DNA of 64,000 nucleotides from Cenarchaeum sp. (GTDB lineage: Archaea > Thermoproteota > Nitrososphaeria > Nitrososphaerales > Nitrosopumilaceae): NCBI GenBank assembly GCA_963692915.1, contig OY843584.1, positions 384,001 through 448,000 of the forward strand, given 5' to 3'. The first letter of the stretch is position 1, and the number at the start of each line of letters is the position of its first letter. Positions 1-64,000 of this stretch are shown here, in pieces. Made by a program: the position numbers and the translations under genes. The notes beneath the pieces were generated by a model. The model ran no database searches. It was not told where the DNA came from and saw only the letters and a list, made by a program, of their open reading frames with translations.

Positions 1-2
1 CA

Positions 3-1661
3 ACGCTAAAGCGCGGCGTGCACGTTGACCTCTATCGGACATTCTCCAACAGGGCATTTCAGGTCTATGCGTTCTCCAACAAGTACTCTAGCTATTCGCT
101 CAACAGCGTCTCCCTTGCGCTCCTCGGCGAGGAAAAGCTCGACCATGGCGTGCCGCTCGGCGAGCTCACCGCCGAGCAGCTTGCAGCCTATTGCTATAAT
201 GATGCGCTCTTGACGTACAAGCTGACTAGCTTTGGCGGGGATCTCCTGATGAACCTCCTCGTCGTGATATCGCGAATAGCAAAGATGCCCATAGATGACA
301 TTGCGCGCCTCGGCGTCTCTCAGTGGATACGCAGCCTCCTGTATTACGAGCACCGCAAGCGCAACATCCTGATACCGCGGCGCTCGGAGCTAGAGGCAAA
401 GTCAGTCAACGCGACGACCGAGGCGGCAATAAAGGACAAAAAGTACCGTGGAGGCCTAGTCGTGGATCCAAAGCAGGGCATCCACTTTGATGTCACGGTG
501 ATGGACTTTGCGAGCCTGTATCCGAGCATCATAAAGGTCCAAAACCTCTCATACGAGACGGTTCGGTGCCCGCATGAGGAGTGCAAAAAGAACACGGTTC
601 CAGACACGTCACACTGGGTTTGCAAAAAGCGCAACGGGATGACTTCGCTCCTCATAGGGTCACTGCGCGACCTGCGCGTCAACTATTACAAGAGCCTCGC
701 GCGCGATGAGTCACTCGACGAGATGGCCCGCCAGCAGTACTCTGTTGTAAGCCAGGCCCTCAAGATAATACTCAACGCAAGCTATGGCGTCATGGGAGCA
801 GAAATGTTTCCGCTCTACTTTTTGCCGGCCGCCGAGGCGACAACTGCAATAGGGCGCCACATAATCATGGACACGATATCAAAGTGCAAGGCGTCTGACA
901 TTGATGTACTCTATGGTGACACTGACTCGATATTCATAAAAAAGCCAACGTCAGAGCAGGTTCTCCAGGTCATCGAGGGCGCAAAGTCCGACCACGGCGT
1001 AGAGCTCGAGATAGACAAAGAGTACCGCTATGTCGTCCTGAGCGACAGGAAAAAGAACTATCTTGGAGTCACAAAGTCCGGCAAGGTCGACATCAAGGGA
1101 CTCACGGGCAAAAAGTCGCACACGCCGCCCTTTATACGCACGCTCTTTTACGAGATAACGGACATCCTCTCTGATGTGTCCAACGAGGATGACTTTGAGC
1201 GCATAAAGGTGAGGATAACAGAGAAGATGCGCAAGTGCGCCGACAGCCTAAAGGCGCGTGAGATACCAATTGCCGACCTTGCGTTCAACGTCATGCTGAG
1301 CAAGTCGCCCTCCGAGTACACAAAGGCCATACCTCAGCACATAAAGGCCGCAGTGCAGCTGGAGCGGGCAACAAGCTTGGCGGGGGACATGTCCTCGTAC
1401 ATCCCCGAGAAGGCAGGTGGACAGCGCCCCCCCACGCGCAAGATCAAAAAGGGCGACATTATATCATATGTCAAGACCGTCACAAAGCCCGGCGTAAAGC
1501 CCGTCGAGCTAGCGACGCCTGAGGAGGTTGACTCGGGCAAGTATATGGAGTTCATGGAGTCAACGCTTGACCAGATAACGTCGGTTCTCGGAATGGACTT
1601 TGAGGGCATTATGGGCAACAAGAAACAGTCAGACATACTCGACTTTTTCCACAAGCCATAG
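3..1661 (+). CDS. polB: Family B DNA polymerase (PolB1-type), 5' part outside window
   Basis: Motifs DFASLYPSII, KIILNASYG, YGDTDS, KKNYLG; frame is open from the window start. Confidence 0.97.
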   Translation, partial: TLKRGVHVDLYRTFSNRAFQVYAFSNKYSSYSLNSVSLALLGEEKLDHGVPLGELTAEQLAAYCYNDALLTYKLTSFGGDLLMNLLVVISRIAKMPIDDIARLGVSQWIRSLLYYEHRKRNILIPRRSELEAKSVNATTEAAIKDKKYRGGLVVDPKQGIHFDVTVMDFASLYPSIIKVQNLSYETVRCPHEECKKNTVPDTSHWVCKKRNGMTSLLIGSLRDLRVNYYKSLARDESLDEMARQQYSVVSQALKIILNASYGVMGAEMFPLYFLPAAEATTAIGRHIIMDTISKCKASDIDVLYGDTDSIFIKKPTSEQVLQVIEGAKSDHGVELEIDKEYRYVVLSDRKKNYLGVTKSGKVDIKGLTGKKSHTPPFIRTLFYEITDILSDVSNEDDFERIKVRITEKMRKCADSLKAREIPIADLAFNVMLSKSPSEYTKAIPQHIKAAVQLERATSLAGDMSSYIPEKAGGQRPPTRKIKKGDIISYVKTVTKPGVKPVELATPEEVDSGKYMEFMESTLDQITSVLGMDFEGIMGNKKQSDILDFFHKP

Positions 1662-1710
1662 ACTACACTCAAATAGTAACGCCTGCACGCCTGCTCGCAC
1701 AGGGAAACCA

Positions 1711-2379
1711 ATGATCATCGTAAACTGCAAAAACTATGCCGAGGCCACGGGGCGCGGACTCGCCCGGCTCGTGCGCGCCGCCGAGGCCGCATCTGCGCGC
1801 CACGGGACGCGCATCGCAATAGCGCCACCTCCGCACCTCCTCTCGTCGGTTCGCTCGCGCCGCGTCCTCACGTTTGCGCAGCATGCCGATGACAGGGACA
1901 CCGGCAGCACCACGGGATACGTCGTGCCCGAGCTCCTCCATGCAGCCGGCGTGTCCGGCTCGATCATAAACCACAGCGAGCATCGTGTGCGACCCGCCGA
2001 GCTGCGCGCCGTCATATCGCGCCTGCGCGGACTTGGCATGACCTCGGTCGCCTGCGCGCGAAGCGTGGCAGAGACTGCCAAGATCGCCTCCCTTGGCCCG
2101 GACTATGTCGCAATAGAGCCACCATCGCTCATAGGGTCGGGGATCGCAATATCGCGTGCCCGCCCCGGCCTCATCCGCGACGCTGCAGCGGCACTCGCGC
2201 GCAGTCGCGCACGCCTCCTGTGCGGCGCCGGCATTGTCACCGGCGAGGACGTCTCACGCGCCATCGAGCTTGGCTCAGAGGGCATACTTGTGGCAAGCGG
2301 CATCGTGCGCGCCCGCTCCCCGGCGCGCGCCCTCTCCGAGCTTGCATCGCGCATGCCGCGAACCGGCCGGCGCGCATGA
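1711..2379 (+). CDS. tpiA: Triosephosphate isomerase (archaeal type)
   Basis: MIIVNCKNY, NHSEHR, AIEPPSLIGSG, LCGAGI, GILVASG; start moved to ATG 1711. Confidence 0.95.
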   Translation: MIIVNCKNYAEATGRGLARLVRAAEAASARHGTRIAIAPPPHLLSSVRSRRVLTFAQHADDRDTGSTTGYVVPELLHAAGVSGSIINHSEHRVRPAELRAVISRLRGLGMTSVACARSVAETAKIASLGPDYVAIEPPSLIGSGIAISRARPGLIRDAAAALARSRARLLCGAGIVTGEDVSRAIELGSEGILVASGIVRARSPARALSELASRMPRTGRRA

Positions 2380-2527
2380 CGTGGCCTGCCTGAATTGCAT
2401 GGTGTCCGCGTCCACATTTGAGGCTCGCGACTTGATGCGGCCCACATGGGCGTGTCCCTGCCGGCACGGGCACCGAGCCCGCCTGACGGCACGGGAATGA
2501 GTTTATAACCGCATTTGGATGCCGCGC

Positions 2528-2965
2528 ATGGCATTGAGCGAAGAGAGGGCACAGCAACTCTACGAGCACGTCGCCGCACTAGAGTCGCAATACTCGGAGA
2601 CTATTCGGCGCGAGTCGATGCTAGCCACTGCGCACCGTGACGCGCAGGCGGCGGCAACGACGCTGCGAGCAGCCGATGGCGGCTCGGCCATCGACGCGTT
2701 CATTCCCGTCGGCTCGGGCGTCTTTTTTGGCGCGCGTGTGGACAAGCCTGACAGGGTGATCATCGACATTGGGGCAGGAGTCGCCCTCTCCAAGAGCCGC
2801 GCGGCCGCCCTTGACCTCGTCGAGGGGCACATAAAGGAGCTCGGGGTTGCACTAGGCAACGCAGCCGAGAGCAAGAGGCAGATCGCCGGACAGATGCAGC
2901 AGGGGCGCATGGAGCTTGAACGCATAGCCCACTCTGCGGTGGCTGACGCAGGGAGAAATGTTTGA
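2528..2965 (+). CDS. pfdA: Prefoldin alpha subunit
   Basis: Coiled coil/beta-hairpin pattern IPVGSGVF...VIIDIGAGVA; usual position upstream of ftsY. Confidence 0.88.
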   Translation: MALSEERAQQLYEHVAALESQYSETIRRESMLATAHRDAQAAATTLRAADGGSAIDAFIPVGSGVFFGARVDKPDRVIIDIGAGVALSKSRAAALDLVEGHIKELGVALGNAAESKRQIAGQMQQGRMELERIAHSAVADAGRNV

Positions 2966-3878
2966 GGGCCTTCGCGGGACGCTCTCCGGCGTTGCGCGGG
3001 CCATAACGGAGAAGGAGATTGACGGCGGTGACGTTGATGCCGTCATGGCCGAGCTTGACATTGCGCTCCTGGAGGCAGACGTTGCAGTTGATGTCATTGA
3101 CTCGATAAAGTCCGACCTGCGCAAGGCGCTCACCGGCTCGTCAGTAAAGAGGGGGGACGTGGGAGAGTTTGTGCGCGACAGGCTAGTTGGGTATGTCACC
3201 GAGGCATTTGAGGCGACCGGAACGATTGACCTCGCAAAGATGATATGCGCAAAGCGTGGTTCAGGCTCCCCGTTTGTCATTGTGTTTGTGGGGATCAACG
3301 GCACGGGCAAGACCACGACGCTCGCAAAGGTTGCCCATGCGCTTGCTGCCTCGGGCGTGACGTCCGTAGTCGCCGCCGCAGACACGTTTCGGTCTGGTGC
3401 AATCGAGCAGCTTCGCGCACACACTGATGCGCTGGGGATCCACCTCGTTGCGCAAAACTATGGCTCCGATCCGGCTGCTGTCTCGCGCGATGCCGTCCTC
3501 TATGCGCGCTCGCATGGCGTGGACTGCGTGCTCGTTGACACTGCGGGGCGAATGCAGACCAACCGCAACCTCATGGACCAGGTCACCAAGATAGTCTCAG
3601 TCACGTCGCCTGACCTAAAGGTCTTCGTCGGCGACTCGCTTGCGGGCAACGACACGGCAAGCCAGGCGCGTGAGTTCCACTCGCACGTCGGAGTTGATGC
3701 GGCAATCCTCACAAAGGCCGATGGCGGGGGCGGGGGCGGCGCGGCCCTCTCGATAGTGAGCATAACCTCAGCACCCATAGTGTATGCCGGCACGGGGCAG
3801 GAATACGGCGACCTTGAGGCCTTTGACTCTCGCGCCTTTGTCGACTCTGTCTTTGGCTCCGGGGGGGACACGCCGTGA
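2958..3878 (+). CDS. ftsY: Signal recognition particle receptor FtsY
   Basis: ALLEADV, GINGTGKTTT, DTFR, DTAGR, TKAD, GTGQ motifs. Confidence 0.96.
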   Translation: MFEGLRGTLSGVARAITEKEIDGGDVDAVMAELDIALLEADVAVDVIDSIKSDLRKALTGSSVKRGDVGEFVRDRLVGYVTEAFEATGTIDLAKMICAKRGSGSPFVIVFVGINGTGKTTTLAKVAHALAASGVTSVVAAADTFRSGAIEQLRAHTDALGIHLVAQNYGSDPAAVSRDAVLYARSHGVDCVLVDTAGRMQTNRNLMDQVTKIVSVTSPDLKVFVGDSLAGNDTASQAREFHSHVGVDAAILTKADGGGGGGAALSIVSITSAPIVYAGTGQEYGDLEAFDSRAFVDSVFGSGGDTP

Positions 3879-4783
3879 GGTCGCGCCGGCCGTTCCACCT
3901 CCTCACGCTAGGCGAGCTCAGCGCGCGCCAGGCGGGACTGCTAGTCGAGCGCGCCAGGCGCCTAAAGCGCTCCCCGTCCTCGCGCACCGCACCGCTAGCG
4001 CGCCGCTCGATGGCGATGATCTTTGCAAAGCCGTCCACGCGCACGCGCGTCAGCTTTGAGGTCGCAATGACCCAGCTCGGCGGCCACACCATACCGCTAG
4101 AGGGCTCCAAGATGCAGACCTCGCGCGGCGAGTCCCTGGCCGACACGGCGCGCACGCTCTCCAGGTATGTTGATGTTATCATGGCCCGCGTGTACGACCA
4201 TGCGGACATTGAAGAGCTTGCGCAGAGCGCCTCTGTTCCGGTGATAAACGGACTGTCAAACTCGTTTCACCCGTGCCAGACGCTCGCTGACCTCTTGACC
4301 ATACGCGAGCACAAGGGACGCCTCTCGGGCGTGCGCGTCGCGTGGGTCGGTGACGGAAACAACGTGTGCAACTCGCTCATACACGGGTGCGCCCTGACGG
4401 GCATGGAGATCAGCATTGCGACGCCTCCTGGATTCAGGCCGGATCCTGCCGTGGTCAGGTCAGCAAGGGAGCAGACTGCCGTTACAGTCGTCTCGAGTCC
4501 CGAGCGTGCCGTGCGTGGTGCAGATGTCGTGGTCACTGACACGTTCTCGTCAATACACGACAAGGGCTCATCGAGAAAGAAAAAGTTCCTGCCACGCTAC
4601 CGTGTCACTGACAGGCTCATGGCAATGGCCGACAAGGACGCGCTGTTCCTGCACTGCCTGCCGGCAAAGCGCGGCGAGGAGGTCAGCGCGTCAGTCATCG
4701 ACGGCCCGCAGTCAGTTGTGTGGGACGAGGCCGAGAACCGCCTCCATGCGCAAAAGGCACTCCTCCTCTGGCTGCTCGAGTAG
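3875..4783 (+). CDS. argF: Ornithine carbamoyltransferase
   Basis: STRTRVSF, HPCQ, GDGNNV, HCLP, AENRLH. Confidence 0.96.
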   Translation: MRSRRPFHLLTLGELSARQAGLLVERARRLKRSPSSRTAPLARRSMAMIFAKPSTRTRVSFEVAMTQLGGHTIPLEGSKMQTSRGESLADTARTLSRYVDVIMARVYDHADIEELAQSASVPVINGLSNSFHPCQTLADLLTIREHKGRLSGVRVAWVGDGNNVCNSLIHGCALTGMEISIATPPGFRPDPAVVRSAREQTAVTVVSSPERAVRGADVVVTDTFSSIHDKGSSRKKKFLPRYRVTDRLMAMADKDALFLHCLPAKRGEEVSASVIDGPQSVVWDEAENRLHAQKALLLWLLE

Positions 4784-5140
4784 GCCCCTAGCGCATGGCA
4801 TCGGCAATCAGGCCGTAGAGAAAGTAAAACGCGATTCCGCCGCCGATTATGGCTACCCATGCGGCGATGGCACGCATCCTTGACACGCTCTCGGCACTCC
4901 GAGTGTCCCTAAATGAACGTATGCGGCAGTGGCGTCTGGGGTGACAGTCTTGGTGGCATGCTTGCCATTGGTGCCCTGCCTGGGCGCACTAGGCACAACT
5001 GGACCGGGCTGCAGTTAAATTGTGCTACTGGAACCGTGCGCCATGAATACGTGGTGTGGCAGCCGCCGCGTGAGCTATACGCACCTCGCAGGTCAGCGAA
5101 TCGGGGTGCCTGGCACTTGACACGCGCAAATGGCCCTGAT

Positions 5141-5659
5141 GTGGGTCTTGACTACGAGATACGACAAAAATACCTCAATCGCAAGGCAGACTGCAACATT
5201 GAGCCGTTTTTAAGGATGTTGAGAGTCCATGACCTAATAGAATGTGATGCCAACCCGCGCAAGGCAACGACGAAAACGCGGATCAAGATTCAGAAATTTG
5301 TGTATTTTGCACAAAAGTGTTTTGGATTGGAATTTCGCTATAGGCACACGCTGTACATCTATGGGCCATACTCGTTAGCGCTCGCCACTGACTATTTCCG
5401 AATCAAGGATATTGCAAACATTCCCGACGGTGGCCTGGATGACTGGAATCGCCGAGATGAATTCCTGGAATTTGCAAAGAAACACAATGATGAAACGTGG
5501 CTGGAGATTGGCGGCACCTTGGTGCATTTGTACAAGTCTGGCCACAAATCAATGGAAGACTTGATCAAATATGCCCATGTAGTTAAGCGCAAATATCCCA
5601 AAGAGCTCATAGAGAGTGTCTGCTCTGACCTGCAAGGTGCTGAACTGATAAAACTGTGA
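5141..5659 (+). CDS. YwgA/SocA(Panacea)-like protein in an AT-richer islet; start uncertain (GTG 5141 chosen over ATG 4913)
   Basis: IKIQKFVYFAQ...Y.HTLYIYGPYS.AL matches the QK-x-x-YF...YGPYS signature; codon usage visibly more AT-rich than flanks. Confidence 0.6.
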   Translation: MGLDYEIRQKYLNRKADCNIEPFLRMLRVHDLIECDANPRKATTKTRIKIQKFVYFAQKCFGLEFRYRHTLYIYGPYSLALATDYFRIKDIANIPDGGLDDWNRRDEFLEFAKKHNDETWLEIGGTLVHLYKSGHKSMEDLIKYAHVVKRKYPKELIESVCSDLQGAELIKL

Positions 5660-5973
5660 TCTTTATGAGATTGCCGTGATAGATAACACTGATTGTACTC
5701 GACATGGCCTTCATCATCTGCACAAATAGTGTGAGCAGCAAGGCCATTTGGCACCGCCACCATAAATTGAGCCAATCGCCGCAGTGTGCTGCTGCGTGTG
5801 GGCGCATTGGGCGCACTCGCCTCTGGCGCGTCAGGGATCAGATGCCTGTTTTATGGCCTGTGCTGTGCTCAGGACCAATTGCGCGGGCATGACCATGGGA
5901 CATCTGTGATCGCTTTTGTGTTGGGATTTGCGCGACCATCGGCAGCACGCACACGCGTGTCGCGAGGATTTGG

Positions 5974-6051
5974 TGGCGGACCCGACCGGACTCGAACCGG
6001 CGACCTAGCGCTCCGCAAGCGCTCGCACTATCCATGCTATGCAACGGGTCC
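5974..6051 (-). tRNA. tRNA-Arg(GCG), CCA encoded
   Basis: Reverse complement folds to cloverleaf GGACCCG...CGGGTCC-G-CCA; anticodon arm AGCGC-TTGCGGA-GCGCT; T-loop TTCGAGT. Confidence 0.96.
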
Positions 6052-6120
6052 GACGCGAGGCCGCAGGCGCCTCTTAATGTTGTTTGCGCAGTGCCCACGC
6101 ACAGGCGGGGAAGGAGATGT

Positions 6121-6198
6121 TGGCGGACCCGACCGGATTCGAACCGGCGACCTGGCGCTCCGGAAGCGCCCGCACTATCCATGCTATGCAACGAGTCC
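6121..6198 (-). tRNA. tRNA-Arg(CCG), CCA encoded
   Basis: Cloverleaf; anticodon arm GGCGC-TTCCGGA-GCGCC; T-loop TTCGAAT. Confidence 0.96.
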
Positions 6199-6289
6199 GC
6201 CCTGCGCCCCGCAGGGGTCGCTTTATTCTGTTTGCCCCGCGTGGCCTCTGGCGCGAGGCTTAATAGAATCGGCCCCCTGCGGCCAGGCC

Positions 6290-6676
6290 ATGAGGACGTA
6301 CACGGCACTGCTCATCGCTGGCATGGCGGCCATTGGCGTGATCGCCACAGTCGTGGCAGTCGACATTGGGCGCATCACGATCGCAACGCAGGACTATGAC
6401 ATCCGCGTGGACCCCATAGTCGACAGGCAGAACCTCTTTACGACGGCGAGGGTCACGGTCCAGAACATCGGCGCACGCGACCTCTCTGGCGTGACGGTCA
6501 ACTTTGGCGGCGGCGACACGCTCCTCATAGGCGACCTTGCCGCCGGTGAGCAGATGATAGTCTCGCCTCCGGCGGGCAACGCCATGGAGATGGTCGCAGT
6601 GACTGCAGACGGCGGCGTGCTTGCAGTCAGCGAGTACCGCGAACCCCCAAAGATGGTCGGCATGATGGGCTCCTAG
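6290..6676 (+). CDS. Hypothetical protein, N-terminal membrane anchor plus small beta-rich domain
   Basis: ATG 6290 downstream of a TTAATA box; hydrophobic N-terminus; longer ORF overlaps the tRNAs. Confidence 0.7.
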   Translation: MRTYTALLIAGMAAIGVIATVVAVDIGRITIATQDYDIRVDPIVDRQNLFTTARVTVQNIGARDLSGVTVNFGGGDTLLIGDLAAGEQMIVSPPAGNAMEMVAVTADGGVLAVSEYREPPKMVGMMGS

Positions 6677-7540
6677 TCAGCGTCTTACCTGCATTGCAAT
6701 TACTGTTGACATTATCTTTGCGGCCAGGGCTGCAGTGGCGCCGTTGTCGCAGGCGGGGTTGAGCTCTACAATGTCGGCGCAAACAATCCTGGTCTCGAGC
6801 AGCGCACCGACCATGGAGAACAGCTCGCGCGATGTCATGCCGTCAGCCTCGGGATTGCCCACTCCGGGCGCGTATGCGGGATCTAGCGCGTCAAGATCAA
6901 AGCTCGCATACGCAGAATCGTACGACGAGAGTGCGTCGGCTACCATGGCCGGGCCCCTCCCGTCGCGCACGTCAGCCTCCGTGACAGTCGTTATCTTGCT
7001 GTCAGAGAGAAACGCGAGCTCCTCGGCGGCAAATGCCCTTGCGCCGACATGAACGATCCCCTCGCCGCCCCTGGCCTCGACTAGCCTGCGAAGGTATGAC
7101 GCGTGGCTCTGGCGTGCGCCGGCGTACGAGTCCCTGAGGTCATAGTGCGCATCAAAGACGACGTATCCGGTGTCGGCGCCAAACTGCGCATAGCTCCCAA
7201 GCGTCAGTAGGTGCTCGCCGCCGAGTATGACAGTCGGCATTGCGCTAGCTGCAAGCTCGGCTGTCACCCTGCCGACCATCTCTAGCATCTCTGAGGCGAC
7301 TACGGTCTGCTTTAGGTTCCCGTGGTCTGCGATGGCGACGCCCTCGAGGTCAACACCGAGGCCGGCGTGAAACACCTCTATGTTGTTGAACGCCTCACGT
7401 ATGGCGTCCGGACCAAAGCGCGTGCCCGGCCTGTACGAGTGCGTCGAGTCAAAGGGCACGCCAAAGACTGCTGCCCTCGCCTCGCCGTCGCCTCCCACAA
7501 TGAGCGGGCCGCCGCCAGAGTATAGCTCTAGATAGCTCAA
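6677..7540 (-). CDS. speB: Agmatinase (ureohydrolase family)
   Basis: GVPFD, GTRFGP, GGEH, DAHYD, DLDALDP, ELNP. Confidence 0.92.
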   Translation of the reverse strand: MSYLELYSGGGPLIVGGDGEARAAVFGVPFDSTHSYRPGTRFGPDAIREAFNNIEVFHAGLGVDLEGVAIADHGNLKQTVVASEMLEMVGRVTAELAASAMPTVILGGEHLLTLGSYAQFGADTGYVVFDAHYDLRDSYAGARQSHASYLRRLVEARGGEGIVHVGARAFAAEELAFLSDSKITTVTEADVRDGRGPAMVADALSSYDSAYASFDLDALDPAYAPGVGNPEADGMTSRELFSMVGALLETRIVCADIVELNPACDNGATAALAAKIMSTVIAMQVRR

Positions 7541-7706
7541 TGCCTGCGCGCCGCAGCGCCCAACTATAACAAACTATTGCCGGTGCCCCGCAGGCCTGCT
7601 GTGTCGTGAGACGGGATATGGCCACCGCGCTTGCGCGCATCCACGCCGCTGCCACGTGCGCGCGGGCGCGAAACTGTTTTTAGAGCGCCTTGCGGCCGCC
7701 GTGGGC

Positions 7707-8435
7707 GTGGAGATTCAGCAGGCATACCGTGAGCTCGACGTTGGCGAGTCATTCACGCAGGACGAGATAAAGGCAAGGTACCGCAAGCTCGTCCTCGAGC
7801 TCCATCCTGACCGCAGCGGGGCGCAGACTGGCGAGCGCCTCGGGAGGGTCACAGAGGCATACCACACGCTAATGGAGTCCTCAAGCCACCGTGCGGCCGC
7901 ACGCGAGCAGCGCGAGGCGCAGGGCGCACGCAACGCGAGTCGCCAGACGCCCCACGCGCAGCGGCGCGGCATGGCCGGAAGGGCCGACTCGGAGCCGCCC
8001 ACGGAGGACTGGTCAAGGTTCACCTCAGAGTTTGAGGCCGACGAGTCGTTCTGGAAAGAGTACGAGCGCAACTTTTGGCAGGATTACGAGAGGCGGCGCG
8101 CCGACACGTCCGGCGAGCCGGCCGAGCAGTCCACCGGCGGAGATGCGCAGGGCCAGGATGCCGAACCGGCGCAGCAGCCGACGGCGCGGACGCGTGCGGT
8201 TCCTCGCATGGACGTGAACATCGACAAGAGCCTGTGCATTGGGTGCTGCAGTTGCGAGACTATCGCCCCGTCGGTGTTCTGCGTCGACAAGGAGTCGCAG
8301 GTGAACCCAAAGTCCAGCGTGACAGACCCCCTAGGTGCTGATGCAGAGACCATAATGGATGCCGCCGAGACGTGCCCGACAAAGGCCATCATTGTCAACG
8401 ATATGGCCAGGCGCAGGCGCATATACCCGCTCTAG
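7707..8435 (+). CDS. DnaJ-ferredoxin fusion protein
   Basis: J domain (YRKLVLELHPD) and C-terminal CIGCCSC...CP ferredoxin; start GTG approximate. Confidence 0.9.
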   Translation: MEIQQAYRELDVGESFTQDEIKARYRKLVLELHPDRSGAQTGERLGRVTEAYHTLMESSSHRAAAREQREAQGARNASRQTPHAQRRGMAGRADSEPPTEDWSRFTSEFEADESFWKEYERNFWQDYERRRADTSGEPAEQSTGGDAQGQDAEPAQQPTARTRAVPRMDVNIDKSLCIGCCSCETIAPSVFCVDKESQVNPKSSVTDPLGADAETIMDAAETCPTKAIIVNDMARRRRIYPL

Positions 8436-8845
8436 GAATTTCGAATCGCGTCAAGCTCGGATGCGAGATCCGCGTCATCTGCCCTTGCCCCGGCGGCGCC
8501 GAACATGGAGTGGACAGGTCCGGCCCCGTCACCGGCGCTTCGCGGTATTATGTGAACGTGGACGTGCTGAACCTCCTGGCCGGCTAGCTTCCCATTGTGA
8601 ACTGCAACTAGCGCATCGCCGTGGAGGCGCCTAATGCGTGCGGCAACACGCCTTGCAAGCTCAAACGTCGCGGCGCACTCGGCCTCGCCCATCTCCTCCA
8701 TGCGCTCCCTGTGTGCCCTTGGCACGACTAGGGAGTGGCCGCGCGCAAGCGGAAACGCATCGAGGAATGCGATCGCAAGGTCTGACTCTTCTATGACGTG
8801 CGCACTGATGCCGCCTGATGCAATCTCGCAGAATATGCACGTCAA
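8432..8845 (-). CDS. HIT family nucleotide hydrolase
   Basis: CIFC start, HVHVHIIP histidine triad. Confidence 0.95.
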   Translation of the reverse strand: MTCIFCEIASGGISAHVIEESDLAIAFLDAFPLARGHSLVVPRAHRERMEEMGEAECAATFELARRVAARIRRLHGDALVAVHNGKLAGQEVQHVHVHIIPRSAGDGAGPVHSMFGAAGARADDADLASELDAIRNS

Positions 8846-8852
8846 TGGACGC

Positions 8853-9143
8853 TCACCGCATTTCCGCTATGCGTGCCCATGCAAGATCCTTGCCATAGAC
8901 TATCGTCACGTTGGTTCCGACTGGCACATCGCACCCTGATATCGTCTTTGGCACGCCGTCTGCCGAATCCGCATAGCACACGCCGTCGGCGCTTGCGAGG
9001 ATCGTCGTCTCCTCATACACGTCCTCGCGTATGAGGTTCCAGAACGGAAAGACTAGAGTGGCGATGACGATTCCGGCTCCTGCTATGGCGCCAAGAAATA
9101 TGATCGTGTGCTTTTTGGACTCGTCGATCTCCAAGGCTACCAC
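8853..9143 (-). CDS. Small membrane protein with Cys pair
   Basis: TM segment IIFLGAIAGAGIVIATLVFPFW; real start probably GTG 9143 or a nearby TTG. Confidence 0.65.
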   Translation of the reverse strand: MVALEIDESKKHTIIFLGAIAGAGIVIATLVFPFWNLIREDVYEETTILASADGVCYADSADGVPKTISGCDVPVGTNVTIVYGKDLAWARIAEMR

Positions 9144-9301
9144 ATCCCACCGTCGCCGCCCTGCGCGTCGGGCTTTTTCTCTGGCACATTGCCGTGGGCC
9201 TTCTTGGCGTGGCGGGCGAGGCGCTCTGGCGTGTGGAGCTCCATGCCGCACTCGTGGCACTTTGTGCCGCCGTCGTCCTTGTGCCTTCCAAATAGGCCCA
9301 T
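9137..9301 (-). CDS. 54-aa C2H2 zinc-finger microprotein (not in ORF track)
   Basis: Hand translation MGLFGRHKDDGGTKCHECGMELHTPERLARHAKKAHGNVPEKKPDAQGGDGGMW: CxxC-x12-H-x4-H; TATA-like element ~25 nt upstream. Confidence 0.8.
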   Translation of the reverse strand: MGLFGRHKDDGGTKCHECGMELHTPERLARHAKKAHGNVPEKKPDAQGGDGGMW

Positions 9302-9354
9302 GTGCGCCCCCGTGCTGCAAATGTATTATAAGGATATGTGGCGCGCACGCGACC

Positions 9355-10497
9355 ATGGCGGGCAGGCGAATCGCGGTTCTGGGCTCCGGTGTCATGGGTC
9401 ACGGGATCGCGCAGGTCTCGGCGATCGCAGGCCACGACGTGGCCATGCGTGACATTGAGCGCGCATTCCTCGATCGCGCCATGGAGAAGATACGCTGGAG
9501 CCTCGACAAGATGGCCTCCAAGGGCAAGATCGCACCCGCCGAGGCAGATGCGGCCTTTTCGCGCATACGCGCCGAGACGGACCTGGGCTCTGCCCTCGAG
9601 GGCGCAGACATGGTCATCGAGGCGGTTCCCGAGACGATGGACCTCAAGCGCCGCGTCTATGCGGACCTTGATGCGGCAACGCGCGGGCGCGACATTGTGT
9701 TTGCGTCCAACACGAGCACGCTGCCGATAACAGAGATCGCCTCGACGCTTGAGCGCCCCAAAAAGTTCATCGGAATCCACTTTTTCAACCCGCCGCAGCT
9801 CATGCGCCTCGTCGAGGTCATACCCGGCAAGGAGACAGACGCGTCAGTCACCGAGTCGACGATCGAGTATGTCAGGTCAGTCGGCAAGGAGCCTGTCCTC
9901 TGCGCGCGCGACGTGCCGGGCTTTATCGTCAACCGCCTGTTCATACCGCTGGTTCACGAGGCGTGTCACACCATGGATGCTGACGGGAGAACAAAAGAAG
10001 AGATCGACTCAGCCGTGCGCTTTACGCTCGGCTTCCCGATGGGAATACTCGAGCTCGCCGACTTTACCGGCCTAGATGTCATCCACAAGGCCACGCAAGA
10101 GATGCACAGCAGGGACAAAAAGGTGATACGCCCACACGCGACAGTCGAGCGCCTGTACGGCGAGAAAAAGCTCGGCCAAAAGTCAGGCGAGGGCTTTTAC
10201 GAATATTCAAAGGAAAAGTACGAGCGCGTTGGACTGTCTGAGGATCTCGCAGGCGCGTGTGATCCGGTTCGCATAGCCGCCGTGCTCGCAAACAATGCGG
10301 CATGGCTCATCAGCAATGATGTCGCCGACATTGAGACGATCGAGCGTGCGGCATCCCTTGGCCTCGGGATGAAACTGTCAATACGCGATATCGTCACAAA
10401 GTTTGGCGCCTCGGCACTCGCTGACAGGCTGCGCGCGCTTGCCGCCTCTGAGGGCGAGTTTTACGCGCCGGACAGGTCACTAGAGTCACTTGCGTGA
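9355..10497 (+). CDS. 3-hydroxybutyryl-CoA (3-hydroxyacyl-CoA) dehydrogenase, likely of the 3HP/4HB carbon-fixation cycle
   Basis: GSGVMGHGIA, EAVPE, SNTS, HFFNP, PGFIVNR, GFPMG; start ATG 9355. Confidence 0.92.
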   Translation: MAGRRIAVLGSGVMGHGIAQVSAIAGHDVAMRDIERAFLDRAMEKIRWSLDKMASKGKIAPAEADAAFSRIRAETDLGSALEGADMVIEAVPETMDLKRRVYADLDAATRGRDIVFASNTSTLPITEIASTLERPKKFIGIHFFNPPQLMRLVEVIPGKETDASVTESTIEYVRSVGKEPVLCARDVPGFIVNRLFIPLVHEACHTMDADGRTKEEIDSAVRFTLGFPMGILELADFTGLDVIHKATQEMHSRDKKVIRPHATVERLYGEKKLGQKSGEGFYEYSKEKYERVGLSEDLAGACDPVRIAAVLANNAAWLISNDVADIETIERAASLGLGMKLSIRDIVTKFGASALADRLRALAASEGEFYAPDRSLESLA

Positions 10498-10503
10498 TGC
10501 GCG

Positions 10504-10962
10504 CTATGAAATTTTCGTTGCGCTAGTGGAGAGGTCAGAGTCATACCACGTCGCTGCTGACTCGGCGCCGGATCGCGCAGGGAGGTTTATCGCAATGTGC
10601 GCAAACATGCGTGATGTGGACGTCGAGCCGTGCGTGTGGAGCTCGCCGGCCTTGATGTGCGCGACGCTGCCGGCTGCGAGGCGCACGCGCGAGACCTTCT
10701 TTATGTGCCCGCGTCTCCCTGACGCACCGCGCTTCACATACTTGACGAGACTGCCGCTTCCGGCGACGCCTATGAGTATCTGCGGGCCGGTGTGCGAGTG
10801 GAGCTTTGTGCGTGCCCCTGAATAGAACCTCACATCAAAGGCGCGAGCAGCCTCGCCGTTCCCCATCTTGACTGCCTCGACTAGCCTGACCCTGCCCGTA
10901 AAATAGTTCGGCTTTGCTCGTGCAGGTGCGGACTTGCGTGCCATCTCGCAGGCCGCGCGCAA
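10504..10962 (-). CDS. Cupin-domain protein
   Basis: YFTG, LHSHTGPQIL, HIKAGELHTHG cupin motifs. Confidence 0.85.
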   Translation of the reverse strand: MRAACEMARKSAPARAKPNYFTGRVRLVEAVKMGNGEAARAFDVRFYSGARTKLHSHTGPQILIGVAGSGSLVKYVKRGASGRRGHIKKVSRVRLAAGSVAHIKAGELHTHGSTSTSRMFAHIAINLPARSGAESAATWYDSDLSTSATKIS

Positions 10963-11020
10963 ATGGGCGTATATACCATGCGCGCTAGGTTAAAAGGCGC
11001 CGCCGTGCCCCAGCGCGCGC

Positions 11021-11737
11021 ATGAGGACTGTCATGGAGTGCTCACCGCGAAACGTCGTGCTGCGCCGCAAAGTCGACGATGCGGGGGCAAAGGCGACCGT
11101 GGAGGCAAGAAAGGCATCGCAGTTTCGCACACTCCTCTCCTCGCCGGCGCGCTCTGAGATTCACACGCACTCTGTGCGCATTGCATACGAGGCGACGACC
11201 ATGCTAAAGGGCGCATACCGCGCCAGCTATCGCCGCAAGGCGATCCACACGATACGCGTGGATCCCAACGTCAGGAGGGTCGAGGTTGGCGACGGCACGT
11301 TTGACGTGCGGCCAGCCTCACGGGTGAGTCGCGCCATCTCGGGCAGGGCCTCATCGCGCAAGGTCGACGTGGAGCTAGAGGAGTTTGTACTCGACGAGCG
11401 TGAGGGGACAGTCTTCGTCGATCATCACGGCCATGTGGCAAAGTTTGCGCACAAGCTCACACGCGGCGCACTTGAGGCATACCCGCGACGCGTCCTGGCC
11501 GCCGCCGAGCTTGTGCGCGAGCCTGAGATGGCGCGCGACGAGCTAGTTGACTGTCTCAGGGAGGCAATCTCGCCGGGACCCATTCGTGGTGACGTGCGGG
11601 ATCTAGAGGACACAATCACAGTGACTGACATGGTTCGCATATATGCGCCTGTTATCGAGGCGAGGCTAGTCGGCCCAAAGAGGCGCGTGCGCATACTTCG
11701 AATCGACGCAATAAGCCGGCGCGTACTCAAAGCTTGA
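11021..11737 (+). CDS. Hypothetical protein
   Basis: 238-aa ORF with host-like codon usage after a TTAAAA box; no recognised motif. Confidence 0.7.
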   Translation: MRTVMECSPRNVVLRRKVDDAGAKATVEARKASQFRTLLSSPARSEIHTHSVRIAYEATTMLKGAYRASYRRKAIHTIRVDPNVRRVEVGDGTFDVRPASRVSRAISGRASSRKVDVELEEFVLDEREGTVFVDHHGHVAKFAHKLTRGALEAYPRRVLAAAELVREPEMARDELVDCLREAISPGPIRGDVRDLEDTITVTDMVRIYAPVIEARLVGPKRRVRILRIDAISRRVLKA

Positions 11738-12545
11738 GCATCTTTCTGACTCGCTTGTCGCCGGCGAGCGGCTCAAAAGCAGTCTCTGCGCGAGCCCATG
11801 CCCTTATCGTCTTTGAGTCCTTTTTCATCGCCTGCGAGAGCATCTCGATTGCCTCCTCGTCGCGCCGTAGTGCGGCAAGACTGCGGGCCACAGCATATGA
11901 CACGCTCGCATTGTTGGCATGGTCGCGCGGAAGCCTGCCGAGTGCGCCTAGCGCATCCTCGTGTCTTCCTAGCTCGGCAAGCTCTATTCCCCTGTGAAAG
12001 AGCGCATCCATGTGGCTCGCATCGGCCCTGAGCGTCGCATCAAAGCAGCCTAGCGCATCCTCGTGTCTCTTCATGCTGCCTAGAACGACCCCGCGGTAAA
12101 AGTGCGCGTTTGCGTTCTTTGGGCCGAGGCGCACGGCCGCATCGATGCACTCGAGGGCCTCCTCGTTCCTGCCGAGCCGGTGGTGGAGGACGCCCATGTT
12201 AAAGTGCGCAGCCGCATGTCGGGGATCCGCCTCGAGGGCCGCCTCGTACGCCTCGATGGCGCCGTCGATGTTGCCCATCTCGGCGAGGGCTATGGCCTTG
12301 TTGTTGAGCGCTCGAACCTCTCGCGGGGAGACCTCGAGGGCCGCATCAAAGCACGTTATGGCATCCGAGTACTTTTTGATCTGATTTAGGGCGATTCCGC
12401 GATCACAGAGCGCGCGCACGTTCTTGGGGTCATCCTTGAGGAGCTTGCCTAGCAGCATGGCTGCGGCCTTTGCGTTGCCCTTGCGCATCATCTCGCGCGC
12501 CTGGCGCGCCATCTCCTTCGAGTCGGCATTTCCGGAGAATATCAA
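11727..12545 (-). CDS. Tetratricopeptide repeat protein
   Basis: Several 34-aa TPR units (AL.N.G.AL...A...FD.AL). Confidence 0.92.
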
Positions 12546-13858
12546 GCCCGCCTGCCCCCAAGCGTGGCCGAAAAGCGCCCCGCCGCCTCGATGAGCGCAC
12601 GAATGTCCGCAGCAGTGTGCGCCGCCGAGACTGCGCCTAGCTTGCCGGGCAGAAAGAATATGCCGTCGCGCGCGATCATCTCAAAGTGAAACCTGTGCAG
12701 GAGGTCAGTGTCGCAGCGTGCGGCGTCTGCGGCACTGCGGATCGCCTGCCCATCGCGCGTAAAGTGTGCCATGAACAGGGATCCCGCCCCTGTCGTGGTG
12801 ACGTGCCCGTCAAATGCGCGCCTCAAACCGTCGCGCGCCATCTTGCCTAGGTTGCCGATCCTGCCATATAGCGACTTGCGTGCGCGCAGCGCGCGCAGCG
12901 TTGCGAGACCGGCTGTCATTGATGCGGGATTTGCCGAGAACGTCCCGCCCCCGACATATGACCTCCTGTCCTTCCCAAGGGCTGACGTGTCGGCCATGCG
13001 CATCGACTCGTCTAGGCCACACATTGCGCCTATGGGCATGCCACCACCGATTATCTTTCCAAGCGTGACAATGTCAGGTTTTAGGCGCATCGTTGGATAT
13101 GTGCAGCCTAGCCTAAAGCGAAATCCCGTGACGATCTCGTCTAGCACAAAAAGGGCGCCACACGAGTGCGCAAACTCTTGCAGTCCGCGCATATAGTCGC
13201 GCTCCGAGGGAACACACCCGCCGCCGCCGAGAAGCGGTTCGACTACGATACATGCCAGGTCGCGCTTCACCTGACGCAGCATGCGCAACGAACCCTCAAG
13301 GTCATTGTGCGGGAGCGAGACGATCTTTTCCTCGTTGAGTATGCCACGTGACTCTGAGCCAAATGGCCAGTTGACAGACTTTAGCAGGTCAGATGCGTAC
13401 CCGTGCCACCCACCGTCGACCTTTGCCACAGTGTCCCTTCCTGTCTGCGCACGCGCAATGCGTGCGGCATACATGACAGCCTCGGTCCCCGAGCTCACAT
13501 AGCGGGTCTTTTCTGCCACGCGGACAGACCGTGCAATCTCCTCGGTCAGCGCAATCGACGGCTCGCTCACGGTTCCGTGCATCCAGCCGCGCCCAAGCTG
13601 TGATGTTATGGCGCGCTTCACGACAGGAGGAGCGTGGCCTAGCACGAGCGCCCAGTGGCCCATCCAGTAGTCCGTGTAACTGTTCGAGTCGACATCGACT
13701 ATGGTCTGCGCGCGCGCGGATCGCGTGACGAACGGGTATGGATCAAAGTGGCGTATGTTGTGGTGCACGCCATTGACATGAAGCCTTGAGGACGTGGCAT
13801 GCAGTCTCTGCGAGCGCGGCGTCTTTTGCCTGTATGCCGTCTCGGCGTCGCCCTGCAT
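12542..13858 (-). CDS. hemL: Glutamate-1-semialdehyde 2,1-aminomutase (class III aminotransferase)
   Basis: [34 protein letters not shown]. Confidence 0.85.
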
Positions 13859-13977
13859 GGCCGGCCATGTGCGGGCATCTGTACTTTAACCACTCGGAGC
13901 GCAGTACGGTACTTTGGCTGCCGTTGTGGCCATGATCGGCCCTGTGGACATCATTCCGGGATGCGATCACCCAATTG

Positions 13978-13986
13978 GTTTATATC
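13978..13986 (+). promoter_or_regulatory. Putative TATA box of the rRNA operon
   Basis: GTTTATATC ~210 nt upstream of mature 16S in otherwise GC-rich DNA. Confidence 0.55.
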
Positions 13987-14192
13987 CACTCGAATAGTCA
14001 GTCCCGCTCGTGCGCGACGCAAGTGCGGCGCCCGTGGTGAGGTGTGGCAATATGCCATTCTGTGACCTGTGGGCCTCCAGTCTCGCATACAAAAATGAGG
14101 AGCTGACCTCAAGGTCTGCTCTGAGCATGTGAAGACAAGTGCATTCCGTCCAATTCAGTTTAGGTAAAAACTTCAATAAAAAAAGAATCCAC

Positions 14193-15663
<1,471 letters not shown>

Positions 15664-15808
15664 AGACCAGAATTGTGCACGGACGCACAAGTCTTCACAG
15701 CATCGATGCAATGCGTCACGAAAGTGACGTATGAAGGATGTAGTGGGTGCCCCCCCAGGGCACCTGCGATGATCGTCGTGCATAGTCGTGTAATATGTGG
15801 CTGAATAT

Positions 15809-18790
<2,982 letters not shown>

Positions 18791-18911
18791 TCAGCCACTT
18801 ACATAGAGACTATGCACGACGTCATTTTTTGATTTTTCCTAGCGGACGCTATGCGCGACAGTCGCGCCATTAGCGGCTAGGTTTTTATTTTTGTGCCATG
18901 CGTGCCCCGCC

Positions 18912-19298
18912 ATGGCACGTGGAGAGGGTCACGAGTACCGCGCGTACGACAAGCGCTGCGAGAGGCTCCTTGGGGAGGATATGGTTCGCTTTGCCGGCGT
19001 CATCGACGCCGAGGGGCGCCTCGTGGCCGGCGGGTTTAGCGCCGACATATCGCCCCTTGAGCGCGACGAGGAGCGCCTGCGCTCGTTCATGAAGTTCATC
19101 TCGCGCATCACGATCAGCAACGAGCACGATGACAGCCTCGGGCCGGTAAACTATATCGCGGTTCGCCGCGACAAGGCGGTTCTTGTGAGCTTTCCGTTCC
19201 CCGTGAGCAGCGTCCTCCTCCTAGTGTCAGCCGAGCCCGAAGTCGACATTGAGAGCATGGCATCGAGAATCGTGGACATATTCAGCGGAGTGAGCTAG
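18912..19298 (+). CDS. Conserved thaumarchaeal protein (roadblock/DUF6659-like)
   Basis: VRFAGVID..GRLVAGG...LGPVNYI..RRDK pattern recalled from Nitrosopumilaceae paralog family. Confidence 0.7.
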   Translation: MARGEGHEYRAYDKRCERLLGEDMVRFAGVIDAEGRLVAGGFSADISPLERDEERLRSFMKFISRITISNEHDDSLGPVNYIAVRRDKAVLVSFPFPVSSVLLLVSAEPEVDIESMASRIVDIFSGVS

Positions 19299-19763
19299 GT
19301 GGCCACTGCGAGGGCAACGTTTGCGGCAGGGTGCTTTTGGCATGTCGAGGAGGTGTTTCGCAGCATACCCGGCGTGCTCGATGCGAGATCCGGATACACC
19401 GGCGGAGACGAGAAAAACCCGACATACGAGCGTGTCTGCACTGGCCAGACTGGCCATGCCGAGTCAGTCACGGTGACATATGACGACTCTGCTGTCGACT
19501 ATGCGCGCCTACTTGAGGCATTCTGGTCATCGCATGACCCCACAACGCCAAACAGGCAGGGCCCGGACATTGGAACCCAGTACCGCTCGGCGATATTCTT
19601 CCACACGCCCGAGCAGGAGGCCGCCGCGCGCAGCTCGGCAGACGCCCTCGGGCGCTCGGGGCGGCTATCATCGCCCATAGTCACGCAGATACTTGCGGCT
19701 CCCGAGTTTTACGAGGCCGAAGAGTACCACCAGCAGTATATCCGCAAGGCGCGCCGCGCATAG
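19299..19763 (+). CDS. msrA: Peptide methionine sulfoxide reductase A
   Basis: [27 protein letters not shown]. Confidence 0.97.
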
Positions 19764-20073
19764 CGCGCGTGGTGCGGCCTGCCGGCCCTGTGATCGGCGC
19801 TTCCTCAAAGTCCGCCAGGGATATGCGCTGCCATGCCGTGCGGGCTAGTCTGCGGCGGAGTGGGCGTTCCCTGATGGTGGTCCGGATGGCGCCCCTGTGG
19901 GTGGATCCAGGATGGTGCGCCCTGCCCGCCGCGCAGGGCACGCTGTGGACATGCGTGCGCGCGTGGACTCCAAAGGCGCGCTAGTCTGGCGTGTGTCCAC
20001 GGCAGCATGTGCCCCCTTTGGGCCGGGAGGGACGGTAAGGGTTAAATCCGCCCATCTGCGTGTGTGCGCTAGA

Positions 20074-20559
20074 ATGGCAGAGCCACAAAAGATATCGTCA
20101 CTTGTCACTGGGGGCGAGGCCTCAGCCGGCCCCCCGCTCGGACCGGCACTCGGGCCGCTTGGAGTCAACATCATGGAGGTCATCGGCGCGATCAACGAAA
20201 AGACGGCCGACTTTAAGGGCATGAAGGTTCCAGTCACCGTCTCAGTCTACCCCGACACAAAAAAGTGGGACATTGACATTGGCGTTCCCTCCGTCGCGGC
20301 CCTTCTCCTAAAGGAGACCGGACTCCAAAAGGGTTCGGGCACACCGGGCACGGAGTGGGTCGGTGACATCGGCATGGACGCAATAGCAAAGATTGCAAAG
20401 ACAAAGATCGGCGGCTCGTATGCGACATCGATAAAGTCAGTCGCAAAGTCAGTCATCGGCACGTGCGTCCCACTCGGCATAAAGATTGAGGGCAAGACGC
20501 CAAAAGAGATCACCGCCGAGATAAACGACTCAAAGTGGGACGACGCGCTATCGTCGTGA
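20074..20559 (+). CDS. rpl11: 50S ribosomal protein L11 (uL11)
   Basis: GGEASAGPPLGPALGPLGVN; start ATG 20074 after GTTAAAT box. Confidence 0.97.
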   Translation: MAEPQKISSLVTGGEASAGPPLGPALGPLGVNIMEVIGAINEKTADFKGMKVPVTVSVYPDTKKWDIDIGVPSVAALLLKETGLQKGSGTPGTEWVGDIGMDAIAKIAKTKIGGSYATSIKSVAKSVIGTCVPLGIKIEGKTPKEITAEINDSKWDDALSS

Positions 20560-21033
20560 GCGCGGGCTGGACTGCTCGCCGACCTGCGCATACTGTGGTG
20601 CCCTTGACCTTTTTTGGAGCTCGACTAGCGTCTCGGTGCCCTGAACGCCGTCTATCTTGCCGATCTTTTCTATGACGATTGCGTGCAGGGACTCGAGGTT
20701 TGACGTGCGCAGCGTTGCGAGTATGTCAAACCTTCCGGTGATCTCGGCCATCTCGGTGACCTCGGGTATCTCCAGGATCGCCTTGTGGACACGGGCCTTG
20801 GCCTTTGGGTCGCGGTTTATGCCGATCGTGGCCCGCACGCCAATGCCGAGAATCGAGTCGTCGACATCGATCGTAAAGCGCACGATGAGGCCCTTCTCCT
20901 TCATGCGCTTTATGCGGCTATAGAGGACCGACGAGTTGACACCCATCTTTTTTGCCAGGTTTGGTATCGAGACCGAGCCGTCATCTGTGAGCTCGCGCAG
21001 GAGCTTCATGTCCATGTCGTCAAACTCAACCAT
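20548..21033 (-). CDS. Lrp/AsnC family transcriptional regulator
   Basis: DDMDMKLLREL...RIKRM..GLI HTH plus ITGRFD RAM domain; start ATG 21033. Confidence 0.93.
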   Translation of the reverse strand: MVEFDDMDMKLLRELTDDGSVSIPNLAKKMGVNSSVLYSRIKRMKEKGLIVRFTIDVDDSILGIGVRATIGINRDPKAKARVHKAILEIPEVTEMAEITGRFDILATLRTSNLESLHAIVIEKIGKIDGVQGTETLVELQKRSRAPQYAQVGEQSSPRSRR

Positions 21034-21120
21034 CGCGCAGACGCAATATCGCCACTTCTTTAATAAACCTAGTTTGGCCTGTGGCTCCTGCGGGCATGCC
21101 GGGGGCTTGGGCCTCATGCG

Positions 21121-22649
21121 GTATGAGGTCAGCACCCCCTCCCCTTTTGGTCAAATAGGCGCGATCCTGCCGATCCATTTACCGCGGCGGCGCACGCCGG
21201 GACGTGAAGGGCAAACGGCGCGAGCGTTGGGAGCCAGGCCACGAGTTGGCACAGCTCCGGGGCATGTTCAGTGCCTCCGAGGAGCGGGCCAGGGCGCGGG
21301 ACAGGAAGATTAGCGAGCTGGAGGAGAGTGTTGCCGAGCTGAAGGGCGAGATCGGTGTGCGGGACGAGAGGATCGCCGAGCTGGAGGCGGAGAACGACAC
21401 CATGAGGCGCACGCTGTCGTACTACCAGAACTCCAACACGCCGCCGTCGTCGGCGTCGCTGGAGCACAAGAGGAGGAAGCGCGAGGTGCGGCTCGCGAGG
21501 GAGCGCGGCGAGCTCCCGCCGCACGGGACGCCCGGCGGGAGGCCCGGCCACCGCGGCACGTCGCGCCGGCACGCGCCGACGGAGACCGTGCGGCACCGCG
21601 TCGGCCGCGGGCCGTGCGAGTGCGGCGGCCGCATGGAGGTCACGACGGCGGTGCGCGACATAATCGACATCCCTCCCCCGCGGCCGACCGAGACGCGGCA
21701 CTATGTCGAGTCCGCCACGTGCGCGGACTGCGGCGCGACGCGGCGGGCGGACTGCGGCCTGCCGGCCCGCGGGTCCTACGGCAGGAGGCTCGTCGGCACC
21801 GTGGCGTCGCACCTGTGCGCGCGGCTGCCCGTGGCGCGGATCGCCGACACGATGCTGGACGTGCACGGGATCTCGGTGTCAAAGGCGACCGTGCTGCGCA
21901 TAAGGGACAACGTGGCCGACGCGCTGGAGCCGGAGGCCGAGGGCATATGGGACGTGATCAGGAGCGCGCCGCACGTGCACGTGGACGAGACGGGTTTCCC
22001 CAGCTCCGGCGAGAGCCACTGGGTGTGGGCGGCGGCGTACATGGTCTATAACGGGGTGGAGTTCGCCAAGAGCAGGGGCTCGCAGGTGCTCGACGTGATC
22101 CTGCCGGGGTTCGTCGGCGTGGCGATAACCGACGGGCACCCGGCGTACAACAGGTTCGACGCCGGCGGGATGCACCAGCGGTGCTGGGCGCACGAGCTGC
22201 GCGCCGTGGAGCACGCCGCCAGGATGCACGGCGGGGGGCTGCCCGGGCTGCACGCCGACCTCCTCTCGCTGTACCGCGCCGCCAGGGACACCGCCGTCGC
22301 GCCGTGCGCGGAGCTGCGGCGCGCGATGGAGGACGCCCTGGAGTCGCTGCTGGGCCGGCACGACGACGGCGGGGGCGGGGAGCTGGCGCGCGCCGTGGCC
22401 AGGCTCCGCCGCGCCGCGCCGCAGATGTTCGCGTTCTGCGAGCACGCCGGCGTCGCGCCCACGAACAACGCCGCCGAGAGGGCGATACGCGACGTGGTCG
22501 TGCGGCGCAAGATAAGCAGCCAGCTCAAGGGGGGCGCGGCCGTAGCCAGGCGCATGTCGACCCTCCTGACGTGCTTCCTGACGTGGAGGGCCATGGGGAA
22601 GAGCGTGACCGAGGAGGTCATGCGCGCGGTCTAGGTGCTGACCTCATAC
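21121..22649 (+). mobile_element. IS66-family insertion sequence, single-ORF (ISBst12-like), 1,529 bp
   Basis: Perfect 16-bp TIRs GTATGAGGTCAGCACC (21121-21136) / GGTGCTGACCTCATAC (22634-22649); 8-bp TSD CTCATGCG at 21113-21120 and 22650-22657. Confidence 0.95.
21204..22634 (+). CDS. IS66-family DDE transposase
   Basis: N-terminal coiled coil, NSNTPPSS, Cys4 Zn finger, HVDETG, ITDG, HQRCWAH, TNNAAERAIR. Confidence 0.95.
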   Translation: MKGKRRERWEPGHELAQLRGMFSASEERARARDRKISELEESVAELKGEIGVRDERIAELEAENDTMRRTLSYYQNSNTPPSSASLEHKRRKREVRLARERGELPPHGTPGGRPGHRGTSRRHAPTETVRHRVGRGPCECGGRMEVTTAVRDIIDIPPPRPTETRHYVESATCADCGATRRADCGLPARGSYGRRLVGTVASHLCARLPVARIADTMLDVHGISVSKATVLRIRDNVADALEPEAEGIWDVIRSAPHVHVDETGFPSSGESHWVWAAAYMVYNGVEFAKSRGSQVLDVILPGFVGVAITDGHPAYNRFDAGGMHQRCWAHELRAVEHAARMHGGGLPGLHADLLSLYRAARDTAVAPCAELRRAMEDALESLLGRHDDGGGGELARAVARLRRAAPQMFAFCEHAGVAPTNNAAERAIRDVVVRRKISSQLKGGAAVARRMSTLLTCFLTWRAMGKSVTEEVMRAV

Positions 22650-22691
22650 CTCATGCGCCCATAAACGGTTTTAATAGGGCCGAGCAGGCGT

Positions 22692-23351
22692 GTGCCCAAA
22701 TTGGCTAGCGAGTCAGACCTCTCGGAGATGATCCAGAGGGCAAAGGAGGCATCAGGGACCAAAAAGTTCAGGCAGTCCGTCGAGCTCATCATCGTGTTTC
22801 GCGACATTGACGTCAAGAAGGGCTTTGCGATCAACGAGGTCGTGCAGCTCCCGCGGACGAGTGCGCCGGCTGCCGTGTGCGTCATGGCGTCTGGTGACAT
22901 GGGCATCAAGGCAAAGGAGGCAAAGGCCGACATGGTCATCGACGCCGAGGAGCTCGGGCGCCTGGGGGCCAACAAGCGCGAGTCGCGCAAGTTCGTCAAC
23001 CGTTATGACTTTTTCCTCGCTGACACAAAGCTAATGCCGACAGTCGGCAAGGTTCTCGGGCAGATACTCGGCCCGCGCGGCAAGATGCCGACGCCGGTTC
23101 CGTTCAACGCCCCGATAGCGTCGTTCCTTGAGCGCTTCAAGTCATCTACGCTCATACGAATGCGCAACTCGCTGGCCCTCTCGTGCAAGATTGGCGATGA
23201 GACGATGGCCGACTCTGACCTTGCGGCCAACGCAATGACAATAGTCTCGGCCGTCGAGAAAAAGCTGCCAAACGGCGAGAGAAACGTCAAAAAGATAATG
23301 GTAAAGACAACAATGGGCAAGATCGCGCAGCCCGCACCGCAGGCAAAGTGA
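22692..23351 (+). CDS. rpl1: 50S ribosomal protein L1 (uL1)
   Basis: KFRQSVEL, LGPRGKMPTP, VKTTMG. Confidence 0.97.
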   Translation: MPKLASESDLSEMIQRAKEASGTKKFRQSVELIIVFRDIDVKKGFAINEVVQLPRTSAPAAVCVMASGDMGIKAKEAKADMVIDAEELGRLGANKRESRKFVNRYDFFLADTKLMPTVGKVLGQILGPRGKMPTPVPFNAPIASFLERFKSSTLIRMRNSLALSCKIGDETMADSDLAANAMTIVSAVEKKLPNGERNVKKIMVKTTMGKIAQPAPQAK

Positions 23352-23352
23352 C

Positions 23353-24219
23353 ATGTATGAAAATCGCCAGAAATGGCCTGCCAAAAAGGAGCGAATGTAC
23401 GCGCAACTCCAAGAGCTGCCCACAAAGTACGACGTCATGGCACTCGTCCGGCTAGAAAAGGTTCGCGCATCCCAAATGCTCTCGCTGCGAAAGAGGATGC
23501 ATGGCCAGGTCGAGTTTGTCAGCATAAAGGGCAAGGTGACAAAAAAGGCACTCGCGGGAATTAACGTTCCTGGCATTGCCGAGATCGCAGCCCAGGTCAA
23601 GGGCCAGTGCATGTTCATGTTCACAAACATGTCGCCATTCAAGCTAAACGTCCTCTTGGCGAGCAACAAGGTGATGCTGCCCGCTCGCGGGGGCGACACG
23701 GCGAGCATCGATGTCATCATCACCGCAAAGAACACGGGCATAGCTCCCGGCCCCATGCTCACCGAGTTCAAGGAGGCAAACGTGCCAACAAAGATAGACC
23801 AGGGCACGATCTGGATAACAAAGGACACCGTTGCGGCAAAGCGCGGTGACACGATATCATCAAAGCTTGCGGCGCTTTTGGGCAAGCTCGACATCAGGGC
23901 CGTGGAGGCCGGAGTCGAGCTCGCCGGCGCACTAGAGGCCGGCAAGACATACACGCGCGACGAGCTAGTCGTCGACGTCGCCGCGGTTCGTGATGCGCTC
24001 GCCGCTGCCCACCAGGAGGCAATGTCGCTCTCAGTCGAGGCAGGCCTCATCACCGCCGAGAACGCCCCACTCGTGCTCTCGCGCGCCGCTCGCGCCGCCG
24101 AGTCACTGGCTTCCGAGTCCGGATACGTATCGCCAGACACTGCGGCCAGCGTTCTTGCGCGCGCAAACGCGGCAGCCCGCGGCGTGGCGTCTGCTGCAAA
24201 GGGCTACGAGTCTGCCTAG
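23353..24219 (+). CDS. rpl10: 50S ribosomal protein L10 / P0 (uL10)
   Basis: Follows rpl1; PARGGD, NTGIAPGP, TKIDQGTIWI, LLGKLDI. Confidence 0.95.
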   Translation: MYENRQKWPAKKERMYAQLQELPTKYDVMALVRLEKVRASQMLSLRKRMHGQVEFVSIKGKVTKKALAGINVPGIAEIAAQVKGQCMFMFTNMSPFKLNVLLASNKVMLPARGGDTASIDVIITAKNTGIAPGPMLTEFKEANVPTKIDQGTIWITKDTVAAKRGDTISSKLAALLGKLDIRAVEAGVELAGALEAGKTYTRDELVVDVAAVRDALAAAHQEAMSLSVEAGLITAENAPLVLSRAARAAESLASESGYVSPDTAASVLARANAAARGVASAAKGYESA

Positions 24220-24491
24220 TGGCGGGGTTTTTGCCCCGTGTGCATGTCCAGGGCGCATGAGCGCAGCCATGTCGTCTCTTACATTATAACGCAAGCATTA
24301 GTCCAGTGTTGACCTACAGTTGACGCTTTACTCATCAACAGCGTTAAATTGGGCATGGGCTTCATGCGGAGCATGGCGGGAACGCAGAGTCTGTGGCATG
24401 GGAACCGCATGGACGGTCTTAGAGCACACGAGGTGGGTCGATCCACGGGTCGTGGAGCCGACTGCGCTGCGCTGATGGGGGAGAGTCTGCT

Positions 24492-24971
24492 ATGATGAGC
24501 ACGCCGAAACCCGATTCCACAGAACTGCCCATACTGCTCCTTGGCACCCTGGGTACCATAAAGCGCAAAACTCGGCTGGAAAAGCTGGCCTTTCTGTGCG
24601 ATATGGAGGTATTCAAAAAGAGAAAGGTGTATGACGATTGGCTGCCATCTGCGTACGGCCCGTTTAGCACAAAGCTACATGATGACATCTCTGACCTTGC
24701 ATCCAAGAATATTGTGATTATGACTACTCAGGAGGGTGGATTTAACGAAGGCACATGCAAATATGCGCTGACGTCCGACGGGCGCAAAAAATATTCCCAG
24801 CTCATGAACCTGCATGTTAAAAAAGTCATACGCATATATGATCTGCTCCTGGCGTACAACCATATGGAGACAACTGTCCCGCTGATGGAGCGCGTATACC
24901 AGAAATATCCAAAATTCTTGTCAGCAATGTTGACATCCGCAGAAACGACTAACTCCAAGATGGGGAGCTGA
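24492..24971 (+). CDS. YwgA/SocA(Panacea)-like winged-helix protein in an AT-richer islet
   Basis: KTRLEKLAFL...W.PSAYGPFS..L.DDI..L...YALT.DG...VYQKYP signature. Confidence 0.7.
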   Translation: MMSTPKPDSTELPILLLGTLGTIKRKTRLEKLAFLCDMEVFKKRKVYDDWLPSAYGPFSTKLHDDISDLASKNIVIMTTQEGGFNEGTCKYALTSDGRKKYSQLMNLHVKKVIRIYDLLLAYNHMETTVPLMERVYQKYPKFLSAMLTSAETTNSKMGS

Positions 24972-24978
24972 TCCCCTG

Positions 24979-25485
24979 TTGTCATTGCACAACTCTACAT
25001 TGCAGGAAATTACCGCCGCGTTGATACGGTTGGAGACTGAACAGTTTGCGTATGTGGGGACATTTGAGCTGATTACGGGCGTTATCACATTCTTGGGACT
25101 CCTGTTTGCCTTGAGCCGCAGAATAGGTGGAGAATACGGAAAAATGCTTGAGCGTCTTTTTCAAATCCGCAAAATGCTGAAAGATGAACTGGAAAACCTT
25201 GGAGATGACAAGTCTATCTTGCTTGATCGATTTGATCAATATGTGTTCAATGCGACTAACATTGCTAAAGTTGAGTATCACAAACGTGAGTACACAATAA
25301 ACCACTTTGTGTGTTTTTTTCTAGGGGTGTTTGTACTTGTTGGCTATGGACTGGCCTTGCTGACAGAAGAGCTTCCATACAGCTTTTTTGCAACGATGAC
25401 AGTGATCGTGGTGTCAATGTGCCCTACTGTTATACACGCAATCAGGCACCATCGCCAAACAGTCAAATTTTCCTCCACCATGTGA
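24979..25485 (+). CDS. Hypothetical membrane protein (~3 TM helices), AT-rich
   Basis: Hydrophobic segments LITGVITFLGLLFAL, FVCFFLGVFVLVGYGLALL, FFATMTVIVVSMCPTVI; 7 nt after previous stop. Confidence 0.7.
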   Translation: MSLHNSTLQEITAALIRLETEQFAYVGTFELITGVITFLGLLFALSRRIGGEYGKMLERLFQIRKMLKDELENLGDDKSILLDRFDQYVFNATNIAKVEYHKREYTINHFVCFFLGVFVLVGYGLALLTEELPYSFFATMTVIVVSMCPTVIHAIRHHRQTVKFSSTM

Positions 25486-25623
25486 CTTTTGCCGATGTGC
25501 GCACCTTGTGTGACGTCCATCAGGACTGTCATCAATGCGTCCATTTACTAGGTCAGCTGTTGTGGGTTCGTTCTGCACGTGCGCACAAGTTAATACTCGG
25601 CACTCTGTGCTCGCATGCCGGGA

Positions 25624-26043
25624 ATGGGATACCGGTATGCTGACCATGTGACTGATGTCATCGTGGAAGTCGATGCGGCTAGCATTGATGACGCGTTTGC
25701 AGATGCTGCAGACGCGGTGGCAAACCTCACGTTGAATCCGTCTAGCGTTGCCGAGCGCGAGACGCGACCCATTGCAGCAGGTGGGCCGAACATGCACCAT
25801 GCGCTCCTTGACTGGCTAGAGGCGGCCAATCTTGTGATGATAACTGACGGGTTTGCCGTGCGGAGGTTTGAGGCGCGCGTCTCGGGGAGTGGCCCCTATG
25901 CCGTGCGTGGCATTGCGCACGGTGAGCCGCTGGACATCCAGGGGCACGGGTTCCGCGTCGAGGTCAAGGCTCCGACGTTTCACATGATGGACATCACCGA
26001 GTCACCGAATCGCGTGTCACTACGGTTTCTGCTTGACCTGTGA
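25624..26043 (+). CDS. Archease (RtcB cofactor)
   Basis: YRYADHVTD, EVKAPTFH, C-terminal LDL. Confidence 0.93.
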   Translation: MGYRYADHVTDVIVEVDAASIDDAFADAADAVANLTLNPSSVAERETRPIAAGGPNMHHALLDWLEAANLVMITDGFAVRRFEARVSGSGPYAVRGIAHGEPLDIQGHGFRVEVKAPTFHMMDITESPNRVSLRFLLDL

Positions 26044-26097
26044 CACGCCCACCACGCCCTGCTCAACTTATACGCCGGTGCGTGTGCGCCCCCCGCG

Positions 26098-26796
26098 ATG
26101 ACGACGCTCTTTCTTGACATCGAGACGGTGCCGGACCTTGATGCGGCCAGGTACAACGAGCTAAGGGCGATGGTCGAGGCGGGCACCCTCTCACCCGAAG
26201 TCGATCGCCTCGCATACTGGAAGTTCAAGAAAGCCGCGCTCTCGCCCATTGACGGGCGCGTCATGCTCATCACGTACAAGGTTGATGGCGCATACACACA
26301 CCACCTAAAAGAGTGGGAGGACGGCGAGAAACAGATACTCACCGACATGTTTAGGCTAGTCTTTGACCTGCAGCGTGGGCTTGGTGAGGGCCTGCGCATC
26401 GTTGGCCACAATATCATGAGGTTTGACATTAACTTTCTCTATGAGCGAATGCGCCACCACGAGATCGCAGAACCCGGCATACTCTACACAAAGATGATCC
26501 GCCAGCCCCTAGTTGCGGACTTTTTGCAGATGCACCTGCCGCTCAACGACATGAACGGCAAGGGGCTAAAGCACGACGTTTTGGCGCACGCGTACGGCCT
26601 GCCGACAAAGTCCACGCAGGGCTCTGACGAGACTGTGCACTATTTTGATGCAGACTATGGCCGGATAATGGAATACTCGGAACGCGAATTTATCTATCCA
26701 AACCTGTATGCAAAGATATGCTCGGACGGACTCGTCTCGCGCGAGACCCTGCAGGAGTCGATACGCTGGTATGACTCTCTGCACGAGAATGACTGA
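26098..26796 (+). CDS. Stand-alone DEDD 3'-5' exonuclease-like (RNase H fold, PolB-exo related) protein
   Basis: LFLDIETVP (Exo I), VGHNIMRFDINFL (Exo II), D-F-L, YSERE in Exo III position. Confidence 0.78.
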   Translation: MTTLFLDIETVPDLDAARYNELRAMVEAGTLSPEVDRLAYWKFKKAALSPIDGRVMLITYKVDGAYTHHLKEWEDGEKQILTDMFRLVFDLQRGLGEGLRIVGHNIMRFDINFLYERMRHHEIAEPGILYTKMIRQPLVADFLQMHLPLNDMNGKGLKHDVLAHAYGLPTKSTQGSDETVHYFDADYGRIMEYSEREFIYPNLYAKICSDGLVSRETLQESIRWYDSLHEND

Positions 26797-26805
26797 CCGC
26801 GCGCC

Positions 26806-27360
26806 TCACTTTAGCGTGTCAAGTATCGAGAGGCCCATGAGTCCGGTCAGAGTGATGCCCCTCCTCGTCACGTCGCGCCGCGTCTTTTCACAGTACTTGT
26901 TGACGCCCTGGTGGCCGCCAGAGACCTCTAGGACCATTATACTGTCGCTGAACGGGAACTCTAGGCGCGGCGGCACGCCGTAATAGCCCATGTGCGCGTA
27001 CGCCGCACTGCCGACCCTGTCACTCTTGCCGACAATGCGCGCAATCTCGCCCATCGCGTTTGCCGTGTCGCCGTACTCTGTATAGTATACGGAGACAAAG
27101 TTCCTGTCGCCCTCCGTCTCGCGCTCAAAGAGGCTCTCATCCACGCCGAAGACAAAGGACGCGCTCGCGCACTCCCTTGCGGCGACCTCCCTGCCGGCCT
27201 CTGCGCAGTCACTGACCTTTGCGAGGAGATAGTGGTTTGCATGCGGCGCAAAGTAGAGCTTGCCGTCATCAGAGAACGTCGCTGTCACAAAGTGCATCTC
27301 GCGCACATTGGGCGAGCCGACCCATGCCTCCTTTAGCTCGACTGAGCCGTGGTCGTGCAT
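26806..27360 (-). CDS. Conserved hypothetical protein
   Basis: Host-like codon usage from ATG 27360, TATA-like ATAAATA upstream. Confidence 0.7.
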   Translation of the reverse strand: MHDHGSVELKEAWVGSPNVREMHFVTATFSDDGKLYFAPHANHYLLAKVSDCAEAGREVAARECASASFVFGVDESLFERETEGDRNFVSVYYTEYGDTANAMGEIARIVGKSDRVGSAAYAHMGYYGVPPRLEFPFSDSIMVLEVSGGHQGVNKYCEKTRRDVTRRGITLTGLMGLSILDTLK

Positions 27361-27517
27361 GTACGGCGTGCATACGTACCCGCTTGTGCCCTGGGCGTGC
27401 CCTCCCACGGCGTGCGCAGGCGCGTCGGCGTATTTATGACTTGCCGGTGATCGCAGGGTTTCTCGGCGCGGGGCGCTGCGATAGTTATTTAACGCCGCGC
27501 CCTGCGGCGAGTGCCGT

Positions 27518-27638
27518 CCCAAGCTAGCTCAGCCTGGTAGAGCTCCCGGCTGTAGTTGCCGGCTTTGGGCTGGCGAAATGGCAGCATACTAGGCAGACAG
27601 AAACCGGGTTGTCGCAGGTTCAATTCCTGCGCTTGGGA
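27518..27638 (+). tRNA. tRNA-Tyr(GTA) with 47-nt intron at 37/38 (27556-27602)
   Basis: C1-G72 acceptor CCCAAGC/GCTTGGG-A; CCCGG-CTGTAG[intron]A-CCGGG; CTGT/ACAG BHB-type helix. Confidence 0.92.
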
Positions 27639-27686
27639 CACCATCCTGATGGCGTGCGTGCGCCTTGCGCGCGCGCATGGCCTGCG

Positions 27687-28739
27687 CTAGGGGTTGATGA
27701 CTGCCCTGCCGACTATCTTTCTTGCCTTTAGGTCAGAGAGTGCGGTGTTTGCGTCATCTAGGGAGTAGCGCCTCGAGACCATCGGCTTTATCGCGCCACT
27801 CCTCGCAAGGCCGATGAGCTCGACCATGTCGTCATACGTTCCGGTGTATGCCCCCTGTATCGTTATGGCCCTGAGCGGGATGCTGACGAGCGGCAGGGGC
27901 AGGATGCCGCCAAAGAGGCCGACCATGACGATGTTGCCCCGCTTTCTGACGACCTCTAGGGCGAGTCCGGCAGTCGGCGGCGCGTTGACAAAGTCAATGA
28001 CGCTCTCGGCGCCCGTCCCGCCGCACGCGTCTATGACCCTCTGCGCCACGCCCTCGCCGCTCGAGTTGACGGTGTGCGCGGCTCCCATCTCCCTGGCCGT
28101 CTCTAGCTTTGTGTCATCGAGGTCAACGCAGACGATGTTTGCCTCTGTGATCGCGCTTGCGATCTGGACGCCCATGAGCCCCAGGCCGCCGGCGCCGATA
28201 ATGACAATGTTCTTCGGTTTTGATTCTGCGGCCCTCTTTACTGCCGTGTATGCCGTGAGGCCAGAGCACGCAAGTGATGTCGCCTCGTCCATGCCTATCC
28301 CGTCGATCCTTGCGAGGTACTTTTGGCTAGGAACCGTCATCGTCTCGGCATACCCGCCGTCCTGGAATATGCCCATCGACCTTGGCGCGTCGCAGACGTT
28401 CTCCATGCCCTTTTCGCATGCTGGGCACGAGCCGCATCCTGCCCACGGGTACACGAGAACCTCGTCGCCGACTGCAAACCCGCCGGCCCCCTCGCCGAGC
28501 TCCTCGACGATACCGGCGACCTCATGGCCGGGCGTGACTGGAAAGCTCACCCCCCTGTCAGTCACCTTTAGGACCTTGCCATCACCCATGTCGTACCCGC
28601 CCTCCCAGAGGTGCAGGTCACTGTGGCACACGCCCGTGGCGCGCACGCGGATGCGGATCTCGCCGGCCCGCACGCTGCGATCAGGCGTCTCGGCTATCTC
28701 TAGTGGACGGCCCGCGGCGATGATTCTTGCGGCCTTCAT
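27687..28739 (-). CDS. Zn-dependent alcohol dehydrogenase (MDR family)
   Basis: GVCHSDLH, GHE, CGSCPAC..C, GAGGLG. Confidence 0.95.
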   Translation of the reverse strand: MKAARIIAAGRPLEIAETPDRSVRAGEIRIRVRATGVCHSDLHLWEGGYDMGDGKVLKVTDRGVSFPVTPGHEVAGIVEELGEGAGGFAVGDEVLVYPWAGCGSCPACEKGMENVCDAPRSMGIFQDGGYAETMTVPSQKYLARIDGIGMDEATSLACSGLTAYTAVKRAAESKPKNIVIIGAGGLGLMGVQIASAITEANIVCVDLDDTKLETAREMGAAHTVNSSGEGVAQRVIDACGGTGAESVIDFVNAPPTAGLALEVVRKRGNIVMVGLFGGILPLPLVSIPLRAITIQGAYTGTYDDMVELIGLARSGAIKPMVSRRYSLDDANTALSDLKARKIVGRAVINP

Positions 28740-28837
28740 TGGACGCTGCGCCTGCCGCTAACAATATAAGAGTTGACTGGACAAGGCAAAAAAGTAGAGC
28801 GCACCGTAATTATCTGGGATTTGCGCGCCGCTGCGCC

Positions 28838-29515
28838 ATGGAGGAGGCAGTTGTGCGCAAGGATCTCTCCGAGGAGCCAGTCAACATACTCTTCAATCCG
28901 GCCTCGCTGAGCAAAAAGAACGTCTGGGACGTCGATATAGTGGCCATCCTGGACATCCTCGTGGCGATCCTCGAAAAGTCCGGCAAGAAGGACCTTCGGG
29001 TCGCCGGCATGGCGGCCCTCACGTCCTCGCTCATATACCGCCTCAAGGTCGAGAGCATATTCGCGCTCCACAGGGAGGCTGACAGGGTCGCCCCCCGGCA
29101 GCGGCGCGACGTCGACATTCGGATGATCGGCGTCCCGTACCGCCACGAGTCGACATCGCCCGTCTCCCTTGACGACCTCCTTGGCCTCCTTGAGAGCCTC
29201 ATAATGACTATCGCCAACCCGCGCGAGCGCCGCCGCAGCAAGCTCCTCGAGCCGGCCGAGCCGCCGGACTTTGAGGACTATTTCGTCTCCATCGAGAGCA
29301 TAATCGGCAAGTACGAGGACCTCCTTGTCCGCAAGGCCGGTCCTGGCGGAACGGCGCTCCTCGGCGATATCGTCTCCGGCCTTGAGCTCATCGACCGCAT
29401 ACGCTGCTTTTTTGCCGCGCTGTTTCTGGCGCGTGACGCGCGCGCCGAGCTCGAGCAGGAGGGCGATGACATCCGCATAACGCTCGTCGGCGAGGCGCCG
29501 CAGGCGGGGGCATAG
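28838..29515 (+). CDS. scpA: Segregation and condensation protein A (kleisin)
   Basis: WDVDIV.I, LIYRLK, FFAALFL...LEQE; adjacent to scpB. Confidence 0.85.
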   Translation: MEEAVVRKDLSEEPVNILFNPASLSKKNVWDVDIVAILDILVAILEKSGKKDLRVAGMAALTSSLIYRLKVESIFALHREADRVAPRQRRDVDIRMIGVPYRHESTSPVSLDDLLGLLESLIMTIANPRERRRSKLLEPAEPPDFEDYFVSIESIIGKYEDLLVRKAGPGGTALLGDIVSGLELIDRIRCFFAALFLARDARAELEQEGDDIRITLVGEAPQAGA

Positions 29516-29522
29516 CCGGCCC

Positions 29523-30065
29523 ATGAAAAAGGTTGACAGCACGCGCGAGGCCACAGCAAGGGTCGAGGCCGCGCTCTACTCCTCTGGCCGCCCAATGCAA
29601 ATAGAGGAGCTCATTCGCGCATCAGGGACCGAGTCGCGCCCGCGCACGCTGGCCATACTCGAGTCGATAATAAAGCGCGCACGCGCAGCCTTTTGCGCGA
29701 TCGAGGTGATCAGGCAGCCTGACGGCTCGTACGTGCTGCAGCTAAAGCCCGAGTATAGCGGCACGATCCGCCGTTATGCGTCAAAGCCGATCCTCCCAAA
29801 CTCGACGCTAAAGACGCTCTCATACATCGTCTATGCGCAGCCCGTCTCGTCTAAGGATCTCGTCGAGGTTCGCGGGACGGGCGTGTACTCGCACCTAAAG
29901 GAGCTGCGCCAGCTCGACTTTGTGCGCCACGAGTCTGTCGGCCGCACAAAGATATTCTCGACGACCGTAAAGTTCCAAAAGTACTTTGGCGTGTCCGGTG
30001 ATGACCTAAAGGCCCAGATATTCTCGAGCAAAAAGGCAAAGGGTCGCGCCGTGGCAGCCACCTAG
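29523..30065 (+). CDS. scpB: Segregation and condensation protein B
   Basis: VEAALY, LKTLSYIVYAQPV, VRG, TTVKFQKYFG. Confidence 0.92.
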   Translation: MKKVDSTREATARVEAALYSSGRPMQIEELIRASGTESRPRTLAILESIIKRARAAFCAIEVIRQPDGSYVLQLKPEYSGTIRRYASKPILPNSTLKTLSYIVYAQPVSSKDLVEVRGTGVYSHLKELRQLDFVRHESVGRTKIFSTTVKFQKYFGVSGDDLKAQIFSSKKAKGRAVAAT

Positions 30066-30189
30066 TGCGCGCGATGCGCGCCTGACGCCGGCCGCGCGCC
30101 TCGCTCGAGTCCAGGTGCCGTGCCTCCTGCCGTGTGCGCCGGTGCGCCATGGCTCACTATTTTTAAGTGGGCGTGTGCGCTCATCCCGC

Positions 30190-30972
30190 ATGGTCGACGG
30201 GCGAGCGCTGCGCATGGGGCGCATCATGCGCGAGGGCAAGATGCTGTGCATTCCGATGGATCACGGCATCTCTAATGGCCCGATTGCGGGCCTGGAGGAC
30301 CCGCACTCGGTCATATCGGCGTGTGACGGCCATGGCCTCACGTGCGTTATCGTGAACAAGGGCATCGTGCGCACGATGCCCTCGCCGCCGCAGGCGGGCA
30401 TACTGGTCCACTTTTCGGCTAGCACGTCGCTCTCGCCGTACCCGAACAGAAAGATGATCACCGGCACAGTCGAGGAGGCCGTGCGCATCGGCGCTGATGG
30501 CGTCTCGCTCCACATCAACGTCGGCGGCAAGGAGGAGCCAGAGATGCTCGAGCAGCTCGGCACGGTGGCCGACGCGTGCGACGAGTGGGGCATGCCGCTT
30601 CTCGCAATGATGTACCCGCGCGGGGAGAACATTGGCGATCCGCACGATGAGGCGACCGTGGCCCATGCGGCGCGCATTGGCGCCGAGTGCGGCGCAGACA
30701 TTGTAAAGACGGTCTATACGGGAGATGCGGACTCGTTTGCGCGCGTTGTGAGATCCACGCCGGTTCCCGTCGTCATCGCCGGCGGGCCGCGTGCCGATAC
30801 TGACATGGACACGCTGGCAATGACGGCTGACGCAATGCGCGCCGGCGCTGCCGGTGTCACATACGGGAGGAACATCTTTGCGCACGCCTCGCCGCCACGC
30901 ATGGTCGAGTCACTCGCTGGCATAATATTTGACGGCAAGTCCGCAGCAGAGGCCGCAGAGGGACTTGGCTAG
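30190..30972 (+). CDS. 2-amino-3,7-dideoxy-D-threo-hept-6-ulosonate synthase (class I aldolase, AroA')
   Basis: PMDHG, MMYPRG, GADIVKT, AGG, YGRNIF; first gene of archaeal shikimate cluster. Confidence 0.92.
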   Translation: MVDGRALRMGRIMREGKMLCIPMDHGISNGPIAGLEDPHSVISACDGHGLTCVIVNKGIVRTMPSPPQAGILVHFSASTSLSPYPNRKMITGTVEEAVRIGADGVSLHINVGGKEEPEMLEQLGTVADACDEWGMPLLAMMYPRGENIGDPHDEATVAHAARIGAECGADIVKTVYTGDADSFARVVRSTPVPVVIAGGPRADTDMDTLAMTADAMRAGAAGVTYGRNIFAHASPPRMVESLAGIIFDGKSAAEAAEGLG

Positions 30973-32023
30973 CGCGCGCGAGCTTGTCATTGTGCCAAAG
31001 GTCGCGCGCTCGCGCCTTGGCGCCTTTGCGCGCGAGGCGATCTCGGCGGGCGCAACGATGGTCTATGCCGATCCCGCAGCGCTCGGCGCTGCGCGCGTCC
31101 CCACAATGCACACGTCACAGTCAGCCGGCCACGTGGTCCTAGAGGGCACTGCGCGTCCGCGCCGCGTGCGCGGCAAAAAGGTTGGCCGGCGGTTTCGGAT
31201 ACTCTCAAATGAGGACATTGACGGGGTTTTAAAGGCCGCATCGGCCGGACTCGACTTTGTCATAGTCGACGTGAGGGACTGGAGGATAATCCCCCTAGAG
31301 AACGTTATCGCAAAGCTCCACAAGGCCCACACGCGCATATTTGCCTCGGCGCGCACGCCTGCCGAGGTCCGCAAGATGTTCTCGATACTCGAGGTAGGCG
31401 TTGATGGCGTCATATTCACGGCGTCCTCGATAGGGGCCGTGCGCGAGGCCACGCTGTACCTGGGCTCCAAAAAGTTTGCCCTCGAGGCGGCCAGGGTGAC
31501 TGAGGTCCGCGAGGTCGGCGACGGCGAGCGCGTCTGCGTGGACACGGCCTCGATGCTCCACAGGGGCGAGGGGATGCTTGTGGGGAGCCAGTCCAACTTT
31601 ATGTTCCTCGTTCACAACGAGTCAGTCGGCTCGTCGTTCACGTCACCGCGCCCGTTTCGCGTCAACGCCGGCGCGGTCCACTGCTATACGACGATGCCCG
31701 ATGGCACGACTAGCTATCTGTCAGAGCTAGAGTCAGGCAGCGAGATACTCGTCATGGGCCGCGGGGGAAACGCGCGGCGCGCCACAGTCGGGCGCTCAAA
31801 GATCGAGCGGCGCCCAATGCTCCTTGTAAAGGCCGAGACGTCCGGCGGCTCTGGCGGGATAATAGCGCAGGACGCCGAGACGATACGCTTTGTAAAGCCC
31901 GGCGGGAGCCTGGTCTCAGTCACGCACCTAAAGCGCGGCGACTCTGTCATGGTGCACTCTGCACCTGCGCGCGGGAGGCACTTTGGGATGGAGGTCTCTG
32001 ACGAGTACATCCTTGAAAAGTGA
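30965..32023 (+). CDS. 3-dehydroquinate synthase type II (AroB')
   Basis: WRIIPLEN, GERVCVDT, RPFRVNAGAVH, QDAETIR, RHFGM; TTG start assumed. Confidence 0.95.
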   Translation: MASARELVIVPKVARSRLGAFAREAISAGATMVYADPAALGAARVPTMHTSQSAGHVVLEGTARPRRVRGKKVGRRFRILSNEDIDGVLKAASAGLDFVIVDVRDWRIIPLENVIAKLHKAHTRIFASARTPAEVRKMFSILEVGVDGVIFTASSIGAVREATLYLGSKKFALEAARVTEVREVGDGERVCVDTASMLHRGEGMLVGSQSNFMFLVHNESVGSSFTSPRPFRVNAGAVHCYTTMPDGTTSYLSELESGSEILVMGRGGNARRATVGRSKIERRPMLLVKAETSGGSGGIIAQDAETIRFVKPGGSLVSVTHLKRGDSVMVHSAPARGRHFGMEVSDEYILEK

Positions 32024-32708
32024 GGCCAAATACCGGACGTGCGTGTCAGTTGCCGAGCCGACGCCGCGCAAGATGGCATCCTCGCTGCGCCGCGCCATGG
32101 CGAGCTCTGACTATGCGGAGCTCCGCCTGGACTTTATGCGCGCAGCCGACGTGCCTGACGCACTCGAGCTTGCCGTGCCATACATGCACAGGTGCGTCTG
32201 CACGCTGCGCCCAATGCACGAGGGCGGCAGGTTTGCCGGCACCGAGGAGGAGCGCATATCGACACTAAAGCTCGCCGCCGAATACTCGCCGATGCTCCTT
32301 GATGTCGAGCTGCGCACAATGTCCTCGCGCGCCTCGCTCAGGCGGTACCTGTCTGGCGCCGGCGCGCGCGTCCTCGTCTCGTGGCACGACTTTTCCGGGA
32401 CCCCGTCAGCCGGCGCGCTCAGGGCGCGCCTTGCCTCGATGTCGCGCTACTCGAGTGACATCAAGATTGTCACGACGGCGCGCTCTGAGCTTGACCCGTC
32501 GCGCGTCCTTGCGCTCTATTCGCACGCGACGCCCTCGAGGCTAGTCGCCTTCTGCATGGGCGAGGCCGGCCGCGCCTCGCGCGTGCTCTGCCTGTGCCTT
32601 GGCAGCCCGTTCACGTACGCCTCGCTAGGCGCCCCCGTCGCTGCCGGCCAGATGCGCATAGGCGAGCTCAGGCGCCTCCTGCCCGCGCAGGCCCGCTATA
32701 CCCTTTAA
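32013..32708 (+). CDS. aroD: 3-dehydroquinate dehydratase type I
   Basis: ELRLD, TLRP..EGG, DVE, SWHDF, GQ motif; TTG start assumed. Confidence 0.92.
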   Translation: MKSEAKYRTCVSVAEPTPRKMASSLRRAMASSDYAELRLDFMRAADVPDALELAVPYMHRCVCTLRPMHEGGRFAGTEEERISTLKLAAEYSPMLLDVELRTMSSRASLRRYLSGAGARVLVSWHDFSGTPSAGALRARLASMSRYSSDIKIVTTARSELDPSRVLALYSHATPSRLVAFCMGEAGRASRVLCLCLGSPFTYASLGAPVAAGQMRIGELRRLLPAQARYTL

Positions 32709-33560
32709 ATGACGAGCGCCCAAATACCCGCCGTGCAGGGGACATACGCCGTGATAGGCGACCCGATTGACCACTCGCTCTCGCCGGCTGCCCACAATGC
32801 GGCATTTCGCGAGCTCGGGATGGACTCGTCATACATCGCATACCGGATACGGCGCGGCGACCTGCGTGATGGCCTCGAGTCCCTTGCCGCTGCGCGCATT
32901 GTTGGCTTTAACGTGACGATCCCGCACAAGGTTGACATTATGGAGTACCTTGACTCGACTGATGCCGAATGTGAGGGCGTCGGCGCATGCAACACGGTTC
33001 GCATCGACGGCGGTCGCCTCGAGGGCCACAACACGGACGTGCGCGGCTTTGTGGATCCGTTCACGAGGCGTGACATACGCGTGAGGGGCAGGACGGCCCT
33101 CGTGTTGGGCTCGGGCGGCGCTGCGCGCGCAGTCGTCCTTGGCCTTGCGCGCAGCGGGGTGAGCAGCATTGTCATCGCTGCCCGCTCACCGGCCCGTGCG
33201 CAGGATCTCGTCGCACTCGCGGGCCGTTCAGGCGTTGCGGCCTCGCATGTCGGGATGGACGGTGCGGCGGGCACTGCTGTCGGCTCGGGCGTCATCGTCA
33301 ACGCCACGCCGATCGGGATGAGGGGCGAGGAGAGCCCAGTTCCTGCCGCCTCTATCGGGGCCGACTCTGTGGTCTATGATATCGTGTACAGGCCAATGAA
33401 GACGGCCCTCATCGAGTGCGCGCTTGCGCGCGGCGCAACAGTCGTGTACGGCCATGAGATGCTCGTGGGCCAGGCCATGGGCTCATTTGAGATATGGCAT
33501 GGCGTTCCGGCGCCGTACGGGCCGATGAGGGGGGCAATCCTGGGGGTTGGCCACGCATGA
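32709..33560 (+). CDS. aroE: Shikimate dehydrogenase
   Basis: GDPIDHSLSP, NVTIPHK, NTD, GSGGAA, NATPIGM. Confidence 0.95.
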   Translation: MTSAQIPAVQGTYAVIGDPIDHSLSPAAHNAAFRELGMDSSYIAYRIRRGDLRDGLESLAAARIVGFNVTIPHKVDIMEYLDSTDAECEGVGACNTVRIDGGRLEGHNTDVRGFVDPFTRRDIRVRGRTALVLGSGGAARAVVLGLARSGVSSIVIAARSPARAQDLVALAGRSGVAASHVGMDGAAGTAVGSGVIVNATPIGMRGEESPVPAASIGADSVVYDIVYRPMKTALIECALARGATVVYGHEMLVGQAMGSFEIWHGVPAPYGPMRGAILGVGHA

Positions 33561-34414
33561 TGCGCACGCGCGCCGAGATATTTGGCGCGATATCGCTTGT
33601 CAACGCCATTGCGACTGGGCGCGGCGCCACAATGGGCGTTGCGCTAAAGACCACATGCACGCTTGATGTGATGCCGGGCACGGGCATCACGGTAAAGTCC
33701 GGCATGCGCAGCCTGAGCTCGCGCCTCGTCGAGACTACTGTCGAGCGCGTTGTGGCAAAGCGCGACCTCGCAAAGTACGCGCTGCGCGTGCAGCTCGAGT
33801 CAGACGTCCCGTCCGGATACGGCCTAAAGAGCTCGAGTGCCATATCGCTGGCAGTCGCCATGTGCTGCTCGCACGCGCTCCATCCCGGAATGTCAGACCG
33901 TGCGCTCCTCGTGGCCAGCGCCGAGGCGTCGATCTCGGCGCGAGTGAGCATAACTGGCGCGTACGATGACGCGTGCGCGTGCTATTATGGGGGAATCAAC
34001 ATTACTGACAACACGGCGCGGCGCCTCGTGCGCCACCAGGACGCGCCAGATGACCTTGATGTGGCCATACTCATCCCGCGCGCCCGAAAGCGCGGCAAGC
34101 CGCGCGAGCTGCGCGAGCTGCGCGCGCCCATGCGCGCCGCATGGGACATGGCCCGCGACCATGACGACTATTGGAACGCGATGACGCTAAACGGCCTTGC
34201 CGCAACGCCTGTCCTCGGCCCGGACACCGGCGCCATAGCGTCGCTCATCGAGGCTGGCGCCCTCGGCGCGTCAGTCTCGGGCAACGGGCCGGCGGTGGCC
34301 GCCGTCGCGCCGCACGGCGACATTGGCGCCGTGGCCGGCGTCCTCTCGTCGATGGGCGGGCGCGTGATTCGCACGACGCCGAGCTGCCAAAAGGCGCGGT
34401 GCTCCATACTTTGA
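33557..34414 (+). CDS. aroK: Shikimate kinase (archaeal GHMP type)
   Basis: GAISLVNAIATG, PSGYGLKSSSA, TGAYDDA, SGNGP. Confidence 0.94.
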   Translation: MMRTRAEIFGAISLVNAIATGRGATMGVALKTTCTLDVMPGTGITVKSGMRSLSSRLVETTVERVVAKRDLAKYALRVQLESDVPSGYGLKSSSAISLAVAMCCSHALHPGMSDRALLVASAEASISARVSITGAYDDACACYYGGINITDNTARRLVRHQDAPDDLDVAILIPRARKRGKPRELRELRAPMRAAWDMARDHDDYWNAMTLNGLAATPVLGPDTGAIASLIEAGALGASVSGNGPAVAAVAPHGDIGAVAGVLSSMGGRVIRTTPSCQKARCSIL

Positions 34415-35685
34415 TCTGCACAACGCGGCGGTCGGCGTTGCGCGGCACGATTGCGTGTCCGGCCAGCAAGAGCTATACGCACAGGGCGCTCTTTGTGGCC
34501 TCGCTTGCCGACGGCTCTAGCGCCGTGCGCGGCGCGCTTGACTCACTTGACACGCGCGCAACGGCCCGCGCGTGCGCGGCATTTGGCGCGACTGTGGAAG
34601 GTCTCGGGACGCGCGAGGTTCGCATAGTCGGCCGCCCGCACCCGCACGCCGCGTCGATCAATGCCGAGAACTCGGGGACGACATTGCGCATCGCCGCCGC
34701 AGTGGCCGCACTCTCGCCGGAGACGACAGAGCTCACCGGAGACGCAAGCCTCTGCAGGAGGCCAGTCATGCACCTCGTCGACGCGCTAGAGTCAATGGGC
34801 GCAGCGTGCGAGTCTGCCGGCGGAACCCCACCGCTCTCGGTTCGCGGGCCTGTCGGCGGCGGCCGCGTGAGCGTGCAGGGCAGCGTGTCAAGCCAGTTCG
34901 TCTCGGCCCTCCTAATCATGGCCCCGTGCACGCCTGACGGGATGGCGATATCGATCGAGGGCACTACCGTGTCACAGCCGTATATCGATGCGACCATATC
35001 AGTCATGCGCCGGTTTGGCGCGCACGTCGAGGAGCGCTCTGCGCACAGGTCGTACTTTGTCGCGCCGCGCCGATACTCGCCTGCGACGATCGACGTGCCG
35101 TCTGACTATTCGAGCGCCGCGCTCCTCCTTGCGGCATCCGTGCTGACCGGCGACTCGCTCTGCGTCAGTGCGGGCGATGCGGGAATGCCACAGGGTGACA
35201 CTGCGTTTCTTGGCATGCTTGACTCCATGGGCGTGCGCGTGTCAGATGCCGACGGTGCGCTGCGCACCTCCTCGCCTGATACCCTGCGCGGCGGCTCCTT
35301 TGACCTGTCTGACACGCCAGACCTCCTGCCGCCGCTGGCAATCCTGTCGCTAAGGTGCCCTGAGCGCATGGAGATAACGGGCATTGCGCACGCCCGGACA
35401 AAGGAGACTGACCGCATCGCAGTCCTCGCCGAGCAGCTCGCGCGCCTCGGCGTGCGCACCTCGCAGCGCGATGACGCGCTCCTCCTCTGGCATGATGCCG
35501 GCTCTAAACCGCATGGCGCATCACTTGACTCTTGCGGGGACCACCGCATCTTCATGGCACTGTGCATCGCCGGCCTTGCCCTCGGCGAGACGACAGTGGA
35601 TGGTGCCGAGTCTGCCTCCGTGTCGTATCCGGGCTTTGTCGATGACATGCGCCGTGTCGGCGCGCGGATCGAGCTGGGCGCCTAG
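34411..35685 (+). CDS. aroA: 3-phosphoshikimate 1-carboxyvinyltransferase (EPSP synthase)
   Basis: SKSYTHRAL, NSGTTLR, SSQFVS, KETDRI, DHRI; start approximate. Confidence 0.95.
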   Translation: MICTTRRSALRGTIACPASKSYTHRALFVASLADGSSAVRGALDSLDTRATARACAAFGATVEGLGTREVRIVGRPHPHAASINAENSGTTLRIAAAVAALSPETTELTGDASLCRRPVMHLVDALESMGAACESAGGTPPLSVRGPVGGGRVSVQGSVSSQFVSALLIMAPCTPDGMAISIEGTTVSQPYIDATISVMRRFGAHVEERSAHRSYFVAPRRYSPATIDVPSDYSSAALLLAASVLTGDSLCVSAGDAGMPQGDTAFLGMLDSMGVRVSDADGALRTSSPDTLRGGSFDLSDTPDLLPPLAILSLRCPERMEITGIAHARTKETDRIAVLAEQLARLGVRTSQRDDALLLWHDAGSKPHGASLDSCGDHRIFMALCIAGLALGETTVDGAESASVSYPGFVDDMRRVGARIELGA

Positions 35686-35732
35686 GCTGCAGCAGAGCCC
35701 CGCCGTTCTGGCGCCCCTGCAATCACACCCGT

Positions 35733-35749
35733 GGGGGGGGGGGGGGGGG
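35733..35749 (+). repeat. G17 homopolymer tract
   Basis: 17 consecutive G counted, ~50 nt upstream of a TTAAATA box. Confidence 0.85.
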
Positions 35750-35799
35750 CATGGGAGACGGGGCATGTGATGGCCCATGCGGCAGATGTGGCAGAGTGA

Positions 35800-35806
35800 T
35801 TAAATA
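35800..35806 (+). promoter_or_regulatory. Putative TATA box of the giant surface-protein gene (leaderless transcript)
   Basis: TTAAATA ending ~25 nt before ATG 35831. Confidence 0.65.
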
Positions 35807-35830
35807 CTTGGGCGTTTCTCAAGGCGCACA

Positions 35831-38800
35831 ATGTGGGCTTGGAGGGTTGCCGTGGTGGCTCTATTGGGGGTTGTTGCGCTCGGTGCGATCTCGGGCGTGA
35901 TGGCCCAGGAGGCGCTGACGGCAAGCCCACTCACGACGCGCACGCTAGTCGACGGCGTGCCCACGCAGGTCCACGCAAAGGTCGGCGCGACAATATCCAT
36001 CTCCGTCGAGACGTCCTCGGCAGTCACGATTACCGCCTCGGACGTGTCGTTCTTTGGACGTGGCAGCCAGGCCGTTGCGCCAACGTCAGTGACCGGCAGC
36101 GGGACGTCATGGGAGGTGCGCCTCAACGTGGTCAACTCGCACGTCGAGGGCCCGCTGCGGTTCTGGATTACCGCCCATGATGCGGTGACGCCGACTAGCA
36201 CGATCACGCTCACCGAGGCCGACATTGCCGGACACCATGTCAGCATTGACCGGACGCGGCCAGAATTCACCATCACGCCGACGTCATCGACGACAACGCT
36301 AGTGACGCTCAACGAGCCGCTCTCGCCGCTAGTTGCCGCGTCACGCGAGCTTGACGTGTCACGTTGGTGCGTCAATGACTCACAGACCCCGCAGATCATG
36401 TGCTTATCCACTGCCGACTATAACAGGGACGTGGCGTCTGCGACCGTGCTGTCCTTGGGCCTGTCGCCGGTGATCCTGCTGACCCACGAGCCGGTGGTTC
36501 ACCTCTCGGACATGGTTGTGGTCTTTGACCACCACGACACCTCCACGCCGTTCCTGTTCACCGACGCTGCGCTGAACCTTCCGGCGATCCCCGCATCACA
36601 GTCGAGTGTTGAGGCGTCCATGCAGCGCATCTTTGGGTCCCCGCCGGCCACCTCGTCTGACCACGTGTTTCCGTTCACCGCGGAGTATGATGTGGGCAAC
36701 CGGCGGATCCTTGTGCGCATGGGAGACGCGATAGGGCTGACCGGCCAGCTGACGCTGGCTGACTGGCGTGTGGAGCACGGGGAACCTTCGCCTGATGTCG
36801 CCTCAAATGACCTCCAGACACAGACCATCTCGCAGTCTCCGCCATCCGAGACGGATCTTCACGTCAGGTACATCGGCCTTGAGTCCGCCGCGGTGGTGCC
36901 CGAGAACGCAAACCTGTGGGTCACGTACACGCCGAGCGACTCCATGCCGCTTCGCGTGGGCACCGCCGGAATGATCCTCACGGGCAGTGCCCAGTTTGCG
37001 CTAAACCCCGACACGCGGCCAACGACGCTGACGGTCAGCGCGCAGCGCGATTCGGGCTCCGGACCGGCCTCTTATGATGGCGACTTGAGGGCATCTGACA
37101 CCATCACAGTCACGATGCGCCTCAGGGAGGCGACACTGAGCACGTCAGTCCCGACGATATCGTTCTTTGGTGCGGCGGCCGTGGACATGACGGGCACTGC
37201 AGGCGGGCGGGACTGGACCGCCACGCTTGCCGTTCGTGACGATGACGCGTCCACCGATGGGGTCAACGAGGGCACGCCTGAGGGCAGCGTGGAGTTTGAC
37301 ATCACTGCGACGAACGTGGGGCGCACGGTGGTGCGCTACGACGAGTCGCACGTGACTGACGGCTCGTCGGTGAGCGTGGATCGCACGCCGCCACAGGTCC
37401 GCACGGCAAAGTTTGTGGACGCGCGCTCAGAGATACACGTTGTGCCCGATGAGCCCGTCTCGTACACGTCATTGACGGATCTCTTTACGGCCACTAGCGG
37501 CGGCTCGGAGGTGGAGCTCTCGGACGTGACGTTTGACGCGTTGCGTGGCGCATACGTGATCGAGATCACCGCGGCCGCGCAGGGCTCGACATATGTCCTC
37601 ACGCCTGCGGCGGGGGCGATCACGGACGGTGCGGGCAACGCGCTTGCCGGCTCGTTCAGCGTGGTCGACGAGTCCGCCGCGCCGACAGTCACATCAATGT
37701 CACTTGATGTCCTGCGCGCCGACGAGGCCGGCATGTATGTGCTCCGCAGCGGGGCGCACGCCGAGTACGCAATGGCCGATGACGTGATCCGCGTAACCCT
37801 CGGGCTCAACGAGATCACCAATCCCGTCACGGTGCCGACCGTGCGCTTTTTTGACCAGCAAACTCCAGTTGCCATGAACGGCTCACCGGGCGACATGGCC
37901 TGGACGGCAGACTTTCTCGTCACGTCCATGACGCGTGAGGGGTCTGTCGAGTTTGACATTGTCGCCCTGGACTATGTCGGCAATGCCGCAGACATTGACG
38001 AGACTGGCGTCACGGACATGTCAGACGCAATCGTCGACCTCACGGCGCCATTGGCGTCACCGTCCATGACGTTTAGCTACACTGCGACTCCGACGGGATT
38101 CACGCTGTTCTTTGCGGAGGATCTTGACGACACGACTGTCATGACCTCGGCCTTTGTCATAAAGAGTCCCGAGGGCGGCGTCGTCATGCAGAGTGCCGCG
38201 CCGACCTATGCGGCCTCGACGTCTAGCGCGCAGGCCGGCGTGAGCTTTACGACTGCGGCGCTCTCTGACGGGAACCACACAGTCGAGATCGCCATCTCGC
38301 TCACCGACAGGGCCGGAAACTCGTACGTGGCCGACGATGTGACCGTATACGTTGACACGACGGCCCCGACGGTGACTGGGATTGCCACCGAGTCCTCCAC
38401 GACGACAATAGTGACGCTTGATGAGGCAGTCACGGCCGACGGCAACGCAGCTCAGCGCTTGCGGCACTGGACGGTGACTGATGATGACCCTGATGGGTCG
38501 TCTGGCCCTATAGAGGCTCCCGTGAGGGCGATCTCAAACGTGGAGGTGATAGACACGGAAGGCATGGCCGCCGCGTCTGGCGAACGCATACGCATCACGC
38601 ATGCGTCCCTGGCCTCGACTGCCTCGACTCCGACTGTGGCGTATGCGCCAGTGTCTACTGACGTTGGTGGCATCGGTGCTGTCACCCTTGGCCTGGTGAC
38701 TGACGCCTCGCCACCGCTGGCCACCAGGCTTGCTGCCGTGTCGGCCACAGAGGCAGATGACCTTGCGTCCCCGACGGCGAATGATCCGAGCTTTACGAAC

Positions 38801-41800
38801 GCGCGCACGATAACGTTTACGCTGAGCGAGCCTGTGGTGCAGACGTTCCTTGAGCGAACGACCGTCTCGCCCCCCATTGGGACCCTGACTGTCGCAGTTG
38901 ACGGGCTCCGTGTCACCCTGAGCGGCACGACTAACGCCATTGACGGCACAACATACTCGATAGAGGTGCCGAGCGCCGTGACTGACTCAAAGTGTGTTGG
39001 CGTGACGGACACATGCGTGCCCAACATGTTCTCGCTCGATAGTGTAGAGCTGGCCTATGGTGACACATACGCCCCCACGGCACAGTCTGCGACCTTTTTG
39101 TCCTCCTCGCGCATAGATGTTGAGGTCAGTGAGACACTCGATGCAGACACGCTGTCTGGCATTACAGTAAGCCCGCCATTGGGAACTCTCACAGTGACCC
39201 AGTTTGACCTGACAGTCGTGATCGGCTTTACCGGCACGCCGAGTGTCGGCACGGAATATACGGTGACGATTCCGACGACGGTTACTGATGTGGCCTCTCC
39301 GGCCAACGCCTTTGCCCTCACCACGCTCGCGACGACGTACAGAGCTGACACGACTCAGCCCACAGTGGTCTCTGCCACCCAGACGTCATACGGCGTGATC
39401 GTCGTGAGGTTTAGTGAACCCATCCAGGGGACTACCAGAACGAGTGACTGGAGCATCTGGGATGACCGATATCCGGCTAATCCATTTCCTGCCATAGTGA
39501 ACGTCGCGCTAGGCGGCGGCTTTGCCACCTCTACGACTTCGCTCACAATACCTGGAACCGGTGCCCTTGTGCGAGAGATCACGCTGTCAGCCAGGGTCGA
39601 GTCCACAGAATCCAGGCCGTATACTCAGCATGTTGGGAGCGGACTTACGGATCTGTCGGGTAACGTCCTTCGAGACACTGACAGGAGCAATATCCATGGT
39701 GCCGTACGTTTCACGGACAAGGCGCCTCCTGAATCCCTGGGCATCGTGGTGGAGTCGACCAGACCACGCCAGGCAGATCTTGTTTCGGGCATCGACATTG
39801 GCACACTGCTCGTAAAGGCCGGAGACGAGGTGACATTTACTGTTGAGTTTGATGGCAGTTCGACCCCGTTTCGCGATCGTTATCTGCGCACACAACTTGA
39901 GGTAGACCCAACAATACAGTACGTTAGGGGCGGCACGACATACCCGCTGGCATTCCATAGTGATGTGGAGAACTGGTCGCACACCCTGACCATCACAGGG
40001 GACATGCCTGATGGCCTGCTCGTGCCGTTCCTGACGATCAAGGACAGAGTAGTCCAAAACGGACCGGGCAACATCGGAGAGTACCTGGGAGCATCCACCA
40101 ATCCCAATGCGTGTGACCGTATCGCGGACGCTATACCTGCGAATCGGGCGACAGGGTGCCTGCAGGGGGTGGGACTAGAGCAGGGCCTGCCACGGCTCTT
40201 CCCCACCGTGGACAACTCGCCGCCGGTGATCGAGTCAGCAGAGACGACGACGACTACGACGACGCTAGTCACGCTTGATGAGCCTGTCCTCACATCTACG
40301 GGCACGCCCGCCCAGATTGCTGACAACTGGGCGATGACTAGCGGCACAGATACCGTCAACGTCAGCTCGGCGGCCGTGGCTGGCTCTGAGGTGACGCTCA
40401 CACACGATACGCTTGACACCTATGCGACGCCGACGCTCACATACACGAGGGGGGCAACTGAGGATGCGGGACGCATCATTGACAGGGTGGATAACAGCCT
40501 TGCCCAGGCAGACTCGGTTCCGGTGGCAGACGGCACGGCGCCCGCGTTCGTCTCGGCAACCATTGGGGCATCACCGTCGCGCACAGTCACGGCGACGTTC
40601 AGCGAGGATATCGCCCGGTCCTCGGTGAGCGCCACGACGATAATGCTTGAGGACTCGGCCGGCACGGCCGTCGAGGGCACCCTGCTGTACCACGATCCAG
40701 ACAACGAGGACACCGTGGCGATAACGTTTCCGTCCAGCGCTGTGGCGCTAGACGGCATGTACACCCTGCGCATAACGACGGGGATAACGGACGCCTCGCC
40801 GCAGGCAAACCCGCTGCCAGCCGAGGCTACGGAAAGCATAGCCCTAAACACGGAGGCTCCGTACATGGTGTCGGCCACAACACGCCTTCCACCCTCATCA
40901 CTCCTTGCTCTCTCTGGATACAACACTCAAGCTGGACCTGTCAGCACCGTGTTACACTTGTATGATGGGGCACAGTCTAGGTCTGTGGTGCCCTCGCCGC
41001 TTAGCGCAATCACTACGGTGACACTCAGCGAGCCTGTGACTACGCCGGGTTCTGCCACTATGGAGAATGTGAGATCCCACTGGAAAGTTGCGGCGGGCTC
41101 GACGGACCTGACCGTGACGTCCGTTGCCGTGTCTGGCAGGACAGTCGCCATAACGCACTCTATACCGGCCAGCACGGACAGCACGTTCACGGTAACGCAC
41201 ACGGTCGGCGACAGTGCGGGGCTCGTCATGGACTCGGCGAACGCCAACATCGCAGACGATGAGAATGCCCAGTCATCTGATGGCATCATCCCACTGTGGA
41301 GCGCGCGTCTCACAGGCCCCACGACTGCGCTAGTGACGTTCAGCGAGCCGGTGATGCAGGTTCCTGGCACAACTGCCATTGACGCGTGGAGGGCATCTGG
41401 CCGCGGTGACCTTGCTGACCAGCGAATGGGAGAGGACAGGTACAGCCGCGCAAACGACGGCGATCGCCGCCTGGCAAGCGCCACGCTCTCAGATGACGGG
41501 AGGAGCATGACGCTGGAGATGAGCGCGGCAATACCCACAGACGACAGGGCGTACTCGGCCACAAACCTCCCCTGGATAAAGTACTATCCTGGCGCATTTG
41601 CGAGGCAGACGCCGCTGCCCGCCACAGCCATCGCCAACACAATCGTGGACTTGGCAGGCAATGCGCTAACTGACCGCGTGTACCAGACAGGCGACGGCAT
41701 TGCCCCCGTTCTCACAGTCGCCTCGTTTGACGGCACGACGATGAGCGTGACGTCATCCAGGCCGCTTGACTCGACGACGATCCAGGGCGGCAACTTTGTC

Positions 41801-44800
41801 CTGAGGGGGCCGGGCTCGCTGACAACCACACACACGCCGACGCTTGTGCCGGGCGGCACGACTAGCGCGTTCTCGCTGACCTTTTCGCCTGCCCTGACGC
41901 TGTCCGGCTCGTACACGATGGTTCTCGGGGACGTTTATGACACGGTCACCACGCAGCATCCGGGCGAGACCAGGGCAGGCAACCGCCTCGTCCTCAGCGA
42001 GCCGACAGTCATGTTCCTCCCGTCGGGCGCCACGAACCCAGTGCTCGCATCGGCCGAGACGCTCACAAAGACGACGACGCAAGTCACGTTTAATCAGCCC
42101 GTGGAGGGCATGACGTCGCGCAGCCAGTGGACCATCACGTCACAGGGCCTGACGATAAATGTCCTCGGCGTGGCCGCCGGCTCGGCGACACCCGTGGATA
42201 GCGCCGATCCAATAACGGTTGCCCGCAGTGGCGCGACGCTGACAATGACGCTGCTCCACGATGCCATCTCCTCGGGCCTGACGCCTGGGATTGACTATGA
42301 TCCCGCCGGCGATACCAGTATAGCCGATGCGAACAGGCTGCGCGACAACTCCAACAACGCCATATTGGGGACTGGCACCACTGGCCCCACGGCGACTGAC
42401 GGCATTCCGCCGCAGGTGTCTGATGCGACGTTCATTGCACGCAACGGGCTCCGGTTGACCTTTGAGGAGCCCCTTGCGCAGGCAAGCGTGACGGCGATGG
42501 GCACGACATTTACGATCACCGACCCGTCAGGGGATCCCGTGAGCCTTGCGAGTGATAATCCCGTGAGCTATTCCGCATCGTCACAGTCAGTCACGCTGAT
42601 CCTCGAAGACTTCACCACGGAGCATGGCGGCTATGGCATCACAATCGTCGGCGTAGCTGACACCGCGTCGCCTACCGCAAACTCGTGCACCGCCATGACG
42701 TGCACGGCAACGGCGGACCGCGAGGTTCAGCTTCCGGTCCTGGGCACCACTGGCTCGCTTGTCGCCAGCGTCCTGTCAGGCGACCCGCTGGCCGCAAAGT
42801 CCACAAACCCAAACATCGCCACGGGTGGCGACACGCTGCGTGTGGCACTCACGCTGGCCGGCATTGTGCCTGATCCCGCCGCGCCAGCCGTGATCGACTC
42901 GGCGCTCCTGAGGGATATTGACAGGCCGTCGATCAGCTTCTTTGGTGGCGAGGGGATGGCCATGACTGACGTCACACAGGCAGGCTCGCCGGCAAGGTCA
43001 TCCTGGTCTATAGACTATACCGTGCCGTCCACGCCGCAAAGGGATGCACAGGCCGAGTTTTCGATAACGGTCGGACATAACCTCGACACAGCCACGTTCA
43101 CGCGGGCCGAGCTGACGTCTGGCACGGCAGTCAGCGTTGACACAAAGCCCCCCGGCCTCTCGGCGTCTGCTGCTGACCCCCTGTACACGAGAACCGAGGC
43201 GGTGGGCGCGACTGCTGGCCTCGGCTCGGCACGCAACGCGCAAGTGGGCGACGTGATGCTCGTTGTGCTCACCACTGACGAGCCGCTCTCTGGCGTCATC
43301 CTCGGCGATGCGACATTCTCTAGCGGCCGTGCCGCAACAGATGTCTCGTCTGACCACACGTCGCGCGGAATCACCCCAGCGCTACCGGAGGACACGTACG
43401 TCTACTCGCGCACCGTGGCCTCTGATGAGCCCGAGGGTCCGGTAGAGTTCTCGATCACGGTTCGCGACGCAGTCGGCAACACGGACACCCTGGACGCCGA
43501 TGACCTGCCCACGGGGGACGACGCGACGGGCTATCGCCTGAGCGTCGACAGGACAGCGCCTACTGTGAGCAGCGCAATGTTCACCTCTCCTACAGTGCTG
43601 ACCATAACGTTCGGCGAGTCCGGGATTCAAACGCTGCCTGCGACACTCACGCTGACTAGGACATCTACGCCAGGCACGACGACTTCGACGCTGACTGCGA
43701 CGCTCTCCGGGGAGCCTGATGGCGCGTCTGTGACATACACCGTTCCGGCAATCCAGCCGTACGCCCACGAAAGCGCCGAGTACACGTTCACGCTGCCTGC
43801 GACGATCCTCGATGACGCGCTCAACGCGTACGTGCCGCCCGCAGACGACATCGTGGTCTCCGAGTCACCCGTCACGATCTCCTCGGCTGAGACATCGTCG
43901 ACTACCGTCACGGACGTCACGCTCTCGGCGCCGCCGGTCGCACTGGGCACCGATGCAACTCCTGCCACGCCAGCCACGCCTGCGCAGATCGCCTCGCACT
44001 GGTCAGTCTCTGAGGTCATCGACGGCACGACAGTCGACAGGGAGGTCACGGGCGCTGCGATAACGGACTCCACGATTCGCCTCACGCATGCGCCCCTTGC
44101 GTCATCATCCTCGACTCCCTCGGTGGCGTACACGGCTCCTGCGTCACGGGCGGTCGGACAGCTCGTTGATGCCACCTCGAGCACGCTCTCTGTCCAGACG
44201 TTTAGCGGAACCGCGGCTGATGGCGCGCCGCCCGTGATGACGGCACGCTTCACAACGCCTGCAATCATCACAGTCACGCTGGACTCGCCGTACGTGACCA
44301 CGCCGGCCGAGCGGGCTCCGGCGCTGTCAAACACAATGTCCCCGATGGACAACGCCGCGACGTTCACGCTGGCCCAGGCCCCGCCCACGACGCTCACGCT
44401 GAGCCTTGGCGGCACCGTGGATGACGGGACATACGAGTTCACAATCACGGTATATGACTCAAACGGCAACATGGGAGTACAGGCCTTTTCACTCGACAGG
44501 GACTCGACTAGCATATTCGCCTCGGCAAGAACCCTCTCGCACACAAGCGTCGAGGTCTCCTTTGCGCTCGGCACGGCGCTAGCGCAGGGCGTGACCTCCC
44601 TTGATCCCGCGCGCTGGACAGTCATCACGCCCGTGGAGGGCGCCCAGGGGGCCACAACGATCACAGTGGCCTCCGTGTCGGCCCTCGCGGACAACAAGGT
44701 GACGCTCACGCTGGCCTCGCCGGGCATTGTGGCCTCGGACGGCACGCCTGACACGGCGGCAACGCCGACCGTAAAGTACACGCGCGGCGTGGGTGCCGCC

Positions 44801-47800
44801 GTCGAGATCCTCGGCTCGACCTCTGAGGAGCTAATGTCAGACTCAAAGCGGGCAACTGATGCGGCCCCGCCGACTCCCCACTCGGCCGTGACGTCCTCGA
44901 CGACCAACGGCGAGAGGCTCGTCATGGCGTTCAGCGAGCCCCTGTACATTGGTTCCGTGGCCGCCCCCGGAATCCCAGATGCTGACATTACGTCCCAGCT
45001 CTCCATCCACGTCGACGGCGCCACGGAAGGCACGGCCCCGTCGTCCATATCGCGAAGCTCTGATGGCACAGAGCTCACGCTGGCCTATACGGGAGTATCG
45101 CTCAACCCCGTGGCCGCATCCACGTTTGTCCGATATGACGGCACGCTGCCTGTCGGCGAGCGCATTCTAGACGTCGTGCCCAACACGCTGTCTAATGCTG
45201 CCCTGGACACGCTCGTGACGGACATGATAGTGCCGTCGATATCCTCGGCCAGGACTGCGGGGGCCACGACGACAGAGGTCACGTACGACGAGCCGATCGC
45301 CCTGGTCGGCGACCCCGCCTCACTCTATGCGATAGAATTTCCGGCCGGAACCACGACGCCCCCCGGCTCTGTGGCCATAAAGGCCGGCGATCCCAGCGTG
45401 GCTGTCCTGACGCACTCGTCTGTCACGTATGGGGTGGACTCTACTGCGACTCTGGCCTACACGGCCGGCACGGCAACGCAGTCCGTGACTGATGCGGCAG
45501 CGGGCGCAAACAGGGCAGAGGCGGTCACGGCGGTGCGAATTGCCGACGGGATCGCCCCAAAGATAACGGAGGTGGAGACTGAGTCGCAGACAACGACGAT
45601 CGTGACGCTTGATGGCCCTGTAACGGCCGGCGGTGATGCCGCACAGCGCTCGCGGCACTGGACCGTGACTGACGTTGACCCTGACGGCACAGGGCCGGTG
45701 GCCGCGCCAGACAGGGCAGTCTCGGGAGTCGACACCATTGACGCGGCTGGCGCCATAGCCACATCGGGCATGCGCATTCGCCTCACGCATGCCGAGCTCT
45801 CAGACACGGCCTCGACGCCGACTGTCGCGTATGTCGCGCGCGTCGACAGCAATGCGGACGGCACGATCGACGCCTTAGACGAGCCAAGCAGGGTCATCGA
45901 CCCCGCCGTCGATGCGCTCAGCATGCCGGCGCCAAACATACTGGCCGACTATACGACGACTGCAACTGACAAGGCGCCGCCGGTTATAACGGCAAGGTTT
46001 GCGACTGCGACATCGATAACCCTGACGCTCAGCGAGCCCATAGAGCGCACGACGGCGCTCCTCACGCGCTCCAACTGGGACATTGACAGCGCAGGAACCG
46101 GTGACAATCCCCGCCTGCTCCAGACCTCCACGCAAACGGAGACGGCCGTGTCATACCCCGCCTCCACGCCATTATCCATGACGATTCGCCTTAACGATGC
46201 CGCATCTGACAATGTCCACACGCTTACCATCCCGGCCGGTATAGTCGACAGGGCAGATACGCCCAACGCCTATGTGGCATCGCGTGCGCTGACCGTCGAT
46301 CCGATCGCAGGAGTCGCGTTTACGGCAAGTGCGACAGGACAGTCAACGATCGAGATCACGTTCACCACGGACGTCGAGAGGATCGGCTCCGCTCCGCTGG
46401 CCACCTCGGCATGGATCGTCTACGAGACACCAACACAGGGCACACAGGCAGAGCGCATCCCGATCTCCTCAGTCTCAGCCCTTGCCGACAACAAGGTGAC
46501 ACTGACGCTCTCGCCCTCGCCTGGCAGGGATGCGCAGACGTCGACTGGAAAAACGCCATACGTCGAGTATGTGCGCGACACCTCTGAGTTTAGGGATGTG
46601 GCCACGCGTGTGCCCCTTGCGGCAGAGGCGAGCGCGGTTGCCACTGATGACACCGACCCGACGATAAAGTCGGCTAGAACGTCATCGACCACGCAGATCA
46701 CCGTCACGCTCAACGAGCCAGTCGGATTTGTGGGCACGGGAGCCAATGCGCCATCTACGGCAGGCCAGATCGCGCAGTGGAGTGCATGCGTCCCGCCCGA
46801 GGGTTCCTCGTCATGCAGTGTGGCCGAGACGCTCTCGAGCATCGGCATAGCCATCTCTGGCTCCACAGTGACGCTGAACTTTGCGCCGGCTGACGAATGG
46901 GAGACAGACGTCGTGCCGGTTGTGACATACCGCAACATCGACGAGCCAGAGGACTCTGAGACGCCCGTGGCTGACCTCTCGGAGCGCGCGCGCGCACGCC
47001 TAGTCGACGTCAACGGCAATGGCATGGACGCAGTGTCGTACCAGTCCGCTGACGGCGTCGCGCCGGTCATCGTGTCGGCATCGACGGCCTCGGTCAGATC
47101 CATCAACGTCGTGCTCTCCGAGGTGTCCGTGTTCGCCCCCGCGTCATCCACGTCGGCACAGCGTGGGCCTCACTGGACGGCCACTGTGGATGGCGATAGC
47201 AGTGTGGGCTCGACTGCGGCGATATCGACGGTATCGGGCACCTCGACTCTCACGTTCCGCGTCGCCTCTGATGACGCATGGACTGGAGACGACTCCCCGA
47301 CTGTCGCCTATGTGAACCCTGCCGGTGCCGGACGCGTGACTGACGTGCATGGCAACGCCATGCTGGTGGCCTCTGGGGTGATGACGACCAATGTGGCGGC
47401 TCCCGAGCTGCTCAGCGCAAGGACGGTGTCGCTTGGCCGCACCGAAGTGGTGGTCTCAAAACCCGCCCAGATCAACGCTGGCACGGCCGCACAGGTGATT
47501 GGGCACTGGTCACTTTTGGACATCGACGGGGATGACGCCGGCGATGCCCCTGATCCCGTGACGATCAGGGGTGTCCGCCTCGATGACAGCATATCCCACG
47601 AGCCGGGCTCGTCTGTCGTAGAGCTCTCCCTGTCCGGCTCGCTGCCAAATGGTGTCCACGAGATAACCGCACGCAGCACGATCGCCTCGACGGGAGGCGC
47701 GACGCCCTCGTCTGACCAGACGACGCGCATTACGTCCTATGTCCCGCCGATGGTCCTTGAGGACCTAACCTTGGGTGATGATCGCATATCGCTGCTGTTC

Positions 47801-50800
47801 AGCCACGATGTGGAAGAGTCCACCATCCTGGGCAGCCTAGTCCTGCCATCAACCATGACAGTGCGGGGAGACGACCCTGTGTCATTCCAAAGACTCAACA
47901 ACAAATTGGTCCATGTGGACGTGACGAGGACGCCGGACCTCGTGGAGAGCGTCACAATACGGGACACGATACGCTCAACTGAGGGACACCGGCCGCTCGG
48001 CGACCAGGTGATCAGCAAGTCGACCACCTCACAATCCCTCAGCGATGCTGGCGTGTCTCCTGACGGACGGTCAATATTGCTCGACTTTGACGCCGAAATC
48101 TCTGCAGCATCGGCAGTCGTGGCCGCCTTTGAGCTCCCAACAGGAGTCAGCTTTGCCGCATCTAGCCCCGTGGTGACCACGGCAGGCTCCACTCTCGTCA
48201 CGCTCAACCTGTCCTCACAGCTGCCCAGGGGCATTCACACAATCTCGACAAAGGAGACACCCGCACTGGTCAGTACGACTGGCTCCGTCCTGTATCAGGG
48301 CACGCACACAATTACGTGGGATCCGGCACCACACGTCCTTGAGCACGTCTCGACGTCGCCGGACGGCCGGACAATAACGCTCCACTTTAGCAGGTCAGTG
48401 GACACGAGCACGCTCACGCCGGCCAACATTGCGCTCTCGACGGGCACTGCGCTAACGCAGTCCCAGATATCGCACGCCGTCGGCCCCAGGGTGACGATCA
48501 CGCTTGATGCGCCGCTGGCCACAGGCACGCACTCTGTGACGGTGCGCACGGGCGTGACTGCGTCAGGGTACCCACTGCCCGGCGAGACGGTCAGGTCGTT
48601 TGTCCACATGCCGTCTGCGCCATCCATCACCTCGGCGTCGCTCTCAGATGACGGGCGAACAGTGACGCTGGTCTTTAGCCACGCGCTGGACTCGGCCACA
48701 GTCACGCCCGCGGCCCTGTCATACTCTGAGGCCCTTGAAGGCGTGGTCGGGGACAGAACGCGCCTGATCATAGATCACGACGATCTCTCCGGACCGGGGG
48801 CGGCACCAACACTGTCATACGACCCTGACACGTCGACTAGTGGGACCATTGCCCTCAATGGCGTCTCCACGTCGCTGGTGGAGGAGACGCCATCCCTGGC
48901 CGTGGCTGACGGCATCCCGCCGCGGCTCGTCGGCGACCCCGAGCTAGTGGGCTGGTCATTTGGCAAGATTTTTGGGCCTGAAAGCACCGAGACTCCCCCG
49001 CGAAACATGCAAGACGCCGTTAGGTTCACGTTTAGCGAACCGATGAACAGGGATGACCTGATCGTCACATTCGATGTTGGCGGAGCACAGGTTTCTGCTG
49101 CGCCGGGTCAGTTCGCTTTCTATCAAGGTTCTAGTGTGACAGCCCCTGGTAACACCTTTCTTAACACGCATAGAGGACAAATTATTTTCCCTTTGACATA
49201 CAAGACCGACGCGGGGATAGTTCGATTTGCCCCCTTGCCTGAATATCGGGATGAATCTACGTGGGGCCAGGTCATTCCTGGCTATAACAGCTTTGATCTT
49301 CCCCGAGCTGCGCTTGGTGCACACCTTGACACCACGAACATGATATACACGATCTATAATCAGGGCGGTGCGACCACAGAGGGTCTTGGTTTCGTTCGAT
49401 TTATAGATCTGGCAGATCACCCGACCGTTCAACTACGAGACGTGGCCGGAAATCCGTACATTCCCGACCAGTCCAGGAAACATGATGAATTTATCCTAGA
49501 GACAGACACTGTGGGTCCGAAGTTTCGTGCCAAAGTGGCCTCGCCGACACAGATCAATGTAGAGTATCTGGAACCCGTGGAGATCAAGCAGGGTCGGGAG
49601 CTGCGATCCGCTGATTGGAGGATAGATCTGACGCCAGACGACGATAGTGACAACGAAGACGGCAACCTCAATTGGATTGGGCCCACGGCAGTCACTCACG
49701 CGTTTGACGAGTTCCCCAACCCCGAATTCCTCTCCTATGGTGACCTTGGAACCAGGTCGAGACTCACGGTCATGCTCACAGTAGACCCGCCAACGGAGAC
49801 TGTGAATGCCATGTCGCCCCTTGACGCGACTCCCCTTGACGTGCACTATGTCGCAAGCTCGGCAGATGTCGCCGATGCGCGCTCTCATGACGCCGTTGTG
49901 CCATTCGCCTTCGAGTACCGTCCAGGGGTAACTGACAACACAGGCCATGACGCAATCGCGCCGGCTGCGGCATCACTGGTGACCACAGTCGAGCGACCGA
50001 CTGCCACGGAGGGGGAGTTTGCCGAACGAACAGGCGCGTTTGCGCATTACGCGATGGCTGGTGACAGGATCACGGTCAGCGCAGTGCTTGACTCACCGGC
50101 GCTTGCTGCAACCGCTGACGCGGGAGTGGACGTGGGCGTGCTCACGCCGTACCTGGAGCTGGGAACATACGCTGTGAACATGGAACAGGGCACCCCGCCG
50201 CAATACAGCGTCGTAATTCCCACGACAGTCACTGATGCTGATGGGATAGCGTTTGCTGCAGACACTAGCCACGCCGTGACGTACGTTGCCTCGCCGCCGA
50301 CACTCTCAAACCCGAGCTTTGGCGCCCCGTCGAGGATATTCATTGAGACAAGCGAGCCGCTAGATGACACGACGCTAACGCCCACTAGCGTCAGCGTGGA
50401 AGGGCTTGAGACGGTGCGGGTTGACCGCGAGATCGACCGCGTGGTGATAAACACGCGACATGACGCGATCCCAGGAAAATCGTACACGATCCGCATTGCC
50501 GACACGGTCACTGACACTGACGGGGTTGCCACGGCCGCAACGACGCTGTCGGTGCAATATCCCGTAAAGGCAACTGCGACTGCAAGGTTTGCCAATGACA
50601 ATCGTCTGGTTATAACGACCAGCGAGTGGATCGTCGAGAGCAATATATTGGACAGATACGTATCGCTCTCTGCAGTCGGGGGCACGTCGGAACCGCTGGA
50701 TCTCAAATCCGCTACATTCTTCTTCCCGCATCTCGGATTTAATATTGATGATGACGTGCCGACTGGCACGTACGAGCTCACATTCTCTGACTCGTTAGTG

Positions 50801-51502
50801 ACGAGCGCGGGCACGACGTTTGAGAGCCCGATCCTAGTTGAGCATGTGGCAGGCCTGCGGACGCCAGAGGGGGCGCCGACGGCATCCAACGTTAGGTTCT
50901 TTGGCCCGGAGCACATACAGTTCGAGATGGACCAGTATCCTGCCACATCGACGCTTGAGAACATCGAGGTTCCGACGCTTGGGGTAAAGCGCGTCTCGCG
51001 CGATGCACTGACGATCACGCTGGCCCTGGAGGGCCGCGCCGACAGGGTATCGTGGCAAGCGTCGTGGATCGTGCCGACTGCGGACTCCACGACGCTGACG
51101 CAGGGCCCAATTGACTTTACGATCACCGCCACGGATGCGGCCGGCAACGCAGGCGACATTGGGCAGTCAAGCGTGTCGACGGGAACCAACAATGCCATAG
51201 TCGACACGACGTTGCCGACATTTGAGGCAGCCATCGTGGCCTCAGACCGCACGAGCGTGACGTTCGTCGAGCCTGCGCGCGGGACGATCGTCGCGTCCGA
51301 GTGGTGCGTCGAGGGCATCGCCTCGGTGGGAGTGTCAGCTGACGGTGTAGAGTTTGCGCCGTCATACCCTGTCGTTGACGCGGCGACAGTCACGGAGGGC
51401 CAGACGTTCATCCTGCGCCACACCGCAGTGCCGCACGGAACCGAGCCGACAGTAGAGTACTCGCCAGGCGAGCCGTGCGCGCCAGATGCGCCCAGCGGAT
51501 AG
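35831..51502 (+). CDS. Giant (5,223 aa) secreted Thr/Ser/Ala/Asp-rich surface protein with roughly 40 Ig-like (Big_5/SwmB-like) repeats
   Basis: Uninterrupted 15.7-kb ORF; signal peptide MWAWRVAVVALLGVVALGAISGVMA; recurring D.(T/I)(A/P)P...T.VT(L/F)(S/D)EP...D.AGN units of ~100-130 aa. Confidence 0.92.
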   Translation: MWAWRVAVVALLGVVALGAISGVMAQEALTASPLTTRTLVDGVPTQVHAKVGATISISVETSSAVTITASDVSFFGRGSQAVAPTSVTGSGTSWEVRLNVVNSHVEGPLRFWITAHDAVTPTSTITLTEADIAGHHVSIDRTRPEFTITPTSSTTTLVTLNEPLSPLVAASRELDVSRWCVNDSQTPQIMCLSTADYNRDVASATVLSLGLSPVILLTHEPVVHLSDMVVVFDHHDTSTPFLFTDAALNLPAIPASQSSVEASMQRIFGSPPATSSDHVFPFTAEYDVGNRRILVRMGDAIGLTGQLTLADWRVEHGEPSPDVASNDLQTQTISQSPPSETDLHVRYIGLESAAVVPENANLWVTYTPSDSMPLRVGTAGMILTGSAQFALNPDTRPTTLTVSAQRDSGSGPASYDGDLRASDTITVTMRLREATLSTSVPTISFFGAAAVDMTGTAGGRDWTATLAVRDDDASTDGVNEGTPEGSVEFDITATNVGRTVVRYDESHVTDGSSVSVDRTPPQVRTAKFVDARSEIHVVPDEPVSYTSLTDLFTATSGGSEVELSDVTFDALRGAYVIEITAAAQGSTYVLTPAAGAITDGAGNALAGSFSVVDESAAPTVTSMSLDVLRADEAGMYVLRSGAHAEYAMADDVIRVTLGLNEITNPVTVPTVRFFDQQTPVAMNGSPGDMAWTADFLVTSMTREGSVEFDIVALDYVGNAADIDETGVTDMSDAIVDLTAPLASPSMTFSYTATPTGFTLFFAEDLDDTTVMTSAFVIKSPEGGVVMQSAAPTYAASTSSAQAGVSFTTAALSDGNHTVEIAISLTDRAGNSYVADDVTVYVDTTAPTVTGIATESSTTTIVTLDEAVTADGNAAQRLRHWTVTDDDPDGSSGPIEAPVRAISNVEVIDTEGMAAASGERIRITHASLASTASTPTVAYAPVSTDVGGIGAVTLGLVTDASPPLATRLAAVSATEADDLASPTANDPSFTNARTITFTLSEPVVQTFLERTTVSPPIGTLTVAVDGLRVTLSGTTNAIDGTTYSIEVPSAVTDSKCVGVTDTCVPNMFSLDSVELAYGDTYAPTAQSATFLSSSRIDVEVSETLDADTLSGITVSPPLGTLTVTQFDLTVVIGFTGTPSVGTEYTVTIPTTVTDVASPANAFALTTLATTYRADTTQPTVVSATQTSYGVIVVRFSEPIQGTTRTSDWSIWDDRYPANPFPAIVNVALGGGFATSTTSLTIPGTGALVREITLSARVESTESRPYTQHVGSGLTDLSGNVLRDTDRSNIHGAVRFTDKAPPESLGIVVESTRPRQADLVSGIDIGTLLVKAGDEVTFTVEFDGSSTPFRDRYLRTQLEVDPTIQYVRGGTTYPLAFHSDVENWSHTLTITGDMPDGLLVPFLTIKDRVVQNGPGNIGEYLGASTNPNACDRIADAIPANRATGCLQGVGLEQGLPRLFPTVDNSPPVIESAETTTTTTTLVTLDEPVLTSTGTPAQIADNWAMTSGTDTVNVSSAAVAGSEVTLTHDTLDTYATPTLTYTRGATEDAGRIIDRVDNSLAQADSVPVADGTAPAFVSATIGASPSRTVTATFSEDIARSSVSATTIMLEDSAGTAVEGTLLYHDPDNEDTVAITFPSSAVALDGMYTLRITTGITDASPQANPLPAEATESIALNTEAPYMVSATTRLPPSSLLALSGYNTQAGPVSTVLHLYDGAQSRSVVPSPLSAITTVTLSEPVTTPGSATMENVRSHWKVAAGSTDLTVTSVAVSGRTVAITHSIPASTDSTFTVTHTVGDSAGLVMDSANANIADDENAQSSDGIIPLWSARLTGPTTALVTFSEPVMQVPGTTAIDAWRASGRGDLADQRMGEDRYSRANDGDRRLASATLSDDGRSMTLEMSAAIPTDDRAYSATNLPWIKYYPGAFARQTPLPATAIANTIVDLAGNALTDRVYQTGDGIAPVLTVASFDGTTMSVTSSRPLDSTTIQGGNFVLRGPGSLTTTHTPTLVPGGTTSAFSLTFSPALTLSGSYTMVLGDVYDTVTTQHPGETRAGNRLVLSEPTVMFLPSGATNPVLASAETLTKTTTQVTFNQPVEGMTSRSQWTITSQGLTINVLGVAAGSATPVDSADPITVARSGATLTMTLLHDAISSGLTPGIDYDPAGDTSIADANRLRDNSNNAILGTGTTGPTATDGIPPQVSDATFIARNGLRLTFEEPLAQASVTAMGTTFTITDPSGDPVSLASDNPVSYSASSQSVTLILEDFTTEHGGYGITIVGVADTASPTANSCTAMTCTATADREVQLPVLGTTGSLVASVLSGDPLAAKSTNPNIATGGDTLRVALTLAGIVPDPAAPAVIDSALLRDIDRPSISFFGGEGMAMTDVTQAGSPARSSWSIDYTVPSTPQRDAQAEFSITVGHNLDTATFTRAELTSGTAVSVDTKPPGLSASAADPLYTRTEAVGATAGLGSARNAQVGDVMLVVLTTDEPLSGVILGDATFSSGRAATDVSSDHTSRGITPALPEDTYVYSRTVASDEPEGPVEFSITVRDAVGNTDTLDADDLPTGDDATGYRLSVDRTAPTVSSAMFTSPTVLTITFGESGIQTLPATLTLTRTSTPGTTTSTLTATLSGEPDGASVTYTVPAIQPYAHESAEYTFTLPATILDDALNAYVPPADDIVVSESPVTISSAETSSTTVTDVTLSAPPVALGTDATPATPATPAQIASHWSVSEVIDGTTVDREVTGAAITDSTIRLTHAPLASSSSTPSVAYTAPASRAVGQLVDATSSTLSVQTFSGTAADGAPPVMTARFTTPAIITVTLDSPYVTTPAERAPALSNTMSPMDNAATFTLAQAPPTTLTLSLGGTVDDGTYEFTITVYDSNGNMGVQAFSLDRDSTSIFASARTLSHTSVEVSFALGTALAQGVTSLDPARWTVITPVEGAQGATTITVASVSALADNKVTLTLASPGIVASDGTPDTAATPTVKYTRGVGAAVEILGSTSEELMSDSKRATDAAPPTPHSAVTSSTTNGERLVMAFSEPLYIGSVAAPGIPDADITSQLSIHVDGATEGTAPSSISRSSDGTELTLAYTGVSLNPVAASTFVRYDGTLPVGERILDVVPNTLSNAALDTLVTDMIVPSISSARTAGATTTEVTYDEPIALVGDPASLYAIEFPAGTTTPPGSVAIKAGDPSVAVLTHSSVTYGVDSTATLAYTAGTATQSVTDAAAGANRAEAVTAVRIADGIAPKITEVETESQTTTIVTLDGPVTAGGDAAQRSRHWTVTDVDPDGTGPVAAPDRAVSGVDTIDAAGAIATSGMRIRLTHAELSDTASTPTVAYVARVDSNADGTIDALDEPSRVIDPAVDALSMPAPNILADYTTTATDKAPPVITARFATATSITLTLSEPIERTTALLTRSNWDIDSAGTGDNPRLLQTSTQTETAVSYPASTPLSMTIRLNDAASDNVHTLTIPAGIVDRADTPNAYVASRALTVDPIAGVAFTASATGQSTIEITFTTDVERIGSAPLATSAWIVYETPTQGTQAERIPISSVSALADNKVTLTLSPSPGRDAQTSTGKTPYVEYVRDTSEFRDVATRVPLAAEASAVATDDTDPTIKSARTSSTTQITVTLNEPVGFVGTGANAPSTAGQIAQWSACVPPEGSSSCSVAETLSSIGIAISGSTVTLNFAPADEWETDVVPVVTYRNIDEPEDSETPVADLSERARARLVDVNGNGMDAVSYQSADGVAPVIVSASTASVRSINVVLSEVSVFAPASSTSAQRGPHWTATVDGDSSVGSTAAISTVSGTSTLTFRVASDDAWTGDDSPTVAYVNPAGAGRVTDVHGNAMLVASGVMTTNVAAPELLSARTVSLGRTEVVVSKPAQINAGTAAQVIGHWSLLDIDGDDAGDAPDPVTIRGVRLDDSISHEPGSSVVELSLSGSLPNGVHEITARSTIASTGGATPSSDQTTRITSYVPPMVLEDLTLGDDRISLLFSHDVEESTILGSLVLPSTMTVRGDDPVSFQRLNNKLVHVDVTRTPDLVESVTIRDTIRSTEGHRPLGDQVISKSTTSQSLSDAGVSPDGRSILLDFDAEISAASAVVAAFELPTGVSFAASSPVVTTAGSTLVTLNLSSQLPRGIHTISTKETPALVSTTGSVLYQGTHTITWDPAPHVLEHVSTSPDGRTITLHFSRSVDTSTLTPANIALSTGTALTQSQISHAVGPRVTITLDAPLATGTHSVTVRTGVTASGYPLPGETVRSFVHMPSAPSITSASLSDDGRTVTLVFSHALDSATVTPAALSYSEALEGVVGDRTRLIIDHDDLSGPGAAPTLSYDPDTSTSGTIALNGVSTSLVEETPSLAVADGIPPRLVGDPELVGWSFGKIFGPESTETPPRNMQDAVRFTFSEPMNRDDLIVTFDVGGAQVSAAPGQFAFYQGSSVTAPGNTFLNTHRGQIIFPLTYKTDAGIVRFAPLPEYRDESTWGQVIPGYNSFDLPRAALGAHLDTTNMIYTIYNQGGATTEGLGFVRFIDLADHPTVQLRDVAGNPYIPDQSRKHDEFILETDTVGPKFRAKVASPTQINVEYLEPVEIKQGRELRSADWRIDLTPDDDSDNEDGNLNWIGPTAVTHAFDEFPNPEFLSYGDLGTRSRLTVMLTVDPPTETVNAMSPLDATPLDVHYVASSADVADARSHDAVVPFAFEYRPGVTDNTGHDAIAPAAASLVTTVERPTATEGEFAERTGAFAHYAMAGDRITVSAVLDSPALAATADAGVDVGVLTPYLELGTYAVNMEQGTPPQYSVVIPTTVTDADGIAFAADTSHAVTYVASPPTLSNPSFGAPSRIFIETSEPLDDTTLTPTSVSVEGLETVRVDREIDRVVINTRHDAIPGKSYTIRIADTVTDTDGVATAATTLSVQYPVKATATARFANDNRLVITTSEWIVESNILDRYVSLSAVGGTSEPLDLKSATFFFPHLGFNIDDDVPTGTYELTFSDSLVTSAGTTFESPILVEHVAGLRTPEGAPTASNVRFFGPEHIQFEMDQYPATSTLENIEVPTLGVKRVSRDALTITLALEGRADRVSWQASWIVPTADSTTLTQGPIDFTITATDAAGNAGDIGQSSVSTGTNNAIVDTTLPTFEAAIVASDRTSVTFVEPARGTIVASEWCVEGIASVGVSADGVEFAPSYPVVDAATVTEGQTFILRHTAVPHGTEPTVEYSPGEPCAPDAPSG

Positions 51503-51688
51503 GCCCCCGACGGCGGCGCACTATAGGGGCCGGGGCATGCACAGCCCACCACGAAGAACACACTTGAATTCTTTAGAGACCGGCTCGAAGACGCTATAGT
51601 CTACTGAGCTTTTCCACGTTCTGCACAACGGCAAAATTGTGCTCTTTTGCGATTTGCTCTAATGACCCCATGTTGTGCATCTTCCATG

Positions 51689-53548
51689 TCATAGCACGTC
51701 GCCTAGGTACTTGTTGACGGCTGCGTCAATTTTGCGGCTCTTGGCAAACGCAATTACCCTTCTCTTGCTGACAATGCCTTCATAGACAAGATCCCCGATC
51801 ATCTCTAGTTCGGCCTCGTACTGGATCATCTTTTTCCTCCTGACCTCAAAAAACAGGTCAACCCAAGATTTCTCTAGTGGGGCGACTATGACGTTTGGAA
51901 CCCTGGCGTATTCGCGTATCGCAATGACGTTCTTGCGTGACAGGTCAAACACTGCCTCAAACTGCACCCTCGTGGGATCGCGCAAGACGTCAAACTTGCC
52001 GTGCTCCCGTATTGCGGTCTCCAGCTGGCTTCCGGCGCCCTTGATCGTATAGACCGTGTAAACCATCTTGTTGTACGCGTAGTGGAGGTACGACGTTAGT
52101 GTGGAGAGCCCCGTAAACTGCCTCTTGTGTGGGAGTGACTTTAGGTGGTACTGCAGGTCCACAAGCTCCTCCTGGAGGAGATCCAGGTTTCGTGTGTGTG
52201 TGCGCCTTGGCTTGGGTGCAAGCCTGCCTGCCAGGTGCCTCTCCCATGCGGCATTTCTGCTCTGCACGTGCCCTGGGATTACCCCGTCGCGTGGCATGGC
52301 CTCGACCTCTATGCGCAGCATGATGAGCAGGAACAATGGGTTTCGAAACGCGCGAAATATGCCACTCTGCCGATTCACTAGAATCTCAGTCACGTCTTCG
52401 CACCTCTCTATTCGGTATATTCCAGAGTCGGCGTTTACCATCCTCATTACCGTCTTTCCAAACTTTGACTTTATGGGAATCTCATCAATGCTGTCGATTA
52501 GCCTCTGCGACTCGGCATCACCGAGGCGCAAGAGGCGCTGATCGCCAACATTGGCATCTGCATTGACTATGGCCTCGACATCATACTCTTTACGTGTCTG
52601 CTCGGCTGCCATGCGCAACATCTCCCTGACTGTGTGATCTGAGCTAAACGCCACCTGCGCAATTTTATATTTTGAATCTTCTGTCAGAAATTCAGTCTTG
52701 AATATGTTTACGGGAACGTTGTCTAGTGACACGCTGCCGATAACCCTGGCCACGGTTGGGTGCTCGGGTATGCCAAACTTTGCGTATGGCTTGATCATTC
52801 TCCCCCGGGAGTACAGGTGTATGCCATAGTTGCCCTTGATTGAGCGTTGCCTTAGCAGAGCTATCCATCCGCTCGCCCTAGTGCCATCCCCGATTGCAAT
52901 GTCTATATTTCTCATGCTGCCTTCTTTGATGTCGGGCTCTTTTGCCACGCACTGCTGCCCGTCTACTGATATGGAGACGATGCCCTCCTTGATGTATGGC
53001 CCGTACCGCGTGCCAAACTCTTCTCTCAATTTTGTTATCTGGGCCAGATTCACGGAGGGGTTGATGCCCGATATGGCTATCTCCGTCCCGTGCGCACCCC
53101 TTTCTGCTGCCTGGCGCAATACCTTGATCTTGTCCCAGGAGGCGCTCTTGTCCCTGAGCCACTTTTCCTCGTTGTAGGCGAGGACTAGGCGGTGATCCGC
53201 CCCGCTCACCTTTGTGCCTATCGAGACCATGCTCCCGAGCGCCGACGTTGCGCTCTTTAGGCCCATTCCAAACCTGCCGATCCGACCATCCAAACCGCCT
53301 GACGTGCCGGCTATGGTCCATGCGCGCTCGAGGCCGCCGATGTCCATGCCCTTGCCGTCATCGCGCACGGTGATGACGCCCTTGGCGTGGTCATAGGCGA
53401 CCTCTATGTTCTCGGTCTTGCCGTCGATTCTTGCATCTATTGCATTGTCGACGATCTCGGCGATGGCCTGCCCTGTGCTGTATCCGATCATGCCCAGTTT
53501 TTTTATCAGGCTCTTGTCAGGCGTGGCGTTCACGGTGAGCTCATTCAT
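51689..53548 (-). CDS. MORC-type GHKL ATPase (HATPase_c_3 + S5 fold) with possible AbiEi-like C-terminal domain
   Basis: EIVDNAIDA, DDGKGM, GRFGMGLK, HGTEI; GIHLYSRGRMI...PVNIFK; C-terminal APLEKSWVDLF...FAKSR; AT-richer than flanks. Confidence 0.85.
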   Translation of the reverse strand: MNELTVNATPDKSLIKKLGMIGYSTGQAIAEIVDNAIDARIDGKTENIEVAYDHAKGVITVRDDGKGMDIGGLERAWTIAGTSGGLDGRIGRFGMGLKSATSALGSMVSIGTKVSGADHRLVLAYNEEKWLRDKSASWDKIKVLRQAAERGAHGTEIAISGINPSVNLAQITKLREEFGTRYGPYIKEGIVSISVDGQQCVAKEPDIKEGSMRNIDIAIGDGTRASGWIALLRQRSIKGNYGIHLYSRGRMIKPYAKFGIPEHPTVARVIGSVSLDNVPVNIFKTEFLTEDSKYKIAQVAFSSDHTVREMLRMAAEQTRKEYDVEAIVNADANVGDQRLLRLGDAESQRLIDSIDEIPIKSKFGKTVMRMVNADSGIYRIERCEDVTEILVNRQSGIFRAFRNPLFLLIMLRIEVEAMPRDGVIPGHVQSRNAAWERHLAGRLAPKPRRTHTRNLDLLQEELVDLQYHLKSLPHKRQFTGLSTLTSYLHYAYNKMVYTVYTIKGAGSQLETAIREHGKFDVLRDPTRVQFEAVFDLSRKNVIAIREYARVPNVIVAPLEKSWVDLFFEVRRKKMIQYEAELEMIGDLVYEGIVSKRRVIAFAKSRKIDAAVNKYLGDVL

Positions 53549-53624
53549 GCCTAGGCGGCAGGCGTTTCTCTATATATACCAATATTTTAGTTTAAATAGT
53601 ATGGAGCCCGTTTTAGCCATAATT

Positions 53625-53778
53625 CCGACAAATACCTTATTTTCTCCACTTTGAATGATTTGCACTTTTGCCGACAAATACCCCATTTTCTCCATCTTGA
53701 ATGATTTGCACTTTTGCCGACAAATACCTCATTCTCCCCACTTTGCATGATTTGTTCTTTTTGCCGAAAAATGCCTCG
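53625..53778. repeat. AT-rich 46-bp tandem repeat, three copies plus a partial fourth
   Basis: CCGACAAATAC at 53625, 53671, 53717 and CCGAAAAATGC at 53764; unit ~CCGACAAATACCYYATTYTCYCCAYYTTGMATGATTTGYWCTTTTG. Confidence 0.93.
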
Positions 53779-54341
53779 TTATGAAGGAGACTCGTCGACC
53801 GACGATCGCACACGAACTGCCACGGGGCGGCCATGCGCCATTCCGCCCTAGGCGCCTATGGCCAGAGGCCGTGTGCATATCTTGCGCCCTGTGCGCATCC
53901 GTTCGGCGAGCTAACGCGTAAGGCGATTGGGTGAATATGCGTGATACGGCACTTTCGGCATGGCGCCGTGTGCCTTGGGCCCATTAGAGACACCCTGTGA
54001 CGCGGTAGTCGTGCCGTGCGATGCGGCTCATCTGGTCGTGTGGGTTATGTGTAGAACTGGTGGCGCAAGCACGGCCGTGCCAATGCCCCTGTCACTGCAC
54101 GTAGCCAGCGTCCTGGCCACGTACCGGAGCGCCCTGCCGTCAAGCCTCCTGACCGGCATGGCGCGCCGGCGGCGGAGTCATCCAAACGTGTGTTTCGGCA
54201 GCCTGCCGGACCCCAGGGCACTCCCGAGGCTCCCGGATCTGCGCCCGGCAAGCATTCCTGCCCAGTCTACTACTTTTCGTACAAGGCACAACGCCCCATG
54301 GGCGGGTAGGTTAAAAAGGGGCGCGGCGCGCGTGCGTGACG

Positions 54342-54509
54342 ATGCCCATAGCGGATCCCGAAAAGAAGCAGATAGCGCAAAAAGCGCGCCTTCACCTCAA
54401 GATATGCTTTAACTGCGGCGCGCGCAACGCGCTGGCCGCAACGCGCTGCCGCAAGTGCCACCACACGGCTCTGCGCCTAAAGAACAGGGCACTAGGCGCC
54501 AAAAAGTAG
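54342..54509 (+). CDS. rpl40e: 50S ribosomal protein L40e (not in ORF track)
   Basis: Hand translation MPIADPEKKQIAQKARLHLKICFNCGARNALAATRCRKCHHTALRLKNRALGAKK. Confidence 0.95.
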   Translation: MPIADPEKKQIAQKARLHLKICFNCGARNALAATRCRKCHHTALRLKNRALGAKK

Positions 54510-54577
54510 TCCTGTGGCGCACGCCTGCGCGCACCAAACCTAAAGAGTCAAAAGCGGCTCCCTGCGCCACCGCCGAC

Positions 54578-54673
54578 GGACCGGTCGTCTAGCGGCTAGG
54601 ATGACGCACTCACACTGCGTAAGGGTGCCACGGCGCCCCGCAATGGTCATGGGTTCAAATCCCATCCGGTCCA
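54578..54673 (+). tRNA. tRNA-Val(CAC) with 23-nt non-canonical intron at 44/45 (54622-54644)
   Basis: GGACCGG/CCGGTCC-A acceptor; ACGCA-CTCACAC-TGCGT; removing the insert restores variable loop AGGTC. Confidence 0.88.
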
Positions 54674-54677
54674 CTCC

Positions 54678-56063
54678 CTATTCCTGCGCCGATCGTTCCC
54701 TAAAGACCCAGACTGTTCGTTGACCGTGATCCAGAACGTCTGCGCCCATGGATGTCATCTCGTCCCTTGCCTCGTCGGCCTCGTCATAGCGCGACTCTGC
54801 GCGCCGGCTCTCGCGAAGCGCGCACAGCTCGTCAAGCCTCCTCTCGGCATCGTGTGACGGGCCGCTGATGTGCAGGCCAAGCGTGCCGAGCATTGCGTCA
54901 AGCGTGCCGCGTGCCGATGCGGACTCTGCATCCCCGAGCGCACCGCCGGCGGCAGTCTCGTTGACCTCGCCGGCCAGCCCAAAGAGCTCGTCTAGCGCAT
55001 GTCGCGTGTCAAGGTCATCGTCTAGCGCGCCGACAAAGCTGTGCCATCGGTCTCCCTCAGGCTCACACGGGCCGTTTGCGCCGGCACTACGAAGCTCATA
55101 GTGGCATGTTTCGGCCTGCCGCCACCTCTCGACGCACTCGGACATTGCCGAGGGCGCATAGTCTATGCGCTTTGAATAGCGAGCCCCCAGGCAAAAGACG
55201 CGCAGCGCATTGGCTCCCCATGTCGAGATTGCAGACCGAACCGTGCGCGAGTTGCCAGCCGACTTTGACATCTTTTCGCCGTCTACTGTGACCATTCCGA
55301 CATGCATCCACGCGCGCGCAAGGCTGTGGCCGGTGCATGACTCTGACTGCGCAATCTCGTTCTCGTGGTGGGGGAATATGAGATCGCGTCCCCCGCCGTG
55401 CACGTCGATCGTTCCGGGTAGGTGCTTTCTTGCCATCGCCGAGCACTCTATGTGCCATCCGGGCCGGCCTGTGCCCCATGGGCTTGGCCACGTCCGCTCG
55501 CCGTCTGCCCTCTTCCAGAGCGCAAAGTCAAGCGCATTGCGCTTTGTCTCATCGACGCCAACGCGCGCGCCTGCCACAAGCTCGTCTGTCCTTTTGCCTG
55601 ACAGCCTGCCATACGGGGCAAAGGACGACACGTCAAAGTAGACGCCTGTGAGCGTCTCATAGGCGACTCCGGCATCGACTAGCTCGCGGATCATTGCGAC
55701 CATGTCATCGATGTGGTCTACTGCCCTAGGTGCGCTAGTCGGGCGTAGTATGTTGAGCGCATCAGAATCCTCATTGTACCTGCGTATGTGCCGCTCGGTG
55801 AGCGTGGCGGCATCCTCGCCGGACTCTGCGGCACGTCGGAGTATCTTGTCATCAACGTCAGTAAAGTTCTGCACGAGCTCGACGTTGGCACCGCTGCGCT
55901 CGAGGTGCCTGCGCAGGACGTCAAAGACTATGGCAGATCGCGCATGGCCGACATGCGCGTCATCATACACGGTCGCGCCGCACACGTACACGCGCACGAG
56001 CCCAGTCGGGCCGACCTCGACGCGCTCTCCACTCAGCGTGTCATGGACATTCATTGTAGGCAC
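54678..56063 (-). CDS. cysS: Cysteinyl-tRNA synthetase
   Basis: CGATVYD..HVGH, GRPGWHIECS, FPHHENE, KMSKS. Confidence 0.97.
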   Translation of the reverse strand: MPTMNVHDTLSGERVEVGPTGLVRVYVCGATVYDDAHVGHARSAIVFDVLRRHLERSGANVELVQNFTDVDDKILRRAAESGEDAATLTERHIRRYNEDSDALNILRPTSAPRAVDHIDDMVAMIRELVDAGVAYETLTGVYFDVSSFAPYGRLSGKRTDELVAGARVGVDETKRNALDFALWKRADGERTWPSPWGTGRPGWHIECSAMARKHLPGTIDVHGGGRDLIFPHHENEIAQSESCTGHSLARAWMHVGMVTVDGEKMSKSAGNSRTVRSAISTWGANALRVFCLGARYSKRIDYAPSAMSECVERWRQAETCHYELRSAGANGPCEPEGDRWHSFVGALDDDLDTRHALDELFGLAGEVNETAAGGALGDAESASARGTLDAMLGTLGLHISGPSHDAERRLDELCALRESRRAESRYDEADEARDEMTSMGADVLDHGQRTVWVFRERSAQE

Positions 56064-56812
56064 GCCCCCGGCACATGCGCACGCTTGTGCGCACTGCCCT
56101 CGTGCATGGCGCGCACACGCGCCACCGTCTCGACGGAAACTGTGGCGTCGTGTGCCGTGCTGGCATCATCCATGCGCCTGTCCACTATGCACTGGAGGAT
56201 TGGGTCAATCTCCTCGTAGGTCATGCCGAGCTCCTCCTCAGCACCATGGTTGTCCCACAGGTGTGGTGCGCTCTTTTTTTGCGCAATTGCTGCGGGTATG
56301 CCAAGGTGCCGTGCCATCTCCCTCACCTGAACCTTATAGAGCGATGCTATTGGAAACACGTCGGCTGCACCGTCACCATGTTTTGTAAAGTAGCCGATAA
56401 GGGCCTCACTCCGGTCACTCGTTCCTGCAACGAGTGCGCCTGCCGAGTTGGCATGGTGGTACAGCAGGCACATCCTGATACGCGCCCTTGCGTTGCCCAG
56501 CGCCCTCTCATCGGGATCGACGTGGCGCGCAAATTCCCTGACTATTGGCGCAATGTCGACTGTCCGGCTCGCAATCCCAAGAGTTCCGGCAAGTTCCTGC
56601 GCATCCTTGGTGTCACGCTCCGGCGTGACCTGCGAGTCAGGCATCACCAGCGCCGTCGTCGTGCATGCCCTTGAGCATATTGCCGCAGTGACGGCAGAGT
56701 CTAGCCCGCCGCTGAGCCCGAGGACAACACCGCTCGCGCCGGCCGAGGAGACGGCACCTGTGACTAGGCGCACGGCCGCATCAGCAGATGCCGCATAGTC
56801 AATCTGCGGCAT
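56051..56812 (-). CDS. nadE: NH3-dependent NAD+ synthetase
   Basis: GLSGGLDS, GNARARIRM, GYFTKHGDG, LYKVQV; start ATG 56812. Confidence 0.95.
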   Translation of the reverse strand: MPQIDYAASADAAVRLVTGAVSSAGASGVVLGLSGGLDSAVTAAICSRACTTTALVMPDSQVTPERDTKDAQELAGTLGIASRTVDIAPIVREFARHVDPDERALGNARARIRMCLLYHHANSAGALVAGTSDRSEALIGYFTKHGDGAADVFPIASLYKVQVREMARHLGIPAAIAQKKSAPHLWDNHGAEEELGMTYEEIDPILQCIVDRRMDDASTAHDATVSVETVARVRAMHEGSAHKRAHVPGACLQ

Positions 56813-56837
56813 CGCCGCAAGGGCGTCGGCGTGACTG

Positions 56838-57140
56838 CTAGAGCTCGACGTAGATGCCGTCCTTTCTCTCCTCGACTTTGTATGTCTTGAGGCTGACATC
56901 CTTGAGATAGTCAAGCAGCTTGCCCGTCTTTATTTCATAATGCCAAAAGTGCAGGGGGCACTCGACTACGCCGTCCTTGATCTCACCGGGGGCTATCGAG
57001 CCGTCCTGGTGCGCGCACGTCGACTCTAGGGCGTGCATCCCGTCATGGTTAAAGACGGCTATCTTTGTTCCATCCACGTCAAACTCGGCGCCAGAGTCCC
57101 TGGCCACGGCGCCCCGCTCGGCCACCTTGACCCATCTCAT
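56838..57140 (-). CDS. Rieske [2Fe-2S] ferredoxin
   Basis: CAH...CPLH; start ATG 57140. Confidence 0.93.
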   Translation of the reverse strand: MRWVKVAERGAVARDSGAEFDVDGTKIAVFNHDGMHALESTCAHQDGSIAPGEIKDGVVECPLHFWHYEIKTGKLLDYLKDVSLKTYKVEERKDGIYVEL

Positions 57141-57246
57141 TCCGGCGCAGGCTTGCGCGCAGACCCTAATAAGCACGACGGAGGCTCACTGACGGTGCCG
57201 CACACGCATCACAGTATTTAAGTAAGATAGTGCACACTCTGCCACA

Positions 57247-60234
57247 ATGAGGACGAGACTGGGGGCTTTGGGATTTGCGCTCCTCCTGCTCATGCCCGCA
57301 TATGCGGCATCGCAGACGCCTGACCGGATAATCGTGGACAGGGACCTCGGCGAGCATGGCAGGGGCGACCACCTCTTTGTCCACGGGATACTCGCATCGC
57401 CGGATCAGGCAAAGTTCGTCATCGTGCAGGTGGCAAACCCGCGCGGCGAGCTGTGCAGCATACAGCAGATACAGCCCCTCTCGGAGGGCCAGTTTGTCAC
57501 CAAGGCCGTGCCGCTCCGCGGAGCGCTGTGCGGCATCGACGGTGAGTACGACGTGCGCATATTCTTTGGCGAGCACTCGCAGTCCTCCTCGTTCGTCCTC
57601 TCCGGACCCGGCGCAGAGGCGCCTGAAGGGGATGACACCCTCAGGGCGGCGCACGCCGCGCTTGACGCTCGCATTGCGCGCACGCAGGGGCTTGACACGG
57701 CATGGTACACGTCGCGCGCACTGGCCCTAGTCGGACCACTTGACACGATAGAGGCCGTCGAGCAGATCTATGTGGATCTCCTTGGCGACTCTTTTACTGA
57801 CTCGTCCCTTGAGGGACTTGACGTGACGCTGCGACGTGCCATACGTGACGCAATTGACGCAACGGGGGCACTCGAGCGCGACTCGGTTATATCCACAGAT
57901 GCCGCAAGCGAGATCAGGGACTTGCTGTGGGCAGCAATCATGTACCACGAGGCCGGCGACGCGCGCTCCTCGTACGCAAAGATAAACGAGGCGTATGTTG
58001 ACATACGCATATTCGAGCCATCAAGCGGCGCGGCTCCGGATCGCCCGCCCACGTTTGAGGAGCTAGAATCCACCGTTCTTAGCCTGATGATGAAGAGTGG
58101 CTCTCTCCTCTCAAAGGACGTTCGCTCCGACCTGTCGTTCATCCTGTCGCGCGGCACTGCCCCAATACACATTGAAAGCCTAAACTCGCTAGTCAACGTG
58201 CTGACGCACGCAAGGTATCTTGACATAGTGGAGCGCAAGGATGACGATCTTCACAAGCTCATAACGGGGGACTGGGTTGCACTGAGGCCGCGGGTAACCT
58301 CGGCGTCGACGATCGAGGCGACTGTGGCCCTAGAGGAGCAGACCTCGGCGCTGTATGGTGCGGCGATGGCACTGCGTGACCTCGACAAGGTGGAGAACTT
58401 TGTCAATGGTGACAGAGCCGGCGATCTTGGGATGCTGCTGCGCCCCGACTGGAACAAGATCGTCTCGGATATCAGGTCGGCGAGCTCGACTGAGGATATC
58501 ATGAATAGTGTGGACAATGTCACGAGGATAAAGGGAGTCGTCGACATATCCTCACGGCTAGAGCAGGTGATACGGCTCACGAGTGCCAACGGCATAGAGA
58601 CTGACATCACGCGCCAGTGGCCTGACCTGCTCTCAAGCGTGGGCGATGCGGGAGATCTTGATGCCATACTCCTAATCGTCAAAAAGTTTGAGGAATCGAT
58701 ACAGTCTCTGCGCGAGGCGCGCAGCCCACTGTCCTCGCTGGAGCTGGAATACCGTGCGCTGCGCGCAAAGGCGGATCAGCAGTCAGACAGGGCTGCGCTG
58801 GCCAACATTGACAATGCCCTCAATATACTGGATCTTGCGCAAAAGCTCTCCTCGGGCAACCCTACAGAGGCGCGCCGTGACAGGGTGGAGGTTCTAGTGG
58901 CGTGGGTGGTTCAGGAGGCCGACGCGATCAGAGATCGCCTAAACTCAAACACAGATGTCAACCAGACACAGCGTGCGGCGAGCATACTGGAGCGCGCAAA
59001 CTCGCTTGAGAGCCTCGGCGAGATTGGACTGCGCACAAAGAGGTTTGTGCCCGGATATTCAGACTATGTTGATGAGGTAAAGCAAAAGATATCGCGTGCA
59101 AGGGAGCTTGTGATATCAGGCGAGCTGCGCCTTGCTGATGACATTGTGCGAAACGCGCGCGCAGAGTGGATCGAGGTGGATGCCGCGTATCGCGATGATC
59201 CGCCGTCATCAGACGACTATGGGATTGTCGATGTCCGTCGGCGCGCATACACAGAGCAGGTAGATGGGCTCCAGAACGTTGCGGCACGGTTCCTCGTTAA
59301 CGGGACAGAAGAGGCGCGTGAGATGCGCCTTATCCTTGACAGGGCAGCAGAGTTCACCGAGCACGGAAACTTTGTAGACGCGCAAGAGTGGATAACTCGG
59401 GCGTACGAATACGCGCAGGATCACCTTAGCATGAAGCACAATAGCGTGATCTTTGACATAGAGCGCAACGAGGCTGCGCGCACGTGGATGATAAACGGGT
59501 TTGTCGAAAAGCAGGCATTTGACCGGAGAGAGGACATATCGGTCACGGTTCTACACGCCAACAACACGCTTCACAGCGAGCTAGAGTTCACCGACACAAG
59601 GCACGGCGCGTTCTCCATACCGTGGAATGGTCCGGGCGAGCCGGGCATATACATTGCAGAGCTTGCCTACCGAGACACGACATCGGCCAACATTGTGTAC
59701 ATTCCATACGATCTCGGCACTGCAGGTGACAGGGAACAGCGTCAGACTCTCTCGGGCGGCTCTGGCCTCATTGCCTCCTCGCGTGACCTCTTTGACCTGC
59801 GCGAGTTCATGCGTGGGTTCGGCGGAGAGCGATACCAGTCAAACATCGGGCGCATAGGGCCTGTAGTCGCCGACGCCGAGAAGGCCATCCTCGACAGGGA
59901 CGAGGCCGAGGCCCGCTCCAAGGTCGCCGAGCTGCGTGCCCTCATTGAGCGCTACCTCCCGCAGCGCTCCACCGATGCGGCAATACGCGCCGACTATGGC
60001 CAGGGCGGCCTGCTCCTAGAGGGCGCGATCAAAAAGTCGATCGCCTTCCCCGAGGACCTCTATGTCGACGTGTTCGACCAGTCCGGAGACCTCGTGACAA
60101 CTGTTGCGCTCACCGACGACTCGAACGGCTCGTTCTCGCAGAGCCTCGTGCGCAGCTTTGAGCCCGGCACGCACGTCGTGCTCCTCTCATACCATGACCT
60201 GCGCGTCTCGGACTTTTTCACCGTGGATCGCTAG
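57247..60234 (+). CDS. 995-aa exported protein, alternating beta-sandwich and long helical segments
   Basis: Signal peptide; three related beta-rich units (G.Y.V/G.Y.A/GTHVV) separated by helical regions. Confidence 0.8.
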   Translation: MRTRLGALGFALLLLMPAYAASQTPDRIIVDRDLGEHGRGDHLFVHGILASPDQAKFVIVQVANPRGELCSIQQIQPLSEGQFVTKAVPLRGALCGIDGEYDVRIFFGEHSQSSSFVLSGPGAEAPEGDDTLRAAHAALDARIARTQGLDTAWYTSRALALVGPLDTIEAVEQIYVDLLGDSFTDSSLEGLDVTLRRAIRDAIDATGALERDSVISTDAASEIRDLLWAAIMYHEAGDARSSYAKINEAYVDIRIFEPSSGAAPDRPPTFEELESTVLSLMMKSGSLLSKDVRSDLSFILSRGTAPIHIESLNSLVNVLTHARYLDIVERKDDDLHKLITGDWVALRPRVTSASTIEATVALEEQTSALYGAAMALRDLDKVENFVNGDRAGDLGMLLRPDWNKIVSDIRSASSTEDIMNSVDNVTRIKGVVDISSRLEQVIRLTSANGIETDITRQWPDLLSSVGDAGDLDAILLIVKKFEESIQSLREARSPLSSLELEYRALRAKADQQSDRAALANIDNALNILDLAQKLSSGNPTEARRDRVEVLVAWVVQEADAIRDRLNSNTDVNQTQRAASILERANSLESLGEIGLRTKRFVPGYSDYVDEVKQKISRARELVISGELRLADDIVRNARAEWIEVDAAYRDDPPSSDDYGIVDVRRRAYTEQVDGLQNVAARFLVNGTEEAREMRLILDRAAEFTEHGNFVDAQEWITRAYEYAQDHLSMKHNSVIFDIERNEAARTWMINGFVEKQAFDRREDISVTVLHANNTLHSELEFTDTRHGAFSIPWNGPGEPGIYIAELAYRDTTSANIVYIPYDLGTAGDREQRQTLSGGSGLIASSRDLFDLREFMRGFGGERYQSNIGRIGPVVADAEKAILDRDEAEARSKVAELRALIERYLPQRSTDAAIRADYGQGGLLLEGAIKKSIAFPEDLYVDVFDQSGDLVTTVALTDDSNGSFSQSLVRSFEPGTHVVLLSYHDLRVSDFFTVDR

Positions 60235-61436
60235 AGCGAGTCGCCAACGAGCCTGACTAGCTGCCGCACCGCAAGGCGTGGGTGCGAGACGGCAAGGCGC
60301 GCGACGTATCCTAGCCCAAAGTCTGCCCTCACAAAGTCAAGAAACTCGTCAGCCGAGAGCGCGCGTATCGTCTCAAGCTCGTCATCCCACCCCCTGTCAT
60401 CGAGGCCGAGCCAGCGCGACTGCACGCGCGAGGCGGCGCGTATCTTTGATGCAATCTCGCGCCTCCACGACTTTTCATAGTGCTCTAGTGCGGCCTCTGA
60501 GACGTCTCCAGATGCTGCAGCACGCGCAGCAGCCCTGCCGGCTGCTGCGCCATACCGTATCGCATAGCGTATGCCCTCTAGGACAAGCGGGTTTGCCTGT
60601 CCGGCCGTGTCGCCTGCAAGGATGAGGCCGTCGTGGACCGTCTTGCGCGCGACCCCGCCGTTGGGAATTATCCCATAGTGAAACTCTACTGGCTTTACCC
60701 TTCCAAGGCGCGAGAGCGGTCCGGGCCTGCGCTCTAGGAGGCGCGCAAGCCTGGCGGCCGCATCCTCGCCGGACTCGGGCTTTGCGATCCCGACGCCAAT
60801 CCTGACCATGTCGCCGCCTAGCGGAAAGACCCACGCGTATCCGGCAGGCGAATAGTCGCCGCCGACCATGAGCCACCACGTGTCCTCATCGGCGCCCTCG
60901 GCGTGGGCCTCCCACTCGGCGCCAACCCCAAACCTGTCCCATCTGCGAACCGCGCGTGTGCTGCGCGCAACTGTGGACTGGAACCCCGTCGCATCGACTG
61001 TCATGCGCGCGCGAAACTCGACCGGACCGGCATCCGAGGACGCATGAACGCCGCACACGGCACTGCCATTGACAATGGCGCGCGTGACGCCGGTTCCGGT
61101 GAACAGGCGCGCGCCGGCCTCCTGCGCCCGTGCGGCTAGCCACCTGTATGTGCGGCGCACGTCAAGGACCGCTGCACGTGCCTCCGTGTCGCACACGGTG
61201 ACCTCGTTGCCCGGCGAAAAGAACGCATAGTTGTGAACGGGATGGTAGCAGTCGCGCGGAATCCCAAACTCCCTGACTGAGTCCATCCACGTCACGCCGC
61301 TGGTTCGGACGGTTCGCGCAACGTCGGCCTCGCGCTCTATGAGGGCAACGCTTGCGCCCTCTAGTGCCGCAGCACGTGCGGCCGAAGAGCCTGCAGGGCC
61401 GGCACCGGCCACAACGACATCGTATGAATTCATCAC
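60231..61436 (-). CDS. Geranylgeranyl reductase family FAD oxidoreductase (archaeal lipid saturation)
   Basis: DVVVAGAGPAGS, PAGYAWVFP, GDTAGQANP..EGI. Confidence 0.9.
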   Translation of the reverse strand: MMNSYDVVVAGAGPAGSSAARAAALEGASVALIEREADVARTVRTSGVTWMDSVREFGIPRDCYHPVHNYAFFSPGNEVTVCDTEARAAVLDVRRTYRWLAARAQEAGARLFTGTGVTRAIVNGSAVCGVHASSDAGPVEFRARMTVDATGFQSTVARSTRAVRRWDRFGVGAEWEAHAEGADEDTWWLMVGGDYSPAGYAWVFPLGGDMVRIGVGIAKPESGEDAAARLARLLERRPGPLSRLGRVKPVEFHYGIIPNGGVARKTVHDGLILAGDTAGQANPLVLEGIRYAIRYGAAAGRAAARAAASGDVSEAALEHYEKSWRREIASKIRAASRVQSRWLGLDDRGWDDELETIRALSADEFLDFVRADFGLGYVARLAVSHPRLAVRQLVRLVGDSL

Positions 61437-61480
61437 GCGCGGGCTCCGGTGAGCCTGAATATATTCATGGGTGCTGTGGA

Positions 61481-61690
61481 CTACCTCTTTAGCACGGGGG
61501 AGCCCTTTGTGTCCGATGACCGCTCGGCATCAAACGGCTCGTCGGCATGCGCTGCCCTGTGCATATAGCTGTGCGAGCTGCCATCCTCCTTTCGGCAGAA
61601 TTTTTTGTGGACTGACTCCTCTATCTTGAGCGTCGTCTCGTTCTCGTGGTACATGCGCTTTCCGCACTCTGCGCATATCGCCTCAGGCAT
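61481..61690 (-). CDS. Small putative Zn-binding protein (CxxC...HxxxC)
   Basis: MPEAICAECGK...VHKKFC; TATA-like TAAATAT upstream of ATG 61690. Confidence 0.65.
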   Translation of the reverse strand: MPEAICAECGKRMYHENETTLKIEESVHKKFCRKEDGSSHSYMHRAAHADEPFDAERSSDTKGSPVLKR

Positions 61691-61907
61691 GGTGCACAGG
61701 ATCGATGCGCGCATATTTAGCCGTATGGGAGCGAGGCGCGCTTTGGCACGCATAGCCTAGCGAACATAAATATCTGCGACGGGGAGTTTGCTGCCATGCC
61801 GATGCAACACCCTGATGCGCTGTCGCTCCTCATATGGTCTGCAATATCGGCGGCCATGGTGGCCGCATCCGGCCTGGCATACAGGACATATCGGAGGCGC
61901 GTCTCCC

Positions 61908-62483
61908 ATTAGGCGCCTCCATGCAGAAAAGCGCGGGCTTCGCTGCCTCGGCGTGGCCGAGAGCTTTGGGCCGGGGGACAGGACATCCACGCTCGCCGGA
62001 GTCGTCATGCGCCGTGACGGAACAGTCGACGGTGCCGTCATTGGCGGCTCTACTGTGTCCGGCGATGACGCAACTGATGCCATTGCGGCGATGCACTCGC
62101 GCCTGGACAGGTGCGACATATCGTGCACGATCGTCTCTGGCCTCCTCATATCGATGTACAATGTCATCAACGTGGAGCGCCTGGCCGAGCTTACGCAGGT
62201 GCCGGCGATCGGCGTGACGTACCGCGAGTCAGGCGGGCTCGATGGGGCAATAAGGCATCACTTTGAATCGCCGGCTAGGCGGCTCGCCGAGTATGCCTCC
62301 ATGCCGGCTAGGGAGCGCATGAGGCTGCACACGGGCCATGACATTTTCGTGGTGTGCGCGGGCTGCACCGGCAATGACGCTGCGGCAATACTTGACTCGT
62401 TCACGCGGCATGGTGCGGTTCCCGAACCGCTGCGTGTCGCGCGCACCATTGCGCGCGCGGCCAGGGTTGGCCTAGTCGTCTGA
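61908..62483 (+). CDS. DUF99 family (endonuclease V-like) protein; start uncertain
   Basis: GVAESF, GVVMRRD, GDDAT, YNVIN, VPEPLRVA. Confidence 0.85.
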   Translation: MRRLHAEKRGLRCLGVAESFGPGDRTSTLAGVVMRRDGTVDGAVIGGSTVSGDDATDAIAAMHSRLDRCDISCTIVSGLLISMYNVINVERLAELTQVPAIGVTYRESGGLDGAIRHHFESPARRLAEYASMPARERMRLHTGHDIFVVCAGCTGNDAAAILDSFTRHGAVPEPLRVARTIARAARVGLVV

Positions 62484-63365
62484 TGGGCCGCCAATGTGGC
62501 GCAGTATCCCCGTATAGTCAAGGTCTCCATGTCCCGCATCCACTGCGTCGCGGTATACCTTTAGTATATTGTCTGCTCCAGGAAGGACTGTGCCGCGTGA
62601 TTCTGCAAAGCGCGTGATTATTCCGAGGTCCTTCTTGAGGTTGCGCAGCAGGAACGTTGGCGTGTACTCGCCACGCGCCATCCTGTGGGCCTTTTTGCGG
62701 CTCATGCCAGTGCCAAAGTATGTCGAGTTTAGCACCGTGAGAAACGTCTCGGGATCCACGCCACCGCGTCTCGTTATCTCTATGCCCTCTGATATCGAGA
62801 GGGCCAGGGACGCTATCTGCAGGTTCATCGCAAGCTTTACCGTGTGTGCCGTGCCGTTCTCGCCCAGGTGGTGGACCTCCTGCCCAACGTCCCGGAGCAC
62901 GCCCTCGCACGCCGTGTATGCGTCCCTGTTCCCGTCTGCCATGACGACGAGCGTGCCGGCGGCCGCCGCGTCCGGCCCACCCATGACGGGAATGCCGATC
63001 ATCCTCACGCCAAACTCTGCTGCAAGCCTCTCCGCAATCTCGCGCGAGTCAACCGGACTTATCGTGCTCATGTCTGCGATAACTAGGGTCTCATGCGCAC
63101 CGGATGCTAGCCCGCCATCTCCAAATGTGACACTGCGAACCGCATCTGCGTCCGTGACGCACACTATGGCAATGTCTGATGCGGCCGCGACATCTTTTGC
63201 GCTTCCCATGACCTCTGCGCCGGCATCTGCGAGCCGCAACGTCCTCTCGCGCGTGCGGTTGTACGCTGCGAGCGTATGGCCGCGCTCGATTAGACGAAGC
63301 GCGACTGCCTCGCCTAGCATCCCTGTCCCGACAATGCCGACCCTCATGGACATCGGCTCGTCCAT
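62472..63365 (-). CDS. NAD(P)-dependent beta-hydroxyacid dehydrogenase (3-hydroxyisobutyrate dehydrogenase family)
   Basis: GIVGTGMLG, YNRT, DMSTI, PVMGG, VKLAMN, KDL. Confidence 0.92.
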   Translation of the reverse strand: MDEPMSMRVGIVGTGMLGEAVALRLIERGHTLAAYNRTRERTLRLADAGAEVMGSAKDVAAASDIAIVCVTDADAVRSVTFGDGGLASGAHETLVIADMSTISPVDSREIAERLAAEFGVRMIGIPVMGGPDAAAAGTLVVMADGNRDAYTACEGVLRDVGQEVHHLGENGTAHTVKLAMNLQIASLALSISEGIEITRRGGVDPETFLTVLNSTYFGTGMSRKKAHRMARGEYTPTFLLRNLKKDLGIITRFAESRGTVLPGADNILKVYRDAVDAGHGDLDYTGILRHIGGPSDD

Positions 63366-63441
63366 GATCTTATTTTAGTCGTTTGGGCAGTCTGCGCCAC
63401 GCCGCACGGGAGCAAAAAATCCCACGGGGCACTGCCTCGCC

Positions 63442-63828
63442 CTAGCGTGTCTCCTCAGCACACAGCTTCCATGGCCTGTTTCCCAGCAGCGGCGCCTCGA
63501 ACTTTAGCCTCCCGACGGTTCGCTCGCCGTCCCTGACCATCGCATAGTCGACCCGCCTTGTGCTCAGTATGCTCTCCCTGGTCTTGTATCCGCCCTCGAT
63601 GACCCTCACGCGGAAGCGCTTGCTTGCCCGCACGACTGCGCGGCGTGCGGCCTTGACGTCGCCGACCCATGAGAACATCTCAAATGACCCAAAGTTCTGC
63701 GTCTTGACTGTGTGGCCGTACAGGCGCGCCTCTAGCTTTAGCCCGCTCTTGGCCGCATACGCGTTTATCCACTCGACGACGCGCTCGCCGTGGCCCTCCT
63801 GAGCCCCAAATGACTCCGCGCCGCCCAT
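63442..63828 (-). CDS. Conserved hypothetical protein
   Basis: 128-aa ORF, host-like codon usage, TTATAT box upstream. Confidence 0.7.
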   Translation of the reverse strand: MGGAESFGAQEGHGERVVEWINAYAAKSGLKLEARLYGHTVKTQNFGSFEMFSWVGDVKAARRAVVRASKRFRVRVIEGGYKTRESILSTRRVDYAMVRDGERTVGRLKFEAPLLGNRPWKLCAEETR

Positions 63829-63911
63829 ATGGCAGGCCGGCCCGCGGGGCAGATATAATGGTGTGCGGTGCGCCCTAGACTAAAATACGCCCATGGCAGG
63901 AGGGGCCGCTG

Positions 63912-64000
63912 ATGATAACGGTGGATTGCCACGACGTTGAGGCCATAAAGCACGAGCTGGCCGTGTATGTCGCCGACCAGCTCGGCGCAATTCCGGCGAT
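63912..64000 (+). CDS. Hypothetical protein, 5' end only
   Basis: MITVDCHDVEAIKHELAVYVADQLGAIPA.. runs off the window; TAAAATA box upstream. Confidence 0.55.
   Translation, partial: MITVDCHDVEAIKHELAVYVADQLGAIPA

Follow-up and report, generated by a model that had tools for sequence, protein, structure and literature searches.

The locus analysed here raises the question of how an array of Ig-like repeats came to lie inside another Ig-like domain, and of how a protein built in this way would fold. It is part of a giant ORF of Cenarchaeum sp., found in a stretch of 64,000 nt (the window, GCA_963692915.1 OY843584.1:384001-448000), where the adjoining genes are archaeal (shikimate kinase TIGR01920 and 3-dehydroquinate synthase II). 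The ORF comprises three Ig-like domain classes, HW, B (Big_5/SbsC-like) and Wg, for which Pfam detected Big_5 only, plus Big_3_2 below threshold. The HW-class profile gave no significant match against PDB sequences (best E 0.26), a B-class profile iterated within the giant protein alone did not grow, and a doubly masked iteration yielded no seeds. By hhalign the HW and B classes align collinearly and show weak homology (probability 47%, E 2e-4, ~7% identity in the aligned columns). Of the 260 domain matches in the giant ORFs of this genome, 241 run over nearly the full length, the other 19 being partial.

A phase-shifted block of four Ig units within an HW domain

The original prediction held that one HW-class repeat is split, its second half following 389 codons after the first, and that the intervening block starts with the C-terminal half of an Ig repeat, continues with three whole repeats and ends with the matching N-terminal half. 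We searched the region with leave-out profiles. For the HW profile we used 12 other HW-class domains present in the giant protein, leaving out the split region; for the B profile we used 92 domains, taken from 7 large ORFs of this genome with residues 3860-4375 masked.

Residue D3918 ends the first host half (...VTIRGVRLD) and DRTRLIIDH begins at residue 4308; the insert between them occupies residues 3919-4307 (nt 47585-48751, 389 codons or 1167 bp, in frame). Residues 3871-3920 were aligned to positions 2-48 of the HW profile (11.9 bits) and residues 4311-4366 to positions 49-105 (9.2 bits), half matches which are weak taken singly (8-12 bits). The B profile matched the start of the insert with its positions 43-92 (residues 3918-3967, 22.1 bits) and the end with its positions 5-42 (residues 4268-4306, 18.3 bits). 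Whole B domains were found in between at residues 4077-4144 and 4169-4257, with a very diverged third one at about 3974-4068. Since the HW cut falls at 48/49 and the B cut at 42/43, both with leave-out profiles, the two breaks are reciprocal within one residue. The block is thus circularly permuted, the C part of the B profile preceding its N part, with the profile covered once and three domains between, and it is flanked by complementary parts of a single HW domain, which is in one piece in orthologs. The coordinates and sequences proposed for the split repeat were therefore reproduced, and the B profile bore out the composition of the block as a whole number of Ig repeat units (4), placed in shifted cyclic phase and in frame inside one Ig-like domain, its first whole repeat (R1) being very diverged.

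Features of the interrupted domain and its insert, in nucleotide positions of the window
Feature	Position	Strand	Description
Giant ORF	35831..51502	+	5223 aa; N-terminus signal-peptide-like
HWn, N-terminal half of split HW domain	47396..47584	+	residues 3856-3918, strands A to D, ends ...VTIRGVRLD
Left junction GACAG	47585..47589	+	kept in G001; not significant alone
Bc, C-terminal B half, first insert piece	47585..47749	+	residues 3919-3973; B profile 43-92, 19-22 bits; pLDDT 57-73
R1, strongly diverged whole B-like domain	47750..48034	+	residues 3974-4068; B profile 5.5 bits, N part only
R2, whole B-class domain	48035..48322	+	residues 4069-4164; B profile 10-76, 23.6-28.8 bits; pLDDT 75-90
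R3, whole B-class domain	48323..48616	+	residues 4165-4262; B profile 3-92, 42-46 bits
Bn, N-terminal B half, last insert piece	48617..48751	+	residues 4263-4307; B profile 5-42, 15-18 bits; pLDDT 63-75
Right junction GACAG	48752..48756	+	kept in G001; not significant alone
HWc, C-terminal half of split HW domain	48752..48928	+	residues 4308-4366, strands E to G, DRTRLIIDH...ADGIPP

The two halves of each class also share their closest relative. Among 64 HW domains, a common closest relative ranked second for HWn and first for HWc; among 77 domains, that of the B halves ranked fourth and first. As judged by these sequence comparisons, the pairing of nearest relatives is beyond chance for both the HW and the B halves.

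R3 is a Big_5 domain according to Pfam (PF13205, 27.1 bits for a cut-off of 23.6, residues 4179-4244); R1, R2 and the half-domains were recognised by our in-house B profile only and not by Pfam. The B profile hardly picks out R1, and the AlphaFold2 model shows beta strands there (pLDDT 46-77). In structure comparisons R3 (model residues 310-407) matched solved SbsC domains with Z 13.9-14.1 and rmsd 1.6 A over 93 aligned residues. The matches of the inserted repeats comprise 4uic/4uj6/2ra1 (Z 13.8-14.1, 20% identity), SbsB (4aq1, Z 12.5) and CopC (6nfq, Z 10.1). R2 matched a Sap S-layer domain (Z 10.0). The inserted repeats thus share their fold with the S-layer proteins SbsC and SbsB, Big_5 (PF13205) and CopC-like domains. 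SbsC domains are, however, strung end to end, and a phase-shifted array nested in another domain is absent from those matches.

Uninterrupted orthologs and age of the insertion

Three orthologs, P0005, P0006 and P0007, share 45% identity with the giant protein and are collinear with it over ~5200 aa (residues 25-3917 and 4305-5217), the 389-aa block being the sole large indel. Each of them carries one full-length HW domain at the split site (profile 2/6-105/106), where the uninterrupted sequence reads VSVDAADPTRVVLGH, VKLVSGMPTRVMVAH and VTVVSGTPEKVMVAH, respectively. The empty site envisaged in the original prediction therefore exists, at the protein level. With the uninterrupted domains of the orthologs, HWn shares 55-65% identity and HWc 45-51%; for comparison, 13 further HW domains average 45% (36-57%) against their own orthologs. 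By this measure of sequence identity the host halves have not decayed.

The insert is also present in the close relative G001, with 28 substitutions and a dN/dS of 0.32. Both junctions are bridged by contigs in 3-4 of 4 runs and the insert was found in all four. Since the contigs spanning both junctions come from four runs in three studies, misassembly, a concern attached to the original prediction, is excluded. No empty-site or joint contig was recovered from the 4 runs, bearing in mind that contigs drop rare variants, and no ortholog of the giant protein was found in same-genus genomes G002-G004 (72-91% complete) with the queries used. The insertion is old and fixed in the populations sampled.

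Its polarity, insertion and not exact deletion, would follow from parsimony and from the family norm of uninterrupted HW domains. One could instead imagine an ancestor with two HW domains around a B array, in which two in-register deletions fused the domain parts, the array being lost elsewhere by HW-HW recombination. The tree leaves some room for such a history, as it has no outgroup and contains two clades only (P0001/P0004 and P0005-7). Nevertheless, three precise events would be needed instead of one, both HW halves have the same nearest relative, the orthologs are otherwise collinear with no second large indel, and the B and HW breaks coincide within a residue. We consider this history extremely improbable.

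A second permuted array and the route of the DNA

In a search of 1.84 billion representatives, the nearest relatives of the insert did not exceed 36% identity, and no donor above this value was found there. No homologous proteins of near length were found; among longer proteins, only a family of 2268-aa paralogs from the same genus was recovered (G000:C1:1445474-1452277 in this genome; P0002, P0003 and orthologs in G001-G003). The arrays of this family, 28-36% identical to the insert of the giant protein, are its nearest relatives. The paralog comprises a Wg domain (profile 1-88), a B C-half (profile 35-92), five whole B domains, a B N-half (profile 4-38) and a Wg tail strand, a design which is kept in six orthologs with 33-62% identity. 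As in the giant protein, a permuted B cassette thus lies in another Ig-like domain, with the B break in the same loop (profile 35-45). In contrast, the host is of the Wg class and is cut before its last strand, the cassette contains six domain-equivalents instead of four, and the protein has a metalloprotease-like HEYGHH N-terminal region. Bn of the giant protein scores best against the paralog Bn (47.5 versus 41.0 bits) and Bc against the paralog Bc (39.5 versus 39.1 bits). Scores resolved no unit-by-unit orthology between R1-R3 and the paralog D1-D5. A third candidate, with partial B matches in ORF G000:943840-952344, proved to hold complete, diverged B domains whose internal loops are long.

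As predicted originally, the pentanucleotide GACAG is found at both junctions (see table), where the identity stops at 5 nt. The caveat that such a match may arise by chance was justified. The probability is 0.0012 for the exact positions; allowing each junction a slide of 2 codons raises it to 0.06, and one of 5 codons to 0.26. The motif occurs 41 times in the giant ORF. No att-like or longer direct or inverted repeats were found at the junctions. With the 5-bp match at P 0.06-0.26, the junctions show no significant target-site duplication or att-like repeat of an integrated mobile or circular element.

The original prediction proposed integration of a circular DNA. A permuted block of integer units in one domain agrees with this proposal, but the GACAG match is not significant, longer repeats are lacking at the junctions, and other routes would give the same product. 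Besides a looped-out circle, these would be microhomology-mediated template switching into a periodic array, or copying of a permuted cassette such as that of the 2268-aa paralog. A circular DNA intermediate is possible.

In a stronger form of the proposal, tandem Ig repeats would have given off a DNA circle that inserted itself at GACAG, and cassette looping of this kind would still diversify surface proteins in this lineage. Loop-out from tandem repeats yields integer units with arbitrary phase, as seen here; the 5-bp identity at both junctions is kept in G001, and the design occurs twice in one genome. However, divergence among the repeats of the block is now far too great for a loop-out by homology. 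The chance level of the GACAG match, the missing longer junction repeats, the failure to find an empty-site or joint contig in the four runs, and the lack of a donor above 36% identity also count against it. Template switching or a copy of a whole paralog-type cassette would lead to the same product, and Bn and Bc score best against those of the paralog itself. With the insert present in four runs and in G001, we see no sign of active looping and regard this scenario as quite improbable.

Folding of the interrupted domain and relation to known systems

The reading that we favour, and find rather likely from sequence, models and analogy, is that of an archaeal 'split Ig-like domain' as in RTX adhesins, with a self-closing phase-shifted Ig array as passenger. 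In an ancestor of this archaeon and G001, a 1167-bp copy of part of an SbsC/Big_5-like Ig repeat array would have entered one HW-class stalk domain of a giant secreted surface protein in frame, at the tight turn between strands D and E. Exactly four units would have been taken out of phase, the last four strands coming first and the first three strands at the end. The terminal half-repeats Bn and Bc would pair into one domain; because this would put the ends of the block side by side, the HW halves could still fold together. The product would be a split Ig-like stalk domain from which four Ig domains (R1-R3 and the closing one) hang as a closed loop, serving as a lateral module for binding or spacing and not as an extra bead. 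We infer that the N and C termini of the passenger are adjacent from the complementarity of Bc and Bn and from their moderate pLDDT; the pairing of halves in the giant protein, the ring geometry and the function are proposed on similar grounds.

Given the weak, collinear homology between the HW and B classes, HWn+Bc (residues 3856-3973) and Bn+HWc (residues 4263-4366) could also fold as contiguous, in-register hybrid Ig domains. The same insertion would then have added four domain-equivalents to a stalk that is still beads on a string. Each hybrid has a full predicted strand set by pattern, contact order would be lower for contiguous folding, and a profile trained on the region aligned residues 3870-3983 end to end, which is circular, yet the lengths fit. 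Moreover, the two HW halves were not brought together by AlphaFold2. In the model of residues 3856-4370 both were unmodelled (pLDDT about 25-43), Bc and Bn being moderately confident; only R2 and R3 appeared among the VIA-align matches listed for this model, and no contacts between halves could be read from it.

At the time of an insertion, matched cores exist only in the native pairings HWn/HWc and Bn/Bc. The hybrids, by contrast, would have started with mismatched cores, from classes ~7% identical in hhalign columns. Leave-one-out profiles end exactly at the junction with no run-on, HWn is modelled as fully disordered and not packed on Bc, and the host halves are as conserved as intact HW domains. 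The paralog argues in the same direction, as its flanking pieces are out of register for hybrid domains and its design is nevertheless kept in six orthologs. In its AlphaFold2 model (pTM 0.40) the two half-domains reached pLDDT 76-87. When this model was compared with single Ig domains by VIA-align, 9 of the 50 matches listed spanned the model range 1/12..721/726, aligning 72-92 residues with rmsd 2.4-4.2 A and Z 5.6-6.0. Since these alignments bridge that range, the Wg tail strand is modelled back into its host domain, with a pLDDT below 50 for the returning strand. Taken together, we judge the hybrid domains unlikely. Since related archaea keep the module intact, the giant protein probably carries a side loop rather than plain beads on a string. 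The 'branched or looped' protein of the original prediction is the preferred reading, plausible from the arguments above and from the paralog model.

More tentatively, and somewhat doubtful to us, this module may be graftable. Its terminal half-domains would zip, closing a ring of four (giant protein) or six (paralog) SbsC-like Ig domains, and any surface loop in a stalk domain could carry such a ring. It would have been grafted at least twice in the lineage, into two host folds, by whole-cassette copy or by looped-out repeat DNA.

According to passages of PMC12077191 and PMC10865825, split Ig-like domains of RTX adhesins project a passenger with adjacent termini, as seen in crystal structures and AlphaFold models. 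The likeness to MpIBP, Vibrio cholerae FrhA and Aeromonas hydrophila AhLap, as far as these passages describe them, resides in a sequence-discontinuous Ig-like stalk domain, whose loop-borne passenger projects sideways from a giant fibrillar surface protein. The passengers mentioned there are globular and ligand-binding (CBM, PA14, RTX roll, vWFA), whereas ours would be an Ig array needing two half-domains to close, and the cut described usually leaves a single strand on one side, whereas here it is mid-domain, in the D-E turn. The giant protein also differs in its archaeal host, in having no RTX repeats by Pfam and in having a known uninterrupted ortholog; by analogy, it would work like an RTX adhesin without being a member. 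We found no description of an archaeal 'split Ig-like' domain in the literature searched. The claim of novelty in archaea hence agrees with our search, but the architecture itself is known from bacterial RTX adhesins.

A second parallel comes from misfolds of tandem Ig domains (titin I27, SH3 tandems), for which part of PMC4862688 describes a 'central domain', a circular permutant, and a 'terminal domain'. The chain topology in that account is identical to the nested one proposed here, with an inner domain made of C-part then N-part, an outer one made of the chain ends, and the break in a loop. What is presented there is a kinetic misfold of two identical neighbours, whereas here an encoded native state would be involved, in which the outer fold differs from the inner one and the loop holds three additional domains.

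At this locus a natural domain insertion can be followed residue by residue, which is rare; the interrupted domain, the orthologs without interruption and the passenger are all available. The cyclic phase of the passenger accounts for how a loop could accommodate a rod-like array of repeats. If the nested fold is true, the split Ig-like principle of RTX adhesins reaches archaea and gains a passenger of a new type, Ig domains closed into a ring, and the topology of a tandem-Ig misfold can be an encoded native state. There would also be a concrete, testable route from repeat arrays to branched surface proteins, and modules of this kind will be overlooked or wrongly divided when giant adhesins are annotated by domain profiles. 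If the module is in addition graftable, tandem-repeat dynamics would supply surface proteins with ready-made 'lasso' side branches.

Ig-like domain classes and the split HW domain

The giant gene lies among archaeal housekeeping genes (3-dehydroquinate synthase II, shikimate kinase, aroA and geranylgeranyl reductase), the neighbouring shikimate kinase being of the archaeal type (TIGR01920, above cut-off). Big_5 (PF13205) is the sole Pfam recognition in its product. Iterative profiles, built from the giant and from the further giant ORFs in this 1.64-Mb genome, resolved three Ig-like classes, HW (…VTLxEPV…HWxV…vtLTH…TPtVxY…DGiaP), B (Big_5/SbsC-like) and Wg, which are shuffled along eight giant proteins.

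The same three classes occur in a 25,697-aa ORF elsewhere in the genome, with 72 B profile matches (61 at 1e-4) and 50 HW matches at iE < 1e-3, and 39 Wg matches at 1e-4; related matches also lie in G001, a close relative, in ORFs of 16,166 and 11,156 aa. Several giant ORFs carry a C-terminal HW-class domain matching the profile from 1 to ~72-79 only (e.g. residues 2065-2141 of the paralog and 2765-2833 of G000:943840-952344), which may represent either a truncated C-terminus common to them or a variant used for anchoring. The N-terminus of the 619-aa protein encoded beside the giant gene gave weak MzaB-type and BbrUII/HgiDII-type ATPase matches, far below cut-offs.

The original prediction described an HW repeat of the giant interrupted by a circularly permuted cassette, and its sequences and coordinates for the split domain proved exact on re-check. 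To avoid circularity, the HW profile was built from 12 other HW domains of the giant, and the B profile from 92 domains with residues 3860-4375 masked. HW profile positions 2-48 aligned with residues 3871-3920 (11.9 bits) and positions 49-105 with residues 4311-4366 (9.2 bits). The HW domain is thus cut at 48/49, in intact domains the turn directly before the 'tvtLTH' strand. B profile positions 43-92 aligned with residues 3918-3967 and positions 5-42 with residues 4268-4306, with whole B domains between these two halves, so that the array is indeed cyclically permuted, with its cut at 42/43. The block of 389 aa (1167 nt) equals four unit-equivalents. Each pair of halves has one common closest relative, among 64 HW domains for HWn and HWc and among 77 B domains for Bn and Bc. 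Domain matches were near full length in 241 of 260 cases and partial in 19; the remaining partial matches, where inspected, were diverged whole domains.

Features of the giant, its neighbourhood and related loci (HWn/HWc and Bn/Bc, N- and C-terminal halves; R1-R3, whole domains of the insert; pLDDT from AlphaFold2)
Feature	Location	Strand	Length	Comment
Giant ORF	35831..51502	+	5223 aa	signal-peptide-like start
HWn	residues 3856-3918			pLDDT about 25-43
Bc				pLDDT 57-73
R1				pLDDT 46-77
R2, R3				pLDDT 75-90
Bn				pLDDT 63-75
HWc	residues 4308-4366			pLDDT about 25-43
24-nt stretch 1	47742-47765		24 nt	encodes linker 'VPPMVLED', after Bc
24-nt stretch 2	48915-48938		24 nt	encodes linker 'IPPRLVGD', after HWc
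619-aa protein	51689-53548	-	619 aa	just downstream of giant gene
Stop-free ORF	G000:C1:1045961-1123051	-	25,697 aa	outside window
Paralog	G000:C1:1445474-1452277		2268 aa	nested B cassette in Wg-class domain

The empty site in orthologs and the age of the insertion

A region-restricted search with the whole giant as query returned the ortholog P0004 (97% identity) and three large proteins, P0005 (4880 aa), P0006 (4187 aa) and P0007 (4846 aa), the last two named in one source as hypothetical proteins of Thaumarchaeota MAGs. Each of the three shares 45% identity with the giant, to which it aligns collinearly as two blocks (giant 25-3917 versus ortholog 27-3928, and 4305-5217 versus 3929-4844), the 389-aa block being the only large indel in ~5200 aa. 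The empty site sought on the strength of the original prediction was found at the protein level in all three, as a full-length HW domain (profile 2/6 to 105/106); in P0006 the flanks abut at 3928|3929. Across the site P0005, P0006 and P0007 read …VSVDAADPTRVVLGH…, …VKLVSGMPTRVMVAH… and …VTVVSGTPEKVMVAH…, respectively, compared with …VRLD|389 aa|DRTRLIIDH… in the giant. Two landmarks fix the orthology of the site, the preceding HW domain on the upstream side and the non-repetitive stretch DGIPPRLVGDPELVGW on the downstream side.

Since P0005-P0007 form one clade (mutual identity 61-92%), the polarity of the insertion is read without an outgroup. Even an exact deletion in this clade would mean that an intact HW domain had received an insertion at some earlier point. 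The interrupted state could instead have arisen by two deletions and no insertion, but this would require three precise events. The insertion can be considered proven as far as comparative sequence allows.

The insert is common to G000, the genome studied here, and G001, which differ around it at 71 of 4992 nt (1.4%; window 45599-50590 versus L007). Compared with G001, dN/dS was 0.32 for the insert and 0.57 and 0.65 for the flanks, all from small counts. An exhaustive HMMER donor search of 1.84 billion representatives (E ≤ 0.001) retrieved 13 proteins, none of which, the ortholog aside, exceeded 36% identity; the best relatives of the insert were arrays of the 2268-aa paralog family. No block-like sequence was found in P0005-P0007, where just 38-40-aa HSPs occurred. 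Because no donor exceeds 36% identity, G001 carries the insert and the clade-2 orthologs do not, the insertion is best described as an old, fixed event and no ongoing process. The active cassette-looping diversification proposed originally is therefore not supported.

G000 and G001 have diverged to very different degrees from gene to gene, with 1.4% of nucleotides differing in the giant gene and only 59-62% protein identity for the paralog's ortholog (paralog loci L002 and L010). This would reflect either recent exchange of the giant gene or a hypervariable paralog.

Junctions and possible DNA routes

Contigs of four runs from three studies were examined, X1 being possibly the source of the assembly and X4-X6 representing a slightly different strain. 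The left junction was bridged by contigs of X1, X5 and X6 and the right junction by those of all four, X1, X4, X5 and X6, with no joints or indels. The insert is no assembly artefact, and misassembly is ruled out.

The GACAG direct repeat noted at the junctions is present, and also kept in G001, but it is at chance level (P 0.06-0.26 with the junction sliding 2-5 codons). No longer direct or inverted repeats were found there. The two 24-nt stretches listed in the table, 1173 nt apart, are 71% alike, which is probably mere linker similarity.

Exchanges of any kind in a periodic array leave a whole number of units whose phase is arbitrary. A looped-out DNA circle of repeats could have integrated, a template switch could have entered and left an array through the same microhomology, or a pre-existing permuted cassette could have been copied. 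These three routes would give the same product and cannot be told apart from the sequence. Circular-DNA integration, the route originally put forward, is one candidate among the three; with GACAG at chance level and longer junction repeats absent, it is not supported.

A second permuted cassette and the probable fold of the giant's segment

In the paralog, a Wg domain (profile 1-88) is followed by a B C-half (35-92), five whole B domains, a B N-half (4-38) and the missing Wg tail, …VANSEIVVDTVAP. This layout is kept in six orthologs (33-62% identity). The flanking pieces, 6 host and 4 B strands on one side, 3 B and 1 host strand on the other, are out of register for hybrid domains. In an AlphaFold2 model from a six-row alignment (mean pLDDT 73.6), the B half-domains reached pLDDT 76-87. 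Among the VIA-align rows listed, 9 of 50 aligned single Ig domains of 72-92 residues to model range 1/12..721/726; the model thus returns the tail strand to the host domain, the returning strand having pLDDT < 50. The B break falls in the same loop in both proteins (paralog profile 35-45, giant 42/43). The giant Bn scored best against the paralog-family Bn (47.5 bits; next block 41.0) and its Bc against the paralog-family Bc (39.5 bits; next block 39.1), which hints weakly at a single origin of the entire permuted cassette for the giant and the paralog family. The paralog also carries a metalloprotease-like HEYGHH motif in its N-terminal region, ahead of the cassette, and a ~28-aa cysteine-containing insertion in the fifth whole B domain.

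Split Ig-like domains are described for RTX adhesins of Gram-negative bacteria, where ligand-binding domains emerge laterally with their termini next to each other (PMC12077191, PMC10865825). A 'central circular-permutant domain plus terminal domain' topology is likewise described, as that of misfolded tandem Ig and SH3 domains (PMC4862688). As far as these accounts go, the giant differs from RTX adhesins in that its passenger is an Ig array, instead of ligand-binding domains, and its host is archaeal. In literature searches that covered few subscription journals, neither split Ig-like domains in archaea nor an Ig array as passenger or a self-closing permuted cassette was found described, and none of the four papers using 'split Ig-like' was archaeal, which agrees, within this coverage, with the original statement that no archaeal description was known.

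The segment of the giant was modelled with AlphaFold2 from alignment A4 (8 rows), and fold searches assigned the inserted repeats to an SbsC/SbsB-like fold (Z up to 14.1, rmsd 1.6 A). HWn with Bc and Bn with HWc might form hybrid domains, as the HW and B classes are collinear and weakly homologous. The nested reading is favoured over these hybrids because at insertion no pairings other than the native ones had matched cores, because conservation of the HW halves (45-65% identity to orthologs) matches that of intact HW domains (mean 45%), because AlphaFold2 left HWn unrecruited to Bc, and because the viability of the design is evident from the paralog. Taken together, a looped (nested) architecture of this segment of the giant surface protein is likely.

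What the first reader, a model, noticed from the sequence alone, without database searches (positions are those of the whole stretch)
50187..51034. Second, independent permuted three-domain insert with the same logic
Seen: the domain class intact at ~37680-38050 (YAMADDVIRV...VAMNGSPGDMAW...GSVEFDIVALDYVGNAADI) recurs as YAMAGDRITV...AVNMEQG [281 codons] RADRVSW...GPIDFTITATDAAGNAGDI. The insert starts with a domain tail (TPPQYSVVIPTTVTDADG) and ends with the complementary head (...RVSRDALTITLALEG). Circularising gives TITLALEGTPPQYSVVIPTTVTD, matching intact TVVIGFTGTPSVGTEYTVTIPTTVTD at ~39210-39290. An in-frame AGGGC direct repeat lies at 50187-50191 and 51030-51034. Two such events in one gene, in different host-domain classes and with different 5-mers, argue for a recurring microhomology-driven process rather than a site-specific recombinase (inference).
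Basis: partly seen in the sequence, partly recalled or inferred. Interest (0 to 1): 0.8.

Follow-up and report, generated by a model that had tools for sequence, protein, structure and literature searches.

The report
Split Ig domain holding permuted domain loop
Near the end of a giant archaeal surface protein, one Ig-like domain is interrupted by three more Ig-like domains arranged so that the insert's two ends rebuild one domain, an old and strongly conserved architecture rather than a currently mobile element.

Summary
In the 5223-aa ORF (window 35831-51502), a class-A Ig-like domain is split into a head (aa 4727-4786) and a tail (aa 5068-5132). Between them lie 281 aa of Big_5-like units in the order tail, full, full, head. 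Profiles trained without the region give one full-length hit when the insert is excised in silico, and one when its ends are joined. A two-chain fold pairs A-head with A-tail and B-tail with B-head: ipSAE 0.61, best control 0.00.

The arrangement is not recent. All 6 other orthologous sequences carry it, including 5 that are about 47-51% identical. The insert's head plus 3' junction is the best-conserved 58-aa stretch of the protein. Contigs from 4 runs show no empty or circular form.

A second event with the same logic exists at aa 3920-4308. It is absent from 4 of 4 divergent orthologs covering the site, so such insertions did recur.

The AGGGC repeat is real but weak evidence: chance is 1-2%, and the 5' copy is missing in the divergent clade.

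Closest known kinds are RTX-adhesin split domains and swaposin. I rate this a new variant of a known kind.

The parts
35831..51502 (+). Giant ORF of 5223 aa. It has an N-terminal hydrophobic signal-like segment and then about 50 Ig-like units of at least four sequence classes (A, B, C, D).
   Evidence: Pfam Big_5 E 4.7e-23 in the first 2500 aa. In-house profiles.
50009..50188 (+). Head of the split class-A Ig-like domain (aa 4727-4786).
   Evidence: Class-A profile positions 9-79. BLASTP to the intact copy at aa 634-660. Boundary scan.
50187..50191 (+). AGGGC, 5' copy of the junction repeat (cAG GGC, Gln-Gly).
   Evidence: Not present at this junction in L003.
50189..50296 (+). Tail of insert unit B1 (aa 4787-4822; last two predicted strands).
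   Evidence: Class-B profile 61-91. AF2 strands at query residues 71-76 and 92-97. Contacts with the B1 head.
50297..50575 (+). Insert unit B2, a complete Big_5-like unit (aa 4823-4915).
   Evidence: Class-B profile 1-90, 48.5 bits. AF2 pLDDT about 78-92 with seven strands.
50576..50857 (+). Insert unit B3, a divergent complete unit (aa 4916-5009).
   Evidence: Weak class-B hit. AF2 pLDDT about 69-85. 32-35% identity to the divergent clade.
50858..51031 (+). Head of insert unit B1 (aa 5010-5067; first predicted strands). Together with the 3' junction it is the best-conserved 58-aa stretch of the whole protein.
   Evidence: Class-B profile 1-56. 69-76% identity against a 44-45% protein mean; windows starting at aa 5014-5016 rank first.
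51030..51034 (+). AGGGC, 3' copy of the junction repeat (gAG GGC, Glu-Gly).
   Evidence: GAG GGC CGC GCC GAC AGG is identical in L003.
51032..51226 (+). Tail of the split class-A Ig-like domain (aa 5068-5132).
   Evidence: Class-A profile 52-118, 39.0 bits. BLASTP to aa 684-740, E 1.9e-8.
47402..47587 (+). Event 1: head of a split class-C domain (aa 3858-3919).
   Evidence: Class-C profile 1-54. Collinear with an intact domain in P0003, P0008, P0009 and P0010.
47588..48754 (+). Event 1 insert of 389 aa (aa 3920-4308): class-D tail, three units, class-D head. It is absent from the divergent clade.
   Evidence: Class-D profile: tail 47-92, head 1-40; joined 1-93 at 64.9 bits. Indel shown. GACAG at both junctions.
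48755..48946 (+). Event 1: tail of the split class-C domain (aa 4309-4372).
   Evidence: Class-C profile 43-104 in the natural sequence. In-script excision gives one hit, 1-104, at 49.6 bits.

Best explanation
This is a fixed nested-domain architecture, not a live mobile insert.

What it is. Near the C-terminus of a giant secreted Ig-repeat surface protein of a thaumarchaeon, a class-A Ig-like domain serves as a split domain. Its chain leaves in the variable loop between its fourth and fifth predicted strands. It then runs through the last two strands of unit B1, two complete Big_5-like units (B2, B3) and the first strands of B1, and returns to finish domain A.

How it closes. The first and last pieces of the insert are complementary halves of one unit. 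They pair with each other, which closes B1-B2-B3 into a loop and brings the insert's two ends together as a loop insertion requires. The module would then stand out sideways from the fibre, probably as an interaction site.

Origin. It most likely arose once, before the two known clades split, when a slice of a tandem Ig-domain array was copied into the loop. The slice was out of register and a whole number of units long. The closest surviving relative is the unit at aa 1082-1176 of the same gene. Only slices with complementary ends fold and are kept.

Status of each step. Shown: the split, the complementarity, the conservation and the recurrence. Predicted: the pairing. Inferred: ring closure, sideways projection, binding role and DNA mechanism.
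For: Split and complementarity:
- Profiles trained without the region give single full-length hits only after in-script excision (72.7 bits) or end-joining (33.9 bits). The natural 'linear' pieces get only partial hits.
- The joined B1 aligns end to end with an intact unit, 39.6% over 91 aa.

Predicted pairing:
- Two-chain fold of aa 4721-4822 with aa 5005-5140: ipSAE 0.66/0.61/0.55, best of 3 controls 0.00. The mark was reached by 58 of 80 solved complexes and 2 of 110 mismatched pairs. Partner pLDDT is at least 61, and the runs agree in at least 70% of contacts.
- Of the 25 lowest-error contact pairs, 23 join B1-tail (query residues 72-80) to B1-head (298-344) and 2 join A-head (24, 26) to A-tail (360). 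None is cross-type.

Conservation:
- All 6 other orthologous sequences share the arrangement.
- The B1-head and 3' junction are the most conserved 58-aa window of the protein.
- 18 nt across the 3' junction are identical in L003.

Fold of the insert: AF2 with 7 rows folds it at pLDDT 57-92. Its nearest solved folds are S-layer and Big_5-type Ig arrays.

Recurrence: the same logic recurs at aa 3920-4308, with an empty site in 4 of 4 divergent orthologs.

Known analogues, from passages read in the papers:
- Ig-like split domains of RTX adhesins project domains whose termini lie adjacent (PMC12077191).
- Swaposin is a permuted unit inserted in another protein (PMC3320104).
Against: - AF2 did not fold the host domain: pLDDT was under 50 for query residues 1-71 and 345-420. 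It gave only 53-66 for the B1 pieces. The single-sequence run failed outright at pLDDT 34.5.
- I could not inspect coordinates, so ring closure through B2-B3 is untested.
- The two-chain test left B2-B3 out, used a 7-row alignment that amounts to two clades, and may pass from the model's memory of Ig folds.
- A profile that had absorbed the region aligned the pieces as two linear chimeric domains.
- Pfam itself gives no Big_5 hit at E <= 1 in the second half of the protein.
- No donor is closer than about 40% identity.
- No function was tested.
Confidence: 0.7

Rival explanations
1. Both inserts were made by one recurring DNA process. One version: recombination between repeats of a tandem array releases a circle holding a whole number of units, and the circle integrates by a single crossover at a 5-bp microhomology. 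Another version: a replication template switch uses the same 5-mer twice. Either would explain the whole-unit length, the permuted order and the flanking 5-mers without invoking selection.
For: - Two events with the same logic, each flanked by a same-offset in-frame 5-mer (AGGGC; GACAG). Each has about 1.2-2.4% chance expectation.
- The insert ends are complementary to within 0-4 residues.
- Event 1 has an empty site in 4 of 4 divergent orthologs.
- It is the only domain-scale indel in about 5,000 aligned residues.
- Candidate donor arrays exist in the same gene (aa 1082-1176) and in another giant ORF of the genome.
Against:
- The 5' AGGGC is missing in the divergent clade, where L003 reads Ala-Ala-Thr-Pro.
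- Both 5-mers sit on Gly or Asp codons that the domain families favour at these loops.
- No joints appear in contigs of 4 runs.
- Only 2 split domains were found among 142 long proteins scanned.
- Selection for foldable inserts alone predicts complementary ends.
- The inserts are at most 40% identical to any possible donor, so no junction can be traced.
Confidence: 0.25
2. There is no nesting. The region is a linear string of four Ig-like domains. The first is a chimera of A-head with B-tail, and the last a chimera of B-head with A-tail, produced by recombination between related Ig-like units.
For: A jackhmmer class-B profile that included the region aligned aa 4746-4820 to profile 15-91 and aa 5016-5101 to profile 1-85, as if both were whole domains. 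All classes are Ig-like and share strand patterns.
Against: - With profiles trained without the region, the chimeras get only partial hits: class B 61-91 and 1-56, class A 9-79 and 52-118.
- By strand count one chimera would lack a strand and the other would have one too many (inference).
- The two-chain fold gives 263-304 inter-chain contacts that pair like with like, which independent linear domains would not do.
Confidence: 0.1
3. The half-domains are decayed, non-folding remnants of a disruptive insertion that is tolerated near the C-terminus and has no role.
For: AF2 gives pLDDT under 50 for both halves of the host domain. The A-head is only 38-43% identical between clades.
Against: - The frame has stayed open and collinear in all 7 sequences down to about 47% identity.
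- The B1-head and 3' junction are the most conserved window of the protein.
- The excised host scores 72.7 bits over the full profile, compared with 66.8-130.9 bits for five intact copies of this protein against a related profile.
Confidence: 0.04
4. The arrangement is an assembly artefact in a repeat-rich gene.
For: Repeat-rich genes are prone to misassembly (general knowledge).
Against: The same arrangement occurs in independent assemblies: G001, G003, and four database proteins. Contigs from 4 runs in 3 studies bridge all four junctions. The units are at most 40% identical, far too divergent to collapse.
Confidence: 0.01

Closest known systems
Ig-like 'split domains' of Gram-negative RTX adhesins (e.g. 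Aeromonas hydrophila AhLap, Vibrio cholerae FrhA). Passages read in PMC12077191; for PMC10865825 only the listing and the start of the abstract were seen.
   Same: A beta-sandwich unit of a giant repeat fibre, near its C-terminal end, is interrupted. The chain buds out, folds another module whose two ends lie adjacent, and returns to complete the host domain. The module is thereby projected away from the fibre axis.
   Different: There the budding module is a single globular ligand-binding domain (carbohydrate-binding, RTX roll, vWFA) whose termini are adjacent by nature. Here it is three fibre-type Ig units, made compatible with insertion only by splitting one of them across the two ends. The host is an archaeon, and no RTX or type-I secretion features were found by Pfam at E <= 1.
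Swaposin, the plant-specific insert of aspartic proteinases. Passages and section 5 of PMC3320104 were read.
   Same: A unit in circularly permuted order, derived from a family that occurs as tandem repeats, sits as an insert inside an unrelated host protein. The standard explanation is an out-of-register slice of a tandem array (permutation by duplication).
   Different: Swaposin is a single four-helix unit with a short link between its native termini. Here the native termini of the permuted unit are linked by two whole extra domains, the fold is a beta-sandwich, the host is itself a repeat unit of the same fibre, and the event recurred in one gene.
Tandem domain swaps of repeat proteins (a misfolded state). 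Passages of PMC6863430 were read.
   Same: The topology matches. A 'terminal' domain is built from the outer sequence pieces, and a 'central' domain is built from the C-terminal part of one unit and the N-terminal part of another.
   Different: Those are misfolds of identical neighbouring domains. That 2019 review says no experimental structure of one had been deposited. Here the topology is written into the gene, the outer and inner domains belong to different classes, and it is conserved.
Ordinary in-phase gain and loss of tandem Ig/Big_5 repeats in surface proteins.
   Same: Same building blocks and the same kind of protein.
   Different: In-phase changes leave every domain contiguous. Between the two clades no in-phase domain gain or loss was seen over about 5,000 aligned residues. 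The only domain-scale difference is nested event 1.

Membership tests
Pfam Big_5 (PF13205) bacterial Ig-like domain, for the insert units | Match to the Pfam profile above its gathering score. | tested here: inconclusive
   The first 2500 aa score 82.4 bits over 6 stretches (cut-off 23.6). The second half, which holds the insert, has no Big_5 hit at E <= 1. The insert units match an in-house profile seeded at aa 1082-1176. Whether that seed is one of Pfam's six stretches was not checked. The database lists PF13205 for the orthologs as whole proteins.
In-genome class-A Ig-like domain (in-house profile, 56 training hits) | One full-length match to the profile. | tested here: met
   Met only after in-script excision of aa 4787-5067: profile 9-118 of 120 at 72.7 bits. 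The natural sequence gives two partial hits.
RTX-adhesin split domain plus projected domain | A beta-sandwich host domain interrupted by an insert that returns to complete it. | tested here: met
   profiles; predicted A-head to A-tail contacts.
RTX-adhesin split domain plus projected domain | The two ends of the inserted module lie adjacent. | tested here: inconclusive
   Predicted pairing of the insert's first and last pieces implies adjacent ends. No coordinates of the full insert could be inspected, and AF2 confidence there was 53-66.
RTX-adhesin split domain plus projected domain | [quoted passage not shown] | tested here: not met
   No RTX-type family at E <= 1 in either half of the protein. 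One ortholog is labelled Thaumarchaeota by its source. So this works like a split domain but is not a member of that family.
Swaposin-type permuted insert | A unit in permuted order relative to free-standing relatives, inserted within a host domain. | tested here: met
   (head-last, tail-first order; the end-joined unit aligns end to end with an intact unit).
Swaposin-type permuted insert | Saposin-like four-helix fold. | tested here: not met
   The AF2 model of the insert is almost all beta strand, and its fold matches are Ig-like arrays.
Mobile genetic element (insertion sequence, intein, integrative element) | Encodes or lies beside a transposase, recombinase or splicing domain; variable presence among close strains. 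| tested here: not met
   The insert encodes only Ig-like units. The neighbours are housekeeping genes. The filled form is seen in contigs of 4 runs with no joints.

The most novel reading that the evidence does not exclude
Giant archaeal Ig-repeat surface proteins grow side branches by a specific DNA route. Recombination between tandem repeats releases circles holding a whole number of units. These re-enter coding loops at a few bases of microhomology. The product is a closed ring of Ig domains hanging from a split domain: a native, selected version of the 'tandem domain swap' topology, which the 2019 review PMC6863430 says had no deposited structure. This gene would record two such events of different age.
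Probability: 0.15. Interest if true: 0.8.

Novelty: new variant of a known kind. Interest (0 to 1): 0.6.

Why it matters
Repeat fibres are usually thought to change by adding or dropping whole units in phase. Here the only domain-scale change between two clades of a 5,000-residue protein is a nested, permuted block. An older block of the same design is the best-conserved part of the protein.

If the predicted pairing is right, it shows a simple rule. An elongated multi-domain segment, whose ends are normally far apart, can be inserted into a loop if one unit is split across the two ends so the segment closes on itself.

This gives protein engineers a natural template for branching beads-on-a-string proteins. 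It gives structural biologists a native example of a topology otherwise discussed as a misfold. It also marks aa 4721-5140 as the likeliest functional site of a giant surface protein in a thaumarchaeal genus; the listed literature describes sponge-symbiotic members of this phylum.

Tried and rejected
Structure and fold searches
- Single-sequence AF2 of aa 4721-5140 failed (pLDDT 34.5).
- I tried to deepen the alignment with 35 intact class-A copies (alignment A1). MAFFT put their middle strands onto the insert's head, so A1 was not used for folding.
- Local trials with added class-B units or with head and tail fragments misaligned worse.
- The 7-row ortholog alignment A2 was used instead.
- Foldseek against the PDB gave only generic Ig arrays with TM-score at most 0.26 normalised by the query (up to 0.32 by the target).
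- The pdb_via library was not on the machine.

Homolog and genome searches
- The 'longer' protein search covered only 736-2100 aa and found nothing.
- A search of 401 family genomes found the gene only in its own genus: 3 of 5 genomes, counting G000.
- G002 (72% complete) and G004 (91% complete) gave no ortholog match.
- G003 lacks the event-1 region in its assembly, so no empty-site DNA was obtained.

Split-domain scan
- The scan flagged a third candidate in the ORF at G000:C1:943840-952344. It is a false positive: a complete class-C domain cross-hit by profile B.
- The same scan missed event 2 in the orthologs, because the partial hits over-extend. Its sensitivity is therefore limited.

Reads
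- Contigs of 4 runs show no joints. Contigs drop rare variants, so this does not exclude rare empty or circular forms.

Pfam on the second half gave only sub-threshold Big_13, DUF4625 and DUF4469 hits.

Literature
- Searches listed no paper describing a permuted multi-domain Ig insert or nested repeats in thaumarchaeal giant proteins.
- Only listings and abstract starts were seen, apart from PMC6863430 and PMC12077191 (passages) and PMC3320104 (passages and section 5).
- No supplements were consulted.

Full report
WHAT IS THERE

The finding lies in one open frame, window 35831-51502 (+), of 5223 aa. The protein starts with a hydrophobic signal-like segment and then consists of about 50 Ig-like units. 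Pfam recognises Big_5 in the first half (E 4.7e-23, six stretches) and nothing above threshold in the second half.

Using intact copies as seeds, I defined four sequence classes with jackhmmer on all 134 stop-to-stop ORFs of at least 600 aa in the window's genome:
- Class B: Big_5-like.
- Class C.
- Class D.

The genome is one contig of 1.64 Mb with 59% G+C. The gene sits among housekeeping genes: shikimate-pathway enzymes upstream, and a GHKL-type ATPase and cysteinyl-tRNA synthetase downstream. No mobile-element genes were seen there.

THE OBSERVATION

To avoid circularity I retrained the profiles with aa 3851-4380 and 4701-5223 removed.

Host domain:
- The class-A profile hits the natural sequence in two pieces: profile 9-79 at 24.7 bits and profile 52-118 at 39.0 bits.
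- When aa 4787-5067 are excised inside the script it gives one hit, profile 9-118 of 120, at 72.7 bits.
- A 29 x 29 scan of excision boundaries peaks at head end 4784-4788 and tail start 5067-5071, though the landscape is flat.

Insert:
- The class-B profile finds a tail (profile 61-91), a full unit (1-90), a weak third unit and a head (1-56).
- With head and tail joined it gives one hit, 1-91 of 95, at 33.9 bits, against 21.8 bits for the two pieces summed.
- The joined unit aligns over 91 aa at 39.6% identity to the intact unit at aa 1082-1176, with no gap at the join.

AGGGC is present at both junctions.

NESTED OR LINEAR?

An early profile that had absorbed the region aligned A-head plus B-tail, and B-head plus A-tail, as two whole linear domains. 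With the unbiased profiles that reading disappears: each chimera gets only partial hits.

Structure prediction gave mixed support.
- Single-sequence AF2 failed.
- AF2 with a 7-row ortholog alignment reached mean pLDDT 58.9. It folded B2 (about 78-92), B3 (about 69-85) and, less confidently, the two B1 pieces (53-66). The host halves stayed under 50.
- For a direct test I folded aa 4721-4822 (A-head + B1-tail) and aa 5005-5140 (B1-head + A-tail) as two chains, leaving B2-B3 out.
  - ESMFold2 gave ipSAE 0.66, 0.61 and 0.55, against 0.00 for the best of 3 controls.
  - The mark was reached by 58 of 80 solved complexes and 2 of 110 mismatched pairs. These counts hold only roughly because my own alignment was used.
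  - Partner pLDDT was at least 61, and the runs agreed in at least 70% of contacts.
  - There were 263-304 inter-chain contacts.
  - Of the 25 lowest-error pairs, 23 link B1-tail to B1-head and 2 link A-head to A-tail. None is cross-type.
- Halves of Ig folds may pass from the model's memory, so this supports like-with-like pairing but does not show it. Ring closure through B2-B3 remains inference from geometry.

AGE AND CONSERVATION

A full HMMER scan of 1.84 billion representatives found only 6 proteins at E <= 0.001, two of them with the whole arrangement. A word-indexed search added three more.

Genome searches found the gene only in the window's own genus: 3 of 5 genomes counting G000, and 0 of 396 other genomes of the family searched.

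The sequences form two clades:
- Clade I: the window and G001/P0002, which are 99% identical in this region and 96% over the whole protein.
- Clade II: P0003, P0008, P0009, P0010 and the partial G003 contig L003. These are 71-90% identical among themselves and 47-51% identical to the window.

All six non-window sequences carry the insert in the same place. L003 is cut at the contig end two residues before the insert, so it shows only the 3' junction.

Identity to clade II by segment:

| Segment | Identity to clade II |
|---|---|
| A-head | 38-43% |
| B1-tail | 53-56% |
| B2 | 56-60% |
| B3 | 32-35% |
| B1-head | 69-76% |
| A-tail | 44-47% |
| Whole protein | 44-45% |

The 58-aa windows starting at aa 5014-5016, which span the B1-head and the 3' junction, rank first among all windows of the protein. 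Eighteen nucleotides across the 3' junction are identical in L003.

The arrangement is ancient, fixed and under strong constraint.

THE OTHER EVENT

A class-C domain is split into a head at aa 3858-3919 and a tail at aa 4309-4372. The 389 aa between read class-D tail, three units, class-D head.
- In-script excision restores one class-C hit, 1-104, at 49.6 bits.
- Joining the insert's ends gives one class-D hit, 1-93, at 64.9 bits.
- All four clade-II proteins that cover the site have an intact class-C domain there.
- In a full-length alignment this is the only domain-scale indel between the clades. It accounts for 387 gapped residues within aa 3897-4306; the only other indels are 24 and 18 aa long.
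- The closest relative of the joined class-D unit is in a different giant ORF of the same genome, at 38% identity over 97 aa.

So the same design arose, or was precisely lost, a second time after the clades split. Without an outgroup the direction is inferred from parsimony.

MECHANISM OF ORIGIN

Each event is flanked by a same-offset in-frame 5-mer: AGGGC for event 2 and GACAG for event 1. Chance expectation is 1.2-2.4% per event.

That fits integration of a whole-unit circle at microhomology, or a template switch that uses the same word twice. The case is weak for four reasons:
- The event-2 boundaries were picked with the repeat in view.
- The 5' copy is absent in L003.
- The words lie on Gly and Asp codons that are common at these loops.
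- Selection for foldable inserts alone predicts complementary ends.

Contigs of 4 runs from 3 studies bridge the junctions and show no joints. A scan of 142 long proteins found no further split domains, though the scan has limited sensitivity. I therefore treat the DNA mechanism as open.

COMPARISON WITH KNOWN SYSTEMS

Function-wise the closest kind is the Ig-like split domain of RTX adhesins, which projects a ligand-binding domain whose termini lie adjacent (PMC12077191, passages read). The defining RTX and type-I secretion features are absent here and the organism is an archaeon, so this is an analogue and not a member.

Origin-wise the closest precedent is swaposin, a permuted unit from a tandemly repeated family inserted into another protein (PMC3320104, passages and section 5).

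Topologically it equals the 'tandem domain swap', which is discussed as a misfold. A 2019 review says no structure of one had been deposited (PMC6863430, passages).

What is new here:
- The insert is a multi-domain beta-sandwich segment made loop-compatible by splitting one unit across its ends.
- It recurs twice in one archaeal gene.

VERDICT

Recurrence is shown. A microhomology-driven process is not shown. Present-day mobility is not supported.
- It is a new variant of a known kind.
- Interest is moderate to high for protein evolution and design, resting on a predicted rather than solved fold.

Noticed in passing
window 47402-48946 (aa 3858-4372): A second nested, permuted insert: a class-C domain is split by 389 aa reading class-D tail, three units, head, and is flanked by GACAG. 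It is absent from all four divergent orthologs that cover the site, and it is the only domain-scale indel between the clades.
   Followed up: yes
window 50858-51055 (aa about 5010-5075): The head of the insert's split unit plus the 3' junction is the best-conserved 58-aa window of the 5223-aa protein (up to 76% identity to P0008, against a 44-45% mean). Eighteen nucleotides across the junction are identical in the roughly 51%-identical G003 contig.
   Followed up: partly
outside the window: G000:C1:1045961-1123051 (-), loci L013-L016: A stop-free frame of 25,697 codons (77 kb) in the same 1.64-Mb genome. It holds 39 of the class-A hits and 44 of the class-D hits. No split domain was flagged in it by the scan.
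   Followed up: partly
outside the window: G000:C1:1445474-1452277 (+), locus L020: A 2268-codon ORF whose class-D array is the closest relative of the event-1 insert: 28% over 383 aa for the whole insert, and 38% over 97 aa for the end-joined unit. It is a possible donor lineage in a different gene.
   Followed up: partly
window 43627-45078 (-) and 50047-51561 (-): Long antisense ORFs (483 and 504 aa) lie wholly inside the giant gene. They are probably a by-product of the 59% G+C coding sequence rather than genes. This was not tested.
   Followed up: no
window 57247-60234 (+): A 995-aa ORF with no Pfam family at E <= 0.001.
   Followed up: no
L002 / G001:C1 around 507432-508691: The near-identical relative G001 has a stop-free frame of 5268 codons against 5232 here. 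The source of the 36-codon difference was not located. P0002, apparently its protein, is 5223 aa and 96% identical.
   Followed up: no
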